A DNA stretch of 64,000 nucleotides from a virus (taxonomy: Duplodnaviria > Heunggongvirae > Uroviricota > Caudoviricetes): the IMG/VR virus record IMGVR_UViG_3300042934_000563; one strand, 5' to 3'. Both the position numbers and the translations under genes were made by a program. Shown here piece after piece: positions 1-64,000 of this stretch. Every line of letters begins with the position of its first letter. The stretch's first letter is position 1. The notes under the pieces were generated by a model. That model saw only the letters and a program-made list of their open reading frames with translations, was not told the DNA's origin and ran no database searches.

Positions 1-352
1 GATTAAAGGTCAGGTCAATGTATTCAAAACCTTCGCCGGAGCGGTACTTGATAGTTGTCGCTTTGCCGGACCAGCGGTGTCCGGGGGTCTCCACGATGAC
101 GTGAACATCCTCTACCTCTTTGATCTCCTTGAGGAGCCAGTCGCGTTCTTTGTGGGAGCCGAGGAGGGTGAGGCTGCCCTCTCCGGTGTCGTTGAGTTTG
201 GTCTCGAACTTGGGGTCATGCTCGCCCCACAACACGCGGGCGTTCTGGTGGTTTTTGTCGAGTAGGTAGACGATGGGTCGGGCTCGCTGTGCGCGCGCTT
301 GCGCTTCGACGCGTTGCGCGAGGATCCGGCGAACCTCTGCGGTAGTTGCCAT
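1..352 (-). CDS. minor tail protein, partial (5' end at 352, 3' end beyond window start)
   Basis: The minus-strand frame from ATG at 352-350 stays open to base 1 (MATTAEVRRILAQRVEAQ...GEGFEYIDLTFN) and starts immediately after the stop of the gene upstream in the same operon. Its position downstream of the tape measure and distal tail gene supports a tail role. Confidence 0.45.
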   Translation of the reverse strand, partial: MATTAEVRRILAQRVEAQARAQRARPIVYLLDKNHQNARVLWGEHDPKFETKLNDTGEGSLTLLGSHKERDWLLKEIKEVEDVHVIVETPGHRWSGKATTIKYRSGEGFEYIDLTFN

Positions 353-1312
353 TTACTTTCGACCTCCACCGAAGGGGCGGTCCCATCGCTGCGTCATGAA
401 CGCGGAGACGCTGGAGGCGGTGGTGCCGCCGACGACTTTCACGGGGACCTGTGTCGGGGGTGTGTGCGCGGGGATCGAGTACAGGAAGTCTTCGGCGCGC
501 ATTTTGGCCCACTGGAGGCTGCCGTCCATGACGGTCAGCGTCTCGTGGAGCGGGTAGGTGTCGACTAGGAACTCTTGGCCTACGCCGAGGGCGGGGAGGG
601 TGTGGGTGACGTTCTGCCCTGCCTTGGGGTGCCCGACGGGGTAGCGCATGACGCTGTCCGGGAGGGTCCACGTTTGTGTGCTGGTGAGGGTGTTACTTGC
701 AAATTGCACCCAGCACTCTTGGTCGGCGTCGTTCTGGAGGATGAGGTTGCCGAGGCCGGTGCCGTCGGTGTTGGTCCAGGTGCTTACCAGCGTCGTCGAG
801 TACCACCAGGGGTCACATGCGACTGCGGTGATGGCCCAAACCATGTGCTTGGTGACCGACGGGTCGTAGGTGATGGTGTCGGAGGGCTTACGGTCCAGGC
901 GGATTTTGATCTCTCGCCAGCTGGTGCGGTCTGCCGTGTAGTAGCGGAGGTAGCAGTCGTGTTTGAAGCCGAGTACCTCCCACAGGAGGGAGTCGATGGT
1001 CTCCCACAGTTCGGGGGTGTCGCCCTTAGTTGCTAGTCGGAAGTCGAGGAGTCGTTCGTCGACGCGCGGGAAGTCGGACGGCGTCGAACCCTCCTGGTAT
1101 GCCCACGACTCACGTACGGGGGTGCGGGGTGCGTGCATGAATCCGGTGAAGCCGGACAGTAGGCAGATGCCTTGTCCGCCCATCTCCGGACCACAGATGT
1201 CGAGGACGATGAGGTCTACGTCGTTGGCGTCTCGGAGGATGAGTTGCATGACGCGTCCGGGGTGAAAAAGGCTCTGGACCATTGGTTTAGTTGTCCCCTC
1301 GGTAGCGGCCAT
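353..1312 (-). CDS. minor tail protein, likely distal tail protein (Dit-like) by position
   Basis: 319-aa ORF immediately downstream of the tape measure gene and overlapping its 3' end. Beta-rich composition with no enzymatic motifs. Position-based call. Confidence 0.45.
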   Translation of the reverse strand: MAATEGTTKPMVQSLFHPGRVMQLILRDANDVDLIVLDICGPEMGGQGICLLSGFTGFMHAPRTPVRESWAYQEGSTPSDFPRVDERLLDFRLATKGDTPELWETIDSLLWEVLGFKHDCYLRYYTADRTSWREIKIRLDRKPSDTITYDPSVTKHMVWAITAVACDPWWYSTTLVSTWTNTDGTGLGNLILQNDADQECWVQFASNTLTSTQTWTLPDSVMRYPVGHPKAGQNVTHTLPALGVGQEFLVDTYPLHETLTVMDGSLQWAKMRAEDFLYSIPAHTPPTQVPVKVVGGTTASSVSAFMTQRWDRPFGGGRK

Positions 1313-4300
1313 TGCTCGGGGTCATGCCCGAGGCAAGGGCGCGGTTTTGCTCTTCGATCACTTTCTGGGGGTCCATACCGTTGAAGATCATGGTGTCGGC
1401 GATCTTGTTGGGGTCGGTAATGGTGGTGGTGCCGGTGTTAGCGGCTGCGAGGCGGTCGGACTCCGCCTTGACAGCGGTCTCTACGGCCTTGTCGATCTCT
1501 TTGCCGATGATGGCGTCGAGGCCGAGGGGGCTGGTGAGTTCTCCGGTGATTTCCTTGAACGCGTCGACAGCCCAGTCGCGGCCCGAGTCCTGGAAGGATT
1601 TGGCGTTGTCCGCGAGGTACTTGTTGCCGCCCTCCCAGTTCAGGCCCTGTTTCAGGACATCCCACTGCCCAGCGGAGAACACGGGCTCGGGCTTGCCGCT
1701 GGAGTTGGTGACGATCTGAGTACCGGGCTTGAGCCAGCCGCCACTGTCGTAGCCGTGACCTTGGCCGATGTTGTTGAGGAGGTTGCCGCCGAACTTGCGT
1801 TCGCCGTAGCGCACCATCGCGTTGATCATGGCCCACGGGTCACGACGGTTATCGGGTAGCGCGGGGTCACGGTATGCGGCCCACGTGCCTGGAATCATCT
1901 GTCCGAGGCCGACGCCAGCGCTTTCACCTGTGCCGTTTACGTCCGTGATCTGCTGTGCGATGTTTGGGTCGCCGCCAGACTCCGTGTGGATCTGTCGGAC
2001 CCACGCGTCGATCTTCTCCGGGGTGCCCTCGTAGCCCTGGTTTTTGTAGGCGTCGATGACCATCTGCCGCCACTGCTCAGCGCCAGCTCCGGGAGCCCAG
2101 TTGGAGTTACCGCCCTGACTGCTGCCGCCCGGATCCTTGCCCTTGATGAACGATTCAGCTGCATCGTTGATCTTGTCGAACAGTCTCAGGGGGATCTCAC
2201 CGAACAACCCTCCGCCGAGGTCCGTTGTCTTTTCGACGACGGCGCGGACAGGTTTCATCACATTTTTGTAGGCCCACGATGCACTGCCACGGACAGCACC
2301 CATAACGGAGTCCCAGAACCCTCCACCGCTACCGTCGGAACCGACGCCGCCCGCTTCGATGCCTGCCACGCCGTTCGCGTTGAACAGGGAGTGAATGTGG
2401 TCGAAGTGGTTCTGTGTGACGCTGCCACGGTCTTCCATCATGTTGCCGCCGCCACCAGCTGGCTTGTAGAACTGCTTCCAGATGGTGTAGTTCAGCGCCA
2501 GAGCATCCTTCTGCTCGTGGAGCCAGTCGTTGACCTGTGTACCGACAGGGTCGCCGGTCATGGTGTCCAGCGCGAGGCCCGACGGGTGGTCGGGGTACGC
2601 GTCTTGTGCGCGGTAGCCACCAATCGTGCCGATCTCGGGCCAGTATTTGTGGATGTTGCGGCGCGCGAGGATCGCTGCGGGTTGCAGGTTGCTTTCGCCG
2701 CCGCCACCGGCCCACGGGGCTGCTCCGGTATCGACCGGGCCACCGCGTGCGTAGCGCGGCATGTCGGGGTTGCGGTTCAGTAGGGCCTGTACGCCGCTCA
2801 CGCCGCCGTTGCGGGCTGCTGCGTTGACTTTGTTGACGTAGCCGACGCCAACGGCCCGTGTGAACTCGGGGCGCATGATGGCCTCACCACCGCCGACGGC
2901 GATGATGCGGTCGTCACGTCCGGGGCTGTAGCCGGACTCCACGCCGCCTTTTTTACGGTCGGGGACACCACCCGTAGCGAAGCCGTCGAGGCTCATTTCG
3001 GTTAGCTTGCGGTCGTCCATACCGATCAGGCCAGCAATGCCGTTCCACGCCTTGACGATGCCGTTGTTGTAGACCTTGTCGATGACGAACCGGATCGGGG
3101 CCTTGACGATGTCCTGGATTTTGCCCCACAGGTCGCCGATGGTGGTGACCATCGAGTCGAACCAGTTTTTGACTCCGGTGAGTCCATCTTTCAGCGCGTC
3201 GAACGCCTTGCGGATGACGTTCTCCCAGATCCAGGCGATACCAGCGCCGAGGGCATCCCACACGGGCTTGATGCCGTTCTCCCAGATCCACTTGAAGAAG
3301 TCACCAACGGCCTGGAGTGCAACCTTGAGGGCATCCCACGCCGGTCGGATGATGTTCTCCCACACCCAAGCGATGCCAGCGCCGAGCGCGTCCCACGCGG
3401 GCTTGAGGATGGTGTCCCACACCCAGCCGAAGAACTCGCCGACCTTCTGGAAGGCCCACATGATGGCATCGAACACGGGGCGGATGACGTTCTCCCACAC
3501 CCACGCGATACCAGCCGACAGGGCATCCCACGCCAACTTGATGACTGTCGTCCAGACTGCCCAGAAAAACTCACCGAGGAATTTGAAAACTTCCATGATG
3601 ACGTTGAAAACCGGCTGGATGACGTTCTGCCAATACAGCTGGATTCCGAGCGAGATAGCATCCCACGCCGGTTTCAGGAGGTTCTCCCACACCCAACCGA
3701 AGAATGCACCGACAGCCTGGAAAGCGGCCATCATGCCGTTGAAGATCGGCTTGAGGACCTTCTCCCAGACGAACGATGCCGCCGTCTTGATGGCCTCCCA
3801 CACCGCCTGGATGATGTTGCGGAAAGTTTCGGAGTGCTTGTACGCCAACACAATTGCGGCCACAAGGGCGATGATTGCGATGACGATGAGGACGATGGGG
3901 TTGAGTGCCATGACAGCGTTGAAGGCTGCCTGAATTATGGTCCAGGCTTTCATCACGGCTTGGATTGCGCGTGCGAATCCGTAGAACAGGTTCAGAGCAA
4001 TCGCGTTGGCGTTGATGGCGATCAACAGGATGCCGAGGACGCCTGCCAGCGTCAGGAATACGTCCTTGTTGCTGGTGACGAAGTTCAGCATGTCCGAGAA
4101 TCCCGAGATGATGGGATGCAGGGCGTCGGCGATGACGATGAGGATCGGGGCCAGTAGTTCGACCATGGTGGTCACCAAGCTCGCCAGCGGCTCCAGGAGC
4201 GGGGCGACGGCGACCAGGAGTGCGCTAGCTGCCTCTGCCAGCGCGGGGAGCGACGGCGCGAGGATGGTGAGTGCGTTCGCCAGCGCTTCGATGACGACCT

Positions 4301-6830
4301 GGAATCCGGGGCTCAGTGCGGTCACCATCTGCGAGATGACGGTGCCGAGGAGCGGGAGGACCGGGCCGAGGGCGGTGCCGATGGTCTGGATGACGGGGAC
4401 CAGGGCATCGAATCCGGGCTGGAGGTTGCGGATGCCAGCACCCAAGTTGACGACTAGGTCGGTAACTGTCGGGGCGATGTCGCGGGCCAGGTTTGCCAGC
4501 ATCGGGAAAACGTCGCCGCCGACGATGAGGGCGACCTCTTTGAGGATCGGGGCGATGGCTGTCATGGCGGTAGCACCAGCGGTAAAGAACTCTTTCAGCG
4601 CTGCGTTGCCCTCGGTGCTCTTGAGGAACGCGTCCAGCTCGGACGTGATCTTCTCGATGGTGTTGAGGAATCCGCCCCCGGTTTCCTGCCCAGCGGAGAA
4701 AATACTGCCGAGGCTGCCGCCGATGTCGCCGAGGATCCGCCCGAACTGCTTCGATACGTCGACGCCGTTCTGGATGAGGTTGCGGATGTTGTCGAGATTC
4801 TTCGACCAGTTCTCTAGGGCTTGCGCGCCACTGGTGAACCACTGCGCGAAACTGGAGACACCGTTACCGCTGCTAAGGAACTCCGAGCCTGCCGTGGAGA
4901 GGTTCTTGAATACGCCAGCGAGGGCGAAGATTCCGGGCTGGAGTTCAGCGACCATCAAGCGGACACGCTCGAATACCAGCGCGAACTTTTCGACGGCGTC
5001 CGGTGCGGCGAACGCGGAGATGACGCTCCGGGCTACGCCGTTCAGCTCGGTAGCGATGCCGGTCAGGCCGGTTTTCATAGTTGGCAAGTTGACCAGGGCA
5101 AGGTTCTTGACATCGCTGTCTAGATTCTTGAACAGGTTTTCCTGGACTGCCTTGCGGAGGTCGGTCCACACGGGCCCGAGGGACTGCATCGCCAGGACGA
5201 AGCTCTGCGCCGACGGGGCCAGTTTGTCCATGGCCTCCTGGAATTTGTCGACGCCGCCGCTCTGCGCTGCCTCCTGGACAGCTGCGATGGCTTCGGCCAG
5301 GCGCTCTTGTGCCTTGACTACCTCAGCGTTGGCCTTGACGACATCTTTCTGTGCGTCGACTTCGGCCTCCGCCGCGTCGGCGACAGCGCGTTTCGCGGCG
5401 ACGACGTTGTCCGCGCCTTCGATGCCTTTAGCGCTTGCGTCCTTGTAGGACAGCGCGAGGTCGACGTTGGACTCGCGGACCTCGTCGAGGTTCTGTTTCG
5501 CTTCGCGGAGCGCGAGGTCTGCCTCTTTGTAGTCGAGTGCCGTCGAACCCTTCGGCATGTTGCGGAGGCGTTCCTCTGCGCGCTCCACGCGGAGGACTGC
5601 GCCCTCCTCGGACAGTGCCGCTCCACGGATCTGGAGGTCGAGGTCTTCGAGCTTCTCGCGGGCATCTTCGACGGCGCGGGATAGGTCTTCGCGGGCGTCG
5701 GCGTGTGCGATGGTTGCGCGCTCAGCGTTGCGGTCCGCGCGGGCGACGCCTTCGATGGCGTTGGCTACACCCTCTTCGGCTGCCGTGACCTGTTTCTGTG
5801 CGGCTGCTACGGCTTTCGCTACCTGCCCAGCGTTCTCACCCTGGGATTTCATGGCGCTAAATGCGCCGGAGATGCCGTTAGCGCCGATCATGATGGCAGC
5901 TAGTGGCATCGCCAGCGCGTTCATGGCTGCCGGTAGCGCGAGGAGTACGCCGCCCATCTGGCTCAGTACGCCTAGGAGTGCGGTGAGTCCTGCCAGCGCT
6001 GCCTGTCCAGCGAGTGCGGCCATGGCGACAGCGGACAGCATGGCGATGCCCTTGAGCATCACCATAATTCCCATCAGGGACTGTTTGAGGACCTTGGTGG
6101 CGTTGTCGCTTAGAAACGTGGTGAGCTTGAATTTCTTCTCGCCACCGTTACCTCCGCCACCACCTCCGCCACCGCCCCCTCCGCCTCCGCCGCCGTTGTT
6201 GTTCGTGGTGGTGGAGTTGTTGTTGACCGTGTTAGACGTGTTGTTGTAGGTGTTCGTGTTGTTTGTGGTGTTCAGCGTCCGGTTGTAGTTCGTGACGTTG
6301 TTGTTGGTGACGCTGTTGTTGGTGACGCTGTTTCGGTTGTTGGTGATGTGCCGGTTGATGACGTTGTTGGTGATGGTGGTGCGTGCGCCACCGCCTACGC
6401 CGTTACCGCCGTTGCCACCGGATCCGCCGCTACCGCCGCCGTTGGTGCCGCCGCGTCCGCCGTTGGTGCCGGGTCCGTTGCTGGTGGAGCTGCCGTTACC
6501 GGCTCCGGGGGAGGTGCCGTTGCGTAGCTGGTCGCGCATGGCGCGGTTGTACGACTCGCCGTAGCGTTTACCTGCCTTGGCTCCGGCTAGGGCTGCTGCG
6601 CGGTCGGAGCGGTCCCAGATGTCTTCGATGGCCTTGCCGGGGCGGGTGGACTCCAGGCCAGCTTTGAATCCGCGTCCGTAGCGTGCGCCTGCCTCACGGC
6701 CAGCGGCCAGGGACGCCTTGTTGGCATCGTCCCAGCCTTCTTTTACAGCCCTTTTGATGTCCCGTTTGACGTTGTCGGTGAGGACTTTGATACGGACGTA
6801 GGCGGACCCTACTTGTGCTGTTTCTGCCAT
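1287..6830 (-). CDS. tape measure protein with a C-terminal lytic-transglycosylase-like segment and a central Zn-peptidase-like motif
   Basis: 1847-aa protein directly after the frameshifted tail assembly chaperone genes. Long Gly/Asn/Thr low-complexity tract with G15 run, hydrophobic central helices and repeated W-x-x-[IL]-x-P-[AV]-[WF]-D-A- units. Contains HTESGG...AGVGLGQMIPGTW (SLT-like) and DHPSGLALD...NHFDHIH (HxxxxxxD / HxH, LAS peptidase-like). Confidence 0.9.
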   Translation of the reverse strand: MAETAQVGSAYVRIKVLTDNVKRDIKRAVKEGWDDANKASLAAGREAGARYGRGFKAGLESTRPGKAIEDIWDRSDRAAALAGAKAGKRYGESYNRAMRDQLRNGTSPGAGNGSSTSNGPGTNGGRGGTNGGGSGGSGGNGGNGVGGGARTTITNNVINRHITNNRNSVTNNSVTNNNVTNYNRTLNTTNNTNTYNNTSNTVNNNSTTTNNNGGGGGGGGGGGGGGGNGGEKKFKLTTFLSDNATKVLKQSLMGIMVMLKGIAMLSAVAMAALAGQAALAGLTALLGVLSQMGGVLLALPAAMNALAMPLAAIMIGANGISGAFSAMKSQGENAGQVAKAVAAAQKQVTAAEEGVANAIEGVARADRNAERATIAHADAREDLSRAVEDAREKLEDLDLQIRGAALSEEGAVLRVERAEERLRNMPKGSTALDYKEADLALREAKQNLDEVRESNVDLALSYKDASAKGIEGADNVVAAKRAVADAAEAEVDAQKDVVKANAEVVKAQERLAEAIAAVQEAAQSGGVDKFQEAMDKLAPSAQSFVLAMQSLGPVWTDLRKAVQENLFKNLDSDVKNLALVNLPTMKTGLTGIATELNGVARSVISAFAAPDAVEKFALVFERVRLMVAELQPGIFALAGVFKNLSTAGSEFLSSGNGVSSFAQWFTSGAQALENWSKNLDNIRNLIQNGVDVSKQFGRILGDIGGSLGSIFSAGQETGGGFLNTIEKITSELDAFLKSTEGNAALKEFFTAGATAMTAIAPILKEVALIVGGDVFPMLANLARDIAPTVTDLVVNLGAGIRNLQPGFDALVPVIQTIGTALGPVLPLLGTVISQMVTALSPGFQVVIEALANALTILAPSLPALAEAASALLVAVAPLLEPLASLVTTMVELLAPILIVIADALHPIISGFSDMLNFVTSNKDVFLTLAGVLGILLIAINANAIALNLFYGFARAIQAVMKAWTIIQAAFNAVMALNPIVLIVIAIIALVAAIVLAYKHSETFRNIIQAVWEAIKTAASFVWEKVLKPIFNGMMAAFQAVGAFFGWVWENLLKPAWDAISLGIQLYWQNVIQPVFNVIMEVFKFLGEFFWAVWTTVIKLAWDALSAGIAWVWENVIRPVFDAIMWAFQKVGEFFGWVWDTILKPAWDALGAGIAWVWENIIRPAWDALKVALQAVGDFFKWIWENGIKPVWDALGAGIAWIWENVIRKAFDALKDGLTGVKNWFDSMVTTIGDLWGKIQDIVKAPIRFVIDKVYNNGIVKAWNGIAGLIGMDDRKLTEMSLDGFATGGVPDRKKGGVESGYSPGRDDRIIAVGGGEAIMRPEFTRAVGVGYVNKVNAAARNGGVSGVQALLNRNPDMPRYARGGPVDTGAAPWAGGGGESNLQPAAILARRNIHKYWPEIGTIGGYRAQDAYPDHPSGLALDTMTGDPVGTQVNDWLHEQKDALALNYTIWKQFYKPAGGGGNMMEDRGSVTQNHFDHIHSLFNANGVAGIEAGGVGSDGSGGGFWDSVMGAVRGSASWAYKNVMKPVRAVVEKTTDLGGGLFGEIPLRLFDKINDAAESFIKGKDPGGSSQGGNSNWAPGAGAEQWRQMVIDAYKNQGYEGTPEKIDAWVRQIHTESGGDPNIAQQITDVNGTGESAGVGLGQMIPGTWAAYRDPALPDNRRDPWAMINAMVRYGERKFGGNLLNNIGQGHGYDSGGWLKPGTQIVTNSSGKPEPVFSAGQWDVLKQGLNWEGGNKYLADNAKSFQDSGRDWAVDAFKEITGELTSPLGLDAIIGKEIDKAVETAVKAESDRLAAANTGTTTITDPNKIADTMIFNGMDPQKVIEEQNRALASGMTPSNGRYRGDN

Positions 6831-6847
6831 GTCCGCCTACTTCCGTA

Positions 6848-7246
6848 TCATCCGAGAGGCATCTCTCGGATTCCTGCCACGCCTTCCACGACGCTGCCTG
6901 GACTGGGGGTGGTGGTTAGGACTGCACCCTCACCAGTTCCGAAGGGTCGAGTTGCTGCCTCCTGTCTGCGAAGGTCCTCAGCTTGGGCCTCCTCATCGGA
7001 GAGACAGAGTTCGTTCATGCTGTTCTGGAACGACTCCTTGGCTTCTCGTTCCTCCTTGGTCTCGGTTACTGAACGGAGCGCGTAAGCGGCTCCGAGGGCA
7101 AAGAGTTGGTGTCCGTCAAAGTCCCGGATGTCGGTTCCGTGGTGGAGGAGACTGTCCCCGTAGATCCAGAGCCAGCGGGACTCGATGAAGTCTCCGAGGG
7201 CTCGGCTGGCTCGGTAGGGTTTCCGGTGTACTGCTCCACCAGCCAC
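6848..7246 (-). CDS. tail assembly chaperone frameshift extension (GT-like C-terminal part; full product about 6848..7551 via -1 frameshift)
   Basis: Open in the -1 frame relative to 7066..7551 and ends 18 nt before the tape measure start. This is the classic G/GT arrangement. No canonical XXXYYYZ slippery heptamer found by eye; CCGGAAACCC and ACGGGGACA are candidate sites. Confidence 0.55.
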   Translation of the reverse strand: MAGGAVHRKPYRASRALGDFIESRWLWIYGDSLLHHGTDIRDFDGHQLFALGAAYALRSVTETKEEREAKESFQNSMNELCLSDEEAQAEDLRRQEAATRPFGTGEGAVLTTTPSPGSVVEGVAGIREMPLG

Positions 7247-7551
7247 TGCACGATCTCGGTGAGGATGGGGAGGGCGATGGGCGGTTCCGCGTTCTCCAGG
7301 AAGTCCATGCCAGCGGCGCGGTCCTCGGTGAGGAACGAATCGGAGAGGAATCCGATGATGGCGTCGGCGGTGCTTTCCTCCCCTTCACGCTGCGCGCCGT
7401 CGAGGGCGTTCATGATGCGGAGGATGCGGACGCCGGACATAGCGCCGCGCACCTTGAAAGTGGAGCCGTAGATGGTGAGGTCCATCGACGGGACACCCTG
7501 GGGGATGCCTGCGCCGAATACCTTGGCCTTGCGGACGTTGCTGGTGCTCAT
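7066..7551 (-). CDS. tail assembly chaperone (G-like, upstream frame)
   Basis: 161-aa acidic ORF immediately upstream of the tape measure gene. It overlaps ORF 6848..7246 for about 180 nt in a frame consistent with a -1 shift. Confidence 0.65.
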   Translation of the reverse strand: MSTSNVRKAKVFGAGIPQGVPSMDLTIYGSTFKVRGAMSGVRILRIMNALDGAQREGEESTADAIIGFLSDSFLTEDRAAGMDFLENAEPPIALPILTEIVQWLVEQYTGNPTEPAEPSETSSSPAGSGSTGTVSSTTEPTSGTLTDTNSLPSEPLTRSVQ

Positions 7552-7977
7552 TTAGATAACCTCTCCGAGGAAATTGGTCAGGTACCGATTGGGTGACGTA
7601 CCGGGGTGCCAAACTGAATGTCGGTATACGACAGCCCCTTTCGGGGCTCCGGGCCGACGATCCGGGAACCGCAACATTTTTGCGTTGCGGGGGAATATGG
7701 GATGGGCCTTGGTGCCCATGTGGTGGAAGTAGCCGTAGCCGATCTCATCGCCGCCAGGGTTAGCGCCGACGCGTGCCTCCAGGTCTCCGCCGTGGTCGAG
7801 GAAAAACGCACTGTCGATTGATGCGACCAGCGCGCCCGTATCGAACCCACAGTTAGCCATTGCCAGCACTTCCAAAGTGCGGCAACGGCGTTGGAGGTCT
7901 CGCCCGACGGGGCCGGTGAGGGACTGAAACACTTCCCGATAACCGGCCTCGTCGAATGCGAACACGTAGTCACTCAT
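7552..7977 (-). CDS. hypothetical virion protein (tail terminator or major tail candidate by position)
   Basis: 141-aa ORF in the structural operon just upstream of the chaperones, overlapping its neighbours by start/stop. Confidence 0.4.
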   Translation of the reverse strand: MSDYVFAFDEAGYREVFQSLTGPVGRDLQRRCRTLEVLAMANCGFDTGALVASIDSAFFLDHGGDLEARVGANPGGDEIGYGYFHHMGTKAHPIFPRNAKMLRFPDRRPGAPKGAVVYRHSVWHPGTSPNRYLTNFLGEVI

Positions 7978-8486
7978 GGCAAGCCAATCGTCAGAGTGCC
8001 TACGGTCACGTTCATCTCACCGGACGGGGCCGGGAAGTTGATGGTGCAAGAGACGTTGCCGAAGTTGTAGAGGTTCGACGACGACGTAAGGCGCTGCACT
8101 GCACCCCGGATGACTGCGGAGTCACCAGAGGGCATATCCATAGCCGCCGACAAGAGCGGGCCAGCGACGACACCGTCGCGGCTGCTCGCCAGCGTGGGAG
8201 CGCACCGAACCAGCTCCAGCGAGAAAACGACGGACCACGCGGGCTGACAGTCCTGTGCGCCGGGTAGCCCCATGCCAGTTGCAGTGTCGACACGACCAGT
8301 CATCAGACGGATAGCAACTACCGCCACCTGTTCGCAGTCGTGGACAGCCTGCCCAACGGTCACATACCGCTTAGCGGGGAGCGTGACAGAGAGGTCCAGG
8401 GCCTCCAGCTCCAACTCCGCAAGGATCCTCTCAGCGAGTGCCTTGATGCGGGATTCTTCGGGGGCCAGATCCAACGGAGTGGACAT
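7974..8486 (-). CDS. hypothetical virion protein (head-tail or tail component)
   Basis: 170-aa ORF in the structural operon between the plus-strand island and the chaperones. Confidence 0.4.
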   Translation of the reverse strand: MSTPLDLAPEESRIKALAERILAELELEALDLSVTLPAKRYVTVGQAVHDCEQVAVVAIRLMTGRVDTATGMGLPGAQDCQPAWSVVFSLELVRCAPTLASSRDGVVAGPLLSAAMDMPSGDSAVIRGAVQRLTSSSNLYNFGNVSCTINFPAPSGEMNVTVGTLTIGLP

Positions 8487-8629
8487 ATTGGGGTGTTACT
8501 CCTGCGCTACCGGAAAATCTACGGTCATGGACTCGTCTGGGTGTTCTTTCTCCGGTGACAGTACCAGTTCACCGGACATTTTACGGTTAGGACCCGGTAC
8601 GCTCACGGACAACTAACAAATAGTGAAGG

Positions 8630-10207
8630 GTGCGGATTCTCATGGCTCAACTTGGCGATTACGTCTACGTGTATTGGGTGGTCGGTACGCAGTACGGCGA
8701 CGCGGGCAAGGTGACTGGTGAGGAGTACACGACGCACCTCGCCGAGTTGATCGAGTCGGGATACGGGATCCTCACGTCCAAGCCGACGGGACCGGGCACT
8801 ACGCCGCCTGTGAACCCCGACGGTTTGATGGTGTCGCGCAAGTTCGTGATGGATGCGTTTGCGGACTTCCAGACTGCCGTGGGTGCGACGTATGCGACTA
8901 CGTCCAGCGTTCTCCAGGCGCAAGCGGGAGTAGCGGCTAACGCGTCGCGGACGATGAACAAATTGCATCGCGGTATCGACTCGGTATCTGCCCTCTACGT
9001 CGGTGACTCCACCGGCAACGAACCCATCGAACACATCTATCTGGAGGCTAAGGCTCTCGGACTCCAGTTCCCGCGCTACACAGTCAATTACCGGCTCTGG
9101 AACGACACCAGTCGTACCTACGACGCGGCTGTCGTAGTCCAGACGGGCACCGGCACCACGCCGCCAGTCCTCACCATCTGGAATTGCTCGGTATCCGGTT
9201 TCGCCACTTTCCATTTCATCGGCGACCGATTCACGCAAGCATTCGAGACGTTGCCGGAGCCGCCCGACCTGATACTGGTCTCGCACTCCCACAACATGCT
9301 GGACGTATCGACGGCGAACCTCCGGGCCGCTTTCCGCCCCAACATGCTCGCCCTCACAGAGGAACTCACACAGATTTACCCGGACGCGGGCCTGATTCTG
9401 ATGTCCCAGAATCCGACGTACGTGACCGGACGTGAGACGTGGCAGTCGATCAAAGCAACCGAACTCCAGGGGCTCGCAGCGCGACGCGGCTACGGATTCA
9501 TCGACGTACACCAGGCATTCCAGGACACCGGACACCCGAGGGACTACGTGAAGTCGGACAACGTGCATCCGACCACCAGCGCCGACGCCCCCGCACAGCC
9601 GAACGGATCCAAGTTGTGGGCCGACACCGTCATCGGTGCCCTCAACTACCAGGGCGCGCTCTCATCGCCGACGCAACGCACGTCCTACTTCGCGGACACC
9701 GCCCGCGCGCTCATCCCCAACAGCGAATTTGCTACCTGGACGGACGGGAGCCCCCCGGACGGCTGGACCCTCACCAACGTCACAGCCGAAAAAGACACCG
9801 TCAACTTCGAGACAGGCACGTACGGACTGAAGCTGACGGCGGTCGCGACCGGTGCGTCGTACGCGCAGTTCTCCGCATCCCCGGCCTCGCTCGGTATCCG
9901 AGGACTCCTCTCCGGGCGGTACATCACCGTCGGCATCCGCGTATTCGTGCCAGCGACAAACACATTGGCAGGTGTCGGCATGTCGGTCCGTGACCAGACG
10001 GGAGCAGCTGGACAGCGACGCGTCGACATCTCGTCGTCGACACGCGGACGATTCCACTGGCTCTACGCCGTGAAAAAGATCGAATCCCCCGGATCGCTAC
10101 TGGTAGTTCAGCTCTCGCCGCAATGGTCCGGCACCTACGCCGCCACGAACACCATGACAGTTGATCGGATCCGCGCCGTAGAGGGAGACACCCCCCGGTT
10201 CGGCTAG
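8630..10207 (+). CDS. SGNH/GDSL-family hydrolase with tail-fiber-like N-terminal domain and C-terminal beta-rich (CBM-like) domain
   Basis: GDS block 'ALYVGDSTGN', 'LILVSHSHNM', and D-x-x-H block 'SDNVHPT', typical of SGNH esterases. N-terminal approximately 45 aa (GDYVYVYWVVGTQYGDAGKVTG..YTTHLAELIESGYG) are homologous to the N-terminus of the tail protein at 34879..35361. SD GAAGGG 9 nt upstream. Opposite strand to the surrounding structural operon. Confidence 0.75.
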   Translation: MRILMAQLGDYVYVYWVVGTQYGDAGKVTGEEYTTHLAELIESGYGILTSKPTGPGTTPPVNPDGLMVSRKFVMDAFADFQTAVGATYATTSSVLQAQAGVAANASRTMNKLHRGIDSVSALYVGDSTGNEPIEHIYLEAKALGLQFPRYTVNYRLWNDTSRTYDAAVVVQTGTGTTPPVLTIWNCSVSGFATFHFIGDRFTQAFETLPEPPDLILVSHSHNMLDVSTANLRAAFRPNMLALTEELTQIYPDAGLILMSQNPTYVTGRETWQSIKATELQGLAARRGYGFIDVHQAFQDTGHPRDYVKSDNVHPTTSADAPAQPNGSKLWADTVIGALNYQGALSSPTQRTSYFADTARALIPNSEFATWTDGSPPDGWTLTNVTAEKDTVNFETGTYGLKLTAVATGASYAQFSASPASLGIRGLLSGRYITVGIRVFVPATNTLAGVGMSVRDQTGAAGQRRVDISSSTRGRFHWLYAVKKIESPGSLLVVQLSPQWSGTYAATNTMTVDRIRAVEGDTPRFG

Positions 10208-10360
10208 TCGCGGACAGCGTGTAGGGTCCACCTTGCAAGTTCAATTCCAGAGAGTGGCTTACGGATTCACCGACAAGCGGACAGAGCGTTAGACGCGCGC
10301 ATGGTTGACATGAGGGTAACGACCCGGACCACGGTAGTAACGAGAGACAGCCACACACCA

Positions 10361-10392
10361 GCCCCCGAGTAGCCCTCGGGGGCTCTCTGTTT
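10361..10392 (+). terminator. rho-independent terminator after the SGNH hydrolase gene
   Basis: CCCCCGAG-tagc-CCTCGGGGG stem followed by CTCTCTGTTTT. Confidence 0.5.
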
Positions 10393-10410
10393 TACCAGGC
10401 AAAACAAGGG

Positions 10411-10427
10411 ACTTGCGCTAATGATGG
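10411..10427 (+). promoter_or_regulatory. copy of the 17-bp motif TTGCGCTAA-N5-GAC (candidate promoter -35 or operator) followed by TAATGT
   Basis: TTGCGCTAATGATGGACAGTGTGTAATGT is followed 50 nt later by a GAGGAG SD and the ATG at 10488. Near-identical upstream region at 29481. Confidence 0.5.
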
Positions 10428-10487
10428 ACAGTGTGTAATGTGGGTTTTGCAAGGCCAGCCAGTCACCAACTACCCGAGGAGCCCACA

Positions 10488-10838
10488 ATGATCGCTTGCG
10501 GAAACAACGCCCACACCACCTACGACTACACCCGTGAGCTGGCTCGCCACATTGCCGGGACCTACCACCACACCAACGCCGCCGAGGTTCGCGCTTGCTT
10601 CGCCGCCACCCGCGCCGGTAACGCCCCCGTCGATACCGTCGAGGACGAGATTCGGGCGGAGGAGGATCGGTGGACCTACGAAAGCGAGATGGCTGCCGAG
10701 CGCGCCGCTAACAACTACTGGGAGAACCGTGGTGAGGGCTTCGCCGTAGACGGCCTCTACCAGGACGAAGTAGATCGTGGCATCATCCCCTTTCATATCG
10801 CCATGGCGGACGCCGAGCGCGCTGCCGGTATCATCTGA
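10488..10838 (+). CDS. hypothetical protein (island gene 2)
   Basis: ORF-track frame 10431..10838. Proposed start at MIACGNN with GAGGAG SD 7 nt upstream. Acidic/aromatic C-terminus. Confidence 0.55.
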   Translation: MIACGNNAHTTYDYTRELARHIAGTYHHTNAAEVRACFAATRAGNAPVDTVEDEIRAEEDRWTYESEMAAERAANNYWENRGEGFAVDGLYQDEVDRGIIPFHIAMADAERAAGII

Positions 10839-10850
10839 CACCCACCAACA

Positions 10851-10882
10851 AAAAAGCCCCCCACCAGTGCGGTGGGGGGCTT
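10851..10882. terminator. bidirectional rho-independent terminator
   Basis: GCCCCCCACC-agtgc-GGTGGGGGGC flanked by AAAAAA on one side and TTTCTCGT on the other. It terminates the plus-strand island and the minus-strand gene 10893..11243. Confidence 0.6.
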
Positions 10883-10892
10883 TCTCGTGGGC

Positions 10893-11243
10893 CTACTTGG
10901 TGTCTGCGTCAGCCTTGGCGTCTGCGTCTGCCTTGGGAGCGGCTGCCTTGGGGGCTGCTGCCTTCGCCGGGGCCTTCTTCGGCTCCGCCTTGGGGGCTTC
11001 CGACTTCTCGGAGTCCTTCGGGCGTACCGGCTCCGAGGTGAGGACTGCCGAAGCGTCCAGCACACCCTCCTCCACGGACTCGGTGACGCGGTCGCCGCCA
11101 GCAACATCCGGCGCGCCGAACGTGTTCTCGCCGTCGGCATTCACCAGCTGCGGGGTGGACTCGAATGCGTCGACGGTGGACTCGCCGTCGCCGCTGTAGT
11201 CGGGTGCTTCGACATCGTCGAGATGCGTGGTTGCCTTACTCAT
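10893..11243 (-). CDS. hypothetical acidic protein with KAAAPKA C-terminal repeats
   Basis: 116-aa ORF in the structural operon. Ala/Lys/Pro repeats at the C-terminus. Confidence 0.45.
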   Translation of the reverse strand: MSKATTHLDDVEAPDYSGDGESTVDAFESTPQLVNADGENTFGAPDVAGGDRVTESVEEGVLDASAVLTSEPVRPKDSEKSEAPKAEPKKAPAKAAAPKAAAPKADADAKADADTK

Positions 11244-11255
11244 GTCGTTCTCCTC

Positions 11256-11858
11256 TTACGGGGTGGGAGCCTGGACCGTGTTGGTCCGGGACGGTGGTGG
11301 TGTCATGCGCCCAAACACGCGGGCCGGACGTTTCGCCTGTCCAGGGTTGAACTGCCGGAGAACGGCGTCGATCTCCGCAATTCCTGTCTTGCCCTCGTCG
11401 AGAAACTCTTGTGAGTCCAGCATTGTCATGGTGACGCCCTGCCGGGTGATGCTGGTGACTCGCTGCGGGAGTCGACAATCATTGCTGCCGTCGATGCCTA
11501 GCTGGAGTTCATCGGCCAGTACGCGGATAGCTTCGGCGACACCCTCGGGGGGCGGGGAGCCGTAGCTGTAGCGGATGGACAGTCTGGCATCGGATCCGCA
11601 ACCGGCACGGTAGACGGGGGCTGCCAGGCGGATGGTCCGCCCGCTCTCCACGGTGTAGCCGTCGAGTAGTTTGTCGCCGTGGAATATCTCGATTACCTCG
11701 GTGACAGGACGCCCTTGCAGAACAATCTTCCGTTGTCCTGGGTAGGGCTGGTGATGCTCGGTGGTGGTGACCTCGGGCCACACCCACCGACGCCCGAGGA
11801 GTTCATAGATGACACGGGTAGCCATTGCGGTCGTATCTACCGGAGTAGGGCTGCTCAT
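11256..11858 (-). CDS. hypothetical structural protein (head-tail connector or tail completion candidate)
   Basis: 200-aa ORF positioned between the putative major tail gene and the downstream tail genes. Confidence 0.45.
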   Translation of the reverse strand: MSSPTPVDTTAMATRVIYELLGRRWVWPEVTTTEHHQPYPGQRKIVLQGRPVTEVIEIFHGDKLLDGYTVESGRTIRLAAPVYRAGCGSDARLSIRYSYGSPPPEGVAEAIRVLADELQLGIDGSNDCRLPQRVTSITRQGVTMTMLDSQEFLDEGKTGIAEIDAVLRQFNPGQAKRPARVFGRMTPPPSRTNTVQAPTP

Positions 11859-11884
11859 GATCTATGAACTCCTCGGACTAGGTA

Positions 11885-12856
11885 CTACGCGCCAGGCGTA
11901 GTGGTGACAACGTCGATGGCGGGGCTGGTGCCGCCTTCAAAGTTGCCGGTGGGCACGATCTGCGGCACGTTGATGCCAGCATATGCGCCCGTGAACGTGA
12001 CGGTGTACGGTCCGCCTGCGGAGCCTGCGACCAGGACGTTGCCCTGTCCGACGGATCCGAGTGCCGACAGTGCCGTCTGGACAGCCTGCGCGGTGGCATC
12101 GGCTGCGATGGGGCCCGTGGTGTCGCCACCGAATCCGAGGGTGAACGTGCCACCCGTGGGGGATCCGCTGATGGTGAGCGTCTGGACTTCGCTGATCGGT
12201 GCTGCGCCTGCCAGGACCGGGACGTAGTCGTTGACGCCGAGCGGGGCCACCGCCGAGCGTGCGTACTGGTACGCGCGGTCGGTCTGGTACGGCCAGTCTC
12301 CGCCTGCACCCTTGCCGTACTGCGCGTTGCCGACACCCCAACCCTCGAACTCGTTAGCCATCGCGCCATTTTCGAGGACGCGGTCGCCGGTGAGCTTCAT
12401 CTTGGCGTAGGGGAAAACCCAGCGCCAGTAGGGGTTGGTTGCTGCCGGACGCCCGCCGACGATGGCGCGCGAGAAAATCTCGAACGCAACGCCGTTGGGG
12501 GTGGAGTCGATGCCGGTGGCCGGTGCTGCGTAGCCGATGGCGTCGGTGCCACTCTCGGGCAGGAGGATGTTGCCGCCGATAAGCATCTCGTGCAACTCCG
12601 GGGAGGGGTTGCAGATAGCCAGCGAGAACGTGACGCGCTTGAGAACGTCGGGAGCCTGGTAGTAGATGCAGACGTTGCCGTTAGCACCCTTCTCCTCGAT
12701 CTCCTCGCCTGCCGTGTATTCGGGGGTGAATCCGAATCGCATGAATGCCTCGGTGACGATGCTCGTTTTCGGTCCGATGAGGGGCTTGCCGTCAGGCCCC
12801 AACTTGCAGACTCGAAGAGCAACGCCCTGAACGCTGGACGCGTGTTCAGATGCCAT
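11885..12856 (-). CDS. putative major tail protein with C-terminal Ig-like (TGGTFTL-type) extension
   Basis: 323 aa. C-terminal 'TLTISGSPTGGTFTLGFGGDTTGPIAADATAQAVQTALSALG...GGPYTVTFTGAY' resembles Ig-like extensions common on actinophage major tail or capsid-decoration proteins. Confidence 0.45.
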   Translation of the reverse strand: MASEHASSVQGVALRVCKLGPDGKPLIGPKTSIVTEAFMRFGFTPEYTAGEEIEEKGANGNVCIYYQAPDVLKRVTFSLAICNPSPELHEMLIGGNILLPESGTDAIGYAAPATGIDSTPNGVAFEIFSRAIVGGRPAATNPYWRWVFPYAKMKLTGDRVLENGAMANEFEGWGVGNAQYGKGAGGDWPYQTDRAYQYARSAVAPLGVNDYVPVLAGAAPISEVQTLTISGSPTGGTFTLGFGGDTTGPIAADATAQAVQTALSALGSVGQGNVLVAGSAGGPYTVTFTGAYAGINVPQIVPTGNFEGGTSPAIDVVTTTPGA

Positions 12857-12878
12857 TGTCCTTGCCTCTCTCTACTTT

Positions 12879-13562
12879 TCAGGCCGAGTCTGCTGCTCGG
12901 ACTGCTTGGAAACGATCGAATTCGATTGCGCCGAAACGCGTTACCTCGAACTCGCGTCGATTGTCGGTTCGACGCACGGATTCCGCCGTCACGATGGGCG
13001 ACAGGAAAACTTTCACGGGACCAGTGACAGCTACGGCGTCCTTCGGGTAGCCCGGAGGCACCACGAAGGGCAGTTTGAGGTTTTGCAACCCGAACTGGAG
13101 TGTCATAGCTGCCTGCCAACCGAGATGGACGACCGGCTGGATGTGGGGCGTCTGTTCGTACGCCTTCACCAGTACGTCAGCAAGCGTCGACGCCAGGTCC
13201 GCTGCACGCGGAACCTGGGTGATGTCAGGGTGTTTCATGTAGAGGGTGCCGCCCGTTCCGGGGGCCCCATTCCACATGGCCTGTGTCACGCGATACTCAG
13301 TGACGCCCGCCATGGTGTCTACGACCTTGGAGCGGATCTCCTCGGGTGCGCAACGTACCGGCACGATCTGGTTGCCGATGATTGCGAACGGGGTGAGGTC
13401 CTCGCCTAGCTCATAGTCCGGCGGGGTCGGTCGAGCCGCCGGGACACAGATGTCCGTCACGATGGACGTAAACCCGTGTCCCGACGTGTCGATTGGGTAG
13501 CCTCCGCGCGTCCACGTGCCCTCGCTCTCCACTACCTCGAAGGTCTCGAAGAACCTAGCCAT
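12879..13562 (-). CDS. hypothetical structural protein (head-tail adaptor candidate)
   Basis: 227-aa ORF immediately downstream of the capsid gene with a strong GGAGG SD. Confidence 0.45.
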   Translation of the reverse strand: MARFFETFEVVESEGTWTRGGYPIDTSGHGFTSIVTDICVPAARPTPPDYELGEDLTPFAIIGNQIVPVRCAPEEIRSKVVDTMAGVTEYRVTQAMWNGAPGTGGTLYMKHPDITQVPRAADLASTLADVLVKAYEQTPHIQPVVHLGWQAAMTLQFGLQNLKLPFVVPPGYPKDAVAVTGPVKVFLSPIVTAESVRRTDNRREFEVTRFGAIEFDRFQAVRAADSA

Positions 13563-13607
13563 GTGAACACACCTCCTCTACCAATTGACTTGCTCGAATG
13601 GGGCTGA

Positions 13608-15287
13608 TTACGGCGTGACCGGGGGGAGGCCGAGCTTGGTGCTGGAGGTGACCTCCAGGGCCTCGATGCCGACCTTTGCCACACCCTCGAACGTCTCCAC
13701 GAAGGTGACGTAGTCGTTGGTGCCGACCAGGTCAGCGTCACGAATGACGCCGAGGTCGAGCGTGCCGCCGTCCAGGAACAGGAAAGTTCCTTCGGTGAAC
13801 AGCCAGTATTTGATAGTTGCCGGGAAGTCGTTCAGGACTCCGGCACCCTGTGCGGCGAACGTGTCATCCATGTGCCAGGTGACTCGCAAGCCACGCGATG
13901 CGAACCAGGCGTCAACCTGTGCGTCGGTGATGGCGATGTCCTGGACGCCCATGTTGAAGTTCGTGGCGATGTCCTCACGGACGGAGTCACGGACCCACTC
14001 GGGGAGGATGGCTCGCAGCTGCACGCCACGCGGGATGCGGTGGCGGTTGCGGTACGCGGCGGATGCGCGGCTCACGGAGATGAGGAGGTCACGTGCGGTG
14101 CCCTGCTCGTGAGTCGTGGTGACCTTGCTGGAGAGGGCGCTGATCTTGGAGAGGAGCGTCTTCTCTGCCACGCGTGCGTGTTCGATGAGTGCCAGCTGGT
14201 TGTGGCGCTGGACCAGCTCGGGGAACGCGCGGGTCATGAGGTTGCCGAACTCCAGCGACAGCGTAATTGCGTCGGTGGTGGCGGTCAGCTCGTTAGCGCA
14301 GTTCACCTTGAGGACCGGCTTGGTCGTCGGGTTCGTCGGGTTGGCGTCGTTGATTGCCGTCCACACCGAGATAGCTCCGGTGTACGAACCGAGGACCGGG
14401 GGAGCGATGTAGCGGATGCCGCCACGGGTCGCGCCGAAGGTGGGGAGCGAGTCGCGGACGGGGCGCGCGGTCGAACCGACACCGAAGATGTCGTAGGTGT
14501 TCGGGAGCGGTGCGCAGAATCCACCGGATGCCAGGAGGGCCTTCTCGCCGCGAATCGCGTCGATCTTTGCCGCGTTGGCGGTTGCGTCCTGTCCGAGGTC
14601 GCGGTCCTCGGGGAACTCCATCCGGAGCGATGCGACTACCGCGCGGGTGCCGTCGCCCTTCATGCCGGAGGTCGAGTTGACCTGCGTGGTCATCGCCTGA
14701 GCGATGTCCGACAGGTTGCGGAACTTCTCGCCTGCGGTGTAGCCGCGAACGTCGGCACCAGCGTGAGCGGAGGCAGTAAGTGCAACGGGTGCAACTTCTT
14801 TCAGCTCGTCGGTGTTTTCAACAGCAGAAGCGGCCATTGCCAGAGCCTCACTTTCGATTTCTGCGCCTTCGCTGGTTGCTTCGGCTGCGGGGGTTTCGGC
14901 GTCTGCCGGGGCTTCGGGCTCTGCCTTGGCCTCTTCGGCTTTCGGCTCTGCCTCTGCGGCGGGCTCTGCCTTTTCGGCTTCGGCCTTCTCCGCTTTGTCG
15001 GTCTCTGCCTTTTCGGCCTTGGCCTTTTCGGCTTCGGCCTCTTCGGACTTGCCTGCCTCGTCGATCTGTTCGACTAGCTGCTCGAACATGTCGAGCTTGT
15101 TGAGTCCCTCCATCGCCTCTTTCATTCCGGGTTTGTCACCGGACGCGTCAGCGTCACGGAATGCCTCGGTGAGGTCGTCTGCAAGGGCTTCACGCTCGTC
15201 GACAGTCAGACTTACGAGACGGTCCAGGCGCGCCTGGAAAGTGTCGTCGGTGCTCATGGTTTGCCTCTCACGTATCTCTGGGGTCAC
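13608..15287 (-). CDS. major capsid protein with N-terminal charged scaffold/delta-like domain
   Basis: 559 aa. N-terminal approximately 170 aa are EAEKAK-rich and helical (AEAEKAKAEKAETDKAEKAEAEKAEP...). The rest is a beta/alpha capsid-like body. Located after the protease/scaffold candidates and before the head-tail genes. Confidence 0.65.
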   Translation of the reverse strand: MTPEIRERQTMSTDDTFQARLDRLVSLTVDEREALADDLTEAFRDADASGDKPGMKEAMEGLNKLDMFEQLVEQIDEAGKSEEAEAEKAKAEKAETDKAEKAEAEKAEPAAEAEPKAEEAKAEPEAPADAETPAAEATSEGAEIESEALAMAASAVENTDELKEVAPVALTASAHAGADVRGYTAGEKFRNLSDIAQAMTTQVNSTSGMKGDGTRAVVASLRMEFPEDRDLGQDATANAAKIDAIRGEKALLASGGFCAPLPNTYDIFGVGSTARPVRDSLPTFGATRGGIRYIAPPVLGSYTGAISVWTAINDANPTNPTTKPVLKVNCANELTATTDAITLSLEFGNLMTRAFPELVQRHNQLALIEHARVAEKTLLSKISALSSKVTTTHEQGTARDLLISVSRASAAYRNRHRIPRGVQLRAILPEWVRDSVREDIATNFNMGVQDIAITDAQVDAWFASRGLRVTWHMDDTFAAQGAGVLNDFPATIKYWLFTEGTFLFLDGGTLDLGVIRDADLVGTNDYVTFVETFEGVAKVGIEALEVTSSTKLGLPPVTP

Positions 15288-15381
15288 TACCTGCGGCTAT
15301 TTGTCGATAGACGTAGGGGACAGCTCCGGGTAGACGTGAGGTACTCCACGCGGGAGGCGCTCGCTAGGTGGGAGCGTACAG

Positions 15382-15399
15382 GATTAGTTACGGAAACTA
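15382..15399 (-). promoter_or_regulatory. conserved 18-bp hairpin motif TTAGTTACGGA(A/T)ACTAAC, copy 1 (upstream of capsid gene)
   Basis: Near-identical copy at 16449..16466 upstream of the 15500..16432 gene. TTAGT/ACTAA 5-bp stem with 7-nt loop. Confidence 0.4.
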
Positions 15400-15408
15400 A
15401 CGGTCTAA

Positions 15409-15481
15409 ACAGGAAATTTTCCTGTATGGCGTGTCTGGACAAACAAAAATACGGCCACCCCCTGTGTGAGGGGATGGCCGT
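15409..15481 (-). promoter_or_regulatory. perfect palindrome AGGAAATTTTCCT plus a 14-bp-stem hairpin (ATACGGCCACCCCC/GGGGATGGCCGTAT) in the protease-capsid intergenic region
   Basis: Seen directly at 15409..15421 and 15447..15481, within a locally lower-GC 210-bp intergenic region. Confidence 0.4.
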
Positions 15482-15499
15482 ATCAGGGTCTAGCGGGTG

Positions 15500-16432
15500 C
15501 TACTTTTTTGCTGCGCGACGCTTGTTGAACTTCTCACGCAACGCCTTTCGCTCTTTCTCGTCGTCGTCCTCGTCGTCCTTGGGCTCGGGCTTCGACTCCT
15601 CGTCGTCCTTGTCCATCGACAGCTGGTCGCCGGATTCTTTTTTCTCGTCGTCATCGTCATCGTCGGCGTCGAACGGGGTGGCGGCTTTCTTTTTCTTCCC
15701 TGCCTCCAGTCCAGCGACGATGGCCTCCAGTTCGGCGACGCGGTCGTTGGTGCGGGTGAGGGCTGAGTAGATCGCCTGCTCCTGCTGGAGGTCGTACATG
15801 TCTCCGGCTCCGGCTGCGACCAGGGCGGTGATCTCGCCGGAGGCGACCATGGCGCGGGCCACGGGGAATCCGGGGGTGTTGACCTGGCAGACAGCGACTA
15901 GCTCCAGTGCGCCGTTGAACGGTCGCCAGTCGCCGGACGGGGCGGACGCTCGGAGGGCGCGGATCTGCTCGTCGGTGACGCCGCTGCGGATGCCGCCACT
16001 AATCCAAATGCCGTGTTGGTCCTCTCCGGCTGTCACGTCGGCGATGGCGGATGCGGTGTCGTCGTAGTGCTTGACGGCTTCCGCTGCGCCTGCGGTCATG
16101 GGGGCGTGTCCGCCTGCCAGGGTGAGCTGGCCGACGGGGGTGTCGTTACCGTCATCGAGTTTGAGGAGTCCGGTCTTGAACAACGCGTAGTCGGTGCGGC
16201 TGTGCGGGGGCTTGGTGCCGGGTGGGAGTCCGATGTGGTCGGTTGCCCACGTGGCGATGTGCCCTTTGATCTGCCCGTCGTCAGTGATGGTGAGCGGGGT
16301 GGGGCGGTCCAGCTGCGGATCCTGGTACCACTCCGCTGGAGGGAACAGGGGCCCACCGGCTGCGGTGAGGGATCGGGCTACCGTCAGAGAATCGTCCCTG
16401 ACTTCTTCGTAGAATCCGTCGACGATTCTCAT
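15500..16432 (-). CDS. scaffolding-like protein or capsid maturation protease (position-based)
   Basis: 310 aa, immediately upstream of the capsid gene. C-terminal 70 aa are extremely charged (KKKKAATPFDADDDDDDEKKESGD...EDDDEKERKALREKFNKRRAAKK). Confidence 0.45.
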   Translation of the reverse strand: MRIVDGFYEEVRDDSLTVARSLTAAGGPLFPPAEWYQDPQLDRPTPLTITDDGQIKGHIATWATDHIGLPPGTKPPHSRTDYALFKTGLLKLDDGNDTPVGQLTLAGGHAPMTAGAAEAVKHYDDTASAIADVTAGEDQHGIWISGGIRSGVTDEQIRALRASAPSGDWRPFNGALELVAVCQVNTPGFPVARAMVASGEITALVAAGAGDMYDLQQEQAIYSALTRTNDRVAELEAIVAGLEAGKKKKAATPFDADDDDDDEKKESGDQLSMDKDDEESKPEPKDDEDDDEKERKALREKFNKRRAAKK

Positions 16433-16448
16433 TCTCGGGGCCTTCCAT

Positions 16449-16466
16449 TCGGGGGTGCTTAGTTAC
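16449..16466 (-). promoter_or_regulatory. conserved 18-bp hairpin motif, copy 2
   Basis: CTTAGTTACGGATACTAAC lies 17 nt upstream of the start at 16432. Confidence 0.4.
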
Positions 16467-16526
16467 GGATACTAACTTGTTGGACGGCAGTTTCCAGCCC
16501 TTGTGCAGGCTAGATGCCGTTATTTG

Positions 16527-18152
16527 TTACTTGTTGCGTCTATCTCCGGGCCACATGCCAGCGGCTTCGCGGTGCCGGAGAGCGCACCAGCCCTCTGTCC
16601 GTGCGCCTAGATATTTGCGTAGTTGGCGGACGCAACGGGTGAAGTCTCCTTCTGCTCCCCAACGGATTTTGACTGCGCCTTCGCCTCGGATCCAATATTT
16701 GCGGAGGCTTTCAGCGCGGCGCTGTCCGGGCTTGTCATGCACGAACGGTTCGTTGCCTGCCTTGCTGGCTGCGGTGAGTGCCGGGATGACGACGTGGGTG
16801 AGTTCGGCGGCGCGGGCCCGCTGCTGCGCTAGGTGGCGGAGTCCGGTGGAGACGTGTGCGCGGCGGACGGTGCTCTCGCGGCGGGCTGCGTCCACGTCGA
16901 TCTGTGCCAGGGCTGCGGTGAGTGAGTAGCCGGACTGGTAACCCTCGTCGCTGTAGTACCAGCGTGTTGCTTGTTCGGTGTCGCGGTGGCGCATGTTGGC
17001 GACTGCCCGGAGTGATCGGCTGTAGGCGTCGAATGCGGAGGCGGTGACGGGGGGCTTACTGTTGGGGCCCTCCTCGCTGTCCTCGGGGGTGCGCTTGGGG
17101 CGGTTCTCCGGTGGTGCCGGGGTGCCGGGTGCTGCCTGCGGTTTGACCTTCGGTTCGGGCTTCGCTTTGGGGTCTACGCGGGCTTTTTGTTTCTGGACGC
17201 TGGGGTCCTTGGTGGTCGGTTTGGTCTCTACGACCTCTGCGCCTTCGCCTACCTTGGCTTCGCCGCCGTCCTCGCTCACCAGCTGGTTAGCACTGTTGGC
17301 GTCTACCTGGGTGATGATCTGCGACTTGGTTGCGCCGGTCAGCTCCACGATGGGAGGAGGGGTGGGGGACATGAACGATTCCAGGAGGACTTTGTCCTCC
17401 TGCCACATGCCGCCGTTGCGGCGGTAGACGATGGGGCCTTCGGCGATCTTGATGAGGTCCATGATTGCGGTGGTGTCGTTGGCGTCGACGATGGCGTAGA
17501 CGTTGCCGTCCTCGGAGGAGTCCATCGGGCCGGACGCAAGTAGTGGTGTTTCCGATAGGAAACACTGCGGTTCGCCGTAGGAGAGGAGTACACCAGAGAC
17601 TGCGTCGAGGTCGAATACCAGGGCGGATGCGGTAAATGCCAGCATCTCGGAGTCCAGTCCGACGCCGTAGGTGTGTTTGTCTTCTCCGGTGAAGTCGAAT
17701 ATGGCGGGCATCCAGCCAGCGGCGGTGAGGGCTTCGCTGCGCTCCAGGTTGCCGTCGGCGATGGGGAATCGGACAACTTGCCGGATAAGGTCCTCGTTGT
17801 CGTCTTGGGTGATGCCGACGTAGGCGTAGGTGTCCGGGTCGTAGTCCAGGCGGGTGAGTTGTTCGTCGCGGGTGCGGTCCATCTCGCGCATGACGCCGTC
17901 CACGATTTTATCGGCCCACGTGTGCCCGAGGTCGCCGCCTCGGAGCTTGCGCCCTTCGGTGTCGGTGGACTCGCTGATGCGGATGACATCGTCGATGTCG
18001 ACTTTGCCGTTGGCAAGTTTGTCGGCTAGGTCGTTGTCATGGTGGGTAGCGAGGGTCTGGTCTGCCAGAGCCATACTTACCGACGCCACCACGGCGGCGG
18101 GGACGTTGTATGTCCTCGCCGCTGCGGTGGTCTCTACGATGTCAGCAGACAC
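16527..18152 (-). CDS. hypothetical head-morphogenesis protein (possible protease) with Lys/Pro-rich linker
   Basis: 541-aa ORF between the giant protein gene and the scaffold-like gene. Central KPEPKVKPQAAPGTPAPP linker. No recognisable catalytic motif. Confidence 0.4.
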   Translation of the reverse strand: MSADIVETTAAARTYNVPAAVVASVSMALADQTLATHHDNDLADKLANGKVDIDDVIRISESTDTEGRKLRGGDLGHTWADKIVDGVMREMDRTRDEQLTRLDYDPDTYAYVGITQDDNEDLIRQVVRFPIADGNLERSEALTAAGWMPAIFDFTGEDKHTYGVGLDSEMLAFTASALVFDLDAVSGVLLSYGEPQCFLSETPLLASGPMDSSEDGNVYAIVDANDTTAIMDLIKIAEGPIVYRRNGGMWQEDKVLLESFMSPTPPPIVELTGATKSQIITQVDANSANQLVSEDGGEAKVGEGAEVVETKPTTKDPSVQKQKARVDPKAKPEPKVKPQAAPGTPAPPENRPKRTPEDSEEGPNSKPPVTASAFDAYSRSLRAVANMRHRDTEQATRWYYSDEGYQSGYSLTAALAQIDVDAARRESTVRRAHVSTGLRHLAQQRARAAELTHVVIPALTAASKAGNEPFVHDKPGQRRAESLRKYWIRGEGAVKIRWGAEGDFTRCVRQLRKYLGARTEGWCALRHREAAGMWPGDRRNK

Positions 18153-18170
18153 GTTAGTTGTCTCTTTCCG

Positions 18171-21100
18171 TTATGTCAGGAAGTCCCTACCGGGGCCCAT
18201 CGTCCGCTCGCCCGTGAGGGTCTGGATAATGCGCGCTCGGAATGCTTCTTTCGTGAGCCTACCGTGAGCATCCCAGTACGCCCGTAGCTCGTCAGAGGCG
18301 TTTCTGCGTGCCGTTGCCTCGTTCTGGGTCCAGAGCATCCGGGACAGTTCGTCGGACGATGCCAGCCCTTCGCCTGTGTCGGTGTGGCGGCGGTTTCCGT
18401 CGTTGCTGTAGAAGTATCCGTTGGTGGCGTTCTCTGCCCGGATGATTTCCTCCTCCAGTTCCTGGCGGTAGGCGGCTGCCAGCATCTCCTCGAATCGGTT
18501 GCCGTCGACGCGGCGCATGGAATAGTGCTGGCGGAGGTAGGAGGCGATTTCGCGGTTGAGGATCTTTTTGCGGTCTCCTCCGAATGCCTCTACCTCGGCG
18601 TCGATGGGGTTCATGCCTTCGGCCATGAGCCGGGACATTTTGTCCAACTTGCGCTCGTCGTCGGTGGCGGTCATGGTGCGGCGGATGTTTGCCACGTCAG
18701 CCCAATTGCCTTGCGATGCGGAGTCGAGTGCCAGCATGTTCAGCGTGTCGCTGTCCAGCCCCTCGTATTCCTGGGGGATGGTGGCGGTGGTGCCGTCGCG
18801 GTTGCCGCGCTCCTCCAGGAGTGTCCGCATGTCGTCGCTGTCCATCTGGCCCTCCTGGAGGTAGCCGTCCAGGAGTGCGTTGAGGGTGTCGTTGTCGATG
18901 TCAGCCCATTCGCTTACCGGGCTGCCCCACTCGTCGACGGGGCCGGTAGGCGCGTTGGCGGGCTCGGGGCGCGGCGGTGCGATCTCGTCCTCCGGTGCTG
19001 CCTCTTCGGGCGTTGCCGGTGCTTCGGCGGTGCGTCGGTCGACGACTGCGTCCACGTCGACTCGGGTTCCGGCGTCGCGCTCGCCGCGTAGACGCTCCAG
19101 CTCTTTTTTGTTGGCTGCGAGTTCTTTGCGGTCCTGGTCGGTGGCGGTGCCGTCTTGGACTTTGGCCTCCTGGCGGTTGACTGCGCCTTCGGTGGCGCTG
19201 ATGAGCGCTGCGTAGACGCGCGGTGACATGCCCTTCTTGCCTTGTGCGGCGGTGGTGACTGTCTCCGCTGCCTTGGGGGCGGGGGTCGGGTGCGGGGCCG
19301 GGGTGGTCTCTGCGGCCTCCGGGGCGTCGGGCTGTGCTTCCACTTTGGCGCGCATGTCTGCGAGTGCTTCGGCGGTGCTGGCCTTGCGTTCGGCGGAGCG
19401 GGGGGTCACCTTCGGTTTCGCTACCTTGGTGCGCTCGGTGCTGCCTTCGGCGATGAGCTTGTTGGAGGCGACGTTCCAGCGTCGGCGGGGTCCGCCGTCG
19501 GTGGGGGAGAGGTTGACGGTGCCGTCGGCGTTGACGCTGTCGACTCGCCACGTCTGGTAGCCGCGACCGACGTGGTAGCCACGGTCGGCGTAGAGGGCGT
19601 TGCCTGAGCTGTCCTTGGCGTTTCCGAGGTCGGCCTTGGCTGCGGGGGTGGCTTCGCGCTCGGTGACGGCTGCGGGTGCCGACGGTGCGGCGGCTGCGGG
19701 TGCGTCGATGAGCTTGGAGCGGTCCACGTTCTTCCGGTTGCGGGCTTTACCGCTGGCCGGTGCTGCTCCGGGGGCCGGTGCCAGGTTGACGGTGCCGTCG
19801 GCGTTTTCGGAGGAGATAACCCACCGCTGGTAGCCGCGTCCGACGCGGAACACTGGTGCGCCGTTGTCGTCTGCGGGTACGTCGGGGGTTGCCTTCGGCG
19901 GCTCGGGTACTTCGGCTACCTCGGGGGTGCGCGCCTCGGTGCCGTTGCGCTTTGCGTCGCTCTCGGCGATCTCCAGATCGGCGATGGCTGCCACTCGGCG
20001 GATCCGTGCCAGCTCTGCCTGGTGACGTTCCTGGCGGGTGCTGCCGCGTTGCTGGCCGATTTGTGCGGTGCGCTTCGCTTCGGCGTCGGCTGCCTCGAAT
20101 CGTGCGGCGGCGTTTTCGACGCCATGTTCTGCGTCGTAGTCGGCGCGGGCCTGGCGGACGCCTTCGGCGTATTCGCGCTGGTCCTGGAGGATCTGCTCCT
20201 CTTCGGGGTATGCCTCGCGGCGTGCCTGTGCGCTGGTGTTGTAGAGGTCGTTGACGCGGTTCACCCATGCGGCGCGGCTCTCGCCCTTGGCGGGGCCATC
20301 GTTGAATGCCGTCTGGTGTGCGTCGTCTGCCGCGATGAATCGTGCGGCGGCGTTCTCTTGGTCGGCTGCCTTGTCTGCCTCGTATTCGGCGCGTGATGCC
20401 TGTGCGGCTGCCTCGTTGTCGGCGTCGGGTGCGTCGGCTTCGGCTTTGGCGTTCTCGGCTTTGATGGCGTCGCGCTTGGCTTGCGCGCGTTTCGCTGCTG
20501 CCTCGCGGTCGTCCTTGGCGCTGGCTGCTGCCTCGGCGCTGGCCTTGCGGGACTCCTCGTCGGCTTCGCGCTGGAAGGTGTCGATGAGTCCGTCGAATGC
20601 GTTCAGCTGGCGGATGGTGTTCGGGTGGTTGCGTACCTCGTCGGAGGCGTCGCCGCTGAGGTAGTCGGCCTTCGCTGCCTTCGCTGCGTCGACGCGCTGC
20701 TGTGCGGGGCGATCCGAGGTACCCATGCTGTCCAGTTTGCTGCTGGTGGCGGCTGCTGCGTGCCGCTCTGCGTCGCCCTGGAGCTTGCGCTCGTCCTCTT
20801 TCTTCGGCTTCTCGGCTGCGTCCTCGCGCGCGGCAACTACCAGCTTGTGGAGGGCGTTTGCGCGTGCGACATGCTGCGCGCGCTGGCCGGTTTCGTGTCC
20901 GCCTTCGATGTGGTCGTCGTAGGCGCTGCTGAGTGCTGCCAGGCGCTCGTCGGGCGTCTGGTCGGCGTTGGTGACGCTGCGCTCTTGGGCTTCGGCCCAT
21001 GTCTGGGCCTGCTCCTCGCGGTCTCGCGTAGTGCGTCGGGTGGACTCTTCGCTGCGGAACCGCTCCTCGCGGGCCACGCTGGTCTCGCGGGCTGCGTTGG

Positions 21101-23426
21101 GGCTGTGGCGTCCGGTCTTGTCGCGCTCTTTTGCCTGGTCTTCCAGTACCTGCAATTCGTGGGCGATGCGGCGGAGTTCGGGCTCGTTGCGGCGGCGCGC
21201 GCTGGGGAGTCCGTTCTCGAACTGGAGCTGTCGACGGCGGGCGAGGAGGTCGGTGCGCTCGGGGTTGGCTGCTTCGTCGTCCAGGCGTGCCTGGTGCGCC
21301 TTCTTGGCATCGTCCAGTGCTGCCTGGGCGTTGGCGATCTCTACGTCCAGGGTGGCGTGGTTCTGGTCGTGCTGCTCCTGGGTGAATACCCCATCGGCTA
21401 GGCGTGCGTTGACGGTGTCGCGGAGGGCGTTGCCGTATGCGAGTTTTGCCTCGGCGGCTTTGACGCGGAGTTCGGTGCGGTCGGGGAGGCGGTCCGCTTC
21501 GCTCTCTGCCTGGGCGCGGGTGACTCCGAGGACTCGGGCTTCGTGGAGGGCTGCGTCGGAGCGGGTGCGGTCCTGGTCCTTCGGGGCTTCGGCGGCGGGC
21601 TTAGGTGCTTCGGCCTTAGCTGCCTTGGCGTCGTCCTTGGCCTTTTTCTCCTCGGCTGCCTTGGCTGCCTTGGCTTCTCGCTCCTCGGCTGCCTTGACGT
21701 TCTTCTCGCGGTGCTTTTTCGCGTCCTCCGCCATGCGGTTGTTGCGGTCCCAGCGGGTGCGGCGCTTGTCGGCTTCGGCGTCGGTGATCTCGCCGTTTTC
21801 GTATGCGTTCTGGTCGCGGGTGGCGATGGCGCGGCCTACGGCGATTTTCGCTTCGATCTGGCGGAGGCGGGCTTTTTCGGCGGCGACGGACTTGTCGTCG
21901 CTGTCGTAGCTGTCTGCGTCCTTGACGGCGTCTTTGAACTTGTTCTGAGCTGTCTGGACGGCCTTCTCTTCGGCCTCCGACTGTGCGAATCGTCGGTCGG
22001 CTGCGCGGGCTGCGGCGTCGTCGTCCTTCTTCGGCTCCTCGGCCTTCGGGGCGTCCTTCTTCGGTTCGTCGGCCTTCTTCGCCTCTGCTGCCTTGGGCGG
22101 GTTTTTCTTGTCCGCCTCGCGGGATGCCTTGATCGACTCCAGGCGGGCTAGCTCTGCGCGGTCCGTGCGGAGTTTGGCGGAGTTGCGGGGGCTGTTGGCG
22201 CTGCGGTCCCGAATCATGCGGGCTTCGAGCTGGGAGATGCGTCGACGGTGTCCGTCGATCTGGAAGTCCAGCTCGCCGTCGGACATGGTGGATGTCGGGT
22301 CGGCGCGGTTCTCGTCGGGCTTGATGCCGTTTTTGATCTTCCAAGCCTTGGCGGATTTTGCGCCACGCTTGAGGGCGTCGGCTTCGATGCTGTCGCCGGG
22401 GTGGGCGCGCATTTGTGCTTCGGCGAACTCGATGAGTTCGTCTAGCTCTTCGTCGCTCTTGCTGCGGAGGGACTCGCGGTTGGTGAGTCGCTCCAGCTTC
22501 TCGCGCTGGCTCTTGCCGTCTACCGGATACTTGGCAGGTTTCTTCGCCTCAGGGGCCTTCTCTGCGGCCTTCTCGTCCTTGCTGTCGTCGTCGGGGGCGT
22601 CCTCTACGTCGTCGGACTCGTCGCGGAGGACGTTGAGCCGTCCGGTGCCGGGGATGTCGTAGGTTTCGCTCTTGCCGTCTTCGTCTTCGACCGTGATTTT
22701 GACGCCGTTGGAGGTCTTCTGTACGTCGGTGACTACGCGGGTGGTGCCGTCTTTGTGGAGGAGTTCGTCGCCGTCTTCGAGGTCGGTGGCGCGGGTGACT
22801 ACGGGCTTGGATGCTGCGTCGACTTTGGTGGATCCGACGGACTTGGTGGGTGCGTCCAGTCGGCCCTTGGATCGGTCGGCTTCCAGCTTGCCGGTGCGGG
22901 CGTTGCGGACGATGGGGGTACCGATGGGGGCTTTGTAGCGGCGGACGCCTGCCTGGGTGCGGACGCGGCGGACTTTGTCGGCTGCGGCGATGAGGGCACT
23001 CATGGTTTCATCGCTGATGAAGTTCTCTTCGACGTACACCTGGGCTCCGGCGACGATGGCCTCCATAGCCTCGTCGTAGACGCCGTCTTTGTCGGCCATT
23101 CCGAGGATGGATGCGACTACGGCCTCGGCGTCCTCCTGGGTGGCGTTTTTGGCCTGGAGGTCTTCGACGGTGTCGGCGAATGCGTCGACTGCCTTGTCGA
23201 TTGCTGCGCTTTTGCGGAGTTCGTCCTCGGAGCGGATGGGCTGCTCTCGGAAGGATCCGACCTCGGTGGAATCCCAGTCCTTCGGGATGAGGTCGGAGCG
23301 TTTGAACGCGTGCGCCATCCGTGCCACGTACCAGCGGGCTTTCGCATGATCGGCGGCGGTTGCCCATTTAATCGCGGCCTCCAGATCGGATACCGACTTG
23401 ATGACTACGACGGGCTCGCTATTCAT
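18171..23426 (-). CDS. giant highly charged coiled-coil-rich virion-associated protein (about 1750 aa)
   Basis: Single uninterrupted frame. More than 1000 aa of A/E/K/R/D-rich low-complexity sequence. Internal duplicated motif 'VGRGYQRWVISSENADGTVNLAP' / 'VGRGYQTWRVDSVNADGTVNLSP'. Follows the portal gene. The ORF-track start at 23492 would run through the 23444..23489 hairpin, so an ATG at 23426 with an AGGGA SD is proposed. Confidence 0.65.
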   Translation of the reverse strand: MNSEPVVVIKSVSDLEAAIKWATAADHAKARWYVARMAHAFKRSDLIPKDWDSTEVGSFREQPIRSEDELRKSAAIDKAVDAFADTVEDLQAKNATQEDAEAVVASILGMADKDGVYDEAMEAIVAGAQVYVEENFISDETMSALIAAADKVRRVRTQAGVRRYKAPIGTPIVRNARTGKLEADRSKGRLDAPTKSVGSTKVDAASKPVVTRATDLEDGDELLHKDGTTRVVTDVQKTSNGVKITVEDEDGKSETYDIPGTGRLNVLRDESDDVEDAPDDDSKDEKAAEKAPEAKKPAKYPVDGKSQREKLERLTNRESLRSKSDEELDELIEFAEAQMRAHPGDSIEADALKRGAKSAKAWKIKNGIKPDENRADPTSTMSDGELDFQIDGHRRRISQLEARMIRDRSANSPRNSAKLRTDRAELARLESIKASREADKKNPPKAAEAKKADEPKKDAPKAEEPKKDDDAAARAADRRFAQSEAEEKAVQTAQNKFKDAVKDADSYDSDDKSVAAEKARLRQIEAKIAVGRAIATRDQNAYENGEITDAEADKRRTRWDRNNRMAEDAKKHREKNVKAAEEREAKAAKAAEEKKAKDDAKAAKAEAPKPAAEAPKDQDRTRSDAALHEARVLGVTRAQAESEADRLPDRTELRVKAAEAKLAYGNALRDTVNARLADGVFTQEQHDQNHATLDVEIANAQAALDDAKKAHQARLDDEAANPERTDLLARRRQLQFENGLPSARRRNEPELRRIAHELQVLEDQAKERDKTGRHSPNAARETSVAREERFRSEESTRRTTRDREEQAQTWAEAQERSVTNADQTPDERLAALSSAYDDHIEGGHETGQRAQHVARANALHKLVVAAREDAAEKPKKEDERKLQGDAERHAAAATSSKLDSMGTSDRPAQQRVDAAKAAKADYLSGDASDEVRNHPNTIRQLNAFDGLIDTFQREADEESRKASAEAAASAKDDREAAAKRAQAKRDAIKAENAKAEADAPDADNEAAAQASRAEYEADKAADQENAAARFIAADDAHQTAFNDGPAKGESRAAWVNRVNDLYNTSAQARREAYPEEEQILQDQREYAEGVRQARADYDAEHGVENAAARFEAADAEAKRTAQIGQQRGSTRQERHQAELARIRRVAAIADLEIAESDAKRNGTEARTPEVAEVPEPPKATPDVPADDNGAPVFRVGRGYQRWVISSENADGTVNLAPAPGAAPASGKARNRKNVDRSKLIDAPAAAAPSAPAAVTEREATPAAKADLGNAKDSSGNALYADRGYHVGRGYQTWRVDSVNADGTVNLSPTDGGPRRRWNVASNKLIAEGSTERTKVAKPKVTPRSAERKASTAEALADMRAKVEAQPDAPEAAETTPAPHPTPAPKAAETVTTAAQGKKGMSPRVYAALISATEGAVNRQEAKVQDGTATDQDRKELAANKKELERLRGERDAGTRVDVDAVVDRRTAEAPATPEEAAPEDEIAPPRPEPANAPTGPVDEWGSPVSEWADIDNDTLNALLDGYLQEGQMDSDDMRTLLEERGNRDGTTATIPQEYEGLDSDTLNMLALDSASQGNWADVANIRRTMTATDDERKLDKMSRLMAEGMNPIDAEVEAFGGDRKKILNREIASYLRQHYSMRRVDGNRFEEMLAAAYRQELEEEIIRAENATNGYFYSNDGNRRHTDTGEGLASSDELSRMLWTQNEATARRNASDELRAYWDAHGRLTKEAFRARIIQTLTGERTMGPGRDFLT

Positions 23427-23443
23427 GGAAGTCCCTATATCTG

Positions 23444-23489
23444 CTAGTTGCGTTGTTGCCGACAGTTTGTCAGTAGACAACGCAACTAG
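23444..23489 (-). terminator. 13-bp perfect inverted repeat (CTAGTTGCGTTGT...ACAACGCAACTAG) with nested GACAgttTGTC palindrome, between the portal and giant-protein genes
   Basis: Seen directly. Likely an attenuator, terminator or RNA processing site. Confidence 0.45.
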
Positions 23490-23501
23490 CAACTAAGAAC
23501 G

Positions 23502-25571
23502 CTATGCCGTCTGAGCTGCGGTTGTCTGCATGTTGTCGATGTCGACGCGTACCGCTCTGATGGTACGGCGGTTCATTGCTCGGTGGTGTCCGTCTAGCAG
23601 ATAGTCGCGTCCGCCCTTGGTGAGGACGATGGGGGGCAGATCCTTCGCTCCGGCTCCGCTGCCGTCGGTTTCGCTGCGGTCGCGCGGCTGTGTCGGGATG
23701 AGCTTGGAGGTTTGGAACAGTTCGAGGTCGGGCTGCTGCTCGCGGACGGTCGCTTCGGCGATGAGGCGGTATTCCTCTTGGAGGGTGTTGCCGTCGTAGG
23801 GGGTGGTGTAGAGCTTGGCCCCTCCGGCGCGGATGTTGTGGACGATGCTTTCGGCTGCTGCGGTGATTGCTTCGGCGTCGGCGGCGTCTGTTTCGTCGAC
23901 CAGGAGGTCGTTGGGGTCTCCGCCTGCGGGCGGTGCTGGTGTGCCGTCCTCGTTCGCTTCGGGCTTGTTGTAGAGCAACCGGCGCGCGCTGTCGGGCATC
24001 TCGTTCTCTTCGATGCTTTGGTCGCGCTGGCGGTCGGTGACGGACTTGAGGACGTTGTTGAACAGTGCGGTGACCAGCTCCGGGGGGAGGGTCGCTTTCT
24101 GCAACATGCGGGACGCAATTTCGAGCTCGCTGGGGGCGTCGGTGTCGCCGAAGCCGTGCGCCTGCCGCCATGCGTCTGCGCTGATTGCGTATTTGTCGAA
24201 CCCTTTGTCGGCGCTGTCGGCGGGGTCGGACTTGGTGACGATTTCCGACGGGTCGTACCAGACTCCGATGACGTTGAGGTCCTCGGCGGTGAGTTCAGGG
24301 AACTTCGCCTTGAGGAGGGGGCGGAGGTAGACGGACGTGAGGGCGTCGACCAGCATGAGCACCATCGGCTCGATGTGGCTTTTGTAGAGGCTCTCGTCGA
24401 TGTTCTTGGCGTTGGTGTAGCGGACGTTCGCCATGCCGGTAACAAAGTCTTTGGGCATGTCGAGGCCCTGGAGGATGCGCTCCAGGGCGCGGTCGGCGCG
24501 CTCGGTGAGGTACTGGTCCACTTCACGGTTGAGGGTGATGTAGCGGATTTCTTTGCCCAGTGCTGGCGGTCCGGTGAGGATCGTCGGGAACACGGTGGAG
24601 GCGTTGGTCTCGTCGGTGAGGGGGCCGGTCATGTTGTCGTAGATCGTTTCGACCAGTCCGAGGTTGTTTTCCTCGGCCTGCGCTACGTCCTCTTCGACGG
24701 AGTCGCCTGCCGCTTCCAGCCCGTCGGGGATGAACAGGATTCCGGCATTCATGTTGGAGCGGGCTACGGCGCGAATCATGCGCTGGAGGGTGATGAGTTC
24801 GTCGCACGCTTCGCGGAGTCCGAGCATGGACGATTCCGGCTCACCCGAGTAGCGGGGGTGTTCGCGCCATATGCGTCCGATGAACGTGTTTTTGGGGAGG
24901 ACTTTGTCGCCTAGGACGGATCCGTTGGTGGAGGTGGGGGTTGTGGAGGCGTTGCTGCGCTGCTGGCGGAGGAGTACCTGCCCACCAGCGTCGACGATGA
25001 TCTCGTTGGAGGACTTAATCATCCACTGGTTTTTGATCTTCACCAGGTAGCACTCACCGGGTACGGCCATATTAAGGGCGTAGCTGCGGAGGAATCCACT
25101 CATGCCTCCGGGGCCGGATGCGAGGTCGGCGATGAGCCGTTCGGCGTACTGGAGTACCTCCAGGCTGAGTCCGGGGGATGCCAGCATCTCGCGCTCGCCG
25201 TCGGTGTCCTGCTCTTTTTTGGTGAGGGACTGCTGGCGGCGGCGGTAGTTGAGGGTGGAGATGGGGACGCTGTCGGGGTCCAGGTTCAGTGATGCGTAGA
25301 TGCGGACGCGGGACATGACGGCACCGAGCATTCCGAAGCCGTATTTGATTTCGCCGATGGCGTCGTAGTACGCCCAAGCATCGTTTTGCCATTCGCTGTA
25401 GACGCGGTATCGGAGTTCGGCAATCGAGTCCTCGGACTTGAGGTTGATGCGCTGCCCGGATGCGACCAGGGGGCGGATGTGCCCGTAGGGGACGGACGAC
25501 GCTGCGCCGTCCCCGAACTCCGGGAATCCGTCAGGGTCGGATAGGGCCCTGGCGTTGTTGAAAATTCCCAT
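23502..25571 (-). CDS. portal protein with a C-terminal ParB/Srx-like 'DGHHR' segment
   Basis: 689 aa, positioned after the terminase and MuF-like genes, with SD AAGGA. C-terminal 'KGGRDYLLDGHHRAMNRRTIRAVRV' resembles the ParB-like nuclease-domain motif. Confidence 0.65.
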   Translation of the reverse strand: MGIFNNARALSDPDGFPEFGDGAASSVPYGHIRPLVASGQRINLKSEDSIAELRYRVYSEWQNDAWAYYDAIGEIKYGFGMLGAVMSRVRIYASLNLDPDSVPISTLNYRRRQQSLTKKEQDTDGEREMLASPGLSLEVLQYAERLIADLASGPGGMSGFLRSYALNMAVPGECYLVKIKNQWMIKSSNEIIVDAGGQVLLRQQRSNASTTPTSTNGSVLGDKVLPKNTFIGRIWREHPRYSGEPESSMLGLREACDELITLQRMIRAVARSNMNAGILFIPDGLEAAGDSVEEDVAQAEENNLGLVETIYDNMTGPLTDETNASTVFPTILTGPPALGKEIRYITLNREVDQYLTERADRALERILQGLDMPKDFVTGMANVRYTNAKNIDESLYKSHIEPMVLMLVDALTSVYLRPLLKAKFPELTAEDLNVIGVWYDPSEIVTKSDPADSADKGFDKYAISADAWRQAHGFGDTDAPSELEIASRMLQKATLPPELVTALFNNVLKSVTDRQRDQSIEENEMPDSARRLLYNKPEANEDGTPAPPAGGDPNDLLVDETDAADAEAITAAAESIVHNIRAGGAKLYTTPYDGNTLQEEYRLIAEATVREQQPDLELFQTSKLIPTQPRDRSETDGSGAGAKDLPPIVLTKGGRDYLLDGHHRAMNRRTIRAVRVDIDNMQTTAAQTA

Positions 25572-25581
25572 CGTTGCGTCC

Positions 25582-25890
25582 TTACAAGTTGAAGTCCTCG
25601 GATGGCAGTAGCCGGTCCGTGATGATGCTTGCTTCGCTGAGCGCCAACGCGGTTGCGATGGCCTTGCCCAACAAATTGTTACCTAGCGTAAGTAAGCATA
25701 GGGCCATTACACCAGCCCACATAGAGGAGCACTTGCGGCATGTCACCAGGTAACCGAGCTTTTTCTCCTCCGGTGGGAACACTTCCCAGAACTTCTCCCG
25801 GATGTCCTCGGTGATCTTGTCTTCCACCATCAGCGAGGTCAGTCGACGCGTCGCAAGGTATGCAATTAGGGCATTGACCAGGGTTTTCAT
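25582..25890 (-). CDS. small hydrophobic hypothetical protein (lower-GC moron between the MuF-like gene and portal)
   Basis: 102-aa ORF. Local GC is visibly lower than its neighbours. C-terminal hydrophobic segment MWAGVMALCLLTLGNNLLGKAIATALAL. Confidence 0.5.
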   Translation of the reverse strand: MKTLVNALIAYLATRRLTSLMVEDKITEDIREKFWEVFPPEEKKLGYLVTCRKCSSMWAGVMALCLLTLGNNLLGKAIATALALSEASIITDRLLPSEDFNL

Positions 25891-26691
25891 CTACGCAACC
25901 ATTCCAGAGAGCATCGACAATTAGCAACTAGGTGGATGGGGGCTGTGAGGTCGCCGGGGTATCGGATGTCTCCGGTGGGGGTGTGGAAGATGTCGCCGAT
26001 GGGGATGGCGGTTCCGTCGAGGTAGGCGTGTTCGGGTCGGACGCGGAGGTCGCGTTCGGAGATCCAGCGCTTGTGGGTAAATCCGAGTGTGGCGGCGATC
26101 CGCTCTTGTGCTCCGAACACTGCCTCTCGGGTGAGCCAGCGGGCGGTGAGGGTGGAGAACGATTCGACGCGGCTCTGTTGGATGCTGCGGGTGCTTGTGG
26201 TGGTGCTGCGTCGGTCGAACATGCTGTAGATGTCGGTGGTGGATGTCGTCGACGTTGTGAATGTGGAGATGCGTTGTGATGCGCTGTCGATGACGCTGGA
26301 GGCTACGTCGCGGGCTACGGCGTTGAGGTCGCCGCTGTATTGGCCGGTGCGGTCCATGCTTTGGAGTCGCCGGAAGATGAGGGGGTGGATGATGAGCATG
26401 AGTGCGCCGCGTACGTACTCGGTGATGCCGTTGGCTGCGCCTTTCACCACTTGGTATGTGGGGAACAGGACACCTTTGGCGATGACGCTGCCTAGGTGGC
26501 TCTCGTCGTCGCCGTCTGGTGTGAGTGCGTTAGCTGCCATGGCTGCGAGGATGGCGGTGACCAGGATGGGGGTGATGCTGCCTTCGGCCTGGTCTAGGGC
26601 CTCTTCCAACTCGGCGACCTGTGGGGACGGCGGGGGCTGCTGTGCGGGGGGTGTCTCGGGTGGCGGCTGCTGCGGCTCTGCGGGGGCGGTC
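25887..26691 (-). CDS. MuF-like head morphogenesis protein
   Basis: C-terminus 'RWISERDLRVRPEHAYLDGTAIPIGDIFHTP...IHLVANCRCSLEWL' matches the Mu F-like domain signature (D.RVRp.H..ldG... nCRC). The ORF-track frame extends to 26933, but its first approximately 80 aa look like out-of-frame junk, so a GTG start near 26691 is proposed. Confidence 0.55.
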
Positions 26692-26692
26692 A

Positions 26693-27112
26693 CTATGCGG
26701 CTTTCGGGGTCGGGCCGTGTGCGAGGGTGACGGCGTTGCCGAACGGGTTGTAGCTGCGGAGTCGGGATCCGCACGCGCACGCGCTGCTCGGTGTAATTGC
26801 TAGTTGCTGCCCTGATTCGAGGGTGAGGGTGATGAGGCGTCCGGTGTAGGTGTCGATGCTGGTGACGTTCTCCAGGACCATGCAGTCGGGGTCGGCTCCA
26901 CGGTTGTTGGAGGTCCAGGCTCCGGCGACCCATCCGCCTTCGGGGTTGGCGATGAGGAGGAATCGGGCTGCGGTTACGCCGTTGCTGCCCAGCGTGGCGT
27001 TTGCTGGGTACAGCGACACACCGATCCGTGCGACTCCGTCGGTTACTAGTGTGCTGAGGTCGTACACGTCGCCCCTATCGTCTGAACCGTGTGGGGGCTG
27101 TGTAGGCCCCAT
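26693..27112 (-). CDS. hypothetical protein
   Basis: 139-aa ORF overlapping the terminase 3' end by 38 nt. Confidence 0.4.
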   Translation of the reverse strand: MGPTQPPHGSDDRGDVYDLSTLVTDGVARIGVSLYPANATLGSNGVTAARFLLIANPEGGWVAGAWTSNNRGADPDCMVLENVTSIDTYTGRLITLTLESGQQLAITPSSACACGSRLRSYNPFGNAVTLAHGPTPKAA

Positions 27113-28793
27113 TGCCGCCCAATCCTATGTCGCGTTGTCCGATACGTAGGTGTCGTGATCGGCGCGCCCTGGTGATTACGCGCTGTTTGCCGTCCTTCGG
27201 TGTTTCGGCGTCGGGGTCCTCGGTGAGCGGGGACAGGTAGCCGCGTTTGCGGAGGTAGTCGTCTTCGGGGTAGCGGCCAGCGGGGTTGTGGTCGCGTACG
27301 TCGACGGACATCTCGGCGGGGTTACCGGCGATGGTGACCTTTCCGACCATCTCTTTCGGGGGTGCGATAAGTAGTGCGGTGACGGCGTGGACCAGGGCGT
27401 CGAGGCGGTCGGGGGATGCTAGTCCGATGCCGGGGGCCCAGCTGGTGAGCTGTCCTTCCAGTTCGGGGAACCAGTCGGCGTGGCGGACAGCTCCACGCTC
27501 GTAGGCGGTGCCGACGGGCTCCGCGCGCTGCTCTTTGGACACTGCGGCGTGGACTAGGACCACGGGGACGAATGGGTCCTCATGTTGGATGACCATGCGG
27601 ACCATTTCGCCGCCCTGGTTTTTCTCGGCGACAACTACGGCGCGGTATTTGCGCGCTAGCCGCACGACCTCTTTGGCCCATGTCTGCGGGGGCCCGAGGA
27701 GGGATCCGTCTTCGATGACGTATGAGGTGCGCTTGTAGTGCTTTTTCTCGCCGGTAGCGCCGACGACGACGATGCCGCATTCGTCCTTGGGGGCGCTGGA
27801 CACTGAGGGGTCTACGCCGATGACGCGGTGGGGGAGGCTCGTCCACCACATCGGGTTGTCTTCCGGTGGGGCGAATCGGTTGTCGTCGATGGTGGGCTGG
27901 TTGAGTAGTGCGCCGTCGACATCGGTGAGTAGCTCGCCCTCCAGCTCCTGTTTACCGAGGGCGGTTCCGGCGTACATGCTTTCGACCTGGTCTTTGTACT
28001 CCGCCGACAGGGCCTTGTTGGCGCGCGTCGGGCCACGTACCAGGAGGACGTTTTCCGGTTCGTCCTCGGCCTGTTTGACCAGGTCCAGGATCATCGGGAC
28101 ACGCTTCGGGGTGGTGGCAACGAAAATCTGTGGCTTGTGCTTGCGGACGGTGCCATCGGGGAGCGTCTCGTCGTACGTGAGACGGGTGAGGAGTTTGACC
28201 TGGTCGAATGCGTTAGCGAGGCCGGTGCCTGGGTTCGATCGGTATGCCGCAACCTCGTCACAGAAGCTGGCGTGCGCCTGGATACCTCGGAGAGAGTCGG
28301 GGCGTTCAGCGGAGTAGCAGAGGGCGGTGGAGCCGTTCGCCCACGTCAGTCGACGCGTCGCCGGGTTGTACTTCGGGCGTTCTGCGGGGTTGACGATATT
28401 CATGATGCCCGAGGATCCGAGGATCATAACGTCGCGGACATCCGAGGTAGTTCGTCCGAGGAGGAGTAGCCGGGATCCGGGATGCGACATCGCATAGTTG
28501 TGTAGCGCGATGGACAGGACGTGCGACTTACCCCAACCACGACCGGCCAGAGCAACAGTCATCCACACACTGGAGTTCGCTAGAGCGATCTGTGACGGGC
28601 GGAGCCAGAAATCGGAATCCCACTCCAGCTCTTCCATATCGACGCCCGCGAGGACCTTCTCCCGCTCCTCCTCGGACATCTGCGCCACCTGGTCAGCGAG
28701 AGACATGTCCTCGTCGGGACCGAAGAACAGGCCCACGTTCGCACCAGGCTTGTATGTGCTACGTGTCCGCTGCGGCGCGTCGTCATCACTCAT
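27075..28793 (-). CDS. terminase large subunit
   Basis: 572 aa. Walker A 'LAGRGWGKSH'. Conserved nuclease-half motifs. First gene of the leftward structural operon. Confidence 0.9.
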   Translation of the reverse strand: MSDDDAPQRTRSTYKPGANVGLFFGPDEDMSLADQVAQMSEEEREKVLAGVDMEELEWDSDFWLRPSQIALANSSVWMTVALAGRGWGKSHVLSIALHNYAMSHPGSRLLLLGRTTSDVRDVMILGSSGIMNIVNPAERPKYNPATRRLTWANGSTALCYSAERPDSLRGIQAHASFCDEVAAYRSNPGTGLANAFDQVKLLTRLTYDETLPDGTVRKHKPQIFVATTPKRVPMILDLVKQAEDEPENVLLVRGPTRANKALSAEYKDQVESMYAGTALGKQELEGELLTDVDGALLNQPTIDDNRFAPPEDNPMWWTSLPHRVIGVDPSVSSAPKDECGIVVVGATGEKKHYKRTSYVIEDGSLLGPPQTWAKEVVRLARKYRAVVVAEKNQGGEMVRMVIQHEDPFVPVVLVHAAVSKEQRAEPVGTAYERGAVRHADWFPELEGQLTSWAPGIGLASPDRLDALVHAVTALLIAPPKEMVGKVTIAGNPAEMSVDVRDHNPAGRYPEDDYLRKRGYLSPLTEDPDAETPKDGKQRVITRARRSRHLRIGQRDIGLGGNGAYTAPTRFRR

Positions 28794-28839
28794 AGTTGCT
28801 TAGTCTAAGTACATAGTTGTCCCGTGATAATCTCCCGCC

Positions 28840-29043
28840 ATGCCCGAAGCCGGATTGAACATCACCATGGTCGACCGCGTAAACGAACCCACACCCGAAC
28901 AACACTGGCAAGCCTTCCAGGCTATTTGCGTTGTGGCGGACTATGATCGGCGAATCGTCGCGGAACTAGCCAGCAAGCTAGGACTGGACCTCCAGGCGAT
29001 CAAAAAATATCGGAACGACACGCGGACAAATAGTGCCGCATAA
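28840..29043 (+). CDS. hypothetical small protein
   Basis: 67-aa ORF starting the rightward block, divergent from the terminase. Confidence 0.45.
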   Translation: MPEAGLNITMVDRVNEPTPEQHWQAFQAICVVADYDRRIVAELASKLGLDLQAIKKYRNDTRTNSAA

Positions 29044-29060
29044 GCCCAGAGGACCCGTAA

Positions 29061-29441
29061 ATGCCGTCTGAACCGCTAGGTTTCCAGCCCCCCACCAACG
29101 ACATCAGCACCCCTCGAACCAGCACCACCATCAAAGTCGCACCCACCGCCTCCACAGACCCCCGACCACCCGAAGTCCGCATACTCGAAGACGCCCGAGA
29201 CACCATCACCGGAGAGCGCCTAGACCAGTACGGAGCCGCCGAAGACAGCTTCGGAGGCATCTCCGTCTACTGGCGCAACCACATCAAATTGAAGTACGGC
29301 ATGGACGTACCCCTGGACAACATGGACGCCGCGATCATGATGACGCTGTTCAAGCTCGCACGGGAAGCCAACGCACCCAAACGGGACAACCGGTTGGACG
29401 GCATCGGCTACTTAGCCCTAACCGAGAGAATGGTCGATTAG
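29061..29441 (+). CDS. hypothetical protein
   Basis: 126-aa ORF. Confidence 0.5.
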   Translation: MPSEPLGFQPPTNDISTPRTSTTIKVAPTASTDPRPPEVRILEDARDTITGERLDQYGAAEDSFGGISVYWRNHIKLKYGMDVPLDNMDAAIMMTLFKLAREANAPKRDNRLDGIGYLALTERMVD

Positions 29442-29480
29442 CCCAGGTCAGAGGGCTGCAAAAGTTTTTCTCGGGTAGGG

Positions 29481-29497
29481 CTTGCGCTAATGGTGGA
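29481..29497 (+). promoter_or_regulatory. copy of TTGCGCTAA-N5-GAC motif followed by TATAGT
   Basis: TTGCGCTAATGGTGGACGTGTGGATATAGT. The downstream leader, including ...CCGAGGAGCCCAC(A/G)ATGAT, is nearly identical to that of gene 10488. Confidence 0.5.
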
Positions 29498-29553
29498 CGT
29501 GTGGATATAGTTCTCTCATCACCAACCGCCCAGCCCGACCCGAGGAGCCCACG

Positions 29554-30084
29554 ATGATTGCAACGGCCAAGCAAATCGACTACATCAACACCCTCATCGC
29601 CCAGCGCGCCGAAATCTTCACCAACGCTGGCGACACCATCGCCGCACAGGCTGTCCTGGACGCCGCTGCAACCATCGACATGAACAACATCGACCGCAAC
29701 GCCATCGACAACCTCAAGGCCGGTAACGCCAAGCTCCGCAAGGCGATCAAGCCCCTCACCTCCACCAAGCCTGCCAGCGACGCCCTCACCGATGGCATGT
29801 ATCGCATCGCCGACGGACGCATCTTCAAGCTCCAGTGGAACCGCGAAAAGACTCACGTCTACGGCAAGGAACTCATCACCACCACCGAGGACGGCACCAC
29901 CTACGCCGAGTTCGTCTACACCCCCGGCATCCTCCGCCTCCTCACCCTCGCCGACAAGATGTCCCTGGACGAGGCCAAGGAATACGGAGCCCTCTACGGC
30001 ACCTGCTGCGTCTGCGCCCGCACCCTCACCAACGAAGCGAGCATCGAAGCCGGTATCGGCCCCGTCTGCGCCACCAAGTTCTAG
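29554..30084 (+). CDS. hypothetical protein with C-terminal Cys-rich zinc-ribbon-like motif
   Basis: 176 aa. C-terminal 'YGTCCVCARTLTNEASIEAGIGPVCATKF' (C-x-C...R-x-L-T...S-I-E-x-G-I-G-P-x-C). Confidence 0.6.
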   Translation: MIATAKQIDYINTLIAQRAEIFTNAGDTIAAQAVLDAAATIDMNNIDRNAIDNLKAGNAKLRKAIKPLTSTKPASDALTDGMYRIADGRIFKLQWNREKTHVYGKELITTTEDGTTYAEFVYTPGILRLLTLADKMSLDEAKEYGALYGTCCVCARTLTNEASIEAGIGPVCATKF

Positions 30085-30097
30085 ACCCCCACAGACT

Positions 30098-30128
30098 CCC
30101 CCCGGCCCACAAAGGCCGGGGGGTTGGT
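30098..30128 (+). terminator. rho-independent terminator
   Basis: CCCCCCGGCC-cacaaa-GGCCGGGGGG followed by TTGGTTT. Confidence 0.5.
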
Positions 30129-30161
30129 TTACCCATCCCAACCCACAGAAAGAGGCCCACA

Positions 30162-30313
30162 TGTCCGACCAGACAGCAAAGCGACGCGAAGAAGAGGACC
30201 GCCGCCGACGCGCCTCCTCCGACCCCACCCCGTACGTCGACACCTCGGGCGGATCCACCTCCGACTCCAGTTGTGACACAAGCAGTTCGGGCGGAGGGTG
30301 TGACTTCGGCTAG
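30162..30313 (+). CDS. hypothetical small Arg/Ser/Cys-rich protein
   Basis: 50-aa ORF. Its leader 'CCCACAGAAAGAGGCCCACATG' is duplicated at 30447 upstream of the gene at 30469. Confidence 0.35.
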
Positions 30314-30320
30314 CGCCTGA

Positions 30321-30356
30321 TACGGTACGGACAGTCCGGGCGGTCCGTCCGTACCG
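30321..30356 (+). terminator. 10-bp perfect-stem hairpin (CGGTACGGAC...GTCCGTACCG) before the tRNA
   Basis: Seen directly. Confidence 0.45.
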
Positions 30357-30359
30357 CAA

Positions 30360-30435
30360 GCCCCTATAGCTCAGTTGGTAGAGCTGCGGACTTTTAATCC
30401 GTATGTCGTAGGTTCGAGCCCTACTGGGGGCACCA
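30360..30435 (+). tRNA. tRNA-Lys (anticodon UUU), CCA encoded
   Basis: Folded by hand. Acceptor stem GCCCCTA/TGGGGGC. D-arm GCTC-AGTTGGTA-GAGC. Anticodon arm GCGGA-CTTTTAA-TCCGT gives UUU. T-arm TAGG-TTCGAGC-CCTA. 3' ACCA. Confidence 0.85.
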
Positions 30436-30468
30436 CACCCGCACCACAACCCACAGAAAGGTAAGCCC

Positions 30469-30696
30469 ATGGAACATGCTTGGGAGAAGTCGACAAACAC
30501 AGAGGAATGGTCGTCGACTACCCGAATCGACGGACTCGGAACCCTGGAGCTGTCCGTCTACCGACCAGCCCCCAACCAGTTCCACTGGGGGATCCTGGAC
30601 GACAACGAAGAGCACCTCGCCACCGGGATCGCCATGTCCCTACACCAGGCAGATGCACAAGTCAGCGAAGCTCTCACCGAGCTAGAGGAGGAGTGA
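30469..30696 (+). CDS. hypothetical acidic protein
   Basis: 75-aa ORF. Confidence 0.45.
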   Translation: MEHAWEKSTNTEEWSSTTRIDGLGTLELSVYRPAPNQFHWGILDDNEEHLATGIAMSLHQADAQVSEALTELEEE

Positions 30697-31136
30697 ACAC
30701 CAGACCCGCATGGCCGTACGCGGTGGCCGCACTAGGGGTAATGACAGCGTTGGCATTAGCATTCAACCCAACCGAGTACACCCCCGCCCCCGCACCTAGT
30801 AGCGCGACGTTTTCTACAGCTCTCCCACTGCCAGACCGTCCGCTACACCCTCCAGGCGTGGCGGCTCACCAGATCGGAACGACCCCCATGCTCCCGAGTG
30901 ACTACGGCCTAGAAAAAGAGCCGTTCAACAGTGCCCACTTCGCATTCCTGGAAACCCACGGAGACAACGCAACCAAACTCGCCGCCGCCCTCGCCATCTA
31001 CCAATTCACCATCGACGCGAAACGCCCGCTACCCGAACACCCAACCCTCACCGCCTACCCATCCCTCACCGAACAACGCGACTACCTCAAGTCGCTCACA
31101 GAGATGGCCGAACAGGAGCAATCCACGTATGAGTGA
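30695..31136 (+). CDS. hypothetical membrane-anchored protein
   Basis: GTG start overlaps the upstream stop (GTGA), with GAGGAGG just upstream. N-terminal TM 'WPYAVAALGVMTALALAF'. It is part of the longer ORF-track frame 30480..31136. Confidence 0.45.
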
Positions 31137-31383
31137 GACACCCACCCCCGACAACGACACCGGGGCCATCAGCTACAAAGCGACGATGGTCAACGGCGAC
31201 GAAGCGACCGTCACAGTCTCGGGATTCAAACACGGCGCAACCGCCATCCGAGCACTCATCCACACCGGCAGTCCCGAAGTTATCGAGTCCCTCATGCAGG
31301 AACTCGCCGAACAAGGTGACCTATCCATCGTCACCCTCGCCCTGGAGCTTGGGGCCGAAGCGGAGAAACCGGATCGACGGTGA
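31127..31383 (+). CDS. hypothetical protein
   Basis: Internal ATG of track frame 30931..31383, overlapping the upstream stop. Reads MSETPTPDNDTG... Confidence 0.4.
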
Positions 31384-31718
31384 CCAACTACCACATCGAC
31401 GCACTCCACACGGTCATCCGTAACACGCTCTGGGGTATCCCCTACCCGGACATCATCGCCATCGCCAAAGCCCTACACGAGGCCGGATGGACCCCCGGAG
31501 AGCCACCTACCATCACCCACGCCGACGATCTGGACAACAAGTCCACCGGCACGGTCGTCATAGCCCCCGACGGCACCGTATTCCAACGTGCCACCGCCGC
31601 ATTCTTTTGCTGGTCATCCCCCGGAATCCTCTACCGGGCGTCCGGCGAAGACCTGATAACCCAATACGGGGAACTCGGGTTGCTCTACACACCCACCCAA
31701 CAGAAAGACACACCATGA
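31380..31718 (+). CDS. hypothetical protein
   Basis: 112-aa ORF, ATGA overlap with the upstream gene. Confidence 0.5.
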   Translation: MTNYHIDALHTVIRNTLWGIPYPDIIAIAKALHEAGWTPGEPPTITHADDLDNKSTGTVVIAPDGTVFQRATAAFFCWSSPGILYRASGEDLITQYGELGLLYTPTQQKDTP

Positions 31719-32581
31719 AGCGCACCGCCCTCGCAGTCGGCACCCTCGCCATCGGCACACTCCTCCTCACCGGCTGCACAGTCACCAGCAACGGGCCGGA
31801 CCAGGCTGCGGTCGTCTACGACGGAGGCCCGTTCTCCGCCGTCGAGTTCGACAGCTGCGTTAACCCGTCCGCCCGCGACTTCTCCGCCATCACAGACAGC
31901 TACTACCAGTACCCGGCAGGACAGCGAACCTACGTGTTCGACAGTGCCCAGAAGTCCGACGGCGGCATCATCGGCGACGTAGGGTCCTACTCCGCCCCGT
32001 CAAAAGATCAGCAGTCCCTCACCATCTCCGGGCAAATGCGTTTCCAGCTCAACACCGAAGACTGCGCCATCCTCCAGGAGTTTCACGAAAAGATCGGACG
32101 CAAGTACGGCAGCGGCGAAGACTCCCAGTGGAAGGATCTGCTAGCCGTCTACCTCTCCCAGCCCCTCAACCGCGCCATCACCGACGCAACCCAACAGTTC
32201 GTGTGGGTTGACCTCTACAGCAACGTCGACGGCGCACAGGGCAAGTGGGAGGCCAAGGTCAAGGAACTCCTCCCCGCCTACATCAAGCAGGCAGCGGGCG
32301 GCGACTACTTCAACAACATCGACATCACCCTCCAGAAGCCGACGGTGTCCCCCGAGATGCAAGCCAAGATCGACGCCGTAGCACAGGCAATCCAGGACAA
32401 CCGCGCACAGACCGAGCGCAACACACAGGTCCTGTCCGAAGCGGAGGGGCTCAAGCCCCTCATGGACCTGTTCAAGGGTGACCAGGACGCACTGAACGTC
32501 TACCTGGCTATCAAGGCTGGCAAGCTCACCGGAGTCCTCCCGGTACCGGCAGGTAGCCCCGTCATCGTCCAGCCGAAGTAA
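31715..32581 (+). CDS. lipoprotein
   Basis: Internal start MKRTALAVGTLAIGTLLLTGC of track frame 31487..32581. This is a signal peptide plus lipobox LTGC. 288 aa. Confidence 0.6.
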   Translation: MKRTALAVGTLAIGTLLLTGCTVTSNGPDQAAVVYDGGPFSAVEFDSCVNPSARDFSAITDSYYQYPAGQRTYVFDSAQKSDGGIIGDVGSYSAPSKDQQSLTISGQMRFQLNTEDCAILQEFHEKIGRKYGSGEDSQWKDLLAVYLSQPLNRAITDATQQFVWVDLYSNVDGAQGKWEAKVKELLPAYIKQAAGGDYFNNIDITLQKPTVSPEMQAKIDAVAQAIQDNRAQTERNTQVLSEAEGLKPLMDLFKGDQDALNVYLAIKAGKLTGVLPVPAGSPVIVQPK

Positions 32582-32586
32582 CCGAC

Positions 32587-32784
32587 ATGGTCCGCCTACT
32601 CCCCCTCGCAGTGCTCGCAGTCCTCGGAATCATCGCCCTGGTCATCTACTACCGCAAGCACTCCGGCGAACTGTCCCCCATCGTCAAAACACTGTCCGTC
32701 ATCGTCGGAATGTTCGGTATCGCATTCGTCGTCATGTTCGGAATCTGGGGACTCACCGCATTAGGCAACCAGATCGGCAATTAG
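32587..32784 (+). CDS. small two-TM membrane protein (holin-like)
   Basis: 65 aa with two hydrophobic helices. Last gene before the convergent terminator. Confidence 0.45.
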   Translation: MVRLLPLAVLAVLGIIALVIYYRKHSGELSPIVKTLSVIVGMFGIAFVVMFGIWGLTALGNQIGN

Positions 32785-32807
32785 CAAGTAAGGTCACAGC
32801 AAGCCCC

Positions 32808-32848
32808 CTACCACCTGTTTTCCAACGGTGGTGGGGGGCTTTGTCATG
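32808..32848. terminator. bidirectional rho-independent terminator at the convergence point
   Basis: CCCCCTACCACC-tgttttccaac-GGTGGTGGGGGG followed by CTTTGT. The plus-strand block and the minus-strand tail-fiber operon converge here. Confidence 0.6.
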
Positions 32849-32850
32849 CT

Positions 32851-34518
32851 CTAGGAGATGCGGACGAATGTGTCCGCGCCGGGGATAACGTACGGCGCGG
32901 GGGCGACGAACGTACCGGCGCATGTGATGTAGATGTAGTCTCCCGCGACAAAGTTTCCGGTGTAGGTCATGACGGCTTCGTAGTTCGTGCCGACGCCCGC
33001 ACCTGAGACGGTCACCGATGCAAGCTGCGTCGCCGCCGCGTTTTTCAGTAGCCGCCACTGGAACGATGGGGATCCGGTAGCCGAGTTCGTTTGGTATCGG
33101 ATGAATACCTCAACTTTGGCACCTGTTTTCGTTATCGGTATGACGAGCCGGTCCGAGGTGACCGTTGATTCGGGGTCGGCGGACCACCCTACTACCTGTG
33201 TCTGCGTGCCTGAGTTGACGAGTGTGTGTTGCGTGGTCAAGTGCATCCCTGCAATGACTGTCATCGGTTCGACAACGAATGTCGCCCCTAGGTATGGCAT
33301 CGAGATAGAGGGGATGACGTTGACGATGGGTTGGACGCCAACGTCGACGGCTGCGCCGGTTGCGACGGTCATTACGCTGTTATCTCCGTTGCTTGCAGCG
33401 GCTACGGACTGTTGCTGTACCAGTTCGGTCATGGGTGCGCCCCATGAGGAGTAGGTCGGACCCGACGGGGTCGGGGGGTTGCCGATGACAGCGCGGACAA
33501 CGAGGCTGTTCTCTTTCGTCGTCGTCACAGCTGGGGTTGTGTGCGGGCTAGGCGCTGTTCCCGAATAGTTTTTCGCGGTTGCAAAAATGGTCGGAATCAT
33601 CGCTCCGGGAATTGTCAGTACGACGGCAGATGAGGCGGTGCCGTATCCACCAACGTCCAGAGTGAGGGTGTCCGGGTCCATCGGGCGTTTTACCCTGGTG
33701 GCTACCGCGATACCTGGGTCGTACCACGATGAGTCTTCGCCAAGTTCGGGCCATGAGCTGGGGAAGCTGGCAGATTTTGCCACCATTCCGAGGATGATGA
33801 CTCGGAGGTCTCCGGTGTTGGCTGGTGGGAGGGTGACCACCCAGTTGTTTGTCCCCGATCCGCTTGTGTATGCGGATGGGGTCGGGGAGGGCCTGCGCGC
33901 GATGGCGGAGAGGACACCCTCTGCGGTGAAGCCTGCGGTGACGGGAACGCCGACGTTGCCGATGCTGAGCGTGCTATCTCCGGTGAAGGGTGCGGCGACG
34001 GCGTAGCGCGTGAAGTTGGTGGCGCTGAGTGTTCCGACTCCGGCGTACGTGGCGTTGCGGAACTCGCGGGCGACGGTCGCGCCGGTCGCGGTGCCGGTGG
34101 CGGTGAAGTTGGCGGGGCGTTTGATCTGGGAGAACGCCACGCCGGTCGCGGTGCCGGACGCGGTAAATGGTGCGTCGACGGCGAACCCTCCGCCGATGGC
34201 GACGATTCCTACGCTGAGTTGGCCGGATCCGGTGAACGCTGCGTTGGTGATGCCCTTGCCCAGTGCTGCGGCTGTGAGGGTGGCGGCTGCGGTAAACGGT
34301 GCCGTTACCGTCGACACCTGGTTAACGGCTGCGGTGAGGGTGCCGGTCGCTCCGAAGCGGGCGGTGAGGATGCCAGCGGGGATCCACCCTCCGGGGATCG
34401 AAATTCCGGGGACTCCGGGGTATGTGGAGCGGGCGCGCGGTATTCCTGGCAGCACACTAACGCGGCCTGGCACTCCGGGGAGCGGGCCGTGTGTTTTCGG
34501 GCGTGCCGGGAATGCCAC
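32851..34518 (-). CDS. tail fiber / minor tail protein with collagen-like N-terminus and tandem approximately 20-aa repeats
   Basis: 555 aa. N-terminal GPLPGVPGRVSVLPGIPRARSTYPGVPGISIPGG. At least 8 tandem 'FTA.GT.T...' repeats. C-terminal beta-rich domain. Confidence 0.6.
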   Translation of the reverse strand: MAFPARPKTHGPLPGVPGRVSVLPGIPRARSTYPGVPGISIPGGWIPAGILTARFGATGTLTAAVNQVSTVTAPFTAAATLTAAALGKGITNAAFTGSGQLSVGIVAIGGGFAVDAPFTASGTATGVAFSQIKRPANFTATGTATGATVAREFRNATYAGVGTLSATNFTRYAVAAPFTGDSTLSIGNVGVPVTAGFTAEGVLSAIARRPSPTPSAYTSGSGTNNWVVTLPPANTGDLRVIILGMVAKSASFPSSWPELGEDSSWYDPGIAVATRVKRPMDPDTLTLDVGGYGTASSAVVLTIPGAMIPTIFATAKNYSGTAPSPHTTPAVTTTKENSLVVRAVIGNPPTPSGPTYSSWGAPMTELVQQQSVAAASNGDNSVMTVATGAAVDVGVQPIVNVIPSISMPYLGATFVVEPMTVIAGMHLTTQHTLVNSGTQTQVVGWSADPESTVTSDRLVIPITKTGAKVEVFIRYQTNSATGSPSFQWRLLKNAAATQLASVTVSGAGVGTNYEAVMTYTGNFVAGDYIYITCAGTFVAPAPYVIPGADTFVRIS

Positions 34519-34527
34519 TGCGGCCTC

Positions 34528-34875
34528 TTACGTGATGGTGATGGTGGGGGTGACCAGGATCTGCCCTTGTGCTCCGAGGGTGGTTGCGGTGATGAGGACT
34601 TTGTCGACGAACGATCCACCTGTTGCTGCATTCCAGATGCCTGCATAGGTGTAGGTGCCAGCGGGTACGTCGATAGTGACCTGGGAGCCGGTGGCGACGC
34701 CGTCGACGGCTCCAGCGGTCCACGATGTGGCTTTGCGGGCGTAGGCGGGTGAGCCTCCGGTCGCTTCGCTGGCTCCGGTGCTACCGGGGTCTCCGGTGTG
34801 GAGGCTGATGTAGGACCCGAGGGTCGTGTAGGCGGTGGCTAGGGATTCTTTGGAGGCGTTGACTGCGATAGCCAT
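34528..34875 (-). CDS. minor tail protein
   Basis: 115-aa Gly/Thr/Ala-rich beta protein between two tail-fiber genes. Confidence 0.45.
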   Translation of the reverse strand: MAIAVNASKESLATAYTTLGSYISLHTGDPGSTGASEATGGSPAYARKATSWTAGAVDGVATGSQVTIDVPAGTYTYAGIWNAATGGSFVDKVLITATTLGAQGQILVTPTITIT

Positions 34876-34878
34876 TTT

Positions 34879-35361
34879 TCACTCTTTCCGCTGAATAGGG
34901 CCGTAGTACCAGAGCACTTCTCTGGTCGGCGTAGTCGGGAAGGTCACATAAATGCGGTATTTGTACCCGTGTGGGACTACGTCAGTTTCAGCGGACTGAG
35001 CGGTGAATCGGATGCTGGCGGCGGATACGGTTCCGGGCCAGGAGGTGACGGTGGCGTTGGTTGAGGGGTTGACGATGGCTAGGCGCGCGGTGGTGCCTTC
35101 GGGGATCTGGACGTTGCCGTCGGGCGTGATGTCCTGGTCGAAGTCGGCTTCTTTGGAGAGGGTGAGGGGGTTGTAGATCGGCTGGTTACCGAACGGTTGC
35201 ATGGTGTCCCCTGTCCCTGGCACGTAGTGGCCGTATCCGGCTTCAATCAACAATTGGATATGCACGGTGTACGCGAGAGGGGTTATCTCTCCTGCGAGTC
35301 CGTAGACGGTGCCTACGTCCCATTGGACGTAGACAGTGTCGCCTACGGTCAGTGCTGCCAT
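34879..35361 (-). CDS. tail protein sharing its N-terminal domain with the SGNH hydrolase at 8630
   Basis: N-terminus 'MAALTVGDTVYVQWDVGTVYGLAGEITPLAYTVHIQLLIEAGYG' aligns with 'MAQLGDYVYVYWVVGTQYGDAGKVTGEEYTTHLAELIESGYG' of 8630..10207. Confidence 0.55.
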   Translation of the reverse strand: MAALTVGDTVYVQWDVGTVYGLAGEITPLAYTVHIQLLIEAGYGHYVPGTGDTMQPFGNQPIYNPLTLSKEADFDQDITPDGNVQIPEGTTARLAIVNPSTNATVTSWPGTVSAASIRFTAQSAETDVVPHGYKYRIYVTFPTTPTREVLWYYGPIQRKE

Positions 35362-35439
35362 GGGGTACAGGTTAGCAGTGCGAACGACCTTAGACCCGCA
35401 CCAATTCGGTGCGGGTCCAGGGGTTATGCCGGTTAGTTG

Positions 35440-35877
35440 TTAGATGTCCTCGGCTGTGAGGGGATACTTGATGCGCCGTTCGGGGTGTTCGTCGAAAAAT
35501 TCGGGGTTGGCGTCATGGACCATGGGGTCGTTGGAGGCGAGGATTTCCTCGGTTTCCAGGTCGAAGAACGTGGTGTATTCGCCGTCTTTGAACACTCGTT
35601 CGGGGTACATCATGGCGTAGTACGCTTTGGCGCGTTGCATCTCGACTCGTCCGCTCCACTCTCGCTGGCGGCGGGCGTGGATGAGGTAGAGGGCGATGAA
35701 GTGGAGCGCGGTGTAGACCAGCGTGTAGATAGGTATGCCGGTCCAGATGCGTTCGGCGAGGTTGAGGTCGTCCAGGTCGTAGATGCTGGATCGGATGCCG
35801 ATGGCGATGGCTGCGAGGATGAGGCAGAACACAGCTCCTCGTAGTCGCGCGCTCTGGTCCATCGTTCCGCCTACCAT
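35440..35877 (-). CDS. hypothetical membrane protein
   Basis: 145 aa with two predicted TM segments. Confidence 0.45.
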   Translation of the reverse strand: MVGGTMDQSARLRGAVFCLILAAIAIGIRSSIYDLDDLNLAERIWTGIPIYTLVYTALHFIALYLIHARRQREWSGRVEMQRAKAYYAMMYPERVFKDGEYTTFFDLETEEILASNDPMVHDANPEFFDEHPERRIKYPLTAEDI

Positions 35878-36845
35878 TCGTATCTCCTGCCGTGTTTCTG
35901 CTGTTCCAGCGTGATCTCCTCGGCCAGGTCTTCCAGCTGTTGCCGGTGTTGTGCGGATGACTCTCCTCGGGCTTCGGCGACGGTGCCTTGTTCGATGATG
36001 ATGCCTACCTGGTGGAGGAGCCAGCTGAGCCGGTCGGCGAGGTAGCCTCCGCTAGCCTCCTGGAGGGTGGCCTTGAAGTCTTCCCGCTCCAGCTCTGCCA
36101 GATGGTCTACCTGCGCTTTCAAGTCTGCAACCTGTCGCTGGTGTGCAGAGATGATGTCGACGTTGCGTTGCCGGTCCTCGGCGCTGGTGGCGTTGGGGAT
36201 GACTCCGGGGGGTGGGGTAGCTGCGGGCCGCTCGGTGCTCGGGGTGGCGGCTACCTTGGCGACGTTCTCGAAGCTCTCGGCGAACGTGTGGTATTCGGTG
36301 GTTTCCTCCTCCCAGCGCTGCATGTACTTGGTTTTGCGCTCGGTGTGGGTGGTTTTGACTGTCTTGGGTTTCTTCGGTGGTTTCGGTTTGGTGCTTCCCG
36401 ATGAGCCCCAATCCTGGAAGGTCGGCGCGGGGACGGGCGTTCCTGGTGGGGCCATCTCGCGGAGTAGTTCTGTCAGCTCCAGCTGTGTTGCGTAGTCGCA
36501 CGCGGCGGCTAGGCGGCGCTGTTCCTGCGCCCATGCGCCCTCACGGCGTAGGCGCTTGTTCAGGTGGGCGAACAGTAGGCCCATGGCGAGGAGTAGGCCG
36601 AACACGATGAGTCCAGCTATGGGTGTTCCGGTGGCGATGGATGCCACCAGGCAGAGCACACCGAAGACGGGGAGTCCGACGGTGAGCCCTGCGGTGATTC
36701 CGATGAACAGGCGGTCGGACTTGCTGGGGAGGATGCTTCGGGCGGCGGGGAGCTGGGTGTTGTCGGTGGTGAGGGTGAACGCGTCGGCGGGTACCAGGAC
36801 GCCCGGTCCGGGTCGATATGCCAGGTCGCGGCTGTTAGGTGCCAT
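35871..36845 (-). CDS. hypothetical membrane protein with coiled-coil C-terminus
   Basis: 324 aa with two TM segments and a charged helical tail. Confidence 0.45.
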   Translation of the reverse strand: MAPNSRDLAYRPGPGVLVPADAFTLTTDNTQLPAARSILPSKSDRLFIGITAGLTVGLPVFGVLCLVASIATGTPIAGLIVFGLLLAMGLLFAHLNKRLRREGAWAQEQRRLAAACDYATQLELTELLREMAPPGTPVPAPTFQDWGSSGSTKPKPPKKPKTVKTTHTERKTKYMQRWEEETTEYHTFAESFENVAKVAATPSTERPAATPPPGVIPNATSAEDRQRNVDIISAHQRQVADLKAQVDHLAELEREDFKATLQEASGGYLADRLSWLLHQVGIIIEQGTVAEARGESSAQHRQQLEDLAEEITLEQQKHGRRYEW

Positions 36846-37275
36846 CGCTTGTGCCCTTCTTGTTGTGGATCCTGTTGTACGTGACGCCGTCGACTTGCTT
36901 GTCGATGTCTTCGCGGCGGAGGTAGACGATATGTCCGGGTCCGGCGTAGGCGGGGAGGTCTTGGCGCTCGCGGATCCGTCCGATTGTGCGTTTGGTGACG
37001 CCTAGTTGTTCGGCTGCGGCGTCGACGCTGATGAGGTCGGGGGTGACCTCGACTACTGCCATCTTCTCGACTTCGTCGCGGTAGTAGTAGCGGGTGTGTT
37101 TACGACCGGACTTGCGGGCATTCATCGCGGCTAGGACTGACTTGTTGTTGCCGGATTTGATGATGTTGTTGAGTGCCCAGTTTCGGATGGTCTGGTGTGT
37201 CACTCCTGCCAGTTCGGCAGCTTCGTTCAGTCCTACGACGTTGGCTAGGCTGTCGCGCTGCTGGGTGCTTGTCAT
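36835..37275 (-). CDS. DNA-binding protein with two MerR/excisionase-type HTH motifs
   Basis: 'AAELAGVTHQTIRNWAL' and 'AAEQLGVTKRTIGRIRERQDLP'. Confidence 0.55.
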   Translation of the reverse strand: MTSTQQRDSLANVVGLNEAAELAGVTHQTIRNWALNNIIKSGNNKSVLAAMNARKSGRKHTRYYYRDEVEKMAVVEVTPDLISVDAAAEQLGVTKRTIGRIRERQDLPAYAGPGHIVYLRREDIDKQVDGVTYNRIHNKKGTSDGT

Positions 37276-37338
37276 GGGTTTCTCTCTTTCAGAGTGTCGG
37301 TGTTGCGTGGGGGCGGCTGTCCGCCCCCACCGGAAACG

Positions 37339-37602
37339 TCAGATGTCGCCTAGGGCGATATGCAGGGCGAACGCCATAGATGTCAGTGAGCGGTAGATGT
37401 CCGACTTGGATAGTCCGAGGTTGCGGTGTTCTCCGGCGCGCACTTGGAGGGTGGTGGGGAGGTTGGCGCTCGGCTTGCCGAAGACAACTTCGCAGATAAT
37501 GCGGCCACGCTTGTCGGCTCCGGCGCGCATCATGAGCTGTCGGACATCGTTAGCGGCGTTCAGGATCTGGTCCCGGCTGGGGGATTTGGTGATGGTGTCC
37601 AT
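37339..37602 (-). CDS. hypothetical protein
   Basis: 87-aa ORF preceded by the variant motif TTGTGCTAATCTTAGAC at 37633..37649 (minus-strand orientation). Confidence 0.4.
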   Translation of the reverse strand: MDTITKSPSRDQILNAANDVRQLMMRAGADKRGRIICEVVFGKPSANLPTTLQVRAGEHRNLGLSKSDIYRSLTSMAFALHIALGDI

Positions 37603-37666
37603 GGGGCTCCTTTGGTTGGGTGTGTGGTGCTTTGTCTAAGATTAGCACAAGTGCATCGGTGTGCAA

Positions 37667-37696
37667 ATACGCGGACAGCCCGTCTCGTCGGAGGCG
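37667..37696 (-). terminator. 9-bp perfect-stem hairpin GACAGCCCG...CGGGCTGTC
   Basis: Downstream of the 637-aa gene and upstream of the 37633 promoter motif. Confidence 0.5.
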
Positions 37697-37802
37697 GGCT
37701 GTCTCGGTTGTTCGGTTGTATTTCCGCTGATTACGCGGTGGGCGGGCGCTGCTGCCTTGCCGTAGTTGGTCTCGGCGTCTCCACTCGGCTAGGCCGGTGC
37801 GT

Positions 37803-39716
37803 TCATCCGTCGACTTCTTCGGTTTCGGCGTCGATGACTTCGCCGTAGTCACTGATCTCTCCGTTTTCTCGGTCGGTTTCGATGGCTTGCTGGGTGGATG
37901 AGTCTAGCCCGGAGAGGCCCATGATTCGCTCGCGGACGGACTGGCTGGCGGATTTCACGTTCTTGTCCCGTTCGGACAGGTTGACGTTGAGGTCCTTGGA
38001 CTCGTTCAGTCCGATTCGGTTGAGGATCTGCTCTGCGGCGCGGAGGCGGACGGCGTCGTTGCTGCTGCGGAGCATGAGGTCGATCATGACTTCGGTGGCT
38101 TTGCTGCCTCCGGCGAACAGTTTCTGCTGGGAGGCGCGGACCAGGGATTGGGTTTCCTCGGGGGAGAGGTATGTGCCGCCGTGGCGCTCGCAGTAGCCGC
38201 TACCGCCGATGGATTTGCCGTAGCAGGGGTAGGCGGTGCTCAGGCCGGTTTCGCTGTTGATGTGGACATTCTGGTGGCGGCACTGCATGTCCTCCATGGG
38301 CATCCCGGAGGGGGTGATGACGGGCCGGACATCTACGTCGACGCCGATTTCCTCCAGGATCTGGTCTGCGGTGTAGGTGACGAATTTGTCGGCGTCGTGG
38401 AGGTTGAGCTTTTTGCCGTCGGCTTTGGCGATGGCTGCGGCGGCTACCGCTACTTCGTTGACTTCGGGGGCCGTTTCTGGCATCGCTCCTCGGGCCACTA
38501 GTCCAGCTCCGTAGCCTTCGTGGAGTGCGGAGCGGGCCTCCTCGAAGTCGCGGATGCTGAGCGGGCAGGTCTCGAACGCTTCCCATGCGAGGGAGCTGCC
38601 CTCCAGGATCGACTTGCTGAATCCGGCGCGGCTGGCAGCGAGGAACGCTGTCACGTCCGAGTGGACATCCTTCGGCATGATGGGCTTGCCGACCCATACC
38701 CCCTCGGGGCCTCCGGTGAGGACCATCTGTGCGAATGGCCGGATTTTGCGGGCGAGGGTGCGGGCCGCTTTCAGTGCTGCCAGGTCGGGGTCCTTGCGGA
38801 CGCGTTCGGCGTCGCCGGTTACGGACTTGGTGCCGACGCGGAGGGTGTTTTCGGGGGTCACTCCGATCATGGCGAGGACGAACGTGTTTTTGTCGTTGGC
38901 GGCGATCCACAAGAACTGTCGGTAGCTCGGGCGGCGGTGGAGGTTGCGGCGTAGGGGCAGTTCAGCGTCGGTGAGGTCTTCTCCGGTGTCGATGTCGACG
39001 ACGTTGCCGGGGTATCGGGTGGCGGAGGAGATGGCGGGCGCATATGTCGCGGCGGACAACTTGTCGAATAAGGGTTGTGGGTCTTGGCCGTGGGCTGCCT
39101 GGTGGTATTCGGTGGCTATGCGGACGGCTTCGGTGATTCCGAGGGGTAGGGCGGTGACGGTGCTGCCTTTGACGGTGTCGCGCTCGTCGCCGAACAGGTA
39201 TTGCTGGACGGGGGAGAGGCGTCCGGTGGGTTTGGCGCGCTCCAGCTCCTCGGCGTCTTCCATGGCGGCGAGGGTGGTGGATCCGAGGGGGGTGATGGTG
39301 ACTTCGTGTCCGTCGAAGGTGACTAGGCGGCAGTAGTCCAGCATCCGCACGATGGCGGCGACGCGGTCTTCGTTCTGCTCGAAGTAGGTGCAGAACTCGC
39401 GGAGGGTGTCGGGCCAGGTTTCGACGGGGGTGTCTTCCAGCTCGGGGACATCGTCGTCGTCGTCGCTGTCGGGGTCTTTCGCTTTGCGGTTGACCTTGGG
39501 GGTGGGTTTGGGTGCGGGGGGCGTCCACTGGAGTCCTGCGGGGCCTCCGGGGATACCGCCTTCGTGGTTCCAGTCTTTCAGGGTGGCGGCGATGCCGCTG
39601 GTGGTCATGCCGGGGGTGCCGTCCAATAGCGAGAGGACCGCCCCGGCTGTGAAGTTCAGCCGGTAGCGGTCCCCTCGGAAGGTAGAGACTGGCGGGTGCG
39701 GAAAGAGTGTGGTCAC
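37803..39716 (-). CDS. large hypothetical protein with C-terminal Cys/His cluster (possible replication-associated or DNA-binding protein)
   Basis: 637 aa. Poly-Asp linker. 'CRHQNVHINSETGLSTAYPCYGKSIGGSGYCERHG' zinc-finger-like cluster. No Walker A seen. Confidence 0.5.
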   Translation of the reverse strand: MTTLFPHPPVSTFRGDRYRLNFTAGAVLSLLDGTPGMTTSGIAATLKDWNHEGGIPGGPAGLQWTPPAPKPTPKVNRKAKDPDSDDDDDVPELEDTPVETWPDTLREFCTYFEQNEDRVAAIVRMLDYCRLVTFDGHEVTITPLGSTTLAAMEDAEELERAKPTGRLSPVQQYLFGDERDTVKGSTVTALPLGITEAVRIATEYHQAAHGQDPQPLFDKLSAATYAPAISSATRYPGNVVDIDTGEDLTDAELPLRRNLHRRPSYRQFLWIAANDKNTFVLAMIGVTPENTLRVGTKSVTGDAERVRKDPDLAALKAARTLARKIRPFAQMVLTGGPEGVWVGKPIMPKDVHSDVTAFLAASRAGFSKSILEGSSLAWEAFETCPLSIRDFEEARSALHEGYGAGLVARGAMPETAPEVNEVAVAAAAIAKADGKKLNLHDADKFVTYTADQILEEIGVDVDVRPVITPSGMPMEDMQCRHQNVHINSETGLSTAYPCYGKSIGGSGYCERHGGTYLSPEETQSLVRASQQKLFAGGSKATEVMIDLMLRSSNDAVRLRAAEQILNRIGLNESKDLNVNLSERDKNVKSASQSVRERIMGLSGLDSSTQQAIETDRENGEISDYGEVIDAETEEVDG

Positions 39717-39912
39717 GGGGTCGCGTCCTTAGGTGCTGGTCAGGTGCTTTCCGTGGAGTCTATCGGTGGCGTCGGATACGTCCACCTTCCAGCGACCAAT
39801 ACCATTCCCAGCTCTGCGGGTGGGATGCACTTGTTCCGTTTCCGATCTCGGTGTGCGTCGAACCCTCGTAGCGCCGTGAATTTTTCCTTACACACGCTGC
39901 ATTGCATTGTCT

Positions 39913-40383
39913 CTAGTCGTCCTCGTCCTCGGCGTCGGGCGCTGCCTCCGGCCACTCTGCGGGCCAGATTCCACGGTTGAGGTTGTCACGGACCGTGATG
40001 TGGGCGTTAATCGCTTCGTCGCGGCTGCGGTGACGCTGCATCCAGTTGGACATGGGGTGCGGCTGCTGGTCCTCGATGGTGCGGGCGAAGATCATCGTTT
40101 CGTAGATGTACGGGTCCGGCTCTCCGAGCTTGGAGGGCCACATGCGGAGCCCTACCCACACGGTGGAGACGTAGATTTCCACGTCGGGGAGGAGGACTAG
40201 GTCCTTACCGAGTAGCCATTCGGTGGGGTTTTCTCCGTCCTTGGCTTCGGTGAGTTCCGACCAGCGCTCCAGGGTGCAGGCGTTGCCGTCGTAGTCGTAG
40301 AAGTCAGAAGAGGGTGGGGTCGACTCCGACGATGCTGTCGATCCCGAAGTTGGGGCTGCTGATGTGTCGGTCATTGGGTTCAT
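39913..40383 (-). CDS. hypothetical protein
   Basis: 156-aa ORF. Confidence 0.4.
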   Translation of the reverse strand: MNPMTDTSAAPTSGSTASSESTPPSSDFYDYDGNACTLERWSELTEAKDGENPTEWLLGKDLVLLPDVEIYVSTVWVGLRMWPSKLGEPDPYIYETMIFARTIEDQQPHPMSNWMQRHRSRDEAINAHITVRDNLNRGIWPAEWPEAAPDAEDEDD

Positions 40384-41074
40384 CCTTCTCTGTGGGGGTT
40401 GGCGCTTCGGTGTCGGAAGGTACCGACACCAGCTTCGGGGGTGTCCAGATGGACGTTGGTTCTGTTTCGCGTGCGGTCTCTACTTGGTAGTTGAGCCCTT
40501 CGGGTAGCTGGTCGATGTCGGCGTCTGCGTAATCTTCCACTACCTGCGCTTTCAGGGACGCGGCGGCGATGCTGTCGTCGTGTCGCTGTTTGCGGATCTC
40601 GTAGTCGTCGGCGGGGTCTGTGTGGTCTCCTGTCATGGCTCGGGCGCGCTGCTCTCCGTCGTCTTCGTCGTCTTCGGGCCCTACGTAGCTGTCCCGTGCG
40701 CGGCGGATGCTCGCTGCAACGTCCTCGGGGGTGACGTTGTTGACAACGATGGTGGGGGATCCGACGGTTGTGAAGGTGGAGGAGGGGCCGAAGTCCGGGC
40801 GTCCGAGGCTGTCCATGACGGCGGCTACGCCGATTCGGACGGCTTCCAGGTTGATGTCGGCGTCCGGGTCCATGTCGCTATTTGCGATGGCGTGCATAGC
40901 TGTCCGGTAGGCGTTCTCGTTGACCTGTGCGCGTTCGGTGGCTGCTCGGTAGCGGTCGGATAGGGCGATGGCTACGTCTGCGTTGTTGGGATTGTGTGCG
41001 GTGATGGCGACGCACACGTGGGCGAATTGTTCGGGGGTGAGGGTGGCGAGGATGTCGTCTGTGGTCGTGGTCAT
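40304..41074 (-). CDS. hypothetical acidic protein
   Basis: 256-aa ORF. Confidence 0.45.
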   Translation of the reverse strand: MTTTTDDILATLTPEQFAHVCVAITAHNPNNADVAIALSDRYRAATERAQVNENAYRTAMHAIANSDMDPDADINLEAVRIGVAAVMDSLGRPDFGPSSTFTTVGSPTIVVNNVTPEDVAASIRRARDSYVGPEDDEDDGEQRARAMTGDHTDPADDYEIRKQRHDDSIAAASLKAQVVEDYADADIDQLPEGLNYQVETARETEPTSIWTPPKLVSVPSDTEAPTPTEKDEPNDRHISSPNFGIDSIVGVDPTLF

Positions 41075-41352
41075 GGCTTCCCGTTTCGTTGTATGAGGGT
41101 CCAGTCCGGGTGGTCCAGGTTGGAGAGGAGGGTTTGGCCGGACTCGGTGTGCATGATCGTATAACGACGCATCTCGCGGGCGGGGGGTGTGTGGACAGCG
41201 GTGACCAGGTAGGCGTGGTCTCGGTAGGCGATGAGGTCACCGAGTTCTGCGTCTCCGGTTACGGGCTGTCCGATGGGGTTCATGGTGGGCTCCTGAGTGG
41301 GTGTTGGTGCTGGTGTGGACTCTACCCTAGGTGGTGTCCGGGTGTTGCGCAA
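41071..41352 (-). CDS. hypothetical protein
   Basis: 93-aa ORF, ATGA overlap. Confidence 0.4.
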   Translation of the reverse strand: MRNTRTPPRVESTPAPTPTQEPTMNPIGQPVTGDAELGDLIAYRDHAYLVTAVHTPPAREMRRYTIMHTESGQTLLSNLDHPDWTLIQRNGKP

Positions 41353-41394
41353 GTCCGCCCCTGGGGGCCTGGTCAGGGGCGGACTGAGCGCGGT

Positions 41395-41877
41395 TTAGAC
41401 CGTCGGGCCCTCGTCTGCGTTGGCAGGCTTTGCCGACTTACGGCCTCGGGCGTTGCTAGTTGCAATTTCCGGGTCCGTGGCCGGGGTCTCTACCTCGACA
41501 GGGGTTTCCGGGGTCTCCGGTACCTCCGGGGTGGAGGGTTCGGTCGGTTCTACGGGCTGCTCCGGTGCATCCGGGTCCTCTGCGTCGATCTCGTCCGGGA
41601 CGATGGCGTCCAGGGCCTCGGCGACCAGTCCGAGAGAGGCCAGCTTGTCCTGGACAGGTCCGAAGTCCAGTTCCTCGGGGGCCTGGTTCTTGAGCTGGTC
41701 GATCTTGACGGATACCTCGTTGAGTCCCTTGGCGAACTGTCCCGAGATGGCTCCGAGCTGCGTAGCGATGACGTTCAGCTTTTCCTGGTTGGACATGATG
41801 GCCTTTCTGATTAGCCGACTGGCGATGAGGTTCGTTACCAGGGTGGCGGTGACGAACGTGAGGATGTACCAGAGCAT
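41395..41877 (-). CDS. membrane-anchored coiled-coil protein
   Basis: Internal start MLWYILTFVTATLVTNLIASRLI of track frame 41395..41973, with GGAGGG SD. Acidic Pro/Glu-rich tail. Confidence 0.45.
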   Translation of the reverse strand: MLWYILTFVTATLVTNLIASRLIRKAIMSNQEKLNVIATQLGAISGQFAKGLNEVSVKIDQLKNQAPEELDFGPVQDKLASLGLVAEALDAIVPDEIDAEDPDAPEQPVEPTEPSTPEVPETPETPVEVETPATDPEIATSNARGRKSAKPANADEGPTV

Positions 41878-41908
41878 TGGGTGTCCCTCCTGCGTGGCGG
41901 GCCCGAGT

Positions 41909-42241
41909 CTACTCGTCCTCGATGTCTTCGTGGTCTCCGTCGTGGGCGATGTAAACGTGCCAGACCAGCCCATTTGCCTGGACTGTCCCGAGGTACATGT
42001 GCGCGCCCTCGGGCATCGGGTTGCCGGTGCCGACGACGAACACTTCCACGGGCAGCGTGGACAGTTCGAGGTCTACCTCTGCCCACAAGCACAGGACACT
42101 GTTCTGGAATGCAACGTGCAGTACGGCGGCGCATGGGGCGTCGGTGGGGATGTAGATGGTTTGGTGATCGGCGAGGGTGAGGGGGTACTTGTGGATCCGA
42201 CGGTTTGGGTCGGTCACCAGTAGTTCGGGGTCGACGGACAT
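41909..42241 (-). CDS. hypothetical protein
   Basis: 110-aa ORF. Confidence 0.45.
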   Translation of the reverse strand: MSVDPELLVTDPNRRIHKYPLTLADHQTIYIPTDAPCAAVLHVAFQNSVLCLWAEVDLELSTLPVEVFVVGTGNPMPEGAHMYLGTVQANGLVWHVYIAHDGDHEDIEDE

Positions 42242-42249
42242 TGCACTCC

Positions 42250-42423
42250 TTAGTTGATATTTGTCATGACGAAAGTTGCGCCGATGATGATGTCCACAAC
42301 GGCGATGGCACCGATGATTGCCAGTACGGGGCGGCGTCTCGGGTGGACTCGGTCGAATACGCCTAGGGCTAGTCCGAGTCCGATGATGCCTAGGAGGATG
42401 AGGAAGAATCCGGCGAATTGCAT
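42250..42423 (-). CDS. small two-TM membrane protein (57 aa; below the ORF-track size cutoff)
   Basis: Hand-translated: MQFAGFFLILLGIIGLGLALGVFDRVHPRRRPVLAIIGAIAVVDIIIGATFVMTNIN. Confidence 0.35.
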   Translation of the reverse strand: MQFAGFFLILLGIIGLGLALGVFDRVHPRRRPVLAIIGAIAVVDIIIGATFVMTNIN

Positions 42424-42736
42424 TCGGGGTCCGTTTCGTTTCGTTGTCCGCGTCTAGCGATTCCGTGTTTGATGAGGGAGATTGACCAGGTCTTGCCGCC
42501 GATGAGTTGGGTTATCCGCATGGTCCAGTACGGTTGGTCGGGCGCTGCGGTCGCACGGTGGATCATGGCGAGGTCGGTGGTGGTGTTGGGGATGTAGTGG
42601 GCGTACCAGGGCAATTTACTCATGCTCGGGTTCCATCTCGTTGATTCTGCGGTAGAACGCGTCTCGGGTCTTTTTGTCGGCCTGTTTCAGGTTTCTCCAG
42701 TCGTCCTCGTCGGTGCCGTGGGTGCCGTTGGGTTGG

Positions 42737-43504
42737 TCAGGCATTGGCTTCGGCTTGCGCGGCGCTGGTGTCCCATAGGGCTCGGGGTGCGGTGCCGAAC
42801 ACGTGGGGGGCGTGTCCTGCGAGCTGGCTGCCGATTTCGATGGCTAGGCGGCGGATCTCGGCGTCGGCTGCGGGGTTGTCGCGCTTGATGAGGAACTCCA
42901 TCCATGCGCGGTAGTTGCCGGTGACGACGATTTTGGTTTCGGCTTCGTTGGGGAGGTGCGCGCGGGCGGCTTCTCGGGCGGCTTTGCGGCTGTATCCGAG
43001 GGCCAGTTTGCGTTGGACCTTAGAGTTGTAGAGGCGGAGCGCGGTGTCGTATGCCTCGGTGTGTTCGGTGAGCGCTTCGGGGTCCATGTCGTCGGCTGGC
43101 GGGATGACGAATGCGATGTCGCTGCTGTCGACGTAGCGCTGGCTGAGTTGGCTGTAGGAGAAGTGCCGGTGCCGGACCAGTTCGTGGGTGAGGGCTCGGG
43201 ACACTCCGGTGATGTAGAAGGTGACGCTGGCGTGTTCGAGGACTGAGTGGTGGACGTGGTCCAGGATGTTTGCGAGGTATCCGGCGTTGGTGGCGGTCGC
43301 GGGGTTGGTCTTGTTCCAGGATTGGTAGCAGGCTCTGCCGGAGAACTCGGCGAGGGCTTGGCCGTCGTAGGTGCCGTTCTCCGGGTCGATGAGTGTCATG
43401 TCGTCCGGGGTGAACAGGTAGCGGGTTTCGTCGCCGTCCAGTCCCAGGGGCGGCTCGAATATGGTGTACCCGACTAGGCGGACTTCCAGCTGCGCGGTTT
43501 TCAT
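42737..43504 (-). CDS. thyX: FAD-dependent thymidylate synthase ThyX
   Basis: ThyX signature 'RHRHFSYSQLSQRY' (RHR-x7-S) and overall length/composition. Confidence 0.85.
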   Translation of the reverse strand: MKTAQLEVRLVGYTIFEPPLGLDGDETRYLFTPDDMTLIDPENGTYDGQALAEFSGRACYQSWNKTNPATATNAGYLANILDHVHHSVLEHASVTFYITGVSRALTHELVRHRHFSYSQLSQRYVDSSDIAFVIPPADDMDPEALTEHTEAYDTALRLYNSKVQRKLALGYSRKAAREAARAHLPNEAETKIVVTGNYRAWMEFLIKRDNPAADAEIRRLAIEIGSQLAGHAPHVFGTAPRALWDTSAAQAEANA

Positions 43505-43726
43505 TCTGCGATGCCTTTCAGTAGGTGCGTGAGGGTGTCGACAACCTCGTCGTACGGCTGGTTTACGGGGTACACCCCTCCGCTCTTGGTGCGGATGACG
43601 GTGGAGTTGTCGCGGGGGCGTTCACCGATGGATTCGATGGTGCTGACTGCGAGGAGGAATCTCGGGCCGTCGTGTGGGGCGATGGTGAGGCTACCGTGCG
43701 TGTCGGTGATGTTGAGCTGGACAAAG

Positions 43727-44059
43727 TCACTCGCTAGTGGGTTCATCGGGGGCCTCCTCGGATGTCGGGTCGATGCCTTTGATGAGAACTTGCTGGAGGA
43801 GTTTGCCGGTCATCTTGAGGGCTACGCCGTCTCCGTTCTCTGCGAGGCCGTCGGCGAAATTGTCGACGAACCGGAAGATTCGGGCGTAGTTCTGGGTGCG
43901 GGCTTCCAGGGCTCGGATGTGTCCGAGGAGTGCCATGATGTCCGTGTCGCGGGTGTCGACGGGTTCGCCGTTCAGCTCGGCCAGCGCGGTCTGGAGGGCT
44001 TTCTGCTCCAGCATCTCGCGGTATTCGGGGTCCAGGATGTCGTGGTCGTTGATGGTCAT
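43727..44059 (-). CDS. hypothetical protein
   Basis: 110-aa ORF. Adjacent small ORF 43501..43746 is also plausible. Confidence 0.4.
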   Translation of the reverse strand: MTINDHDILDPEYREMLEQKALQTALAELNGEPVDTRDTDIMALLGHIRALEARTQNYARIFRFVDNFADGLAENGDGVALKMTGKLLQQVLIKGIDPTSEEAPDEPTSE

Positions 44060-44063
44060 GTGG

Positions 44064-44792
44064 TCACTTTCCGTAGCTGGAGTGGTTGGTCATGTAGCCG
44101 ATGAGGGTGGAGATGTCGACGGGGGCGTGTGCGTCGCATACGCCGTCGCCGGGAATGCAGATCCAGTTGACGTTGACGTTGTGGAAGGGCGGGCGGGGGC
44201 CGGACAGGGTGACTCCGGGGAGGATGTCGGATCCGGCGAGGACTACCTCGATGCCGGTGATGGGCTGGCGGGGGTCGGAGTACAGCTCTACGCGGATACG
44301 GTCCTGGAGGTCGGTGCCGTCGTCGGTGATGCGGTCGCTGTCGATCTCGGATGCCACGTCGCCGACGACGCGCGCGCCCTGGCTGTAGCCGATGAGGATG
44401 TAGCGGCTGTGGTTACCGCACAGGGCCTCGTTTTCGGCGATCCGCTGGCGGAGGTTGGACTTGCCGATCTCGACGGACTGGTTGTAGCTCTCGCTCCAGC
44501 CGTAGGATCCGGCGATCATGCCACCGGGGTAGGCGATGTGCTCGACAATGGTGTCCGGCTGCATCCGGTAGGGGGCTGTCACGCGGTTCAGCGGGGATTT
44601 GGGGTCGATGCTGGTGGGTGTCCTGGGGCCTTTGGTGCCGTCCAGGGCGAGGACCAGGGTGGGGGCGCATTCGGGGGTCCAGCCGGGGTTGGCGTTGGCG
44701 TTGGACGGGAGGAGTGCGCCGATGCCTGCGCCGACGGCGAGGGCAACCATCAGGATAAGTGCGCGGATGAGGTTGCGGGATTCGTTTTTCAT
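44064..44792 (-). CDS. secreted cutinase-like serine esterase (LysB-like)
   Basis: N-terminal signal peptide MKNESRNLIRALILMVALAVGAGIGALLPSNANA. Cutinase active-site motif 'GYSQGA'. Conserved Cys pairs. Confidence 0.7.
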   Translation of the reverse strand: MKNESRNLIRALILMVALAVGAGIGALLPSNANANPGWTPECAPTLVLALDGTKGPRTPTSIDPKSPLNRVTAPYRMQPDTIVEHIAYPGGMIAGSYGWSESYNQSVEIGKSNLRQRIAENEALCGNHSRYILIGYSQGARVVGDVASEIDSDRITDDGTDLQDRIRVELYSDPRQPITGIEVVLAGSDILPGVTLSGPRPPFHNVNVNWICIPGDGVCDAHAPVDISTLIGYMTNHSSYGK

Positions 44793-45006
44793 GGGTCGAT
44801 TCTTTCTTGGGTGGGTGGTGCTGGTGGGTTAGCGGCGGAGGCGTGTCTATCTGGGAGGTATCTATTCAGTTGTCCCGGAACTAGGTACAGGGCTCATGGT
44901 CCCCACCGCCGTAGCGATGTCAGAAGTTCCCTAGTTCCGGTGCCTCCGCCGTTAACTTGTGGGAGACGTTACAGCGTTGTAATTCGGTGGTGTCGCGGGG
45001 GTGGCT

Positions 45007-45243
45007 CTACAGCGTGTCGTAGATGGCGTATGCGGCTTCGTAGTGGGCTTCGGAGCGCTTGAGGGCCTCCAGGGCGAACTCCATGAAGTGGAGAATTTTG
45101 TCGGGCTGGTTAGGGAACTTGCCAGCGTTGTTGAGTGCCGCCATGTAGTAGCCGTGTTCGGCCTTGGCGTCGTCGATGTGTCCCTGAGCGATCTCTGCGG
45201 GGGTGAGGATCTGGGGCTCTTCGAGGTTGATGATGCCGATCAT
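45007..45243 (-). CDS. hypothetical protein
   Basis: 78-aa ORF with GGAGG SD and motif copy TTGCGCTAAACCGCGAC (minus orientation) at 45296..45312. Confidence 0.45.
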   Translation of the reverse strand: MIGIINLEEPQILTPAEIAQGHIDDAKAEHGYYMAALNNAGKFPNQPDKILHFMEFALEALKRSEAHYEAAYAIYDTL

Positions 45244-45335
45244 GGTGGCCTCCGGGGTAGTGGGTGGTGGTGCGTTGGTGAAACAATAACACCCTGTCGC
45301 GGTTTAGCGCAACAGGGTGGCGTTGTGGGGCGTTT

Positions 45336-45650
45336 CTACTCGTCTGCCTCGGCTTTCAGCTGTCCGATGGCGTCCTGTAGTTCGTCTTCGGTGGCTGTCT
45401 GCCATTCGGGGAGGATCTCGGCGAGCTTGAGGAGCTGGTCGGGGGTCATGTAGCCGTCGGGCTTGGGTGCGGTGGTGTCGGGGTGCTTGTCCAGGTGCTC
45501 CAGGTACCAGTTTCGGCGCTGGAGTCCTCGGGCGATCATGTTGCGGCGTCCGGCCTCTTGGAGTTCCTCGGCGCGCTGCTCAGCGCGTTCACGTCGGCGG
45601 GCTGCTGCGGCTGCGAGACGTTCGGCTTTTTGAACGGTGGTGACGGTCAT
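45336..45650 (-). CDS. hypothetical protein
   Basis: 104-aa ORF. Confidence 0.4.
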   Translation of the reverse strand: MTVTTVQKAERLAAAAARRRERAEQRAEELQEAGRRNMIARGLQRRNWYLEHLDKHPDTTAPKPDGYMTPDQLLKLAEILPEWQTATEDELQDAIGQLKAEADE

Positions 45651-45997
45651 GTGTGGCTCTTTTCGGTGGGGATGGGTGCGGGGCGCGATAATGCGTAGTC
45701 AGCTTCGGTGCAGTCGTAGGGCTGCTCGGTGACGCTTTTGGGGTTGCGCTGGGCTTGCCGGTTGGCGCGCCATAGCCAGCGCATGGTCGACACCATAAAT
45801 AGCAGATATGCGAACAGACAGATTCTCCAGCTCCATGGGGCATCTACTGCCGCGATGTAGTAGAGCGTCATGAGAGACATTGCCACGGCGATTGCGGCCA
45901 TAGCCTTTCCGAGGTCGGTTCGCATCATGCCCAATAGCCTATCGACGGTGGATCCGAATGTTGCTGTGAATCTACTAGTTGTGGCGTGCAGATTCAC
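45647..45997 (-). CDS. hypothetical membrane protein
   Basis: 116-aa ORF with two hydrophobic helices. Confidence 0.4.
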   Translation of the reverse strand: MNLHATTSRFTATFGSTVDRLLGMMRTDLGKAMAAIAVAMSLMTLYYIAAVDAPWSWRICLFAYLLFMVSTMRWLWRANRQAQRNPKSVTEQPYDCTEADYALSRPAPIPTEKSHT

Positions 45998-46012
45998 AGC
46001 AACATCTCTAGA

Positions 46013-46501
46013 TCAGTCGTCCAGGAATCCGGGGCGGCTGATGTCGACGCACGGTACGCCGATGCTGCTGGCGTTGTTCATGGCGATAGTGAGGGGGCAG
46101 TGTCCGAAGTCCTGCGGCGGCTTGCCCTCTACCAGTGCGTCGGCGATGGTCATGGTCCGGCCACAGTCGGGTCCATGCATGTAGAGGAGCAACGTGTCGC
46201 CCTCCACGATGACGCGGCACCCGGACAGGTCCTCCTCCTGGTCACGGGGGACCAGGTATCCACCGAAGTAGTCCGCCATGCTCATGGGATCTTCGGGGGT
46301 TTCCCCCATGATGACGAATGACGGTTGGGGGAGTGAGCAATATTTGACCAGCGCCACAAACCGCTCGGGGCCGCTCAATGCTGTCATGTTCTCGACCACC
46401 ATCAGGCGGTCACGGTGCTCGGTGAAGCTGCCTTTGATCTCGACGATTTTGTCGAACGACACTTCCACGGATCCGGGAAGTGAGGGATTGGTGCTGGTCA
46501 T
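46013..46501 (-). CDS. hypothetical protein
   Basis: 162-aa ORF. Confidence 0.45.
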   Translation of the reverse strand: MTSTNPSLPGSVEVSFDKIVEIKGSFTEHRDRLMVVENMTALSGPERFVALVKYCSLPQPSFVIMGETPEDPMSMADYFGGYLVPRDQEEDLSGCRVIVEGDTLLLYMHGPDCGRTMTIADALVEGKPPQDFGHCPLTIAMNNASSIGVPCVDISRPGFLDD

Positions 46502-46863
46502 GGTGGGTTCCTTTGGGTTGTGGGGACCTGTCGGGGTTTAGCTTATATGACGTGGGAGTGAATGACGCGGACGGGGCCCTTACCGACTCCGATGGATGTC
46601 ACGCGGGCGGATCCGCGCATGAATCCCTCACGTCCTCCCCTCGGTCCGGCCTGTTCCTGGCAGGTCTCCAGGGCTCGGGCCGGTGAGGGGGCGGCTACGA
46701 CCATGCTCTCGTATTCGCCGGGGGAGGCGTCCTCTTTGCGGGTGACTAGGTACAGGTTCACGGGGTCCAGGCTTTCATGAGTGGTTCGATGTAGTCGCCT
46801 CTGACGGTGCCAGCGAAGCGGTTGACTCTGGTGCCATCTTTCAGCACCCAGAACGCGACGCCG

Positions 46864-47400
46864 TCAAACACGCCGTGCAATTCGACTCCGTAGTCGATTG
46901 ACTGACTTTCGGGCGCTGGCGCTGCCGTTGTTGATTCGGGTTCCAATTCGCTTTCGGAGAGTGACATGGTCCTCGGTGTCCTTGCGTGGTATCGGTGTCG
47001 GCCAGCCGGTCGATATTGAGTATTGCGGAGAGTTGCGGAAGTCGCCCCATATCCGCATGTAGATTGCGACTCCGCTGCGGAATAGCGGCTCGGTGACGAC
47101 TTTGATGTCGATGCCGTCGACTCCGCCCTCGGCGACGGCTCCGGTCTTGGCGGCGTAGAGGGACGCGCTGGCGATGTCGGTGAGGTGTTCACTCATGTAG
47201 CGGCGGAGCGCTTCGGCGGTGTACTTGCCGTACATGAGTCCGGTGTAGATGGCGGTGGCCCAGTTGGTGGCCCAGAGGGCCAGCCAGATCAGGGATCCTC
47301 GGTCGAATCCGATCATCCACATAGCGAGGGTGGAGAGGAGGATTCCGAGTCCGCCTAGGAGGAGGTTCCGGCGCTGCTCGGGTAGGTAGTAGGTCCACAT
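46864..47400 (-). CDS. hypothetical membrane protein (3' end uncertain)
   Basis: N-terminal TM helices are convincing, but the last approximately 50 aa look non-coding. A second small ORF (about 46758..46967, MSLSESELEPE...KAWTP) in another frame may follow. Confidence 0.35.
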   Translation of the reverse strand: MWTYYLPEQRRNLLLGGLGILLSTLAMWMIGFDRGSLIWLALWATNWATAIYTGLMYGKYTAEALRRYMSEHLTDIASASLYAAKTGAVAEGGVDGIDIKVVTEPLFRSGVAIYMRIWGDFRNSPQYSISTGWPTPIPRKDTEDHVTLRKRIGTRINNGSASARKSVNRLRSRIARRV

Positions 47401-47401
47401 G

Positions 47402-47926
47402 TCAGAGGCTCCAGCCTGGGACTACTTCGGTGGGGATTCCGAGGGTCGTCCAGAGGTCGATGATGTTGGGGTTGTCGTCGATGGCACCGACGACGCGGTA
47501 GTGGGCGCTGATGGCGTTGTAGAGGTCCGTTTTGACCAGTACGTCCTTGCGGTAGTCACCTTGGGGGCGCATGGCCGGTCCGTGCCAGGGGACGGGTACG
47601 TGTTCGTTGAGCCATTGGGTGGTGATGTAGCGCCACATTTCCATGCGGGCGGTTACGACGATGACGGCGTGTCCGGCTTCGTGGGCGGCGATGCAGTAGT
47701 CCAGGGCTTGTTGGTGGGGTGGGCAGAACTGGGATGCCTTGTGGAAGGCGTCGAAGTCCTTTTTGCCGGGGTCGGCTTCCACGTAGTGGCGGACGCTGGA
47801 CACGTTGCACAGGGTGCCGTCTACGTCCACCAGTACAGCGGTGGGCAGTTCGATCATTCGGGGATCCTGTCGGGTGCTGGGGAGGCGAACAGGCGCGCAA
47901 AATTGTAGGGCGCGATGTTCAGACAA
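47402..47926 (-). CDS. HAD-superfamily phosphatase (polynucleotide 3'-phosphatase-like)
   Basis: HAD motif I 'LVDVDGTL'. Overall resemblance to phage Pnk-phosphatase-domain proteins. Likely start at MIELPTAV. Confidence 0.65.
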   Translation of the reverse strand: MSEHRALQFCAPVRLPSTRQDPRMIELPTAVLVDVDGTLCNVSSVRHYVEADPGKKDFDAFHKASQFCPPHQQALDYCIAAHEAGHAVIVVTARMEMWRYITTQWLNEHVPVPWHGPAMRPQGDYRKDVLVKTDLYNAISAHYRVVGAIDDNPNIIDLWTTLGIPTEVVPGWSL

Positions 47927-48129
47927 ATAGCGAATAAGGCGAGTTCGGCGGCGGAGATGATGCGGGTTCCGGCTTCCATGTTCATTACGTCGGTGCCGGT
48001 GCCGATCCAGCCCATGGTGACGGCTTTGGCGGCGAGGTCGTCGGGGGTGAGTCCAGCGGTGCCGCGATGCAAGCTGAGGTTCATCCCTACGCGGGCGTTC
48101 ATGGCGTCGATGGCCGGTTGGTATCTCAT
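47854..48129 (-). CDS. hypothetical protein
   Basis: Internal start MRYQPAID of track frame 47854..48309. The N-terminal track extension is Pro/Arg junk. Confidence 0.4.
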   Translation of the reverse strand: MRYQPAIDAMNARVGMNLSLHRGTAGLTPDDLAAKAVTMGWIGTGTDVMNMEAGTRIISAAELALFAICLNIAPYNFARLFASPAPDRIPE

Positions 48130-48494
48130 GCAGAGAGGATACGGTCGCGGAAGTAGGCGGCGAGGGTTGTGTCGGCGGTGCGCGGCGGCTGGTAGATGAT
48201 TTCCAGGAGGTGCTGGTCGCGGCGGGGGAGGGTGCGGCGTACGACGCGGTTCTGGTTGGTGGTGCGGACCAAGTGGATGCCGTAGTCGCTTACGTGGTGG
48301 ACGGTCCACTCGGCGGTGCCGGTCTTGAATCGGACGATGTCCGGCTCCCAGTGGTTGGTGAAGTCGGTGAGCCGTGGGCGTCCTCGGAGGGGCTTCGGCT
48401 TGTAGGGCTGGATGGCGACTTTGTCGGCGATGACATCGGCCATGGGGGTGGATGGGTGGGGTTGGCGCTGTCGTGGGTGGGGTGGGCGTGCCAT
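48126..48494 (-). CDS. hypothetical protein
   Basis: Internal start MARPPHP of track frame 48126..48707. Confidence 0.35.
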   Translation of the reverse strand: MARPPHPRQRQPHPSTPMADVIADKVAIQPYKPKPLRGRPRLTDFTNHWEPDIVRFKTGTAEWTVHHVSDYGIHLVRTTNQNRVVRRTLPRRDQHLLEIIYQPPRTADTTLAAYFRDRILSA

Positions 48495-48513
48495 TTTGTT
48501 GCTCCTTGGGTGA

Positions 48514-48771
48514 TTAAAGCGGTTTCGCGGGCCCGTAGACCTCGGCGAGTCGTGCGCGTCCTGCATCTGCGGCCTCTCCGAGAGTTTTTGCGTGGCCGTA
48601 GAGAGTATGCCATTTGGGGGTACGTGGATGGCCCTTCGGCGCGGGGATTTGCCATACCCATCTACCGCTGTATGAGCGGTCGGATAAGCCGTCCAGCATC
48701 CGCGCAAGGGGGGTGTTGAGCTGCCTTACGCGGACACGGGGCGGTCCGTAGGTGCCGGAGGGGCGGATCAT
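48514..48771 (-). CDS. hypothetical protein
   Basis: 85-aa ORF. Confidence 0.35.
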   Translation of the reverse strand: MIRPSGTYGPPRVRVRQLNTPLARMLDGLSDRSYSGRWVWQIPAPKGHPRTPKWHTLYGHAKTLGEAADAGRARLAEVYGPAKPL

Positions 48772-49268
48772 CGGAGTAGGTCCAGAATCATTTGGGCGGA
48801 CTCGTCCAGCTCCAGAGCGACGCTGTTGTTGTTCTGTAGTTGCTGCTCCAGGGTTTCGATGAGTATGCGTCGTTTGCCGGAGAACGGGCCTAGTTTGCTC
48901 TTGGCCTTCGATACCACGGTTCGGATGTCGTCGAATGTCCGGTTTCGGTGTGCTCGGCTGTCCTTGAGGATTCCGATCACCTGTCCGAGGGTGCGGCTGT
49001 TGTTTTCGGCTACCTCTTTCAGGTGTTTCGCGTTGGTCAGTCGGTGGTTGGCCTCCAGGAGCTTTTTGCGGAGTATGCGGACCTCTTCCAGGGCCTCGTC
49101 GTGCGTGAGGTCCCCGGAGAGGGCGTCATAGTTGGAGATTCGGACGTTAATTGTCTTGGCGATGTCCTCGGGGCTCCGGCTGAGCTGGTATCCGATGGGT
49201 TCGACGTTGACGAACGCTTCGGCGATGGCGTCCTCCACGATTCGCGCAACGTCGGATCTGGGTGCCAT
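48768..49268 (-). CDS. hypothetical protein
   Basis: Internal start MAPRSDVARIVEDAIAEAF of track frame 48768..49622. Confidence 0.45.
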   Translation of the reverse strand: MAPRSDVARIVEDAIAEAFVNVEPIGYQLSRSPEDIAKTINVRISNYDALSGDLTHDEALEEVRILRKKLLEANHRLTNAKHLKEVAENNSRTLGQVIGILKDSRAHRNRTFDDIRTVVSKAKSKLGPFSGKRRILIETLEQQLQNNNSVALELDESAQMILDLLR

Positions 49269-49272
49269 GGTC

Positions 49273-49713
49273 CTACTCTCCGTAGCGGGCCGGGGCTCCC
49301 GGCTCGGGGCTGTAGCTGTCGATGTACTTGCCGTCGGCGGTGCGTGCGGTGAAGCTGTGGGGGGCTCCACAACATGAGTAGCATCCGAGGTCGGTGGAGT
49401 CCTGGCTGGTGTTGAACTCGAACGATGAGATGGCGGCGCTGATGCTGGTGGTGCCGTACAGCTTGGCGCGTTTGGCGCGTGCGCCCATCCACCGGGGGAC
49501 GCCGTTCTCGTCGGGGGTGCCGAATAGTTGGTAGCCGTCGCGTTCGCGGTCGTAGTCATCGGGTTCGGCGACAACCCAGTCGACAACCCATCCTGCGGTT
49601 TCCAGGGCTTCCCACTCTGCATCGGTGAGCCACCAGCTGCCCCCGGAGTTGTTGGTGGAGTATTCGACGTACTCGCGTCCGTCGATGGGTGCGGGGGCGG
49701 GTTTCTTGGTCAT
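49273..49713 (-). CDS. hypothetical protein
   Basis: Internal start MTKKPAPAPIDGREY of track frame 49273..50637, with AAGGA SD. Confidence 0.45.
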   Translation of the reverse strand: MTKKPAPAPIDGREYVEYSTNNSGGSWWLTDAEWEALETAGWVVDWVVAEPDDYDRERDGYQLFGTPDENGVPRWMGARAKRAKLYGTTSISAAISSFEFNTSQDSTDLGCYSCCGAPHSFTARTADGKYIDSYSPEPGAPARYGE

Positions 49714-49730
49714 GGGCGGGTCCTTAGTTG

Positions 49731-50354
49731 TTAGTTGCGGCGGCGGGCTTCCGCGCGTGTGATCTCGTCGCTGATTTCGGTGATGCTGCTGGCGAGTTGG
49801 TCGATGCGCTTGCGGTAGTCGGCGATGCGTGTGTCGATTTCGGTGTTGAGGATTTCGTCCAGCTGTTCGGGGGTGACCAGCTTTTCGGGTTCGATGATGT
49901 GCTCCACAAGGGGGCGGAGGAGGGTGTGGTTGGTGACGCTGCGGGGGACGCGCGGCGGTTGCACGTATTCGTTGCTGGTGCCTCTCCGCTGGTTTCGGAG
50001 GCGCTCTTTGATCTGAGCCGTGGCTGCGTATTCCGGGTACAGGTACGGGTCGTTGGGGACGGGCGGGAACACTGCTGCTGCGGGGATGGGCGGCGCTGCG
50101 GGGCCGGGGATGATGACATCGAAGGTTCGGGGGGCGAGTTCCCATCCGGCCTCGGTGAGGTCGTAGGCGGTTCGGGCGGTGATGGTATTGAGGTTGCCGG
50201 AGATGATGATGAAAAACTCCAGCGTCAGCTCTATGCGGGCATCGAGTTCCGTGTCGACGTTGCCGTAGAGGGCGGTGTGGGTGCGGTCGATGGTGACTCT
50301 GTCGTAGTCGATGCGTGCGGTGAGGTCCGGCTTGGGGTGCTTGTTCTTGCCCAT
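49731..50354 (-). CDS. hypothetical protein
   Basis: 207-aa ORF. Confidence 0.45.
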   Translation of the reverse strand: MGKNKHPKPDLTARIDYDRVTIDRTHTALYGNVDTELDARIELTLEFFIIISGNLNTITARTAYDLTEAGWELAPRTFDVIIPGPAAPPIPAAAVFPPVPNDPYLYPEYAATAQIKERLRNQRRGTSNEYVQPPRVPRSVTNHTLLRPLVEHIIEPEKLVTPEQLDEILNTEIDTRIADYRKRIDQLASSITEISDEITRAEARRRN

Positions 50355-50381
50355 GGTGTTCGGTTCCTTCGGTTGGGTGGG

Positions 50382-50947
50382 TTAGGTCTGGTCGATGTCG
50401 CGGAGGCGGGCTTTGAGCTGGTCCAGCTCGGATTCCGCCTTGCGGACTAGTTCTTGGATGCGGGTGTTGTGGTGTTCGTTGAGCTTGACGATGGGGATGG
50501 GTAGTTCTTCGGAGTCCAGCATGAGGCTGCCGTAGCGGATGGCGCGTTCGTCTGCCGTGTTCCGTTCGCTGCTGCGTCGGGGGTAGGCGTATTGGCCTTC
50601 GGGTTCCTGCTCCAGGGATACGTTTTCGATGCCCCAAGTGAGCTTGTGGTAGTTGCGGTCGTATGATCCTCCGCCCTTGAGTCCTAGGTGGTATTCGATG
50701 ACGACGATGAGGTCGCTGGGTTCGTCGTCGACGATGATTTCGATGGGGTAGGTGGCGATGAGGTTGTCGCGGTCGAAGACACTGTCGTAGTCCCTGCGCT
50801 TCTTCGGGATCTTGACGTTGGTCGGCTCCAGGTCGGGCTTGGGGTAGTTGATGCCGATGGTGCGGGTGTGGTGGGGGAGGTCTGCGGCGGGCGGCTGGAG
50901 GACGTAGGTCTGTCCGTTGAGGACGATGGTGTCGGGGTTGTCGGTCA
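50382..50947 (-). CDS. hypothetical protein
   Basis: Internal start MTDNPDTIVLNGQ of track frame 50382..51626, with GGAG SD. Preceded by motif copy TTGCGCTAAACGCGGAC plus TAGGGT. Confidence 0.45.
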
Positions 50948-50980
50948 TGGTGCTCCTTGGGTTGTGGTTCGGGGTTGACC

Positions 50981-51310
50981 CTAGTTGTCGTCCGCGTTTA
51001 GCGCAAGCTCCGTGGGGTCGGTGATGGTGAATTGGTAGGTGAGTCCAGCGTGTGAGCACATTTTGAGGAGTTGTTGGATGCTGCATCGGTGGAGGTTTCC
51101 GACCATGACGCGGCTTATTTGTGACTGGTTGGTTCCGAGGTGTTGCGCTGCCTCGGTCTGTGTCCAGCCTTGCGTTTCGATGTAGGTGGTGAGGATCCGG
51201 GTGAGTCCGCGCCGGATGGCGTACGCCTGCCGGTTGTGGGTGCGGGATTCGGGGTAGTGCTTGATGGCGGCGTAGTCGTCGTCCGTGGGGATGTCGTGGA
51301 TGGTGGTCAT
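50981..51310 (-). CDS. XRE-family helix-turn-helix transcriptional regulator
   Basis: 'WTQTEAAQHLGTNQSQISRVMVG' HTH. Internal start MTTIHDIP of track frame 50981..51778. Confidence 0.55.
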   Translation of the reverse strand: MTTIHDIPTDDDYAAIKHYPESRTHNRQAYAIRRGLTRILTTYIETQGWTQTEAAQHLGTNQSQISRVMVGNLHRCSIQQLLKMCSHAGLTYQFTITDPTELALNADDN

Positions 51311-52206
51311 GCTGCGGGGTCCTTCGGGGTTTGGCCGGTCCAGGGGAGGGTGAGCCCATCGTCGGCGGTGCGGGGGACGATGTGGATGTGGATGTGTTCG
51401 ATGGTTTGGGTGGCGTCGGTTCCGATGCTGGTGATGATGTTGGCTTGGATGCCTCGGCTGCGGATGAGTTCGGCGGCGTAGCGCATGGCTGCGGCGGCGA
51501 GTTCGGGGGCGGCGGCGGCGTTCTTGGAGTGTGGGATGGGTACGACCAGGGTGTGGCCGGGTGTGACGGGGTTGAGGGGCTCGAATGTGAAGCATCCGTG
51601 GTTTTCGGTGTCGTAGTCGCCTGCAACGAATTTCTTGCAGAATACGCAATCGCGCGCGGGGTGCTTCATAACGATTTCTCCTCGTTGTCGGGGGTGGCGG
51701 CTCTCTCCGTTCGGTGGAGGTGGGAGGAGCATTCGCAGATCCACGGCGGAGGGGTCGTTGCCCTTGTCGCCGTTGCATATGTCGTGGCTGGCTGCCAGGT
51801 TCCAGTATGCGTGGTCGCCTCCCAGACTAGAGGGGACGATGTGGTCGACGGTGGGGCGGAGGGTGTTGAGGCTGTCGCGGGTGCTGTCGTCGATGGGGTC
51901 GCCGCATATGTGGCAGATCCATCCGTCGCGCCGGTAGACGGCTTCTCTGTCGATGATCTGGTAGTGGACGCCCAGCCAGTGCATACGGGCCCGTTGGGGG
52001 GTGTTGCCGGTGTATTTGGGGCGGCGTATTTCGGTGGCGTGGAGGGCGTCGTCCAGGGGTGGGCGTAGTGGCGGTGGTGGCGGTGGTGGCGGCTCCGGTG
52101 GTGGTGGGGGTGTCCGTTTCTTCTTTTTCGCTTTGACAGCCTGTTCCCGTGTGGGGTCTGGCAGGTAGGTCCTTGTCAGGGGGTTGATGAACTCGTGGTA
52201 GTCCAT
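51307..52206 (-). CDS. HNH endonuclease – HIT (histidine triad) hydrolase in-frame fusion with poly-Pro linker
   Basis: HNH block 'WICHICGDPIDD...TVDHIVPSSLGGDHAYWNLAASHDICNGDKGN'. HIT block 'IEHIHIHIVP' (HxHxHxx). 'PPPPPEPPPPPPPP' linker. Internal GAGGAG SD plus ATG (51669) before the HIT part. Confidence 0.65.
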   Translation of the reverse strand: MDYHEFINPLTRTYLPDPTREQAVKAKKKKRTPPPPPEPPPPPPPPLRPPLDDALHATEIRRPKYTGNTPQRARMHWLGVHYQIIDREAVYRRDGWICHICGDPIDDSTRDSLNTLRPTVDHIVPSSLGGDHAYWNLAASHDICNGDKGNDPSAVDLRMLLPPPPNGESRHPRQRGEIVMKHPARDCVFCKKFVAGDYDTENHGCFTFEPLNPVTPGHTLVVPIPHSKNAAAAPELAAAAMRYAAELIRSRGIQANIITSIGTDATQTIEHIHIHIVPRTADDGLTLPWTGQTPKDPAA

Positions 52207-52578
52207 TTAGAACCACTGGGTGACGGCGTCGTCGAATGGCTCCGGGTAGGGGGTGGCGCGGTCGACGATCTGGATGTTGACGGTGGTGTCGCGTTCGGCG
52301 TGGACGGCGATGAGCATGAGTTGCTCGTCGACGCCGTCGGGTCGGACGTTGTCACTGATGAGTTCCGCCTCGTTCCCTCCGCTGCGTTGGTAGCGGCGGA
52401 GGTCGGAGGCGAGGTTGGTTTCGTATTCGAGCATGACGCGGAGGGTTACGGTGCCTGCGGATCGGTGCTGGATGCCGGTGAGGATTCCGGTGAGGTTCCC
52501 GAGTGCGGTGTCCAGGTTGATGATGTTTCCGAGGTGCCTGCCGTTCAGCTCTCCGGTAGGTGCGGAGATGACGTGCAT
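52207..52578 (-). CDS. hypothetical protein
   Basis: 123-aa ORF. Confidence 0.45.
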   Translation of the reverse strand: MHVISAPTGELNGRHLGNIINLDTALGNLTGILTGIQHRSAGTVTLRVMLEYETNLASDLRRYQRSGGNEAELISDNVRPDGVDEQLMLIAVHAERDTTVNIQIVDRATPYPEPFDDAVTQWF

Positions 52579-52584
52579 GGGCGG

Positions 52585-52908
52585 TTAGCTCTCCTCTGCG
52601 GCTTTGCGGGCCTCTTTGGTGGTGGCTACCCCGACGGCAAGGGTGGCGTAGATGATGTCGGCGATGGGCTGCGCGTCGGTGCCGTCGGCTTTCTCGGCGA
52701 GCTGTGTGAGGAGTCCGAGGGTTAGGCCGTAGGAGGCGAGGGTCTGGGATGCCTCGAACAGTTTGGAGGTGTCGATCTGGGTTGACTGGGTGCCGGTCTG
52801 GTGTGCAAACAACATGCTGGTGGCGAGGTACTGGATGAGGTCGGTGGGTGGCCGGAATGCTTCGGTGATGGCGCGCTTTTCGGCGGGGGTGTAAACGGTG
52901 TGGGACAT
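52585..52908 (-). CDS. hypothetical protein
   Basis: 107-aa ORF. Confidence 0.45.
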   Translation of the reverse strand: MSHTVYTPAEKRAITEAFRPPTDLIQYLATSMLFAHQTGTQSTQIDTSKLFEASQTLASYGLTLGLLTQLAEKADGTDAQPIADIIYATLAVGVATTKEARKAAEES

Positions 52909-52921
52909 GGTGGTGGGTTCC

Positions 52922-53203
52922 TTAGATGTTGTGTGTGGCGCGGATGTCGGCGATGTCAGTTTCCCAGCTTCCCCATCGCCATGATGGGAGGCCCATGATG
53001 TTTCCGAGTTCGGTGGGGCCTTCGATGAGTCGGGCGGCTTTCTCGTACGCGTTGATTTCGACTTCCAGGGCGTCGTTGATGGCGGGGATGCCTTGGGGGT
53101 GAAGGTACTCGCGTCGGTGCTCGGCGTATTTGCGGAGGACTGCGGCGAGGGTGGCGGGTGTATCAGTCATGTTGTGCTCCTTGGGTTTATGGTGCTGCCG
53201 CAT
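52922..53203 (-). CDS. hypothetical protein
   Basis: 93-aa ORF. Upstream motif copy TTGCGCTAAGGACAGAC plus TAAGGT plus GGAG SD. Confidence 0.45.
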   Translation of the reverse strand: MRQHHKPKEHNMTDTPATLAAVLRKYAEHRREYLHPQGIPAINDALEVEINAYEKAARLIEGPTELGNIMGLPSWRWGSWETDIADIRATHNI

Positions 53204-53406
53204 ACCTTAATTGCTGTCTGTCCTTAGCGCAATTTGTTGGTCGGCGTGTCGTCACATAGAGAGCATGTGGGGGTGCCGTTCCATGGGTTTCAGGGTGTAG
53301 CGGATGTGGGGGTTTTTGCGGTCGTAGTATGCGCGTCCCATGCTGTGGGTGAGGTTCACCAGGTGGTATCGGTCGCGGTGGCGCTGTGTCTCGGTGTCGA
53401 CTTCTT

Positions 53407-53595
53407 TCATGCTTCGGTGACCTCGGTGGGTAGGTGTGGGTGGCGGCGTTTGTGGAGGTGTGTGCGGACGATTCGCCGGACGGTGTCGGTGTCGCGGAAC
53501 CCTAGTCTGTCGTGTTCGTAGGTGGTGGCGAGGGCCATGATGGTCGGGGCGTCGTTGTATGCCACACGGTGCCGTTCGGGGTAGGAGTCGATCAT
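53407..53595 (-). CDS. RHPH-family small protein
   Basis: ...RIVRTHLHKRRHPHLPTEVTEA. A further approximately 56-aa unit follows (53410 down to about 53240), below the track's size cutoff. Confidence 0.5.
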   Translation of the reverse strand: MIDSYPERHRVAYNDAPTIMALATTYEHDRLGFRDTDTVRRIVRTHLHKRRHPHLPTEVTEA

Positions 53596-53749
53596 GGCTA
53601 GAGGTACTCCGCTCCGATGTGTGGGTGGCGGGCTGCGCGGTAGGCGGTGTTGCGGATCTTCCAGTGTTCGGGGGATCCGTGCCGGAGTCCGACGGTGCGG
53701 AAGATTATCTGTCGGATGTGGGCGGAGTCCGCGAAGCTGTGTCGGGCAC

Positions 53750-53986
53750 TCATGAGGCGACCTCGGGGTCGATGTGGGGGTGCCGCAAGCTGCGGTATCT
53801 GATCTCCTGGATCTGTGTGCGGATGGGGTATTCGTCGGGGCCTCCGAGGTCGTTTGCTCGGGTGATGTGCAGGACTTGCCTGCGGTCGTTGTCGTACGCT
53901 TTCCAGCCGAAGTAGTCCTCCTGGTGGGTCATGTACTCACCCATGAGTCTTTCCACCAGGTTTTGGTGTCGTAGAGGGGTCGCCAT
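53750..53986 (-). CDS. RHPH-family small protein
   Basis: ...IRTQIQEIRYRSLRHPHIDPEVAS. Confidence 0.5.
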   Translation of the reverse strand: MATPLRHQNLVERLMGEYMTHQEDYFGWKAYDNDRRQVLHITRANDLGGPDEYPIRTQIQEIRYRSLRHPHIDPEVAS

Positions 53987-55534
53987 AGGTGGACGTGCCG
54001 TCGGAGGGGGTAGGGGGTCATGAGGATGTGCTCTTTGGTTTTGCTGCTGTCGGGGGTGTGCTGGCGGGCGATGTGGCGGGCATAGTCGTTGTCGCGTGCG
54101 ACGGTGGCGCGGAGGTCTACAGGCCCGCTATGTGGGGGTGTCGGTGGATGATCCATCGCTGGTCTCCGATCATGGGTAGGTAGATGTCGATGATGCCGCC
54201 GATTCGTCGGCGTCCGTCTGGGGTTCTGCGGACGATGGCTCGGAAGGTTTCGCGGTCGAGTTCGTAGGCGTCGATGGCGTTCACGGGTAGATCCATCCTC
54301 GGAGGTGTAGGTGCCGGGTGTCTTCGTGTTTGGCGTCGTGAACCATGTAGTAGAGGTTCCGCGGGAAGTCGTCTCCGTCTTCGGCGGGGAAGATTCTCAT
54401 GAGGATGTCGTCGACGTGGTGGTGGTCGATGACGAACTGGATTTGTCTGCGGGGACTAAACACGGTTGACACTCTCCCAGTACGGGACCATGTGCGGGTA
54501 ACGGTCGGTGGCGTAGCGGCTGTTGGCGATGTGTTTGCCGTGGCCGCTGGAGTCGAACGGGTAGTCGTCGGCGTACCGCTTGAGGTGGGCGGCGATAACG
54601 GCTATATCCGCTGTCCGCTTCTGGTAGGGCCAGTTTCCGCAAGGCATGGTCAGCGCCGCTCGAACAGGTGGGGGTGGCGGACTGCTGCGCTGCGGTGTCT
54701 GACGACGCGGTCGAATAGTCGGCTGGGGTGGTCTTTGATCTCGGTGAGTTCGACGGCGAGGTTGGTGAGGGTGATGTGGTCGCGTTCCCACCAGAGTCTG
54801 GATCGGGTCATGGGGTGGTCTCTCGTTGGTTGATGGTGCTAGTTGTCCGAGTTTAGCGCATGTGTCTAGTCGTCGTCGTAGATGGTGGGGTCGTAGCCGT
54901 CGGATTTTTCGATGCCGTCGTAGAGGGGGCAGGTGTAGGCGGCTTTGATGTGGGGGTGTCTGGTGCGGTGGTGGTCGAGTTCGTGGAGGAGGGCTCCGAG
55001 TGGGTTGGGGACGATTCTGGGGTCGTAGAACTTGTTGGCGTTGTCGTCGAGGACGGTGATGTCCAGGTGGGGGTTGAGGGTGCTGTAGCGGTAGAGGGCG
55101 TGTTCTAGGTCGTAGTGGTATTCGTGGCGGTTGGTTGCGTAGTGCTTGCGGGTGTGTCTGGCTTGGGATGGTGGGAAGGGGAGGACGGGGGTGGGGGTCA
55201 TCTGTCGTACCTCCAGGGGGTCATGTGTGGGTGCCGGTTGCGGATGTAGAGGGTGTCGTTGGTGAGGTAGGTGGGTTGTCTGCCGATGAGGACTACCAGG
55301 TAGTTGTCGTCGATTCGGGACCAGCCGCGTATCTGCATCTCCTGCTGTGAGGTGAAGTCGGGTAGGGATGTCATCGTCGGGTAATCATCCGTCTCATGTG
55401 GGGGTGTCTGTGGGATACGTAGAGGGCTCTGGTGGCGTACATGTCGATTCCACGTACGAGTTTTTCGATGTGTTGGTCGTCGACGGTTGTCCAGCCGCGT
55501 ATCTGGGTTTGTGCTCGGAGGTTGGCGGCGGGGG

Positions 55535-55735
55535 TCATCGAAGTACCTTCCAGAACATGTGCGGGTGCCGGTGGTGTCGGTAGAGGGCTCTGATGAGGGT
55601 GTGTTCGTCGTCGGTGCAGGGGTCGGTTCGCTTTATCAGCGTGGCGAGGGTTATGTCGTCGAGTCGGAACCAGGCGCGTGTCTGGATTTCGATGCGTCGT
55701 TCGGCTGCTGCGGTCATCGGGGGATCCTGAACCAT
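55535..55735 (-). CDS. RHPH-family small protein
   Basis: ...TLIRALYRHHRHPHMFWKVLR. Confidence 0.5.
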   Translation of the reverse strand: MVQDPPMTAAAERRIEIQTRAWFRLDDITLATLIKRTDPCTDDEHTLIRALYRHHRHPHMFWKVLR

Positions 55736-56110
55736 TCCATGTGTTTGTGGCGGGTGCCGGAGTTGATGGTGTTGGCGAGGTTGTTGCGGTGTCGGTAGTA
55801 GTCCTCTGTGAGGTTGGTGGAGTATCTCGGGAGTTCGCGGAGGTCGTGGACGTGTTTGTCGTCGGCGCGGGTCCAGCCTCGTCGGCGGATCTGTTCGCGG
55901 AGTTGGGCGGGTTCGTCGGTGAGGTCTGTGTGGATGTAGGGGACTCTCATAGTTCGGGGTCTCCGGTGGTGAGGGTGTCGTCGATGTGTGGGTGTCGGTC
56001 CATGTGGAGGACGGGGATCTGCATTCCGAGGTTCAGGGCGATGTAGCGGCTGGTGATGGGGCCGTAGGTGTCGGGTAGGTGGAGGTCGTCCTCGGGGCGG
56101 TGGTGAAAGG

Positions 56111-56329
56111 TCATCGGGAGAGGGTGAGGTTGGCGAGTTCGCCGATGACGTATCGGATGTGTGGGTGGCGGACGTAGGTGAATGCTTGGCGGTAGACGGG
56201 GTGGTAGTGCCTGCCGTTGGCTTCTGCGGCGGATTCGTGGGCGCTGCGGATGCCGTAGTCGTCGCGCATGGCTGCGAGGGTGTCGCGGTCGGTGCGGAGG
56301 GCGGTGTTGTTGACGTTCCATTTAGGCAT
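56111..56329 (-). CDS. RHPH-family small protein
   Basis: ...YRQAFTYVRHPHIRYVIGELANLTLSR. Confidence 0.5.
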   Translation of the reverse strand: MPKWNVNNTALRTDRDTLAAMRDDYGIRSAHESAAEANGRHYHPVYRQAFTYVRHPHIRYVIGELANLTLSR

Positions 56330-56518
56330 TTAGTGGTCTACTCCGGGTGGGGTGGGGGGATGGGCGTATGGGATGTGTGGGTGGCGGTCCTTATGCAGTA
56401 CAGCATAGTCGTAGTCGAGGGTGTATTCGATGCCGTATTGGTCGAATAGGTCGTTGACGTGGAAGTGGTCGACGGTGGCGTAGGCGCGTCGGGATCGGAG
56501 GACGTTGTGTCTGTTCAT
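56330..56518 (-). CDS. RHPH-family small protein
   Basis: ...DYDYAVLHKDRHPHIPYAHPPTPPGVDH. Confidence 0.5.
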   Translation of the reverse strand: MNRHNVLRSRRAYATVDHFHVNDLFDQYGIEYTLDYDYAVLHKDRHPHIPYAHPPTPPGVDH

Positions 56519-56712
56519 AGGGCTGTCCTTGGGTGGGGGTGAAGGAATCCGTCCCCGTCGGTGCGGTTGATTCCTAGGTGTGGGTGGCGGTGGAGGTGGT
56601 AGACGACGGGGTTGTATAGGGGTTGGTAGTGGTGGAGGTCGTAGCGCTCCAGGATGTCGTAGGTGGTGCGGTGATCGCGTTTCCTGTAGCGCTTGAAAAA
56701 TACCCAGCTCAT
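56515..56712 (-). CDS. RHPH-family small protein
   Basis: ...YNPVVYHLHRHPHLGINRTDGDGFLHPHPRTAL. Confidence 0.5.
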   Translation of the reverse strand: MSWVFFKRYRKRDHRTTYDILERYDLHHYQPLYNPVVYHLHRHPHLGINRTDGDGFLHPHPRTAL

Positions 56713-56907
56713 GCGAGGTATCCGGTGGCGAATTTGAGTTTGATGGCGAGGTGCCGGTCGTCGGCGTAGACGATGCGTCGGACGGGGTGGTGGAGGATTT
56801 TTGGGGTACCGATTGGGTAGACCTCGTAGTCGCGGGAGTAGAAACCGAGGTTTCGGGCGTTGGCGCGTCGGGCGTTGTCGATGGTCATCATGGGCTTACT
56901 CCGGGGG

Positions 56908-57117
56908 TTAGAAGGGGTAGCTGCTGGTGTTGGCGTAGGTGGGGGAGAACGGGTTGAGGTGTGGGTGGCGGTCGGCTACCCAGGTGGTGTTGTAGATGAG
57001 GTTGTAGATGCGGTGGATTTCGTGGACGGGGATGTCGGCGATGTCGGCGTCTCGGACGCGTTCGCGGTAGAGGTTTTGGGCGGCGCGGTAGTCGTGGGTG
57101 CGGGTGTTGTGGGTCAT
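56908..57117 (-). CDS. RHPH-family small protein
   Basis: ...RTHDYRAAQNLYRERVRDADIADIPVHEIHRIYNLIYNTTWVADRHPHLNPFSPTYANTSSYPF. Confidence 0.55.
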   Translation of the reverse strand: MTHNTRTHDYRAAQNLYRERVRDADIADIPVHEIHRIYNLIYNTTWVADRHPHLNPFSPTYANTSSYPF

Positions 57118-57996
57118 CGTTGTGTGGTGAGGGGTCGGGGCATGTGGGGGTGCCGTTTGTGTGCGTGGGAGGCACAGTTGATGAGTTTTCCCTGGCGGAT
57201 GGTGGCGTGGGCGCGTTGGGGGGTGTTGACCGTGTGTTGGTAGTCGCGGCGTTGGATGTCGTATCTGTTCATCGGTAGTGCTTTCTGATGTGTGGGTGTC
57301 GGTGTCCTGGGTTGACGAGTCGGGTGTAGTTCCGAATGTCTGGGTGGTATCCGCCGTGGTAGTAGGTGTCGACGATGCGGCGCAGTATGGCTTCGTCCCA
57401 GTTTTCCCGGTTTTCGGTCATGGGTGAGGTGGTCCAGAGTGAGGGGCCTGAGTAGAGGTTCATAGGTGTAGGTATCCGTGGATCTGTGGGTGTCGGGTGA
57501 TGGTGTCGGAGGTGTGCCGGAGGGTGACGGCTTGCTGGCGTGATGCGGTGACGGATCGTCGGAGGAGGCGGTAGCCGTGGTGGCGGTCGCGGCATTCGGC
57601 GAGGTTGGCGCGCGCGTAGGTTGCGGCTACGTCGTCGTCGGACATTACCAGGCTCTTTCGTCGATGATGGATGGCGCGATGTGGGGGTGTCGGCGGGTGG
57701 TGGTGAGTGCTCGGACGATGTGGCTGCGTCCTGGGTTTCTGCCGTAGTTGTGGTTGCGGCGGAGGGCGAGGATGAGTGGTCGGTCGCGTTCGGTGTTGGT
57801 GGTCATGCGTCTCATGGGGCGCACCTGGCGGCGATGGTGTTGTCGATGTGGGGGTGGCGGTGCCAGCGGTCGACGGTTCGCATGGCTGCGCGGGTGTGGG
57901 TGCTGTTGTAGCTGTAGTCGTCTCCGAGGTGTCGGATGGCGAGGGTTTTTGCGTTGTTGTAGTCGGTGACGGCGCGTTCCTGGAGGTTGTCTCGGT

Positions 57997-58197
57997 TCAT
58001 GGGAGGGCCTGGTCTGTGATGTGTGGGTGTCGGTGGAGTGGTGTGCATAGTTTGATGCATCGGCGGCGGAATCTGGGGTTTACGCGGTAGTTGGTGGCGC
58101 GTGGGGCGTACGGGTCAGCGACTTGGGCGAGGTGGTGGAGGTCGTCTTGTTCGCGGGCGAGTCTGCGGTAGTGGGGGGTGTTGTAGCGGGGGTTCAT
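57997..58197 (-). CDS. RHPH-family small protein
   Basis: ...RRCIKLCTPLHRHPHITDQALP. Confidence 0.5.
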   Translation of the reverse strand: MNPRYNTPHYRRLAREQDDLHHLAQVADPYAPRATNYRVNPRFRRRCIKLCTPLHRHPHITDQALP

Positions 58198-58965
58198 GGT
58201 AGGCGGAGTTCCTCGTCGGTCATGTGTGGGTGTCGGTAGGTGTAGCGGGTGGCGTTTTTGATGATGATGTGGTCGTAGTAGCTGGGGAGGTAGTCGATGA
58301 TGTCGCCGACGGCGTAGTAGTCGGCGCGTCCGATGCGGGCGTAGTTGCTGTTCACAGGTTGGCGATCTGGTGGGGGAGGTGGATGTGTCGGACGCGTCGG
58401 TCGATGGTGCGGAGGATGGTGTGGCGGGTGCCGGATCCGAGGGGGGTGTCGTGTATGTCGGCGAGGTAGGCGCTGACGTTGTAGTCGCTGGTTTGGAGGG
58501 TCATAGTGCGCTCACTTGTGGGGGTAGGTGGGGGTGCCGGTTGTGGCGGTAGATGCTGTGGAGGACGCGGTAGCGGGCAGCTGTTTCGGATGGGATGCGG
58601 TGGTTGCGGGCGAGGCAGAGGGTGGCGACGTGGTCGTGGGTTTCCAGGGTCATAGCGTGGTGATTCCTGTGGATAGGTGGGGGTGTCTGCGGAAGGGTTG
58701 GACGCTGTTGACGATGCGGAGGCGGTCGATGTCGTAGCCGTGGAGTCCTGCGGTGGCAGCGATGCCGCACAGGTGGAGGTATTGGGCGCTGTAGAGGTCT
58801 CGGGTCATGGTCAGGGCCATCTTCCGAGGTCGATGTGGGGGTGTCTGTGGAGGGGGTGGGCGAGGTTGGTGAAGCTGAGGCTGGTGGCGGGGCCAACGTT
58901 GAGGTCGCGGCGGTTGTGGATGTCGATGAACAGTCTGGTGTCGTGGCCGAACGTCTTGGGGATCA

Positions 58966-59163
58966 TCATGTGTGCAGCTCCAGTCCGATGTGGGGGTGTC
59001 TGCTGGTGGGGGCGTCTTGTTGGCTGATGCGGTTGCGTTGGGGGCGGGTGATGATGCGGTCGTAGCCGCATTTTCTGTTGTGGGTTCGTACCAGTCTGAC
59101 GTGGTGGAGTCCGTCGACGCGGACTTGCCGGATGACGCGGTTGAGTGCGGGGCGGCGGGTCAT
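58966..59163 (-). CDS. RHPH-family small protein
   Basis: ...ISQQDAPTSRHPHIGLELHT. Confidence 0.5.
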   Translation of the reverse strand: MTRRPALNRVIRQVRVDGLHHVRLVRTHNRKCGYDRIITRPQRNRISQQDAPTSRHPHIGLELHT

Positions 59164-59498
59164 CTGGTCACCATACTGTCAGCATGTGCGGGTGTCGGAT
59201 GTTGACGTATGCGGCGCGGAGGACTTTCTGTCGGGGCTTGGTGAAGTGGATTAGTTGCTGTTTGTCTGCGAGGTCTTGGAGGTAGATGAGGGTGTCGGCG
59301 AATTGTTCGTAGTTGGTTTGGGCAAATGAGGGGTTCATTGGCGTGTGAGGTTTCTGGGTAGGTGGGGGTGCCGGTGGACGGGGTAGGCGGCGAGTCTGAT
59401 GCAGCGGGCGGTGAGGTTTCGGCGGCGGGGGTTGTTGCGGTGGGCTCGGAGGAGGAGGTCGAGGGTGTCTACGTCGTCGTAGTGGCGGTAGAGGTTCA

Positions 59499-59699
59499 TC
59501 AGTAGATGTCGTCGGGGGTGTGGGGGTGGCGGGTGTATTGGTTGGTTCCGGCGTCGATGATCTGTGCTCGGGTGGTGTAGTCGGCGAAGCTGCCGTGGAA
59601 GTAGAGGCGGTGGTGGTCGGCGAGGTCGCTGGCTGCGCCGTAGTCGCGGCGGTGTCGTTTGATCTCGATGGGGGTGAGGGGTGGGGGTTCGGTGCTCAT
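59499..59699 (-). CDS. RHPH-family small protein
   Basis: ...RRDYGAASDLADHHR...AQIIDAGTNQYTRHPHTPDDIY. Confidence 0.55.
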   Translation of the reverse strand: MSTEPPPLTPIEIKRHRRDYGAASDLADHHRLYFHGSFADYTTRAQIIDAGTNQYTRHPHTPDDIY

Positions 59700-59709
59700 G
59701 GGTGGTTTC

Positions 59710-59904
59710 CTAGCGGATGTTGGGGTGTATGTGTGGGTAGCGGTTGCGTACGTCGGCGTTGTCGACGATGCGGTGGTAGTTGCGGGTGTCGGTGTAATGG
59801 TCGTCGCTTCTGTAGGTGTTGTGGAGGTAGAGGCTGTGCATGGCGGCGAGGTTCTCGTAGTGGTCGTAGTCGAAGCTGGTTTGGGACATTTTTCGGAGGG
59901 TCAT
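59710..59904 (-). CDS. RHPH-family small protein (RYPHI variant)
   Basis: ...YHRIVDNADVRNRYPHIHPNIR. Confidence 0.55.
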   Translation of the reverse strand: MTLRKMSQTSFDYDHYENLAAMHSLYLHNTYRSDDHYTDTRNYHRIVDNADVRNRYPHIHPNIR

Positions 59905-59907
59905 GGG

Positions 59908-60099
59908 TTACCACCAGGCTAGTTCGGGGTCGATGTGGGGGTGTCGGTTGTAGTTTTCGGGGAGTCCGATGATGGTCCGGTAGGTGTGGGCGCGGCGTTT
60001 TCCTCGGTAGACGGAGATGTAGGGGTAGCCGTTGGCTGCTGCGACTTTTTTGAAGTACCAGAAGTCGCGGTCGGTGATGGCTTGTTGTTCGGGGGTCAT
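59908..60099 (-). CDS. RHPH-family small protein
   Basis: ...TIIGLPENYNRHPHIDPELAWW. Confidence 0.55.
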   Translation of the reverse strand: MTPEQQAITDRDFWYFKKVAAANGYPYISVYRGKRRAHTYRTIIGLPENYNRHPHIDPELAWW

Positions 60100-60293
60100 A
60101 GTTGTCCGGCTAGGGGGGTTCGGGGGTGGCGGACGTAGGGGAGGTGTTGGTTGACGATGCGCCAGTGGGTGGGGGTGGTGCGGTTGGTGTATGCGTCGGG
60201 GAAGCTGTGGCCGTTGGCTTTGGCGAGGTCGTCTAGGTGGTCTTCGTCGGCGTATTGGCGGTCGTAGAATCCGGCGTGGGTGTGGTGGATCAT
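60096..60293 (-). CDS. RHPH-family small protein (RHPRT variant)
   Basis: ...THWRIVNQHLPYVRHPRTPLAGQL. Confidence 0.5.
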   Translation of the reverse strand: MIHHTHAGFYDRQYADEDHLDDLAKANGHSFPDAYTNRTTPTHWRIVNQHLPYVRHPRTPLAGQL

Positions 60294-60496
60294 CGTCCGG
60301 TCCGGTTGGGGGTGGTGAGTGGGGTTCCGAGGTGGCGGTTGCCGCTGGTGCAGTTTTCGAGGATGCGCCAGTAGGCGCGGGGGTCGCCGCGTTCGACGGC
60401 GGCTTTGTGGTTGACGCCGTGGTAGAGGGCGATGTCGTTGAGGTGGCGGATGTCTTCTTGGTGGTGGGTGATTAGTCGGAGGTGTGGGGGGATCAT
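60290..60496 (-). CDS. RHPH-family small protein (degenerate NRHLG variant)
   Basis: ...AYWRILENCTSGNRHLGTPLTTPNRTGR. Confidence 0.5.
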   Translation of the reverse strand: MIPPHLRLITHHQEDIRHLNDIALYHGVNHKAAVERGDPRAYWRILENCTSGNRHLGTPLTTPNRTGR

Positions 60497-60708
60497 CTGA
60501 GTCCTTGGCGGGTGAGTTCGTGGGGGATGTGGTAGTGGCGGATGCCTGCGAGTGAGGTGTCGACTATGCGCCAGTGGGTGCGGTCTAGTTGGGCGTAGTC
60601 CACTCGGGTGTTGTGGTCGCGGGCTGCTCGGAGGATGTCAGCGTGGTTGATGTCGGCGATGGTTCTGGTGTGTTTGTAGTCGGTTTCTCGTCGTTCGTGG
60701 GTGGTCAT
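60493..60708 (-). CDS. RHPH-family small protein (RHYHI variant)
   Basis: ...TDYKHTRTIADINHADILRAARDHNT...HWRIVDTSLAGIRHYHIPHELTRQGLR. Confidence 0.55.
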   Translation of the reverse strand: MTTHERRETDYKHTRTIADINHADILRAARDHNTRVDYAQLDRTHWRIVDTSLAGIRHYHIPHELTRQGLR

Positions 60709-60896
60709 CGTGCTCCGATGGTGGTGAGTCGGTCGGGGAGGTGTGGGTGTCTGTGGTCGGGGTGGGAGGTTCGCACGATGTACCAGTAGAGGGTGTCTGC
60801 GTCCGGGTCGTGGTGGTTGAGGAGGGTGGTTTTGTTTCTGTCGGTGATGGCGCTGATGTAGGGGTAGTCGATGCGGAGTTGTTCGCGGGGGGTCAT
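60705..60896 (-). CDS. RHPH-family small protein
   Basis: ...YWYIVRTSHPDHRHPHLPDRLTTIGAR. Confidence 0.6.
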   Translation of the reverse strand: MTPREQLRIDYPYISAITDRNKTTLLNHHDPDADTLYWYIVRTSHPDHRHPHLPDRLTTIGAR

Positions 60897-61081
60897 TCGG
60901 CGAGGTCCTTGGTGATGTGGGGGTGTCGGCAGGTGGGGAGTGTTTGTTTGGTGATGCTTTGGCCGGTGTCTCCGAAGCGTTCGCCGGGGAGTGTGTGGTT
61001 GCGGGCGATTCTGTCGGCGTGGTTGTAGTCGATGACGGTCCGGTCGTAGAGGCGGTCTCCGGGGTTGATGTAGCTGGTCAT
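60893..61081 (-). CDS. RHPH-family small protein
   Basis: ...VIDYNHADRIARNHT...TKQTLPTCRHPHITKDLAE. Confidence 0.6.
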   Translation of the reverse strand: MTSYINPGDRLYDRTVIDYNHADRIARNHTLPGERFGDTGQSITKQTLPTCRHPHITKDLAE

Positions 61082-61278
61082 CGGTTGGTGGCCTCCATGA
61101 TCTCTCTGCCTAGGTGTGGGTGCCGGTGGTGGCGGGTGGCTTGGTCGATCATGTGGAGGTCGACGTTGGCGTAGCCGTTTTCGCGGGGGGTGTGGATTTC
61201 GGCGAGGTCGTCGATGTGACTGTAGTCGCGGGTGAATTGTTGGGTGGTGTGGCGGTTGTGTTTGATCTTGGGTTTCAT
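61078..61278 (-). CDS. RHPH-family small protein
   Basis: ...TRDYSHIDDLAEIHT...HMIDQATRHHRHPHLGREIMEATNR. Confidence 0.6.
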   Translation of the reverse strand: MKPKIKHNRHTTQQFTRDYSHIDDLAEIHTPRENGYANVDLHMIDQATRHHRHPHLGREIMEATNR

Positions 61279-61472
61279 GTGCGTAGTTCCTGGAGTAGCT
61301 GGAGGTGGTGGGGGTGGCGGTAGTAGGTGCTGGCTTGGTCGGCGATGCGGTAGCCGGGGTTGGGGTGGCCGACGGGCATGGGGGCGATGTGGGTGCGGAT
61401 GAGTGAGTGGAGGGTGGAGTAGTCGCGGCGGTAGATGTGTTCGTAGGTGCGTTGGTAGGTGGGTGCGGTCAT
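61275..61472 (-). CDS. RHPH-family small protein
   Basis: ...RRDYSTLHSLIRTHIAP...YRIADQASTYYRHPHHLQLLQELRT. ATGA overlap. Confidence 0.6.
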   Translation of the reverse strand: MTAPTYQRTYEHIYRRDYSTLHSLIRTHIAPMPVGHPNPGYRIADQASTYYRHPHHLQLLQELRT

Positions 61473-61660
61473 CGGTGGTTCCTGATTTCTCGGATGAGTT
61501 TGGTGTGGTGGGGGTGTCTGCCGAGGGGGCTGGCTTGGTCGGCGATGAGGCTGGTGTGGGTGGGTATTCCGAGGGTGTCGTGGGTGGTGGTGTGGTCGCG
61601 GGCGATGTGGTCGAGTGCGTTGTAGTCGCGGGTGAGAGCTTGGCCGTAGGGGGTGGTCAT
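61469..61660 (-). CDS. RHPH-family small protein
   Basis: MTTPYGQALTRDYNALDHIARDHT...SLIADQASPLGRHPHHTKLIREIRNHR. Confidence 0.6.
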   Translation of the reverse strand: MTTPYGQALTRDYNALDHIARDHTTTHDTLGIPTHTSLIADQASPLGRHPHHTKLIREIRNHR

Positions 61661-61848
61661 GTGTAGTAGTTCCCCATGTGTGGGTGGCGGTTGTGTGCGG
61701 CGGCTTTTCCGTAGATGCCGAAGTAGGTGTCCATGCGGTCGGTGTCGCCGTTGCAGCTTCTCCAGGTGTAGCCGTTGCGGTCGGCGACTAATCCGAGTGC
61801 GCCGGAGTCGATGTTGAGTTGGGTGATGTGTCTAGAAGTGCTGCGCAT
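61657..61848 (-). CDS. RHPH-family small protein
   Basis: ...KAAAHNRHPHMGNYYT. Confidence 0.55.
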   Translation of the reverse strand: MRSTSRHITQLNIDSGALGLVADRNGYTWRSCNGDTDRMDTYFGIYGKAAAHNRHPHMGNYYT

Positions 61849-62026
61849 AGGGGCCGCTCATGTGTGGGTGTCGGTTGATTTGGTGGGTGAGGTCGACGAT
61901 GAGGCCGTGGATGTGGACGCGGGTGCTGTCTCGTTTGCAGTGGGCCCATCCGTAGCCGTGGGTGATGGCGATGTCGCCGAAGGCGTCGAGGTCGGTGATG
62001 TGTACGTCGAAGGGGTCGCGGGGCAT
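61832..62026 (-). CDS. RHPH-family small protein
   Basis: ...THQINRHPHMSGPYAQHF. Confidence 0.55.
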   Translation of the reverse strand: MPRDPFDVHITDLDAFGDIAITHGYGWAHCKRDSTRVHIHGLIVDLTHQINRHPHMSGPYAQHF

Positions 62027-62223
62027 GGGGTGCCTGTCAGTGGTAGTCGAGGTGGGGGTGCCGGAATCGGATGGATGTGGCGGTGCGGATGTGGTGGTGG
62101 CTGTACTCCCACCAGTAGGGCTTGGGTGTGGGTAGGCGGTAGGCGGTTCTGGCGGTGATGTCGTCCAGGTATCGGGCGTCGCGGATCCGGGCGTCGAGTG
62201 GGTTGAGGGGCATGTGGGTCCTG

Positions 62224-62385
62224 TCAGTGGAGGTGGGGGTGTCGGAATCTGAGTTGGGAGTTTCGGACGATGATGGTGTGGCTGTGGAGCCAGCTGGGGT
62301 GGACTTTGTCCCAGTCGGCGGCGTTGTGGGTAGCTACGCGCTGGAGGTGCTCGGAGTCCCGGATCCGGGCTTTCTGTGGGTGGGT
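62224..62385 (-). CDS. RHPH-family small protein (first array unit; ...LRFRHPHLH)
   Basis: Internal ATG of track frame 62224..62532, immediately downstream of two tandem TTGCGCTAATC.GGGAC motif copies. Confidence 0.5.
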   Translation of the reverse strand, partial: THPQKARIRDSEHLQRVATHNAADWDKVHPSWLHSHTIIVRNSQLRFRHPHLH

Positions 62386-62397
62386 GGGCATCTTGCC

Positions 62398-62461
62398 ATT
62401 GTCCCTGATTAGCGCAACCTTGGCAAGTGGGCCCTGGTGGTGTCCGGGATTAGCGCAAGTG
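62398..62461 (-). promoter_or_regulatory. two tandem copies of TTGCGCTAATC(C/A)GGGACA about 42 bp apart, immediately upstream of the RHPH array
   Basis: Plus-strand GATTAGCGCAACC at about 62404 and GATTAGCGCAAGTG at about 62446. The minus-orientation copies are separated by 25 bp. The ATG of the first array gene follows the proximal copy by about 19 nt, suggesting a short or absent leader. Confidence 0.5.
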
Positions 62462-62530
62462 AATTGTATTTGAGTTGTGCGGGCGGGCAGCCGAGGGGTT
62501 TTTTGAGCGAACTTTTGGGCTTTGACCAGC

Positions 62531-62590
62531 ATATATACGACTCTCCGAGTCGTATCGTTCGCGTTGCGAACGACCGTAGCGCTGAGCGCT
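62531..62590. repeat. three consecutive perfect palindromes (ATACGACTC-tcc-GAGTCGTAT; CGTTCGC-gtt-GCGAACG; CGTAGCGC-tga-GCGCTACG)
   Basis: Seen directly. Located between the end of gene 62589..62846 and the array promoters. Confidence 0.6.
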
Positions 62591-62846
62591 ACGCTGCGCC
62601 CTCGGGCGGAGTCTCCAGGATCTCGATCAGCTGGAGGCCAATTCCAGCCTCTGTGGTGCCCTGTAGGGCCCGTGCGTACTCGAACAGTGTCGCCCTGGAC
62701 TGTATGAGGAGCTGGACAGCTGCCAGCATCCCAGCGACATCCTCGGTCCGAAGCGATACCCGAGGTTCATCCTCTAAATGCGCCTCCAGCACAGCACCCT
62801 GCACGCGCTCCAGCAGTACGACGATGGGGTTGATGGGTTCAGTCAT
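62589..62846 (-). CDS. hypothetical small protein
   Basis: About 85-aa ORF (MTEPINPIVVLLERVQGAVLEAHLEDE...). A GTG at 62852 could be an alternative start. Confidence 0.4.
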   Translation of the reverse strand: MTEPINPIVVLLERVQGAVLEAHLEDEPRVSLRTEDVAGMLAAVQLLIQSRATLFEYARALQGTTEAGIGLQLIEILETPPEGAA

Positions 62847-62852
62847 AGGCAC

Positions 62853-63060
62853 ACACTATGCGAACCATGCACGCACACCATGCACACCATGCACTGCACA
62901 CATGGACAGCTATGCACATACGCATACACATGCACACATACACACAGTACATACATGCTGGTAGACCATGGTATTGCTATGTGTATGTGTATGTGGGTAC
63001 ACACATACACACATGGGTATGTACCACACTATGTAGTACCTATGTAGTAGGGCCTGTAGT
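62853..63060. repeat. CA/TG-rich alternating purine-pyrimidine tract with reiterated CATGCAC(A) heptamers and TATGTGTATGTG / GGTACACACATAC palindromic segments
   Basis: Seen directly. Non-coding, and compositionally very different from the rest of the window. Confidence 0.6.
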
Positions 63061-63500
63061 AGGGGCCCTATATAGGCCCTATGTGGAGGGCCCTATATGC
63101 GACTTCTCCATAAGGCCCATATAGAAGGCCCTATATAGGCCCTTTCTGGGCAATTCGATATATGCGATTTCCCTATTAGAGCCTCCAGGAGGGCCCATAT
63201 AGCGAAACGCGCATATGGGGATCCTTAGCATAGGCAACTTTTCTACCAGGGCTTATTAGGGAACCCTTATCCAGCTTTACATAATGGGTATTATCGGCAA
63301 AGTTTGTATATCCGCAGGTCACAGCGTTTTCGATTTCTTTGTACCACGGTACAAACCCTAATACGGTTGGTACAAAGGATTTGGGCGGATCCGGCCAACC
63401 GAGCAGGGCCAGCCGGACCCTTTCAAACAACCCACGGCGCAGGAAACGCCAATTCCCAGACATCCCTCGGGGGAGACGAAAGGCCCATATGGGGCCCTCC
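63053..63500. repeat. at least 7 copies of the palindromic motif GGCCC(T/A)TATA(G/T)GGCCC, plus TTTGTACC-acg-GGTACAAA and TTGGTACAAA sites
   Basis: GGGGCCCTATATAGGCCC (63063), GGCCCTATATG (63088), GGCCCATATAG (63113), GGCCCTATATAGGCCC (63124), GGCCCATATAG (63188), GGCCCATATGGGGCC (63480). Lower-GC stretch 63240-63340. Confidence 0.6.
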
Positions 63501-63736
63501 AGAGGATCATTGTGTGATTCTCGATGTTGGACCGCCCACGATACGCCAAAACGCCCTCCAGGGCACTGGGAGCGACTTATCGCGGTCGATGAGGGGACCG
63601 ACTAACGGCGACGAACAGTGTGAGCCCCTGGAGGGCGCAACCGTGTGGAATCGGTGCTGAGGCGAGACACACGGCAGATCGGAGCATACAGGCCGATATA
63701 TGCAAATTGTCCACCGGGGTCACAAAGTCGATTCTT

Positions 63737-63753
63737 GCGCTAACTAACGACTC
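63737..63753 (+). promoter_or_regulatory. copy of TTGCGCTAA-N5-GAC motif (TTGCGCTAACTAACGAC) on the plus strand near the window end
   Basis: Flanked by direct repeats GGGGTCACAA(A)GT (63714, 63850) and a GACCGAA-gattg-TTCGGTC hairpin (63824..63842). No ORF is visible downstream within the window. Confidence 0.35.
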
Positions 63754-64000
63754 TGTGGAGGCCCACCGAACAAAATTCGGCTAAATGCTTGGGAATCAGG
63801 ACAACTAGCGGCAGATAAGGGCTGGACCGAAGATTGTTCGGTCGTAGAGGGGTCACAAGTTTGTGTTGTGGCTACACTTCGTTGACAACGCAGGCACACG
63901 CGCGCGAGGGAAAAACGCAACGCGGCTTGCCTAGAGGGCCCATTAGAGCCCCCTAGGAGCCATTTTCAGCCTGTTAGAACTCCCAGTCATCATCCTCGGT

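Follow-up and report, generated by a model that had tools for sequence, protein, structure and literature searches.

Large gene-free regions are rare in phages, and where they occur they usually mark what drives the infection, be it a replication origin, a packaging site, an early control region or a source of abundant non-coding RNAs. The window analyzed here is a 64,000-nt stretch of DNA from a novel, uncultured actinophage with a genome of about 110 kb, and near its right end it carries such a region, referred to below as the hub. Which of these functions does the hub serve? The original prediction had emphasized its repeats and proposed a replication origin, a partition centromere or a packaging/cos region. 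We weighed these proposals against the gene content, the conservation and the predicted structures of the locus.

Gene content of the hub and its surroundings

To the right of the hub is the 3' end of nrdF, whose stop codon is at 63974, and to its left begins an array of about 50 tiny paralogous genes. All genes flanking the hub share one strand (leftward). The NrdF assignment is based on 660 phage NrdF matches and on PF00268 in the syntenic genes. The nearest cellular NrdF homologs are from Rhodococcus (78-80% identity), and the host of the phage is probably Rhodococcus. In its gene content (terminase, ThyX, NrdF, arrays of tiny genes) the phage resembles large lytic-type phages. Past position 64000, the next 11.5 kb contain nrdF, a gene for a 396-aa Bro-N protein and small orphan genes. 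Elsewhere, this 396/412-aa neighbor matched Bro-N/KilAC domains only and led to no more distant syntenic relatives, and none of the NrdF relatives at 82% identity or less was syntenic.

About 1.4 kb of this region had been described as having no convincing ORF. This is true of positions 62847-63973 (1,127 nt), but to their left there is a gene for an 85-aa protein (Table 1). This gene is real: it is kept in three lineages, and its substitutions are biased over codon positions 1/2/3 (8/5/20). Its product is predicted to form three helices (pLDDT 74.5); it had no family match and no Foldseek fold match, and only two clusters were found among 5.8 billion proteins. The ORFs of the hub itself had no matches in Pfam and PHROG searches. 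One of them, a 95-aa ORF on the minus strand (63176-63463), is open in relatives, but its substitutions are spread evenly over the codon positions (6/5/6) and thus it is not coding. Since the hub ORFs match no family and the only ORF that persists in the relatives lacks the codon-position bias seen in the 85-aa gene, the hub is non-coding. ARAGORN found no tRNA or tmRNA in it. The composition is unusual, as had been noted, although the background is about 62% G + C and not 65%: the lowest G + C of the window is in the hub, with 40% at 63277-63376 and 45.5% over 62912-63311.

Table 1. Features of the hub and its flanks (positions in the 64,000-nt window)
Feature	Position	Strand	Basis or remark
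Promoter region of the tiny-gene array	62398..62458	-	TTGCCA-17-GACAAT ends 6 nt before ATG at 62394 (-)
Three tandem hairpins from the stop codon of the 85-aa gene	62535..62592	-	Folding
85-aa orphan gene	62589..62846	-	Kept in three lineages
CA/TG alternating purine/pyrimidine tract, reaching the start codon of the 85-aa gene	62853..63047		Composition scan
Roughly 9 degenerate TATRTRG..GGCCC units, three composite sites CWTATRGGGCCCTCC among them	63029..63202		Motif counts
AT-richer patch with the lowest G + C of the window	63203..63398		8.2% substitutions vs lineage B
14-bp hairpin with four G.U pairs, downstream core edge	63382..63421	-	Proposed terminator/3' structure of a leftward transcript
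Ultra-conserved core	63399..63758	-	Lineages B and C identical over 360 nt; may be a non-coding RNA or a cis-acting element
Long inverted repeat inside the core, perfect 12-nt arms CGCCCTCCAGGG / CCCTGGAGGGCG	63548..63641		Palindrome search and folding
Promoter-type motif copy TTGCGCTAA-N4-SGAC, rightward	63735..63751	+	No -10 at 17/18 nt
Hairpin GACCGAA-CAATC-TTCGGTC	63826..63844	-	z -3.9
Terminator-like hairpin just after nrdF (63924-63961), then a second short hairpin and a T5 run	63900..63961	-	Folding
3' end of nrdF, class Ib ribonucleotide reductase beta subunit (...TEDDDWEF*)	63974..64000	-	Translation; gene body beyond the window

Conservation of the hub in related lineages

The same layout is kept in two related metagenome lineages, B and C. 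Lineage C is 97% identical to the window, and there are only two effectively independent lineages for comparison. Against lineage B, 34 of the 886 aligned positions at 62853-63758 are substituted (3.8%), compared with 17.9% at the four-fold sites of nrdF, which agrees with the earlier view of a functional non-coding locus. The non-coding DNA of the hub is conserved more strictly than the neighboring genes, including the ribonucleotide reductase gene. Constraint is graded along the locus: substitutions amount to 0.6% in the core, 2.8% in the TATA/GGCCC array, 6.4% in the CA/TG tract, 8.2% in the AT-richer patch and 12.9% in the 85-aa gene.

The strongest constraint falls on a repeat-poor core of 326-360 nt, which the original prediction had left unmarked, and not on the repeat arrays that it had emphasized. 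Across 15 contigs, which come from three lineages and about a dozen samples, the 326 nt at 63422-63747 do not vary. Lineages B and C have no differences in the core, where 58-64 neutral ones are expected from the nrdF four-fold sites, and the two differences that were counted there occur in the window alone. The second-longest identical run is 86 nt over an alignment of 3.7 kb that includes nrdF. The core has no credible ORF.

The hub DNA had no similarity to 50,697 phage records in near and distant search modes, nor to plasmid sequences. The core had no match beyond the same lineages in phage, plasmid, IMG/VR, JGI and GTDB searches; exact-pattern scans of IMG/VR, JGI metagenomes and GTDB genomes returned the same lineages or chance matches only, and nhmmer found no match of the hub in 1 Mb of other fetched loci. 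Two of the matches came from elsewhere: a planctomycete-like contig (L105), and a Lentisphaeria MAG (a genome assembled from a metagenome) that carries an unrelated repeat. Rfam 15, searched twice, gave sub-threshold chance matches only, such as miRNA models on the CA/TG tract.

Could such identity arise without any special function of the core? The identical tract might be a recent recombination or gene-conversion patch among co-circulating lineages, and the rest of the hub intergenic DNA of the usual kind, in which terminators and promoters accompany simple repeats prone to slippage. Phages have mosaic genomes, the segment adjoining the core on the right has been replaced by non-homologous DNA in lineage B, the lineages occur together in one sample series (e.g., the LARS22-1 scaffolds), and the comparison includes few lineages. 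However, the core is the only tract longer than 86 nt in the alignment, it is identical in all 15 contigs of the three lineages, and the left flanks are also below neutral divergence (2.8-8.2% vs 17.9%), a gradient unlike that of a single exchanged patch. We regard this explanation as quite unlikely.

Repeat arrays, AT-richer patch and a possible replication origin

The alternating tract with CATGCAC repeats was confirmed. Purine/pyrimidine steps alternate at 85% of positions in 62853-63047 compared with 51% for the window; this is the only place in the 64 kb with at least 72% alternation per 100 nt, and the longest perfect alternating run of the window (36 nt) lies within it. CATGCAC has four exact copies in the tract and nine in the window. 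Compared with lineage B, the tract also has four indel events totaling 23 nt, and the lineages differ by whole repeat units.

The GGCCC/TATA elements are indeed clustered here, but at least seven copies of a palindrome had been reported, and exact 16-mers occur only twice; moreover, CCTATATAGG is a palindrome while GGCCCTATATAGGCCC is not. The array is better described as a series of direct, degenerate units. GGCCC(N0-1)TAT has seven of its 12 window matches at 63064-63482, and GGCCC(N0-1)TATA has five matches in the hub and none elsewhere in the window. The units are 11-14 nt long, irregularly spaced (11, 14, 25, 13, 11 and 54 nt) and vary in copy number between lineages; one 11-nt unit is deleted in lineage B, and one contig (L002) has a single SNP in the array. 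The TTGTACC sites are present in the AT-richer patch, about 40 nt to the right of where they had been placed, as a palindrome TTTGTACC-AC-GGTACAAA at 63338-63355 with a third half-site at 63368-63377; three of the four window copies of GGTACAAA are in this patch. Both direct repeats GGGGTCACAA were also found (exact copies at 63716 and 63849), but two copies of a 10-mer in 1.1 kb are about what chance would give, and they are not conserved, the second lying inside the segment replaced in a relative. We thus rejected them as a functional repeat. GSCCTCCA has five of its 21 window copies in the hub.

Iteron or transcription-primed phage origins exist, including lambda ori, T4 oriF/oriG and the T7 primary origin. 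If the hub were an origin of lytic replication, an initiator would bind either the TATA/GGCCC units or the core's GSCCTCCA motifs, and the AT-richer patch, with its 40% G + C, would melt. RNA-primed or transcription-linked origins are known from T4 oriF/oriG, the T7 primary origin and ColE1, and by analogy a core transcript might prime synthesis. The concentration of two repeat families in the hub, the lowest G + C of 64 kb immediately downstream of the core, the constraint on the whole 0.9 kb and the long inverted repeat inside the core are all consistent with an origin, and an adjacent AT-rich stretch, as expected for the unwinding element of an iteron origin, is present at 63277-63376. However, iterons are at least three direct repeats of about 17-22 bp in helical phase, and the hub has short, irregular units of varying number. 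There is no DnaA-box cluster; the single 8/9 site compares with about 10 such sites expected in the window, so that we rejected a DnaA-dependent origin. In the vicinity, neither the window ORFs tested nor the adjoining 11.5 kb on the right contained a recognizable initiator, helicase or primase gene, and the neighbors are nrdF, the Bro-N protein gene and small orphan genes. The skew analysis that had been suggested placed the cumulative GC-skew maximum about 3.3 kb to the right of the hub, at about 67 kb in extended coordinates, where a divergent junction carries about 18 copies of TGAGTCA(C) that look more iteron-like. Within the hub the skew stays level, and in this genome it follows transcription direction, which makes it a weak test. 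The hub also had no plasmid match. Altogether an origin at the hub is unlikely.

A parS-like partition centromere of a plasmid-prophage would agree with the cluster of short dyad-symmetric repeats. Compared with a parS array, however, the dyad-like repeats of the hub, as judged from their sequence, are degenerate and their copy number drifts between lineages. By Pfam, no ParA, ParB, Rep or integrase was found in the ten largest ORFs of the window or in the 11.5 kb past 64000, and no telomerase was recognized in these regions either. A cognate parA/parB or initiator gene had been anticipated beyond 64000 or in a 637-aa Cys/His protein; the former did not appear in the 11.5 kb, and the latter has no Pfam domain. 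With the absence of plasmid similarity and the large lytic-type gene content, a centromere is very improbable.

A possible packaging signal or genome terminus

The hub might also be a packaging signal or a genome terminus, if the assemblies have collapsed a pac site or a short direct terminal repeat. In that case the repeat or the terminase recognition region would be the invariant core, and by analogy the tiny early genes would enter first. In T7, T5 and SPO1, the early genes are the first to enter the cell. The hub is directly upstream of the long tiny-gene array, and its extreme conservation would suit a site that has to be recognized and cut. Furthermore, the large terminase has its closest relatives (50-54% identity) in Gordonia phages such as Sixama, whose record carries a 1.7-kb direct terminal repeat with genes 1-3 repeated as genes 198-200. 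However, this repeat is mostly coding and unrelated in sequence to the hub. The large terminase gene of our phage is at 27075-28793, 34 kb away, whereas a cos or pac site is typically adjacent to it, although long terminal repeats are not. In addition, ten contigs from different assemblers read through the hub. Several contigs start at 63.89-63.98 kb, but we rejected these starts as genome ends, since their positions differ and coincide with the boundary of lineage divergence, as strain mixtures would produce. We consider the earlier packaging/cos proposal improbable.

Hairpins flanking the core and the 85-aa gene

The three adjacent palindromes reported at the left end were found at 62535-62555, 62556-62572 and 62576-62592. 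As minus-strand RNA they fold with -31 kcal/mol (z -4.6). Lineages B and C have another, unrelated perfect hairpin, GATCTGGC-TT-GCCAGATC, in place of the third and a different loop in the second, so that structure is kept while the sequence changes. The three hairpins are stable, follow a stop codon and are kept in structure across relatives, and they appear to be a tandem intrinsic terminator of the 85-aa gene that lacks a U-tract. In actinobacteria the U-tract of intrinsic terminators is optional.

On the nrdF side, lineage B has three changes in the stem of the first hairpin, of which one converts U.G to C-G, one converts C-G to U.G and one breaks a pair beside the loop. The overlapping segment 63934-63977 folds with -16.6 kcal/mol as minus-strand RNA and -8.8 kcal/mol as plus-strand RNA. 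The hairpin at 63826-63844, the TTGACA hexamer (63882-63887) and the TTGCGCTAA copy at 63735 are all present as reported. Lineage B has another loop in the hairpin at 63826-63844, as well as an A-to-G change that yields a G.U pair on minus-strand RNA alone.

The hairpin at the downstream edge of the core shows the same strand preference. As minus-strand RNA, 63382-63421 folds with -26.2 kcal/mol (z -3.6, 94% of the ensemble), compared with -16.8 kcal/mol (z -0.6) on the plus strand, and pairing survives the two substitutions of lineage B (G.U to G-C and G-C to G.U). For the long inverted repeat inside the core, the two strands fold almost equally well (-43 to -44 kcal/mol; z -4.3 and -5.1). 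The core as a whole folds unexceptionally (minus strand z -1.4, plus strand z -2.1), a candidate RNA spanning 63690-63382 has z -2.3, and the invariance of the core leaves no covariation signal.

The TTGCGCTAA promoter motif

Eight copies of TTGCGCTAA were analyzed. Five of them (10413, 29482, 45312, 51006 and 53232) read TTGCGC-17/18 nt-TANNNT, and a gene start, in most cases with a ribosome-binding site, follows 20-66 nt downstream; such a -10 has a background frequency of 0.3%. TTGCGCTAA appears to be the -35 part of a phage promoter motif. The other three copies (62417, 62458 and 63735) have no -10 at this spacing and are all around the hub. Two of these, at 62401-62417 and 62442-62458, are TTGCGCTAA-N4-GGAC copies at the promoter of the tiny-gene array.

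T4 middle promoters, in which a MotA box replaces the -35, offer an analogy that may be apt: at five sites upstream of genes, a conserved 9-mer is centered near -31 and reaches past the normal -35, together with an ordinary TANNNT -10. Unlike in T4, no MotA/AsiA-like protein was identified here, and the three copies in the hub area lack a -10.

A proposed leftward non-coding RNA or leader locus

We tentatively read the hub as a leftward non-coding RNA or leader locus under purifying selection, a reading that we favor with somewhat less than even confidence. Transcription of nrdF would stop at two or three hairpins (63961-63826). The invariant core (63758-63399) would be a separate unit, expressed as a non-coding RNA of about 300-370 nt that ends at the strong RNA-only hairpin 63421-63382. 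The AT-richer patch, the TATA/GGCCC array and the CA/TG tract may then serve as upstream regulatory DNA and as the leader of the 85-aa gene, whose transcript would end at the three tandem hairpins (62592-62535). Beyond these, a sigma-A-type promoter, overlapped by the two operator-like TTGCGCTAA copies, would start the array of about 50 tiny genes, which we take as early genes.

In favor of an RNA locus, the core is bracketed like a transcription unit, with hairpins on the nrdF side and an RNA-strand-specific hairpin downstream. The constraint on the core, the folding of the candidate RNA, the terminator structure kept despite sequence change, the TTGCGCTAA promoters and the precedents in phages of related hosts (below) also speak for this reading. 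We infer that the core is transcribed from a promoter of its own and acts as RNA, and that the repeats have the roles given above. The best sigma-A candidates for the core, TGGACA-19 nt-TATGCT and TTGTGA-17 nt-CATATA, are weak, and none is convincing. The absence of differences in the core is stricter than most RNAs would need, and it could also reflect recombination or a dense DNA-level function. Likewise, arrays of short dyad repeats beside the DNA of lowest G + C fit DNA-binding functions equally well.

A more specific version of the RNA reading is that the core is an undescribed large structured non-coding RNA, which might act as primer or organizer of an RNA-primed origin or as a host-directed RNA. 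This is possible but doubtful; the sequence constraint on the core would then be rRNA-like. If the core is an RNA, it would add a large class of phage RNA for actinobacteria, where abundant phage ncRNAs have been seen and are not understood. Should the hub be an origin or packaging site, vector construction and the rebooting of synthetic high-GC phage genomes could profit from it. The 326-nt core gives studies of this uncultured phage group a precise target, whether by deletion, RNA mapping or binding.

Comparison with known systems

Lambda ori, T4 oriF/oriG and the T7 primary origin share with the hub short repeats by an AT-rich stretch that melts easily and possibly promoter-like elements upstream of that stretch. 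Unlike these origins, the hub has no adjacent initiator gene, its repeats are short, irregular and variable, and the skew switch is 3.3 kb off.

In the cluster A mycobacteriophages L5, D29 and StarStuff, abundant stable non-coding RNAs are produced from a gene-free region of about 500 bp downstream of Pleft, the early lytic promoter (PMC5712189). That region is at the genome end beside cos; the hub is between nrdF and the tiny-gene array. The two have no sequence similarity, and the cluster A region was reported to be divergent, while the core described here is invariant. The cluster A region is transcribed, whereas transcription of the hub is predicted. Both, however, are gene-free over several hundred bp at the head of an early operon, have no conserved ORF, and carry copies of a regulatory motif that is dispersed in the phage (operator/stoperators there and TTGCGCTAA here).

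Rhodococcus phage WC1 has three transcribed non-coding intergenic regions, nc_1 to nc_3, which are its most highly expressed loci (PMC10986025). WC1 is a 46-kb temperate phage of cluster CA with no sequence match to the hub, and its loci are expressed, whereas expression of the hub is predicted. Like the hub, nc_1 to nc_3 are intergenic non-coding loci, and the host genus is probably shared.

Conservation of the hub

The genes flanking the hub, the gene-poor right end of the window, are all on the minus strand. From right to left, the nrdF stop codon is followed by 1,127 nt of non-coding DNA, an 85-aa gene, three hairpins, a promoter-like site, and an array of tiny genes. The original prediction saw no convincing ORF here, but the 85-aa gene is genuine: it is found in all relatives, with substitutions of 8/5/20 by codon position. 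A 95-aa ORF reported by some gene callers has a 6/5/6 split and thus is not coding. Nearly all the motifs listed earlier are present and concentrated in the hub. The CA/TG tract (85% purine/pyrimidine alternation vs. 51%) is unique within the window, whose G+C minimum, 40% over 100 nt, also falls in the hub. The background G+C is about 62%, not 65%. The TTGTACC sites exist but had been misplaced at 63300–63340, while the GGGGTCACAA direct-repeat pair is present but no more than chance gives, and its second copy is not conserved. The GGCCC...TATA...GGCCC 16-mer, said to be a palindrome in at least 7 copies, is not palindromic and has two exact copies; about nine degenerate direct units describe the array better.

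The hub had no match in phage, plasmid, IMG/VR, JGI, or GTDB collections. Two related phage lineages were recovered from metagenome assemblies through exact-protein look-ups: lineage B (L007–L016), whose 85-aa protein is 87% identical, and lineage C (L017–L020), whose hub is 97% identical. Synteny with the window is the same in both. The substitution rates of the hub segments show stronger constraint on the central 0.9 kb than on the coding DNA next to it. Between B and C, whose neutral divergence is 17.9% (nrdF four-fold sites), one block of 360 nt is identical; the second-longest identical run in the 3.7 kb aligned, nrdF included, is 86 nt. In this core, 58–64 neutral differences were expected. 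Two SNPs, both private to the window, are all that varies in the block across 15 contigs (about a dozen samples), and thus its inner part is invariant. The core might be a functionless recombination patch, but this reading is distinctly unlikely and is weakened by the graded constraint of its flanks.

Positions of features, and substitutions and indel events between the window and lineage B
Feature	Position	Strand	Substitutions	Indel events
Capsid gene	13608–15287
1,773-aa ORF	18171–23492	minus
Large terminase (Terminase_6N/6C)	27075–28793	minus
tRNA-Lys (single)	30360
ThyX	42737–43504
TTGCGCTAA-N4-SGAC with TANNNT at 17/18 nt	10413, 29482	plus
Same	45312, 51006, 53232	minus
Same, lineage B	L007:174
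Tiny-gene array	52900–62532	minus
HNH insertion point	~62500–62530
HNH gene, lineage B	L007:5384–5830
Three hairpins			16%	4
85-aa gene	62589–62846	minus	12.9%	0
Non-coding stretch proper	62847–63973
CA/TG tract			6.4%	4
TATA/GGCCC array			2.8%	3
SGATATATGCRANTTSTCC copies	63087–63110, 63152–63175, 63690–63713
26-nt identity	63119–63144 = L004:2431–2456
95-aa ORF (rejected)	63176–63463
AT patch			8.2%	0
TTGTACC sites	63338–63377
Core	63399–63758		0.6%	0
Invariant part of core	63422–63747
Candidate RNA	63690–63382
nrdF stop to core			13.6%	4
nrdF-side hairpins	63924–63961, 63826–63844
Test-fold segment	63934–63977
nrdF stop	63974–63976	minus
Lone nrdF and surroundings	63974–64000, L117:9296–11511
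Divergent junction	L117:8706–9296 (~66.9–67.5 kb, extended)

Two short sequences were also noted. A direct repeat of about 20 nt, SGATATATGCRANTTSTCC (repeat family D1), has two copies in the array; a third, in the invariant core, overlaps the best of the promoter-like candidates. A 26-nt stretch (TATAGAAGGCCCTATATAGGCCCTT-type) is exactly identical to part of L004, an unrelated 231-kb, 42%-GC IMG/VR contig, whose intergenic DNA holds repeated copies of CTATATAG, with similar TATGTACTACC units after them. Convergence of promoter- or terminator-like units could explain the identity, as could a small element common to both.

Predicted RNA structures

No credible ORF, Rfam match, tRNA, or tmRNA was found in the core. 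Inside the core lies an inverted repeat spanning 94 nt, whose 12-nt arms match perfectly (z −4.3 and −5.1), and a 14-bp hairpin with four G·U pairs marks the core's downstream edge. This hairpin folds at −26.2 kcal/mol (z −3.6) as minus-strand RNA vs. −16.8 (z −0.6) as plus-strand RNA, and both lineage B substitutions in it are wobble-compatible. The candidate RNA has a fold z of −2.3. Changes in the nrdF-side hairpins (U·G to C-G or A-U to G·U) keep pairing only on minus-strand RNA, and in a test fold of an overlapping segment the stability of the minus-strand RNA was roughly double that of the plus-strand RNA.

The triple palindrome begins on the 85-aa gene's stop codon. Lineages B and C have a different loop in its second hairpin and, in place of the third, a perfect hairpin of unrelated sequence. 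Since the structure is kept and the sequence is not, the triplet appears to behave as terminators or 3′-end structures. In lineage B only, a 148-aa HNH endonuclease gene (NUMOD4 and HNH_3) directly follows the three hairpins. Several contigs stop at the insertion point, suggesting that strains carrying the insertion are mixed with others lacking it.

We tentatively regard the hub as a leftward-transcribed non-coding control locus. The right-hand hairpins would end nrdF transcription. The invariant core would be a separate unit, transcribed from its own promoter (candidates are weak) into a non-coding RNA of about 300–370 nt that is closed by the RNA-specific hairpin and would function as RNA. 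The AT patch, repeat array, and CA/TG tract would be regulatory DNA and leader for the 85-aa gene, whose transcript would terminate at the triple hairpin. A separate promoter, subject to TTGCGCTAA-type control, would then drive the tiny genes.

Promoters and the tiny-gene array

The motif TTGCGCTAA occurs 8 times vs. 0.14 expected, and the extended motif TTGCGCTAA-N4-SGAC has 14 matches vs. 1.9 expected. Five TTGCGCTAA copies and one in L007 have the form TTGCGC-17/18 nt-TANNNT, a −10 whose background frequency at such spacing is 0.3%. They are 20–66 nt upstream of gene starts, directed toward the gene, and mostly accompanied by a ribosome-binding site. Judged by sequence, these copies are promoters of a phage-specific class. 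The conserved block reaches past the normal −35, suggesting that an extra factor is used. The class bears a resemblance, and no more than that, to activator-dependent middle promoters of the MotA-box type. Three copies around the hub carry no −10. At the promoter-like site (TTGCCA-17-GACAAT), which ends 6 nt ahead of the ATG heading the tiny-gene array, two of the three overlap its spacer and flank; they may act as operator-like sites.

The array consists of fifty consecutive genes of 50–111 aa. An RHPH-type motif (RHPH[ILM]) lies about 10 residues ahead of the stop in 37 of them, and 26 form one cluster by BLASTP. They are a very large tandem paralogue array and are probably early genes. Four members tested had no PHROG match. 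A nucleotide motif, CGNCACCC(C/A)CAC, recurs in the array every ~150–200 nt (54 matches vs. 7 expected).

DNA beyond the window and alternative functions

nrdF encodes a class Ib ribonucleotide reductase beta subunit and runs off the right end of the window. The nearest cellular homologs of the phage NrdF are from Rhodococcus (78–80% identity), and thus the host is likely to be Rhodococcus-like. The gene stands alone, with no nrdE, nrdI, or nrdH in evidence over 11.5 kb; given this identity, the host alpha subunit may be the partner of its product. Loci extending rightward (L117, L007, L017) contain the rest of nrdF, two small genes, and, upstream of nrdF, a gene for a 396-aa protein with a Bro-N domain. 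Past these is a 590-nt divergent junction dense in TGAGTCA(C) repeats, followed by a small-gene array in the opposite orientation. The junction has TGAGTCA(C)/GTGACTCA about 18 times, in both orientations, together with GCAAWTTGC-like sites and one TTGCGCTAA promoter.

A replication origin in the hub would fit repeats paired with AT-rich DNA, but it is unlikely: the repeats are irregular and variable in number, there is no DnaA-box cluster, no replication gene was recognized nearby, and the cumulative GC skew maximum is about 3.3 kb to the right, outside the hub, at the more iteron-like array of the divergent junction. By position, this junction is a better candidate for an origin or master-control region. 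A partition centromere, also suggested originally, is extremely improbable, having no positive support; by Pfam, no ParA, ParB, Rep, or integrase was recognized among the ten largest window ORFs or in the 11.5 kb past 64000.

The window belongs to a novel actinobacteriophage and runs opposite to the usual orientation. Its DNA resembles known phages in patches (73% in capsid genes of the Gordonia phages GMA2 and Sixama; 85% across 400 nt of the Rhodococcus phage Mbo2 tape-measure gene). Two Logan contigs from a single run (75,960 and 33,986 bp) jointly cover about 110 kb, and the breaks between them fall within nrdF and at the tRNA gene. The 1,773-aa ORF lies between the capsid and large terminase genes, amid minus-strand structural and packaging genes. 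The large terminase is 50–54% identical to counterparts in 103–122-kb Gordonia phages. These nearest terminase relatives have a terminal-repeat habit and the hub sits ahead of the tiny genes, as a packaging site or short terminal repeat might, yet we consider this very unlikely.

Comparison with known systems

The core is a sharply bounded, ultra-conserved target in an uncultured phage group. It may be a large structured RNA not seen before, or an RNA-primed origin, but this is doubtful, and the hub element would overturn nothing established. The element matches nothing described, while its class is familiar: phage loci that are conserved and non-coding and serve as control regions, RNAs, or origins. 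There are precedents for a non-coding RNA locus in phages of related hosts. In L5, D29, and StarStuff, a gene-free region behind Pleft gives abundant stable non-coding RNAs (PMC5712189), and Rhodococcus phage WC1 produces non-coding RNAs from three intergenic regions, the most highly expressed loci of that phage (PMC10986025).
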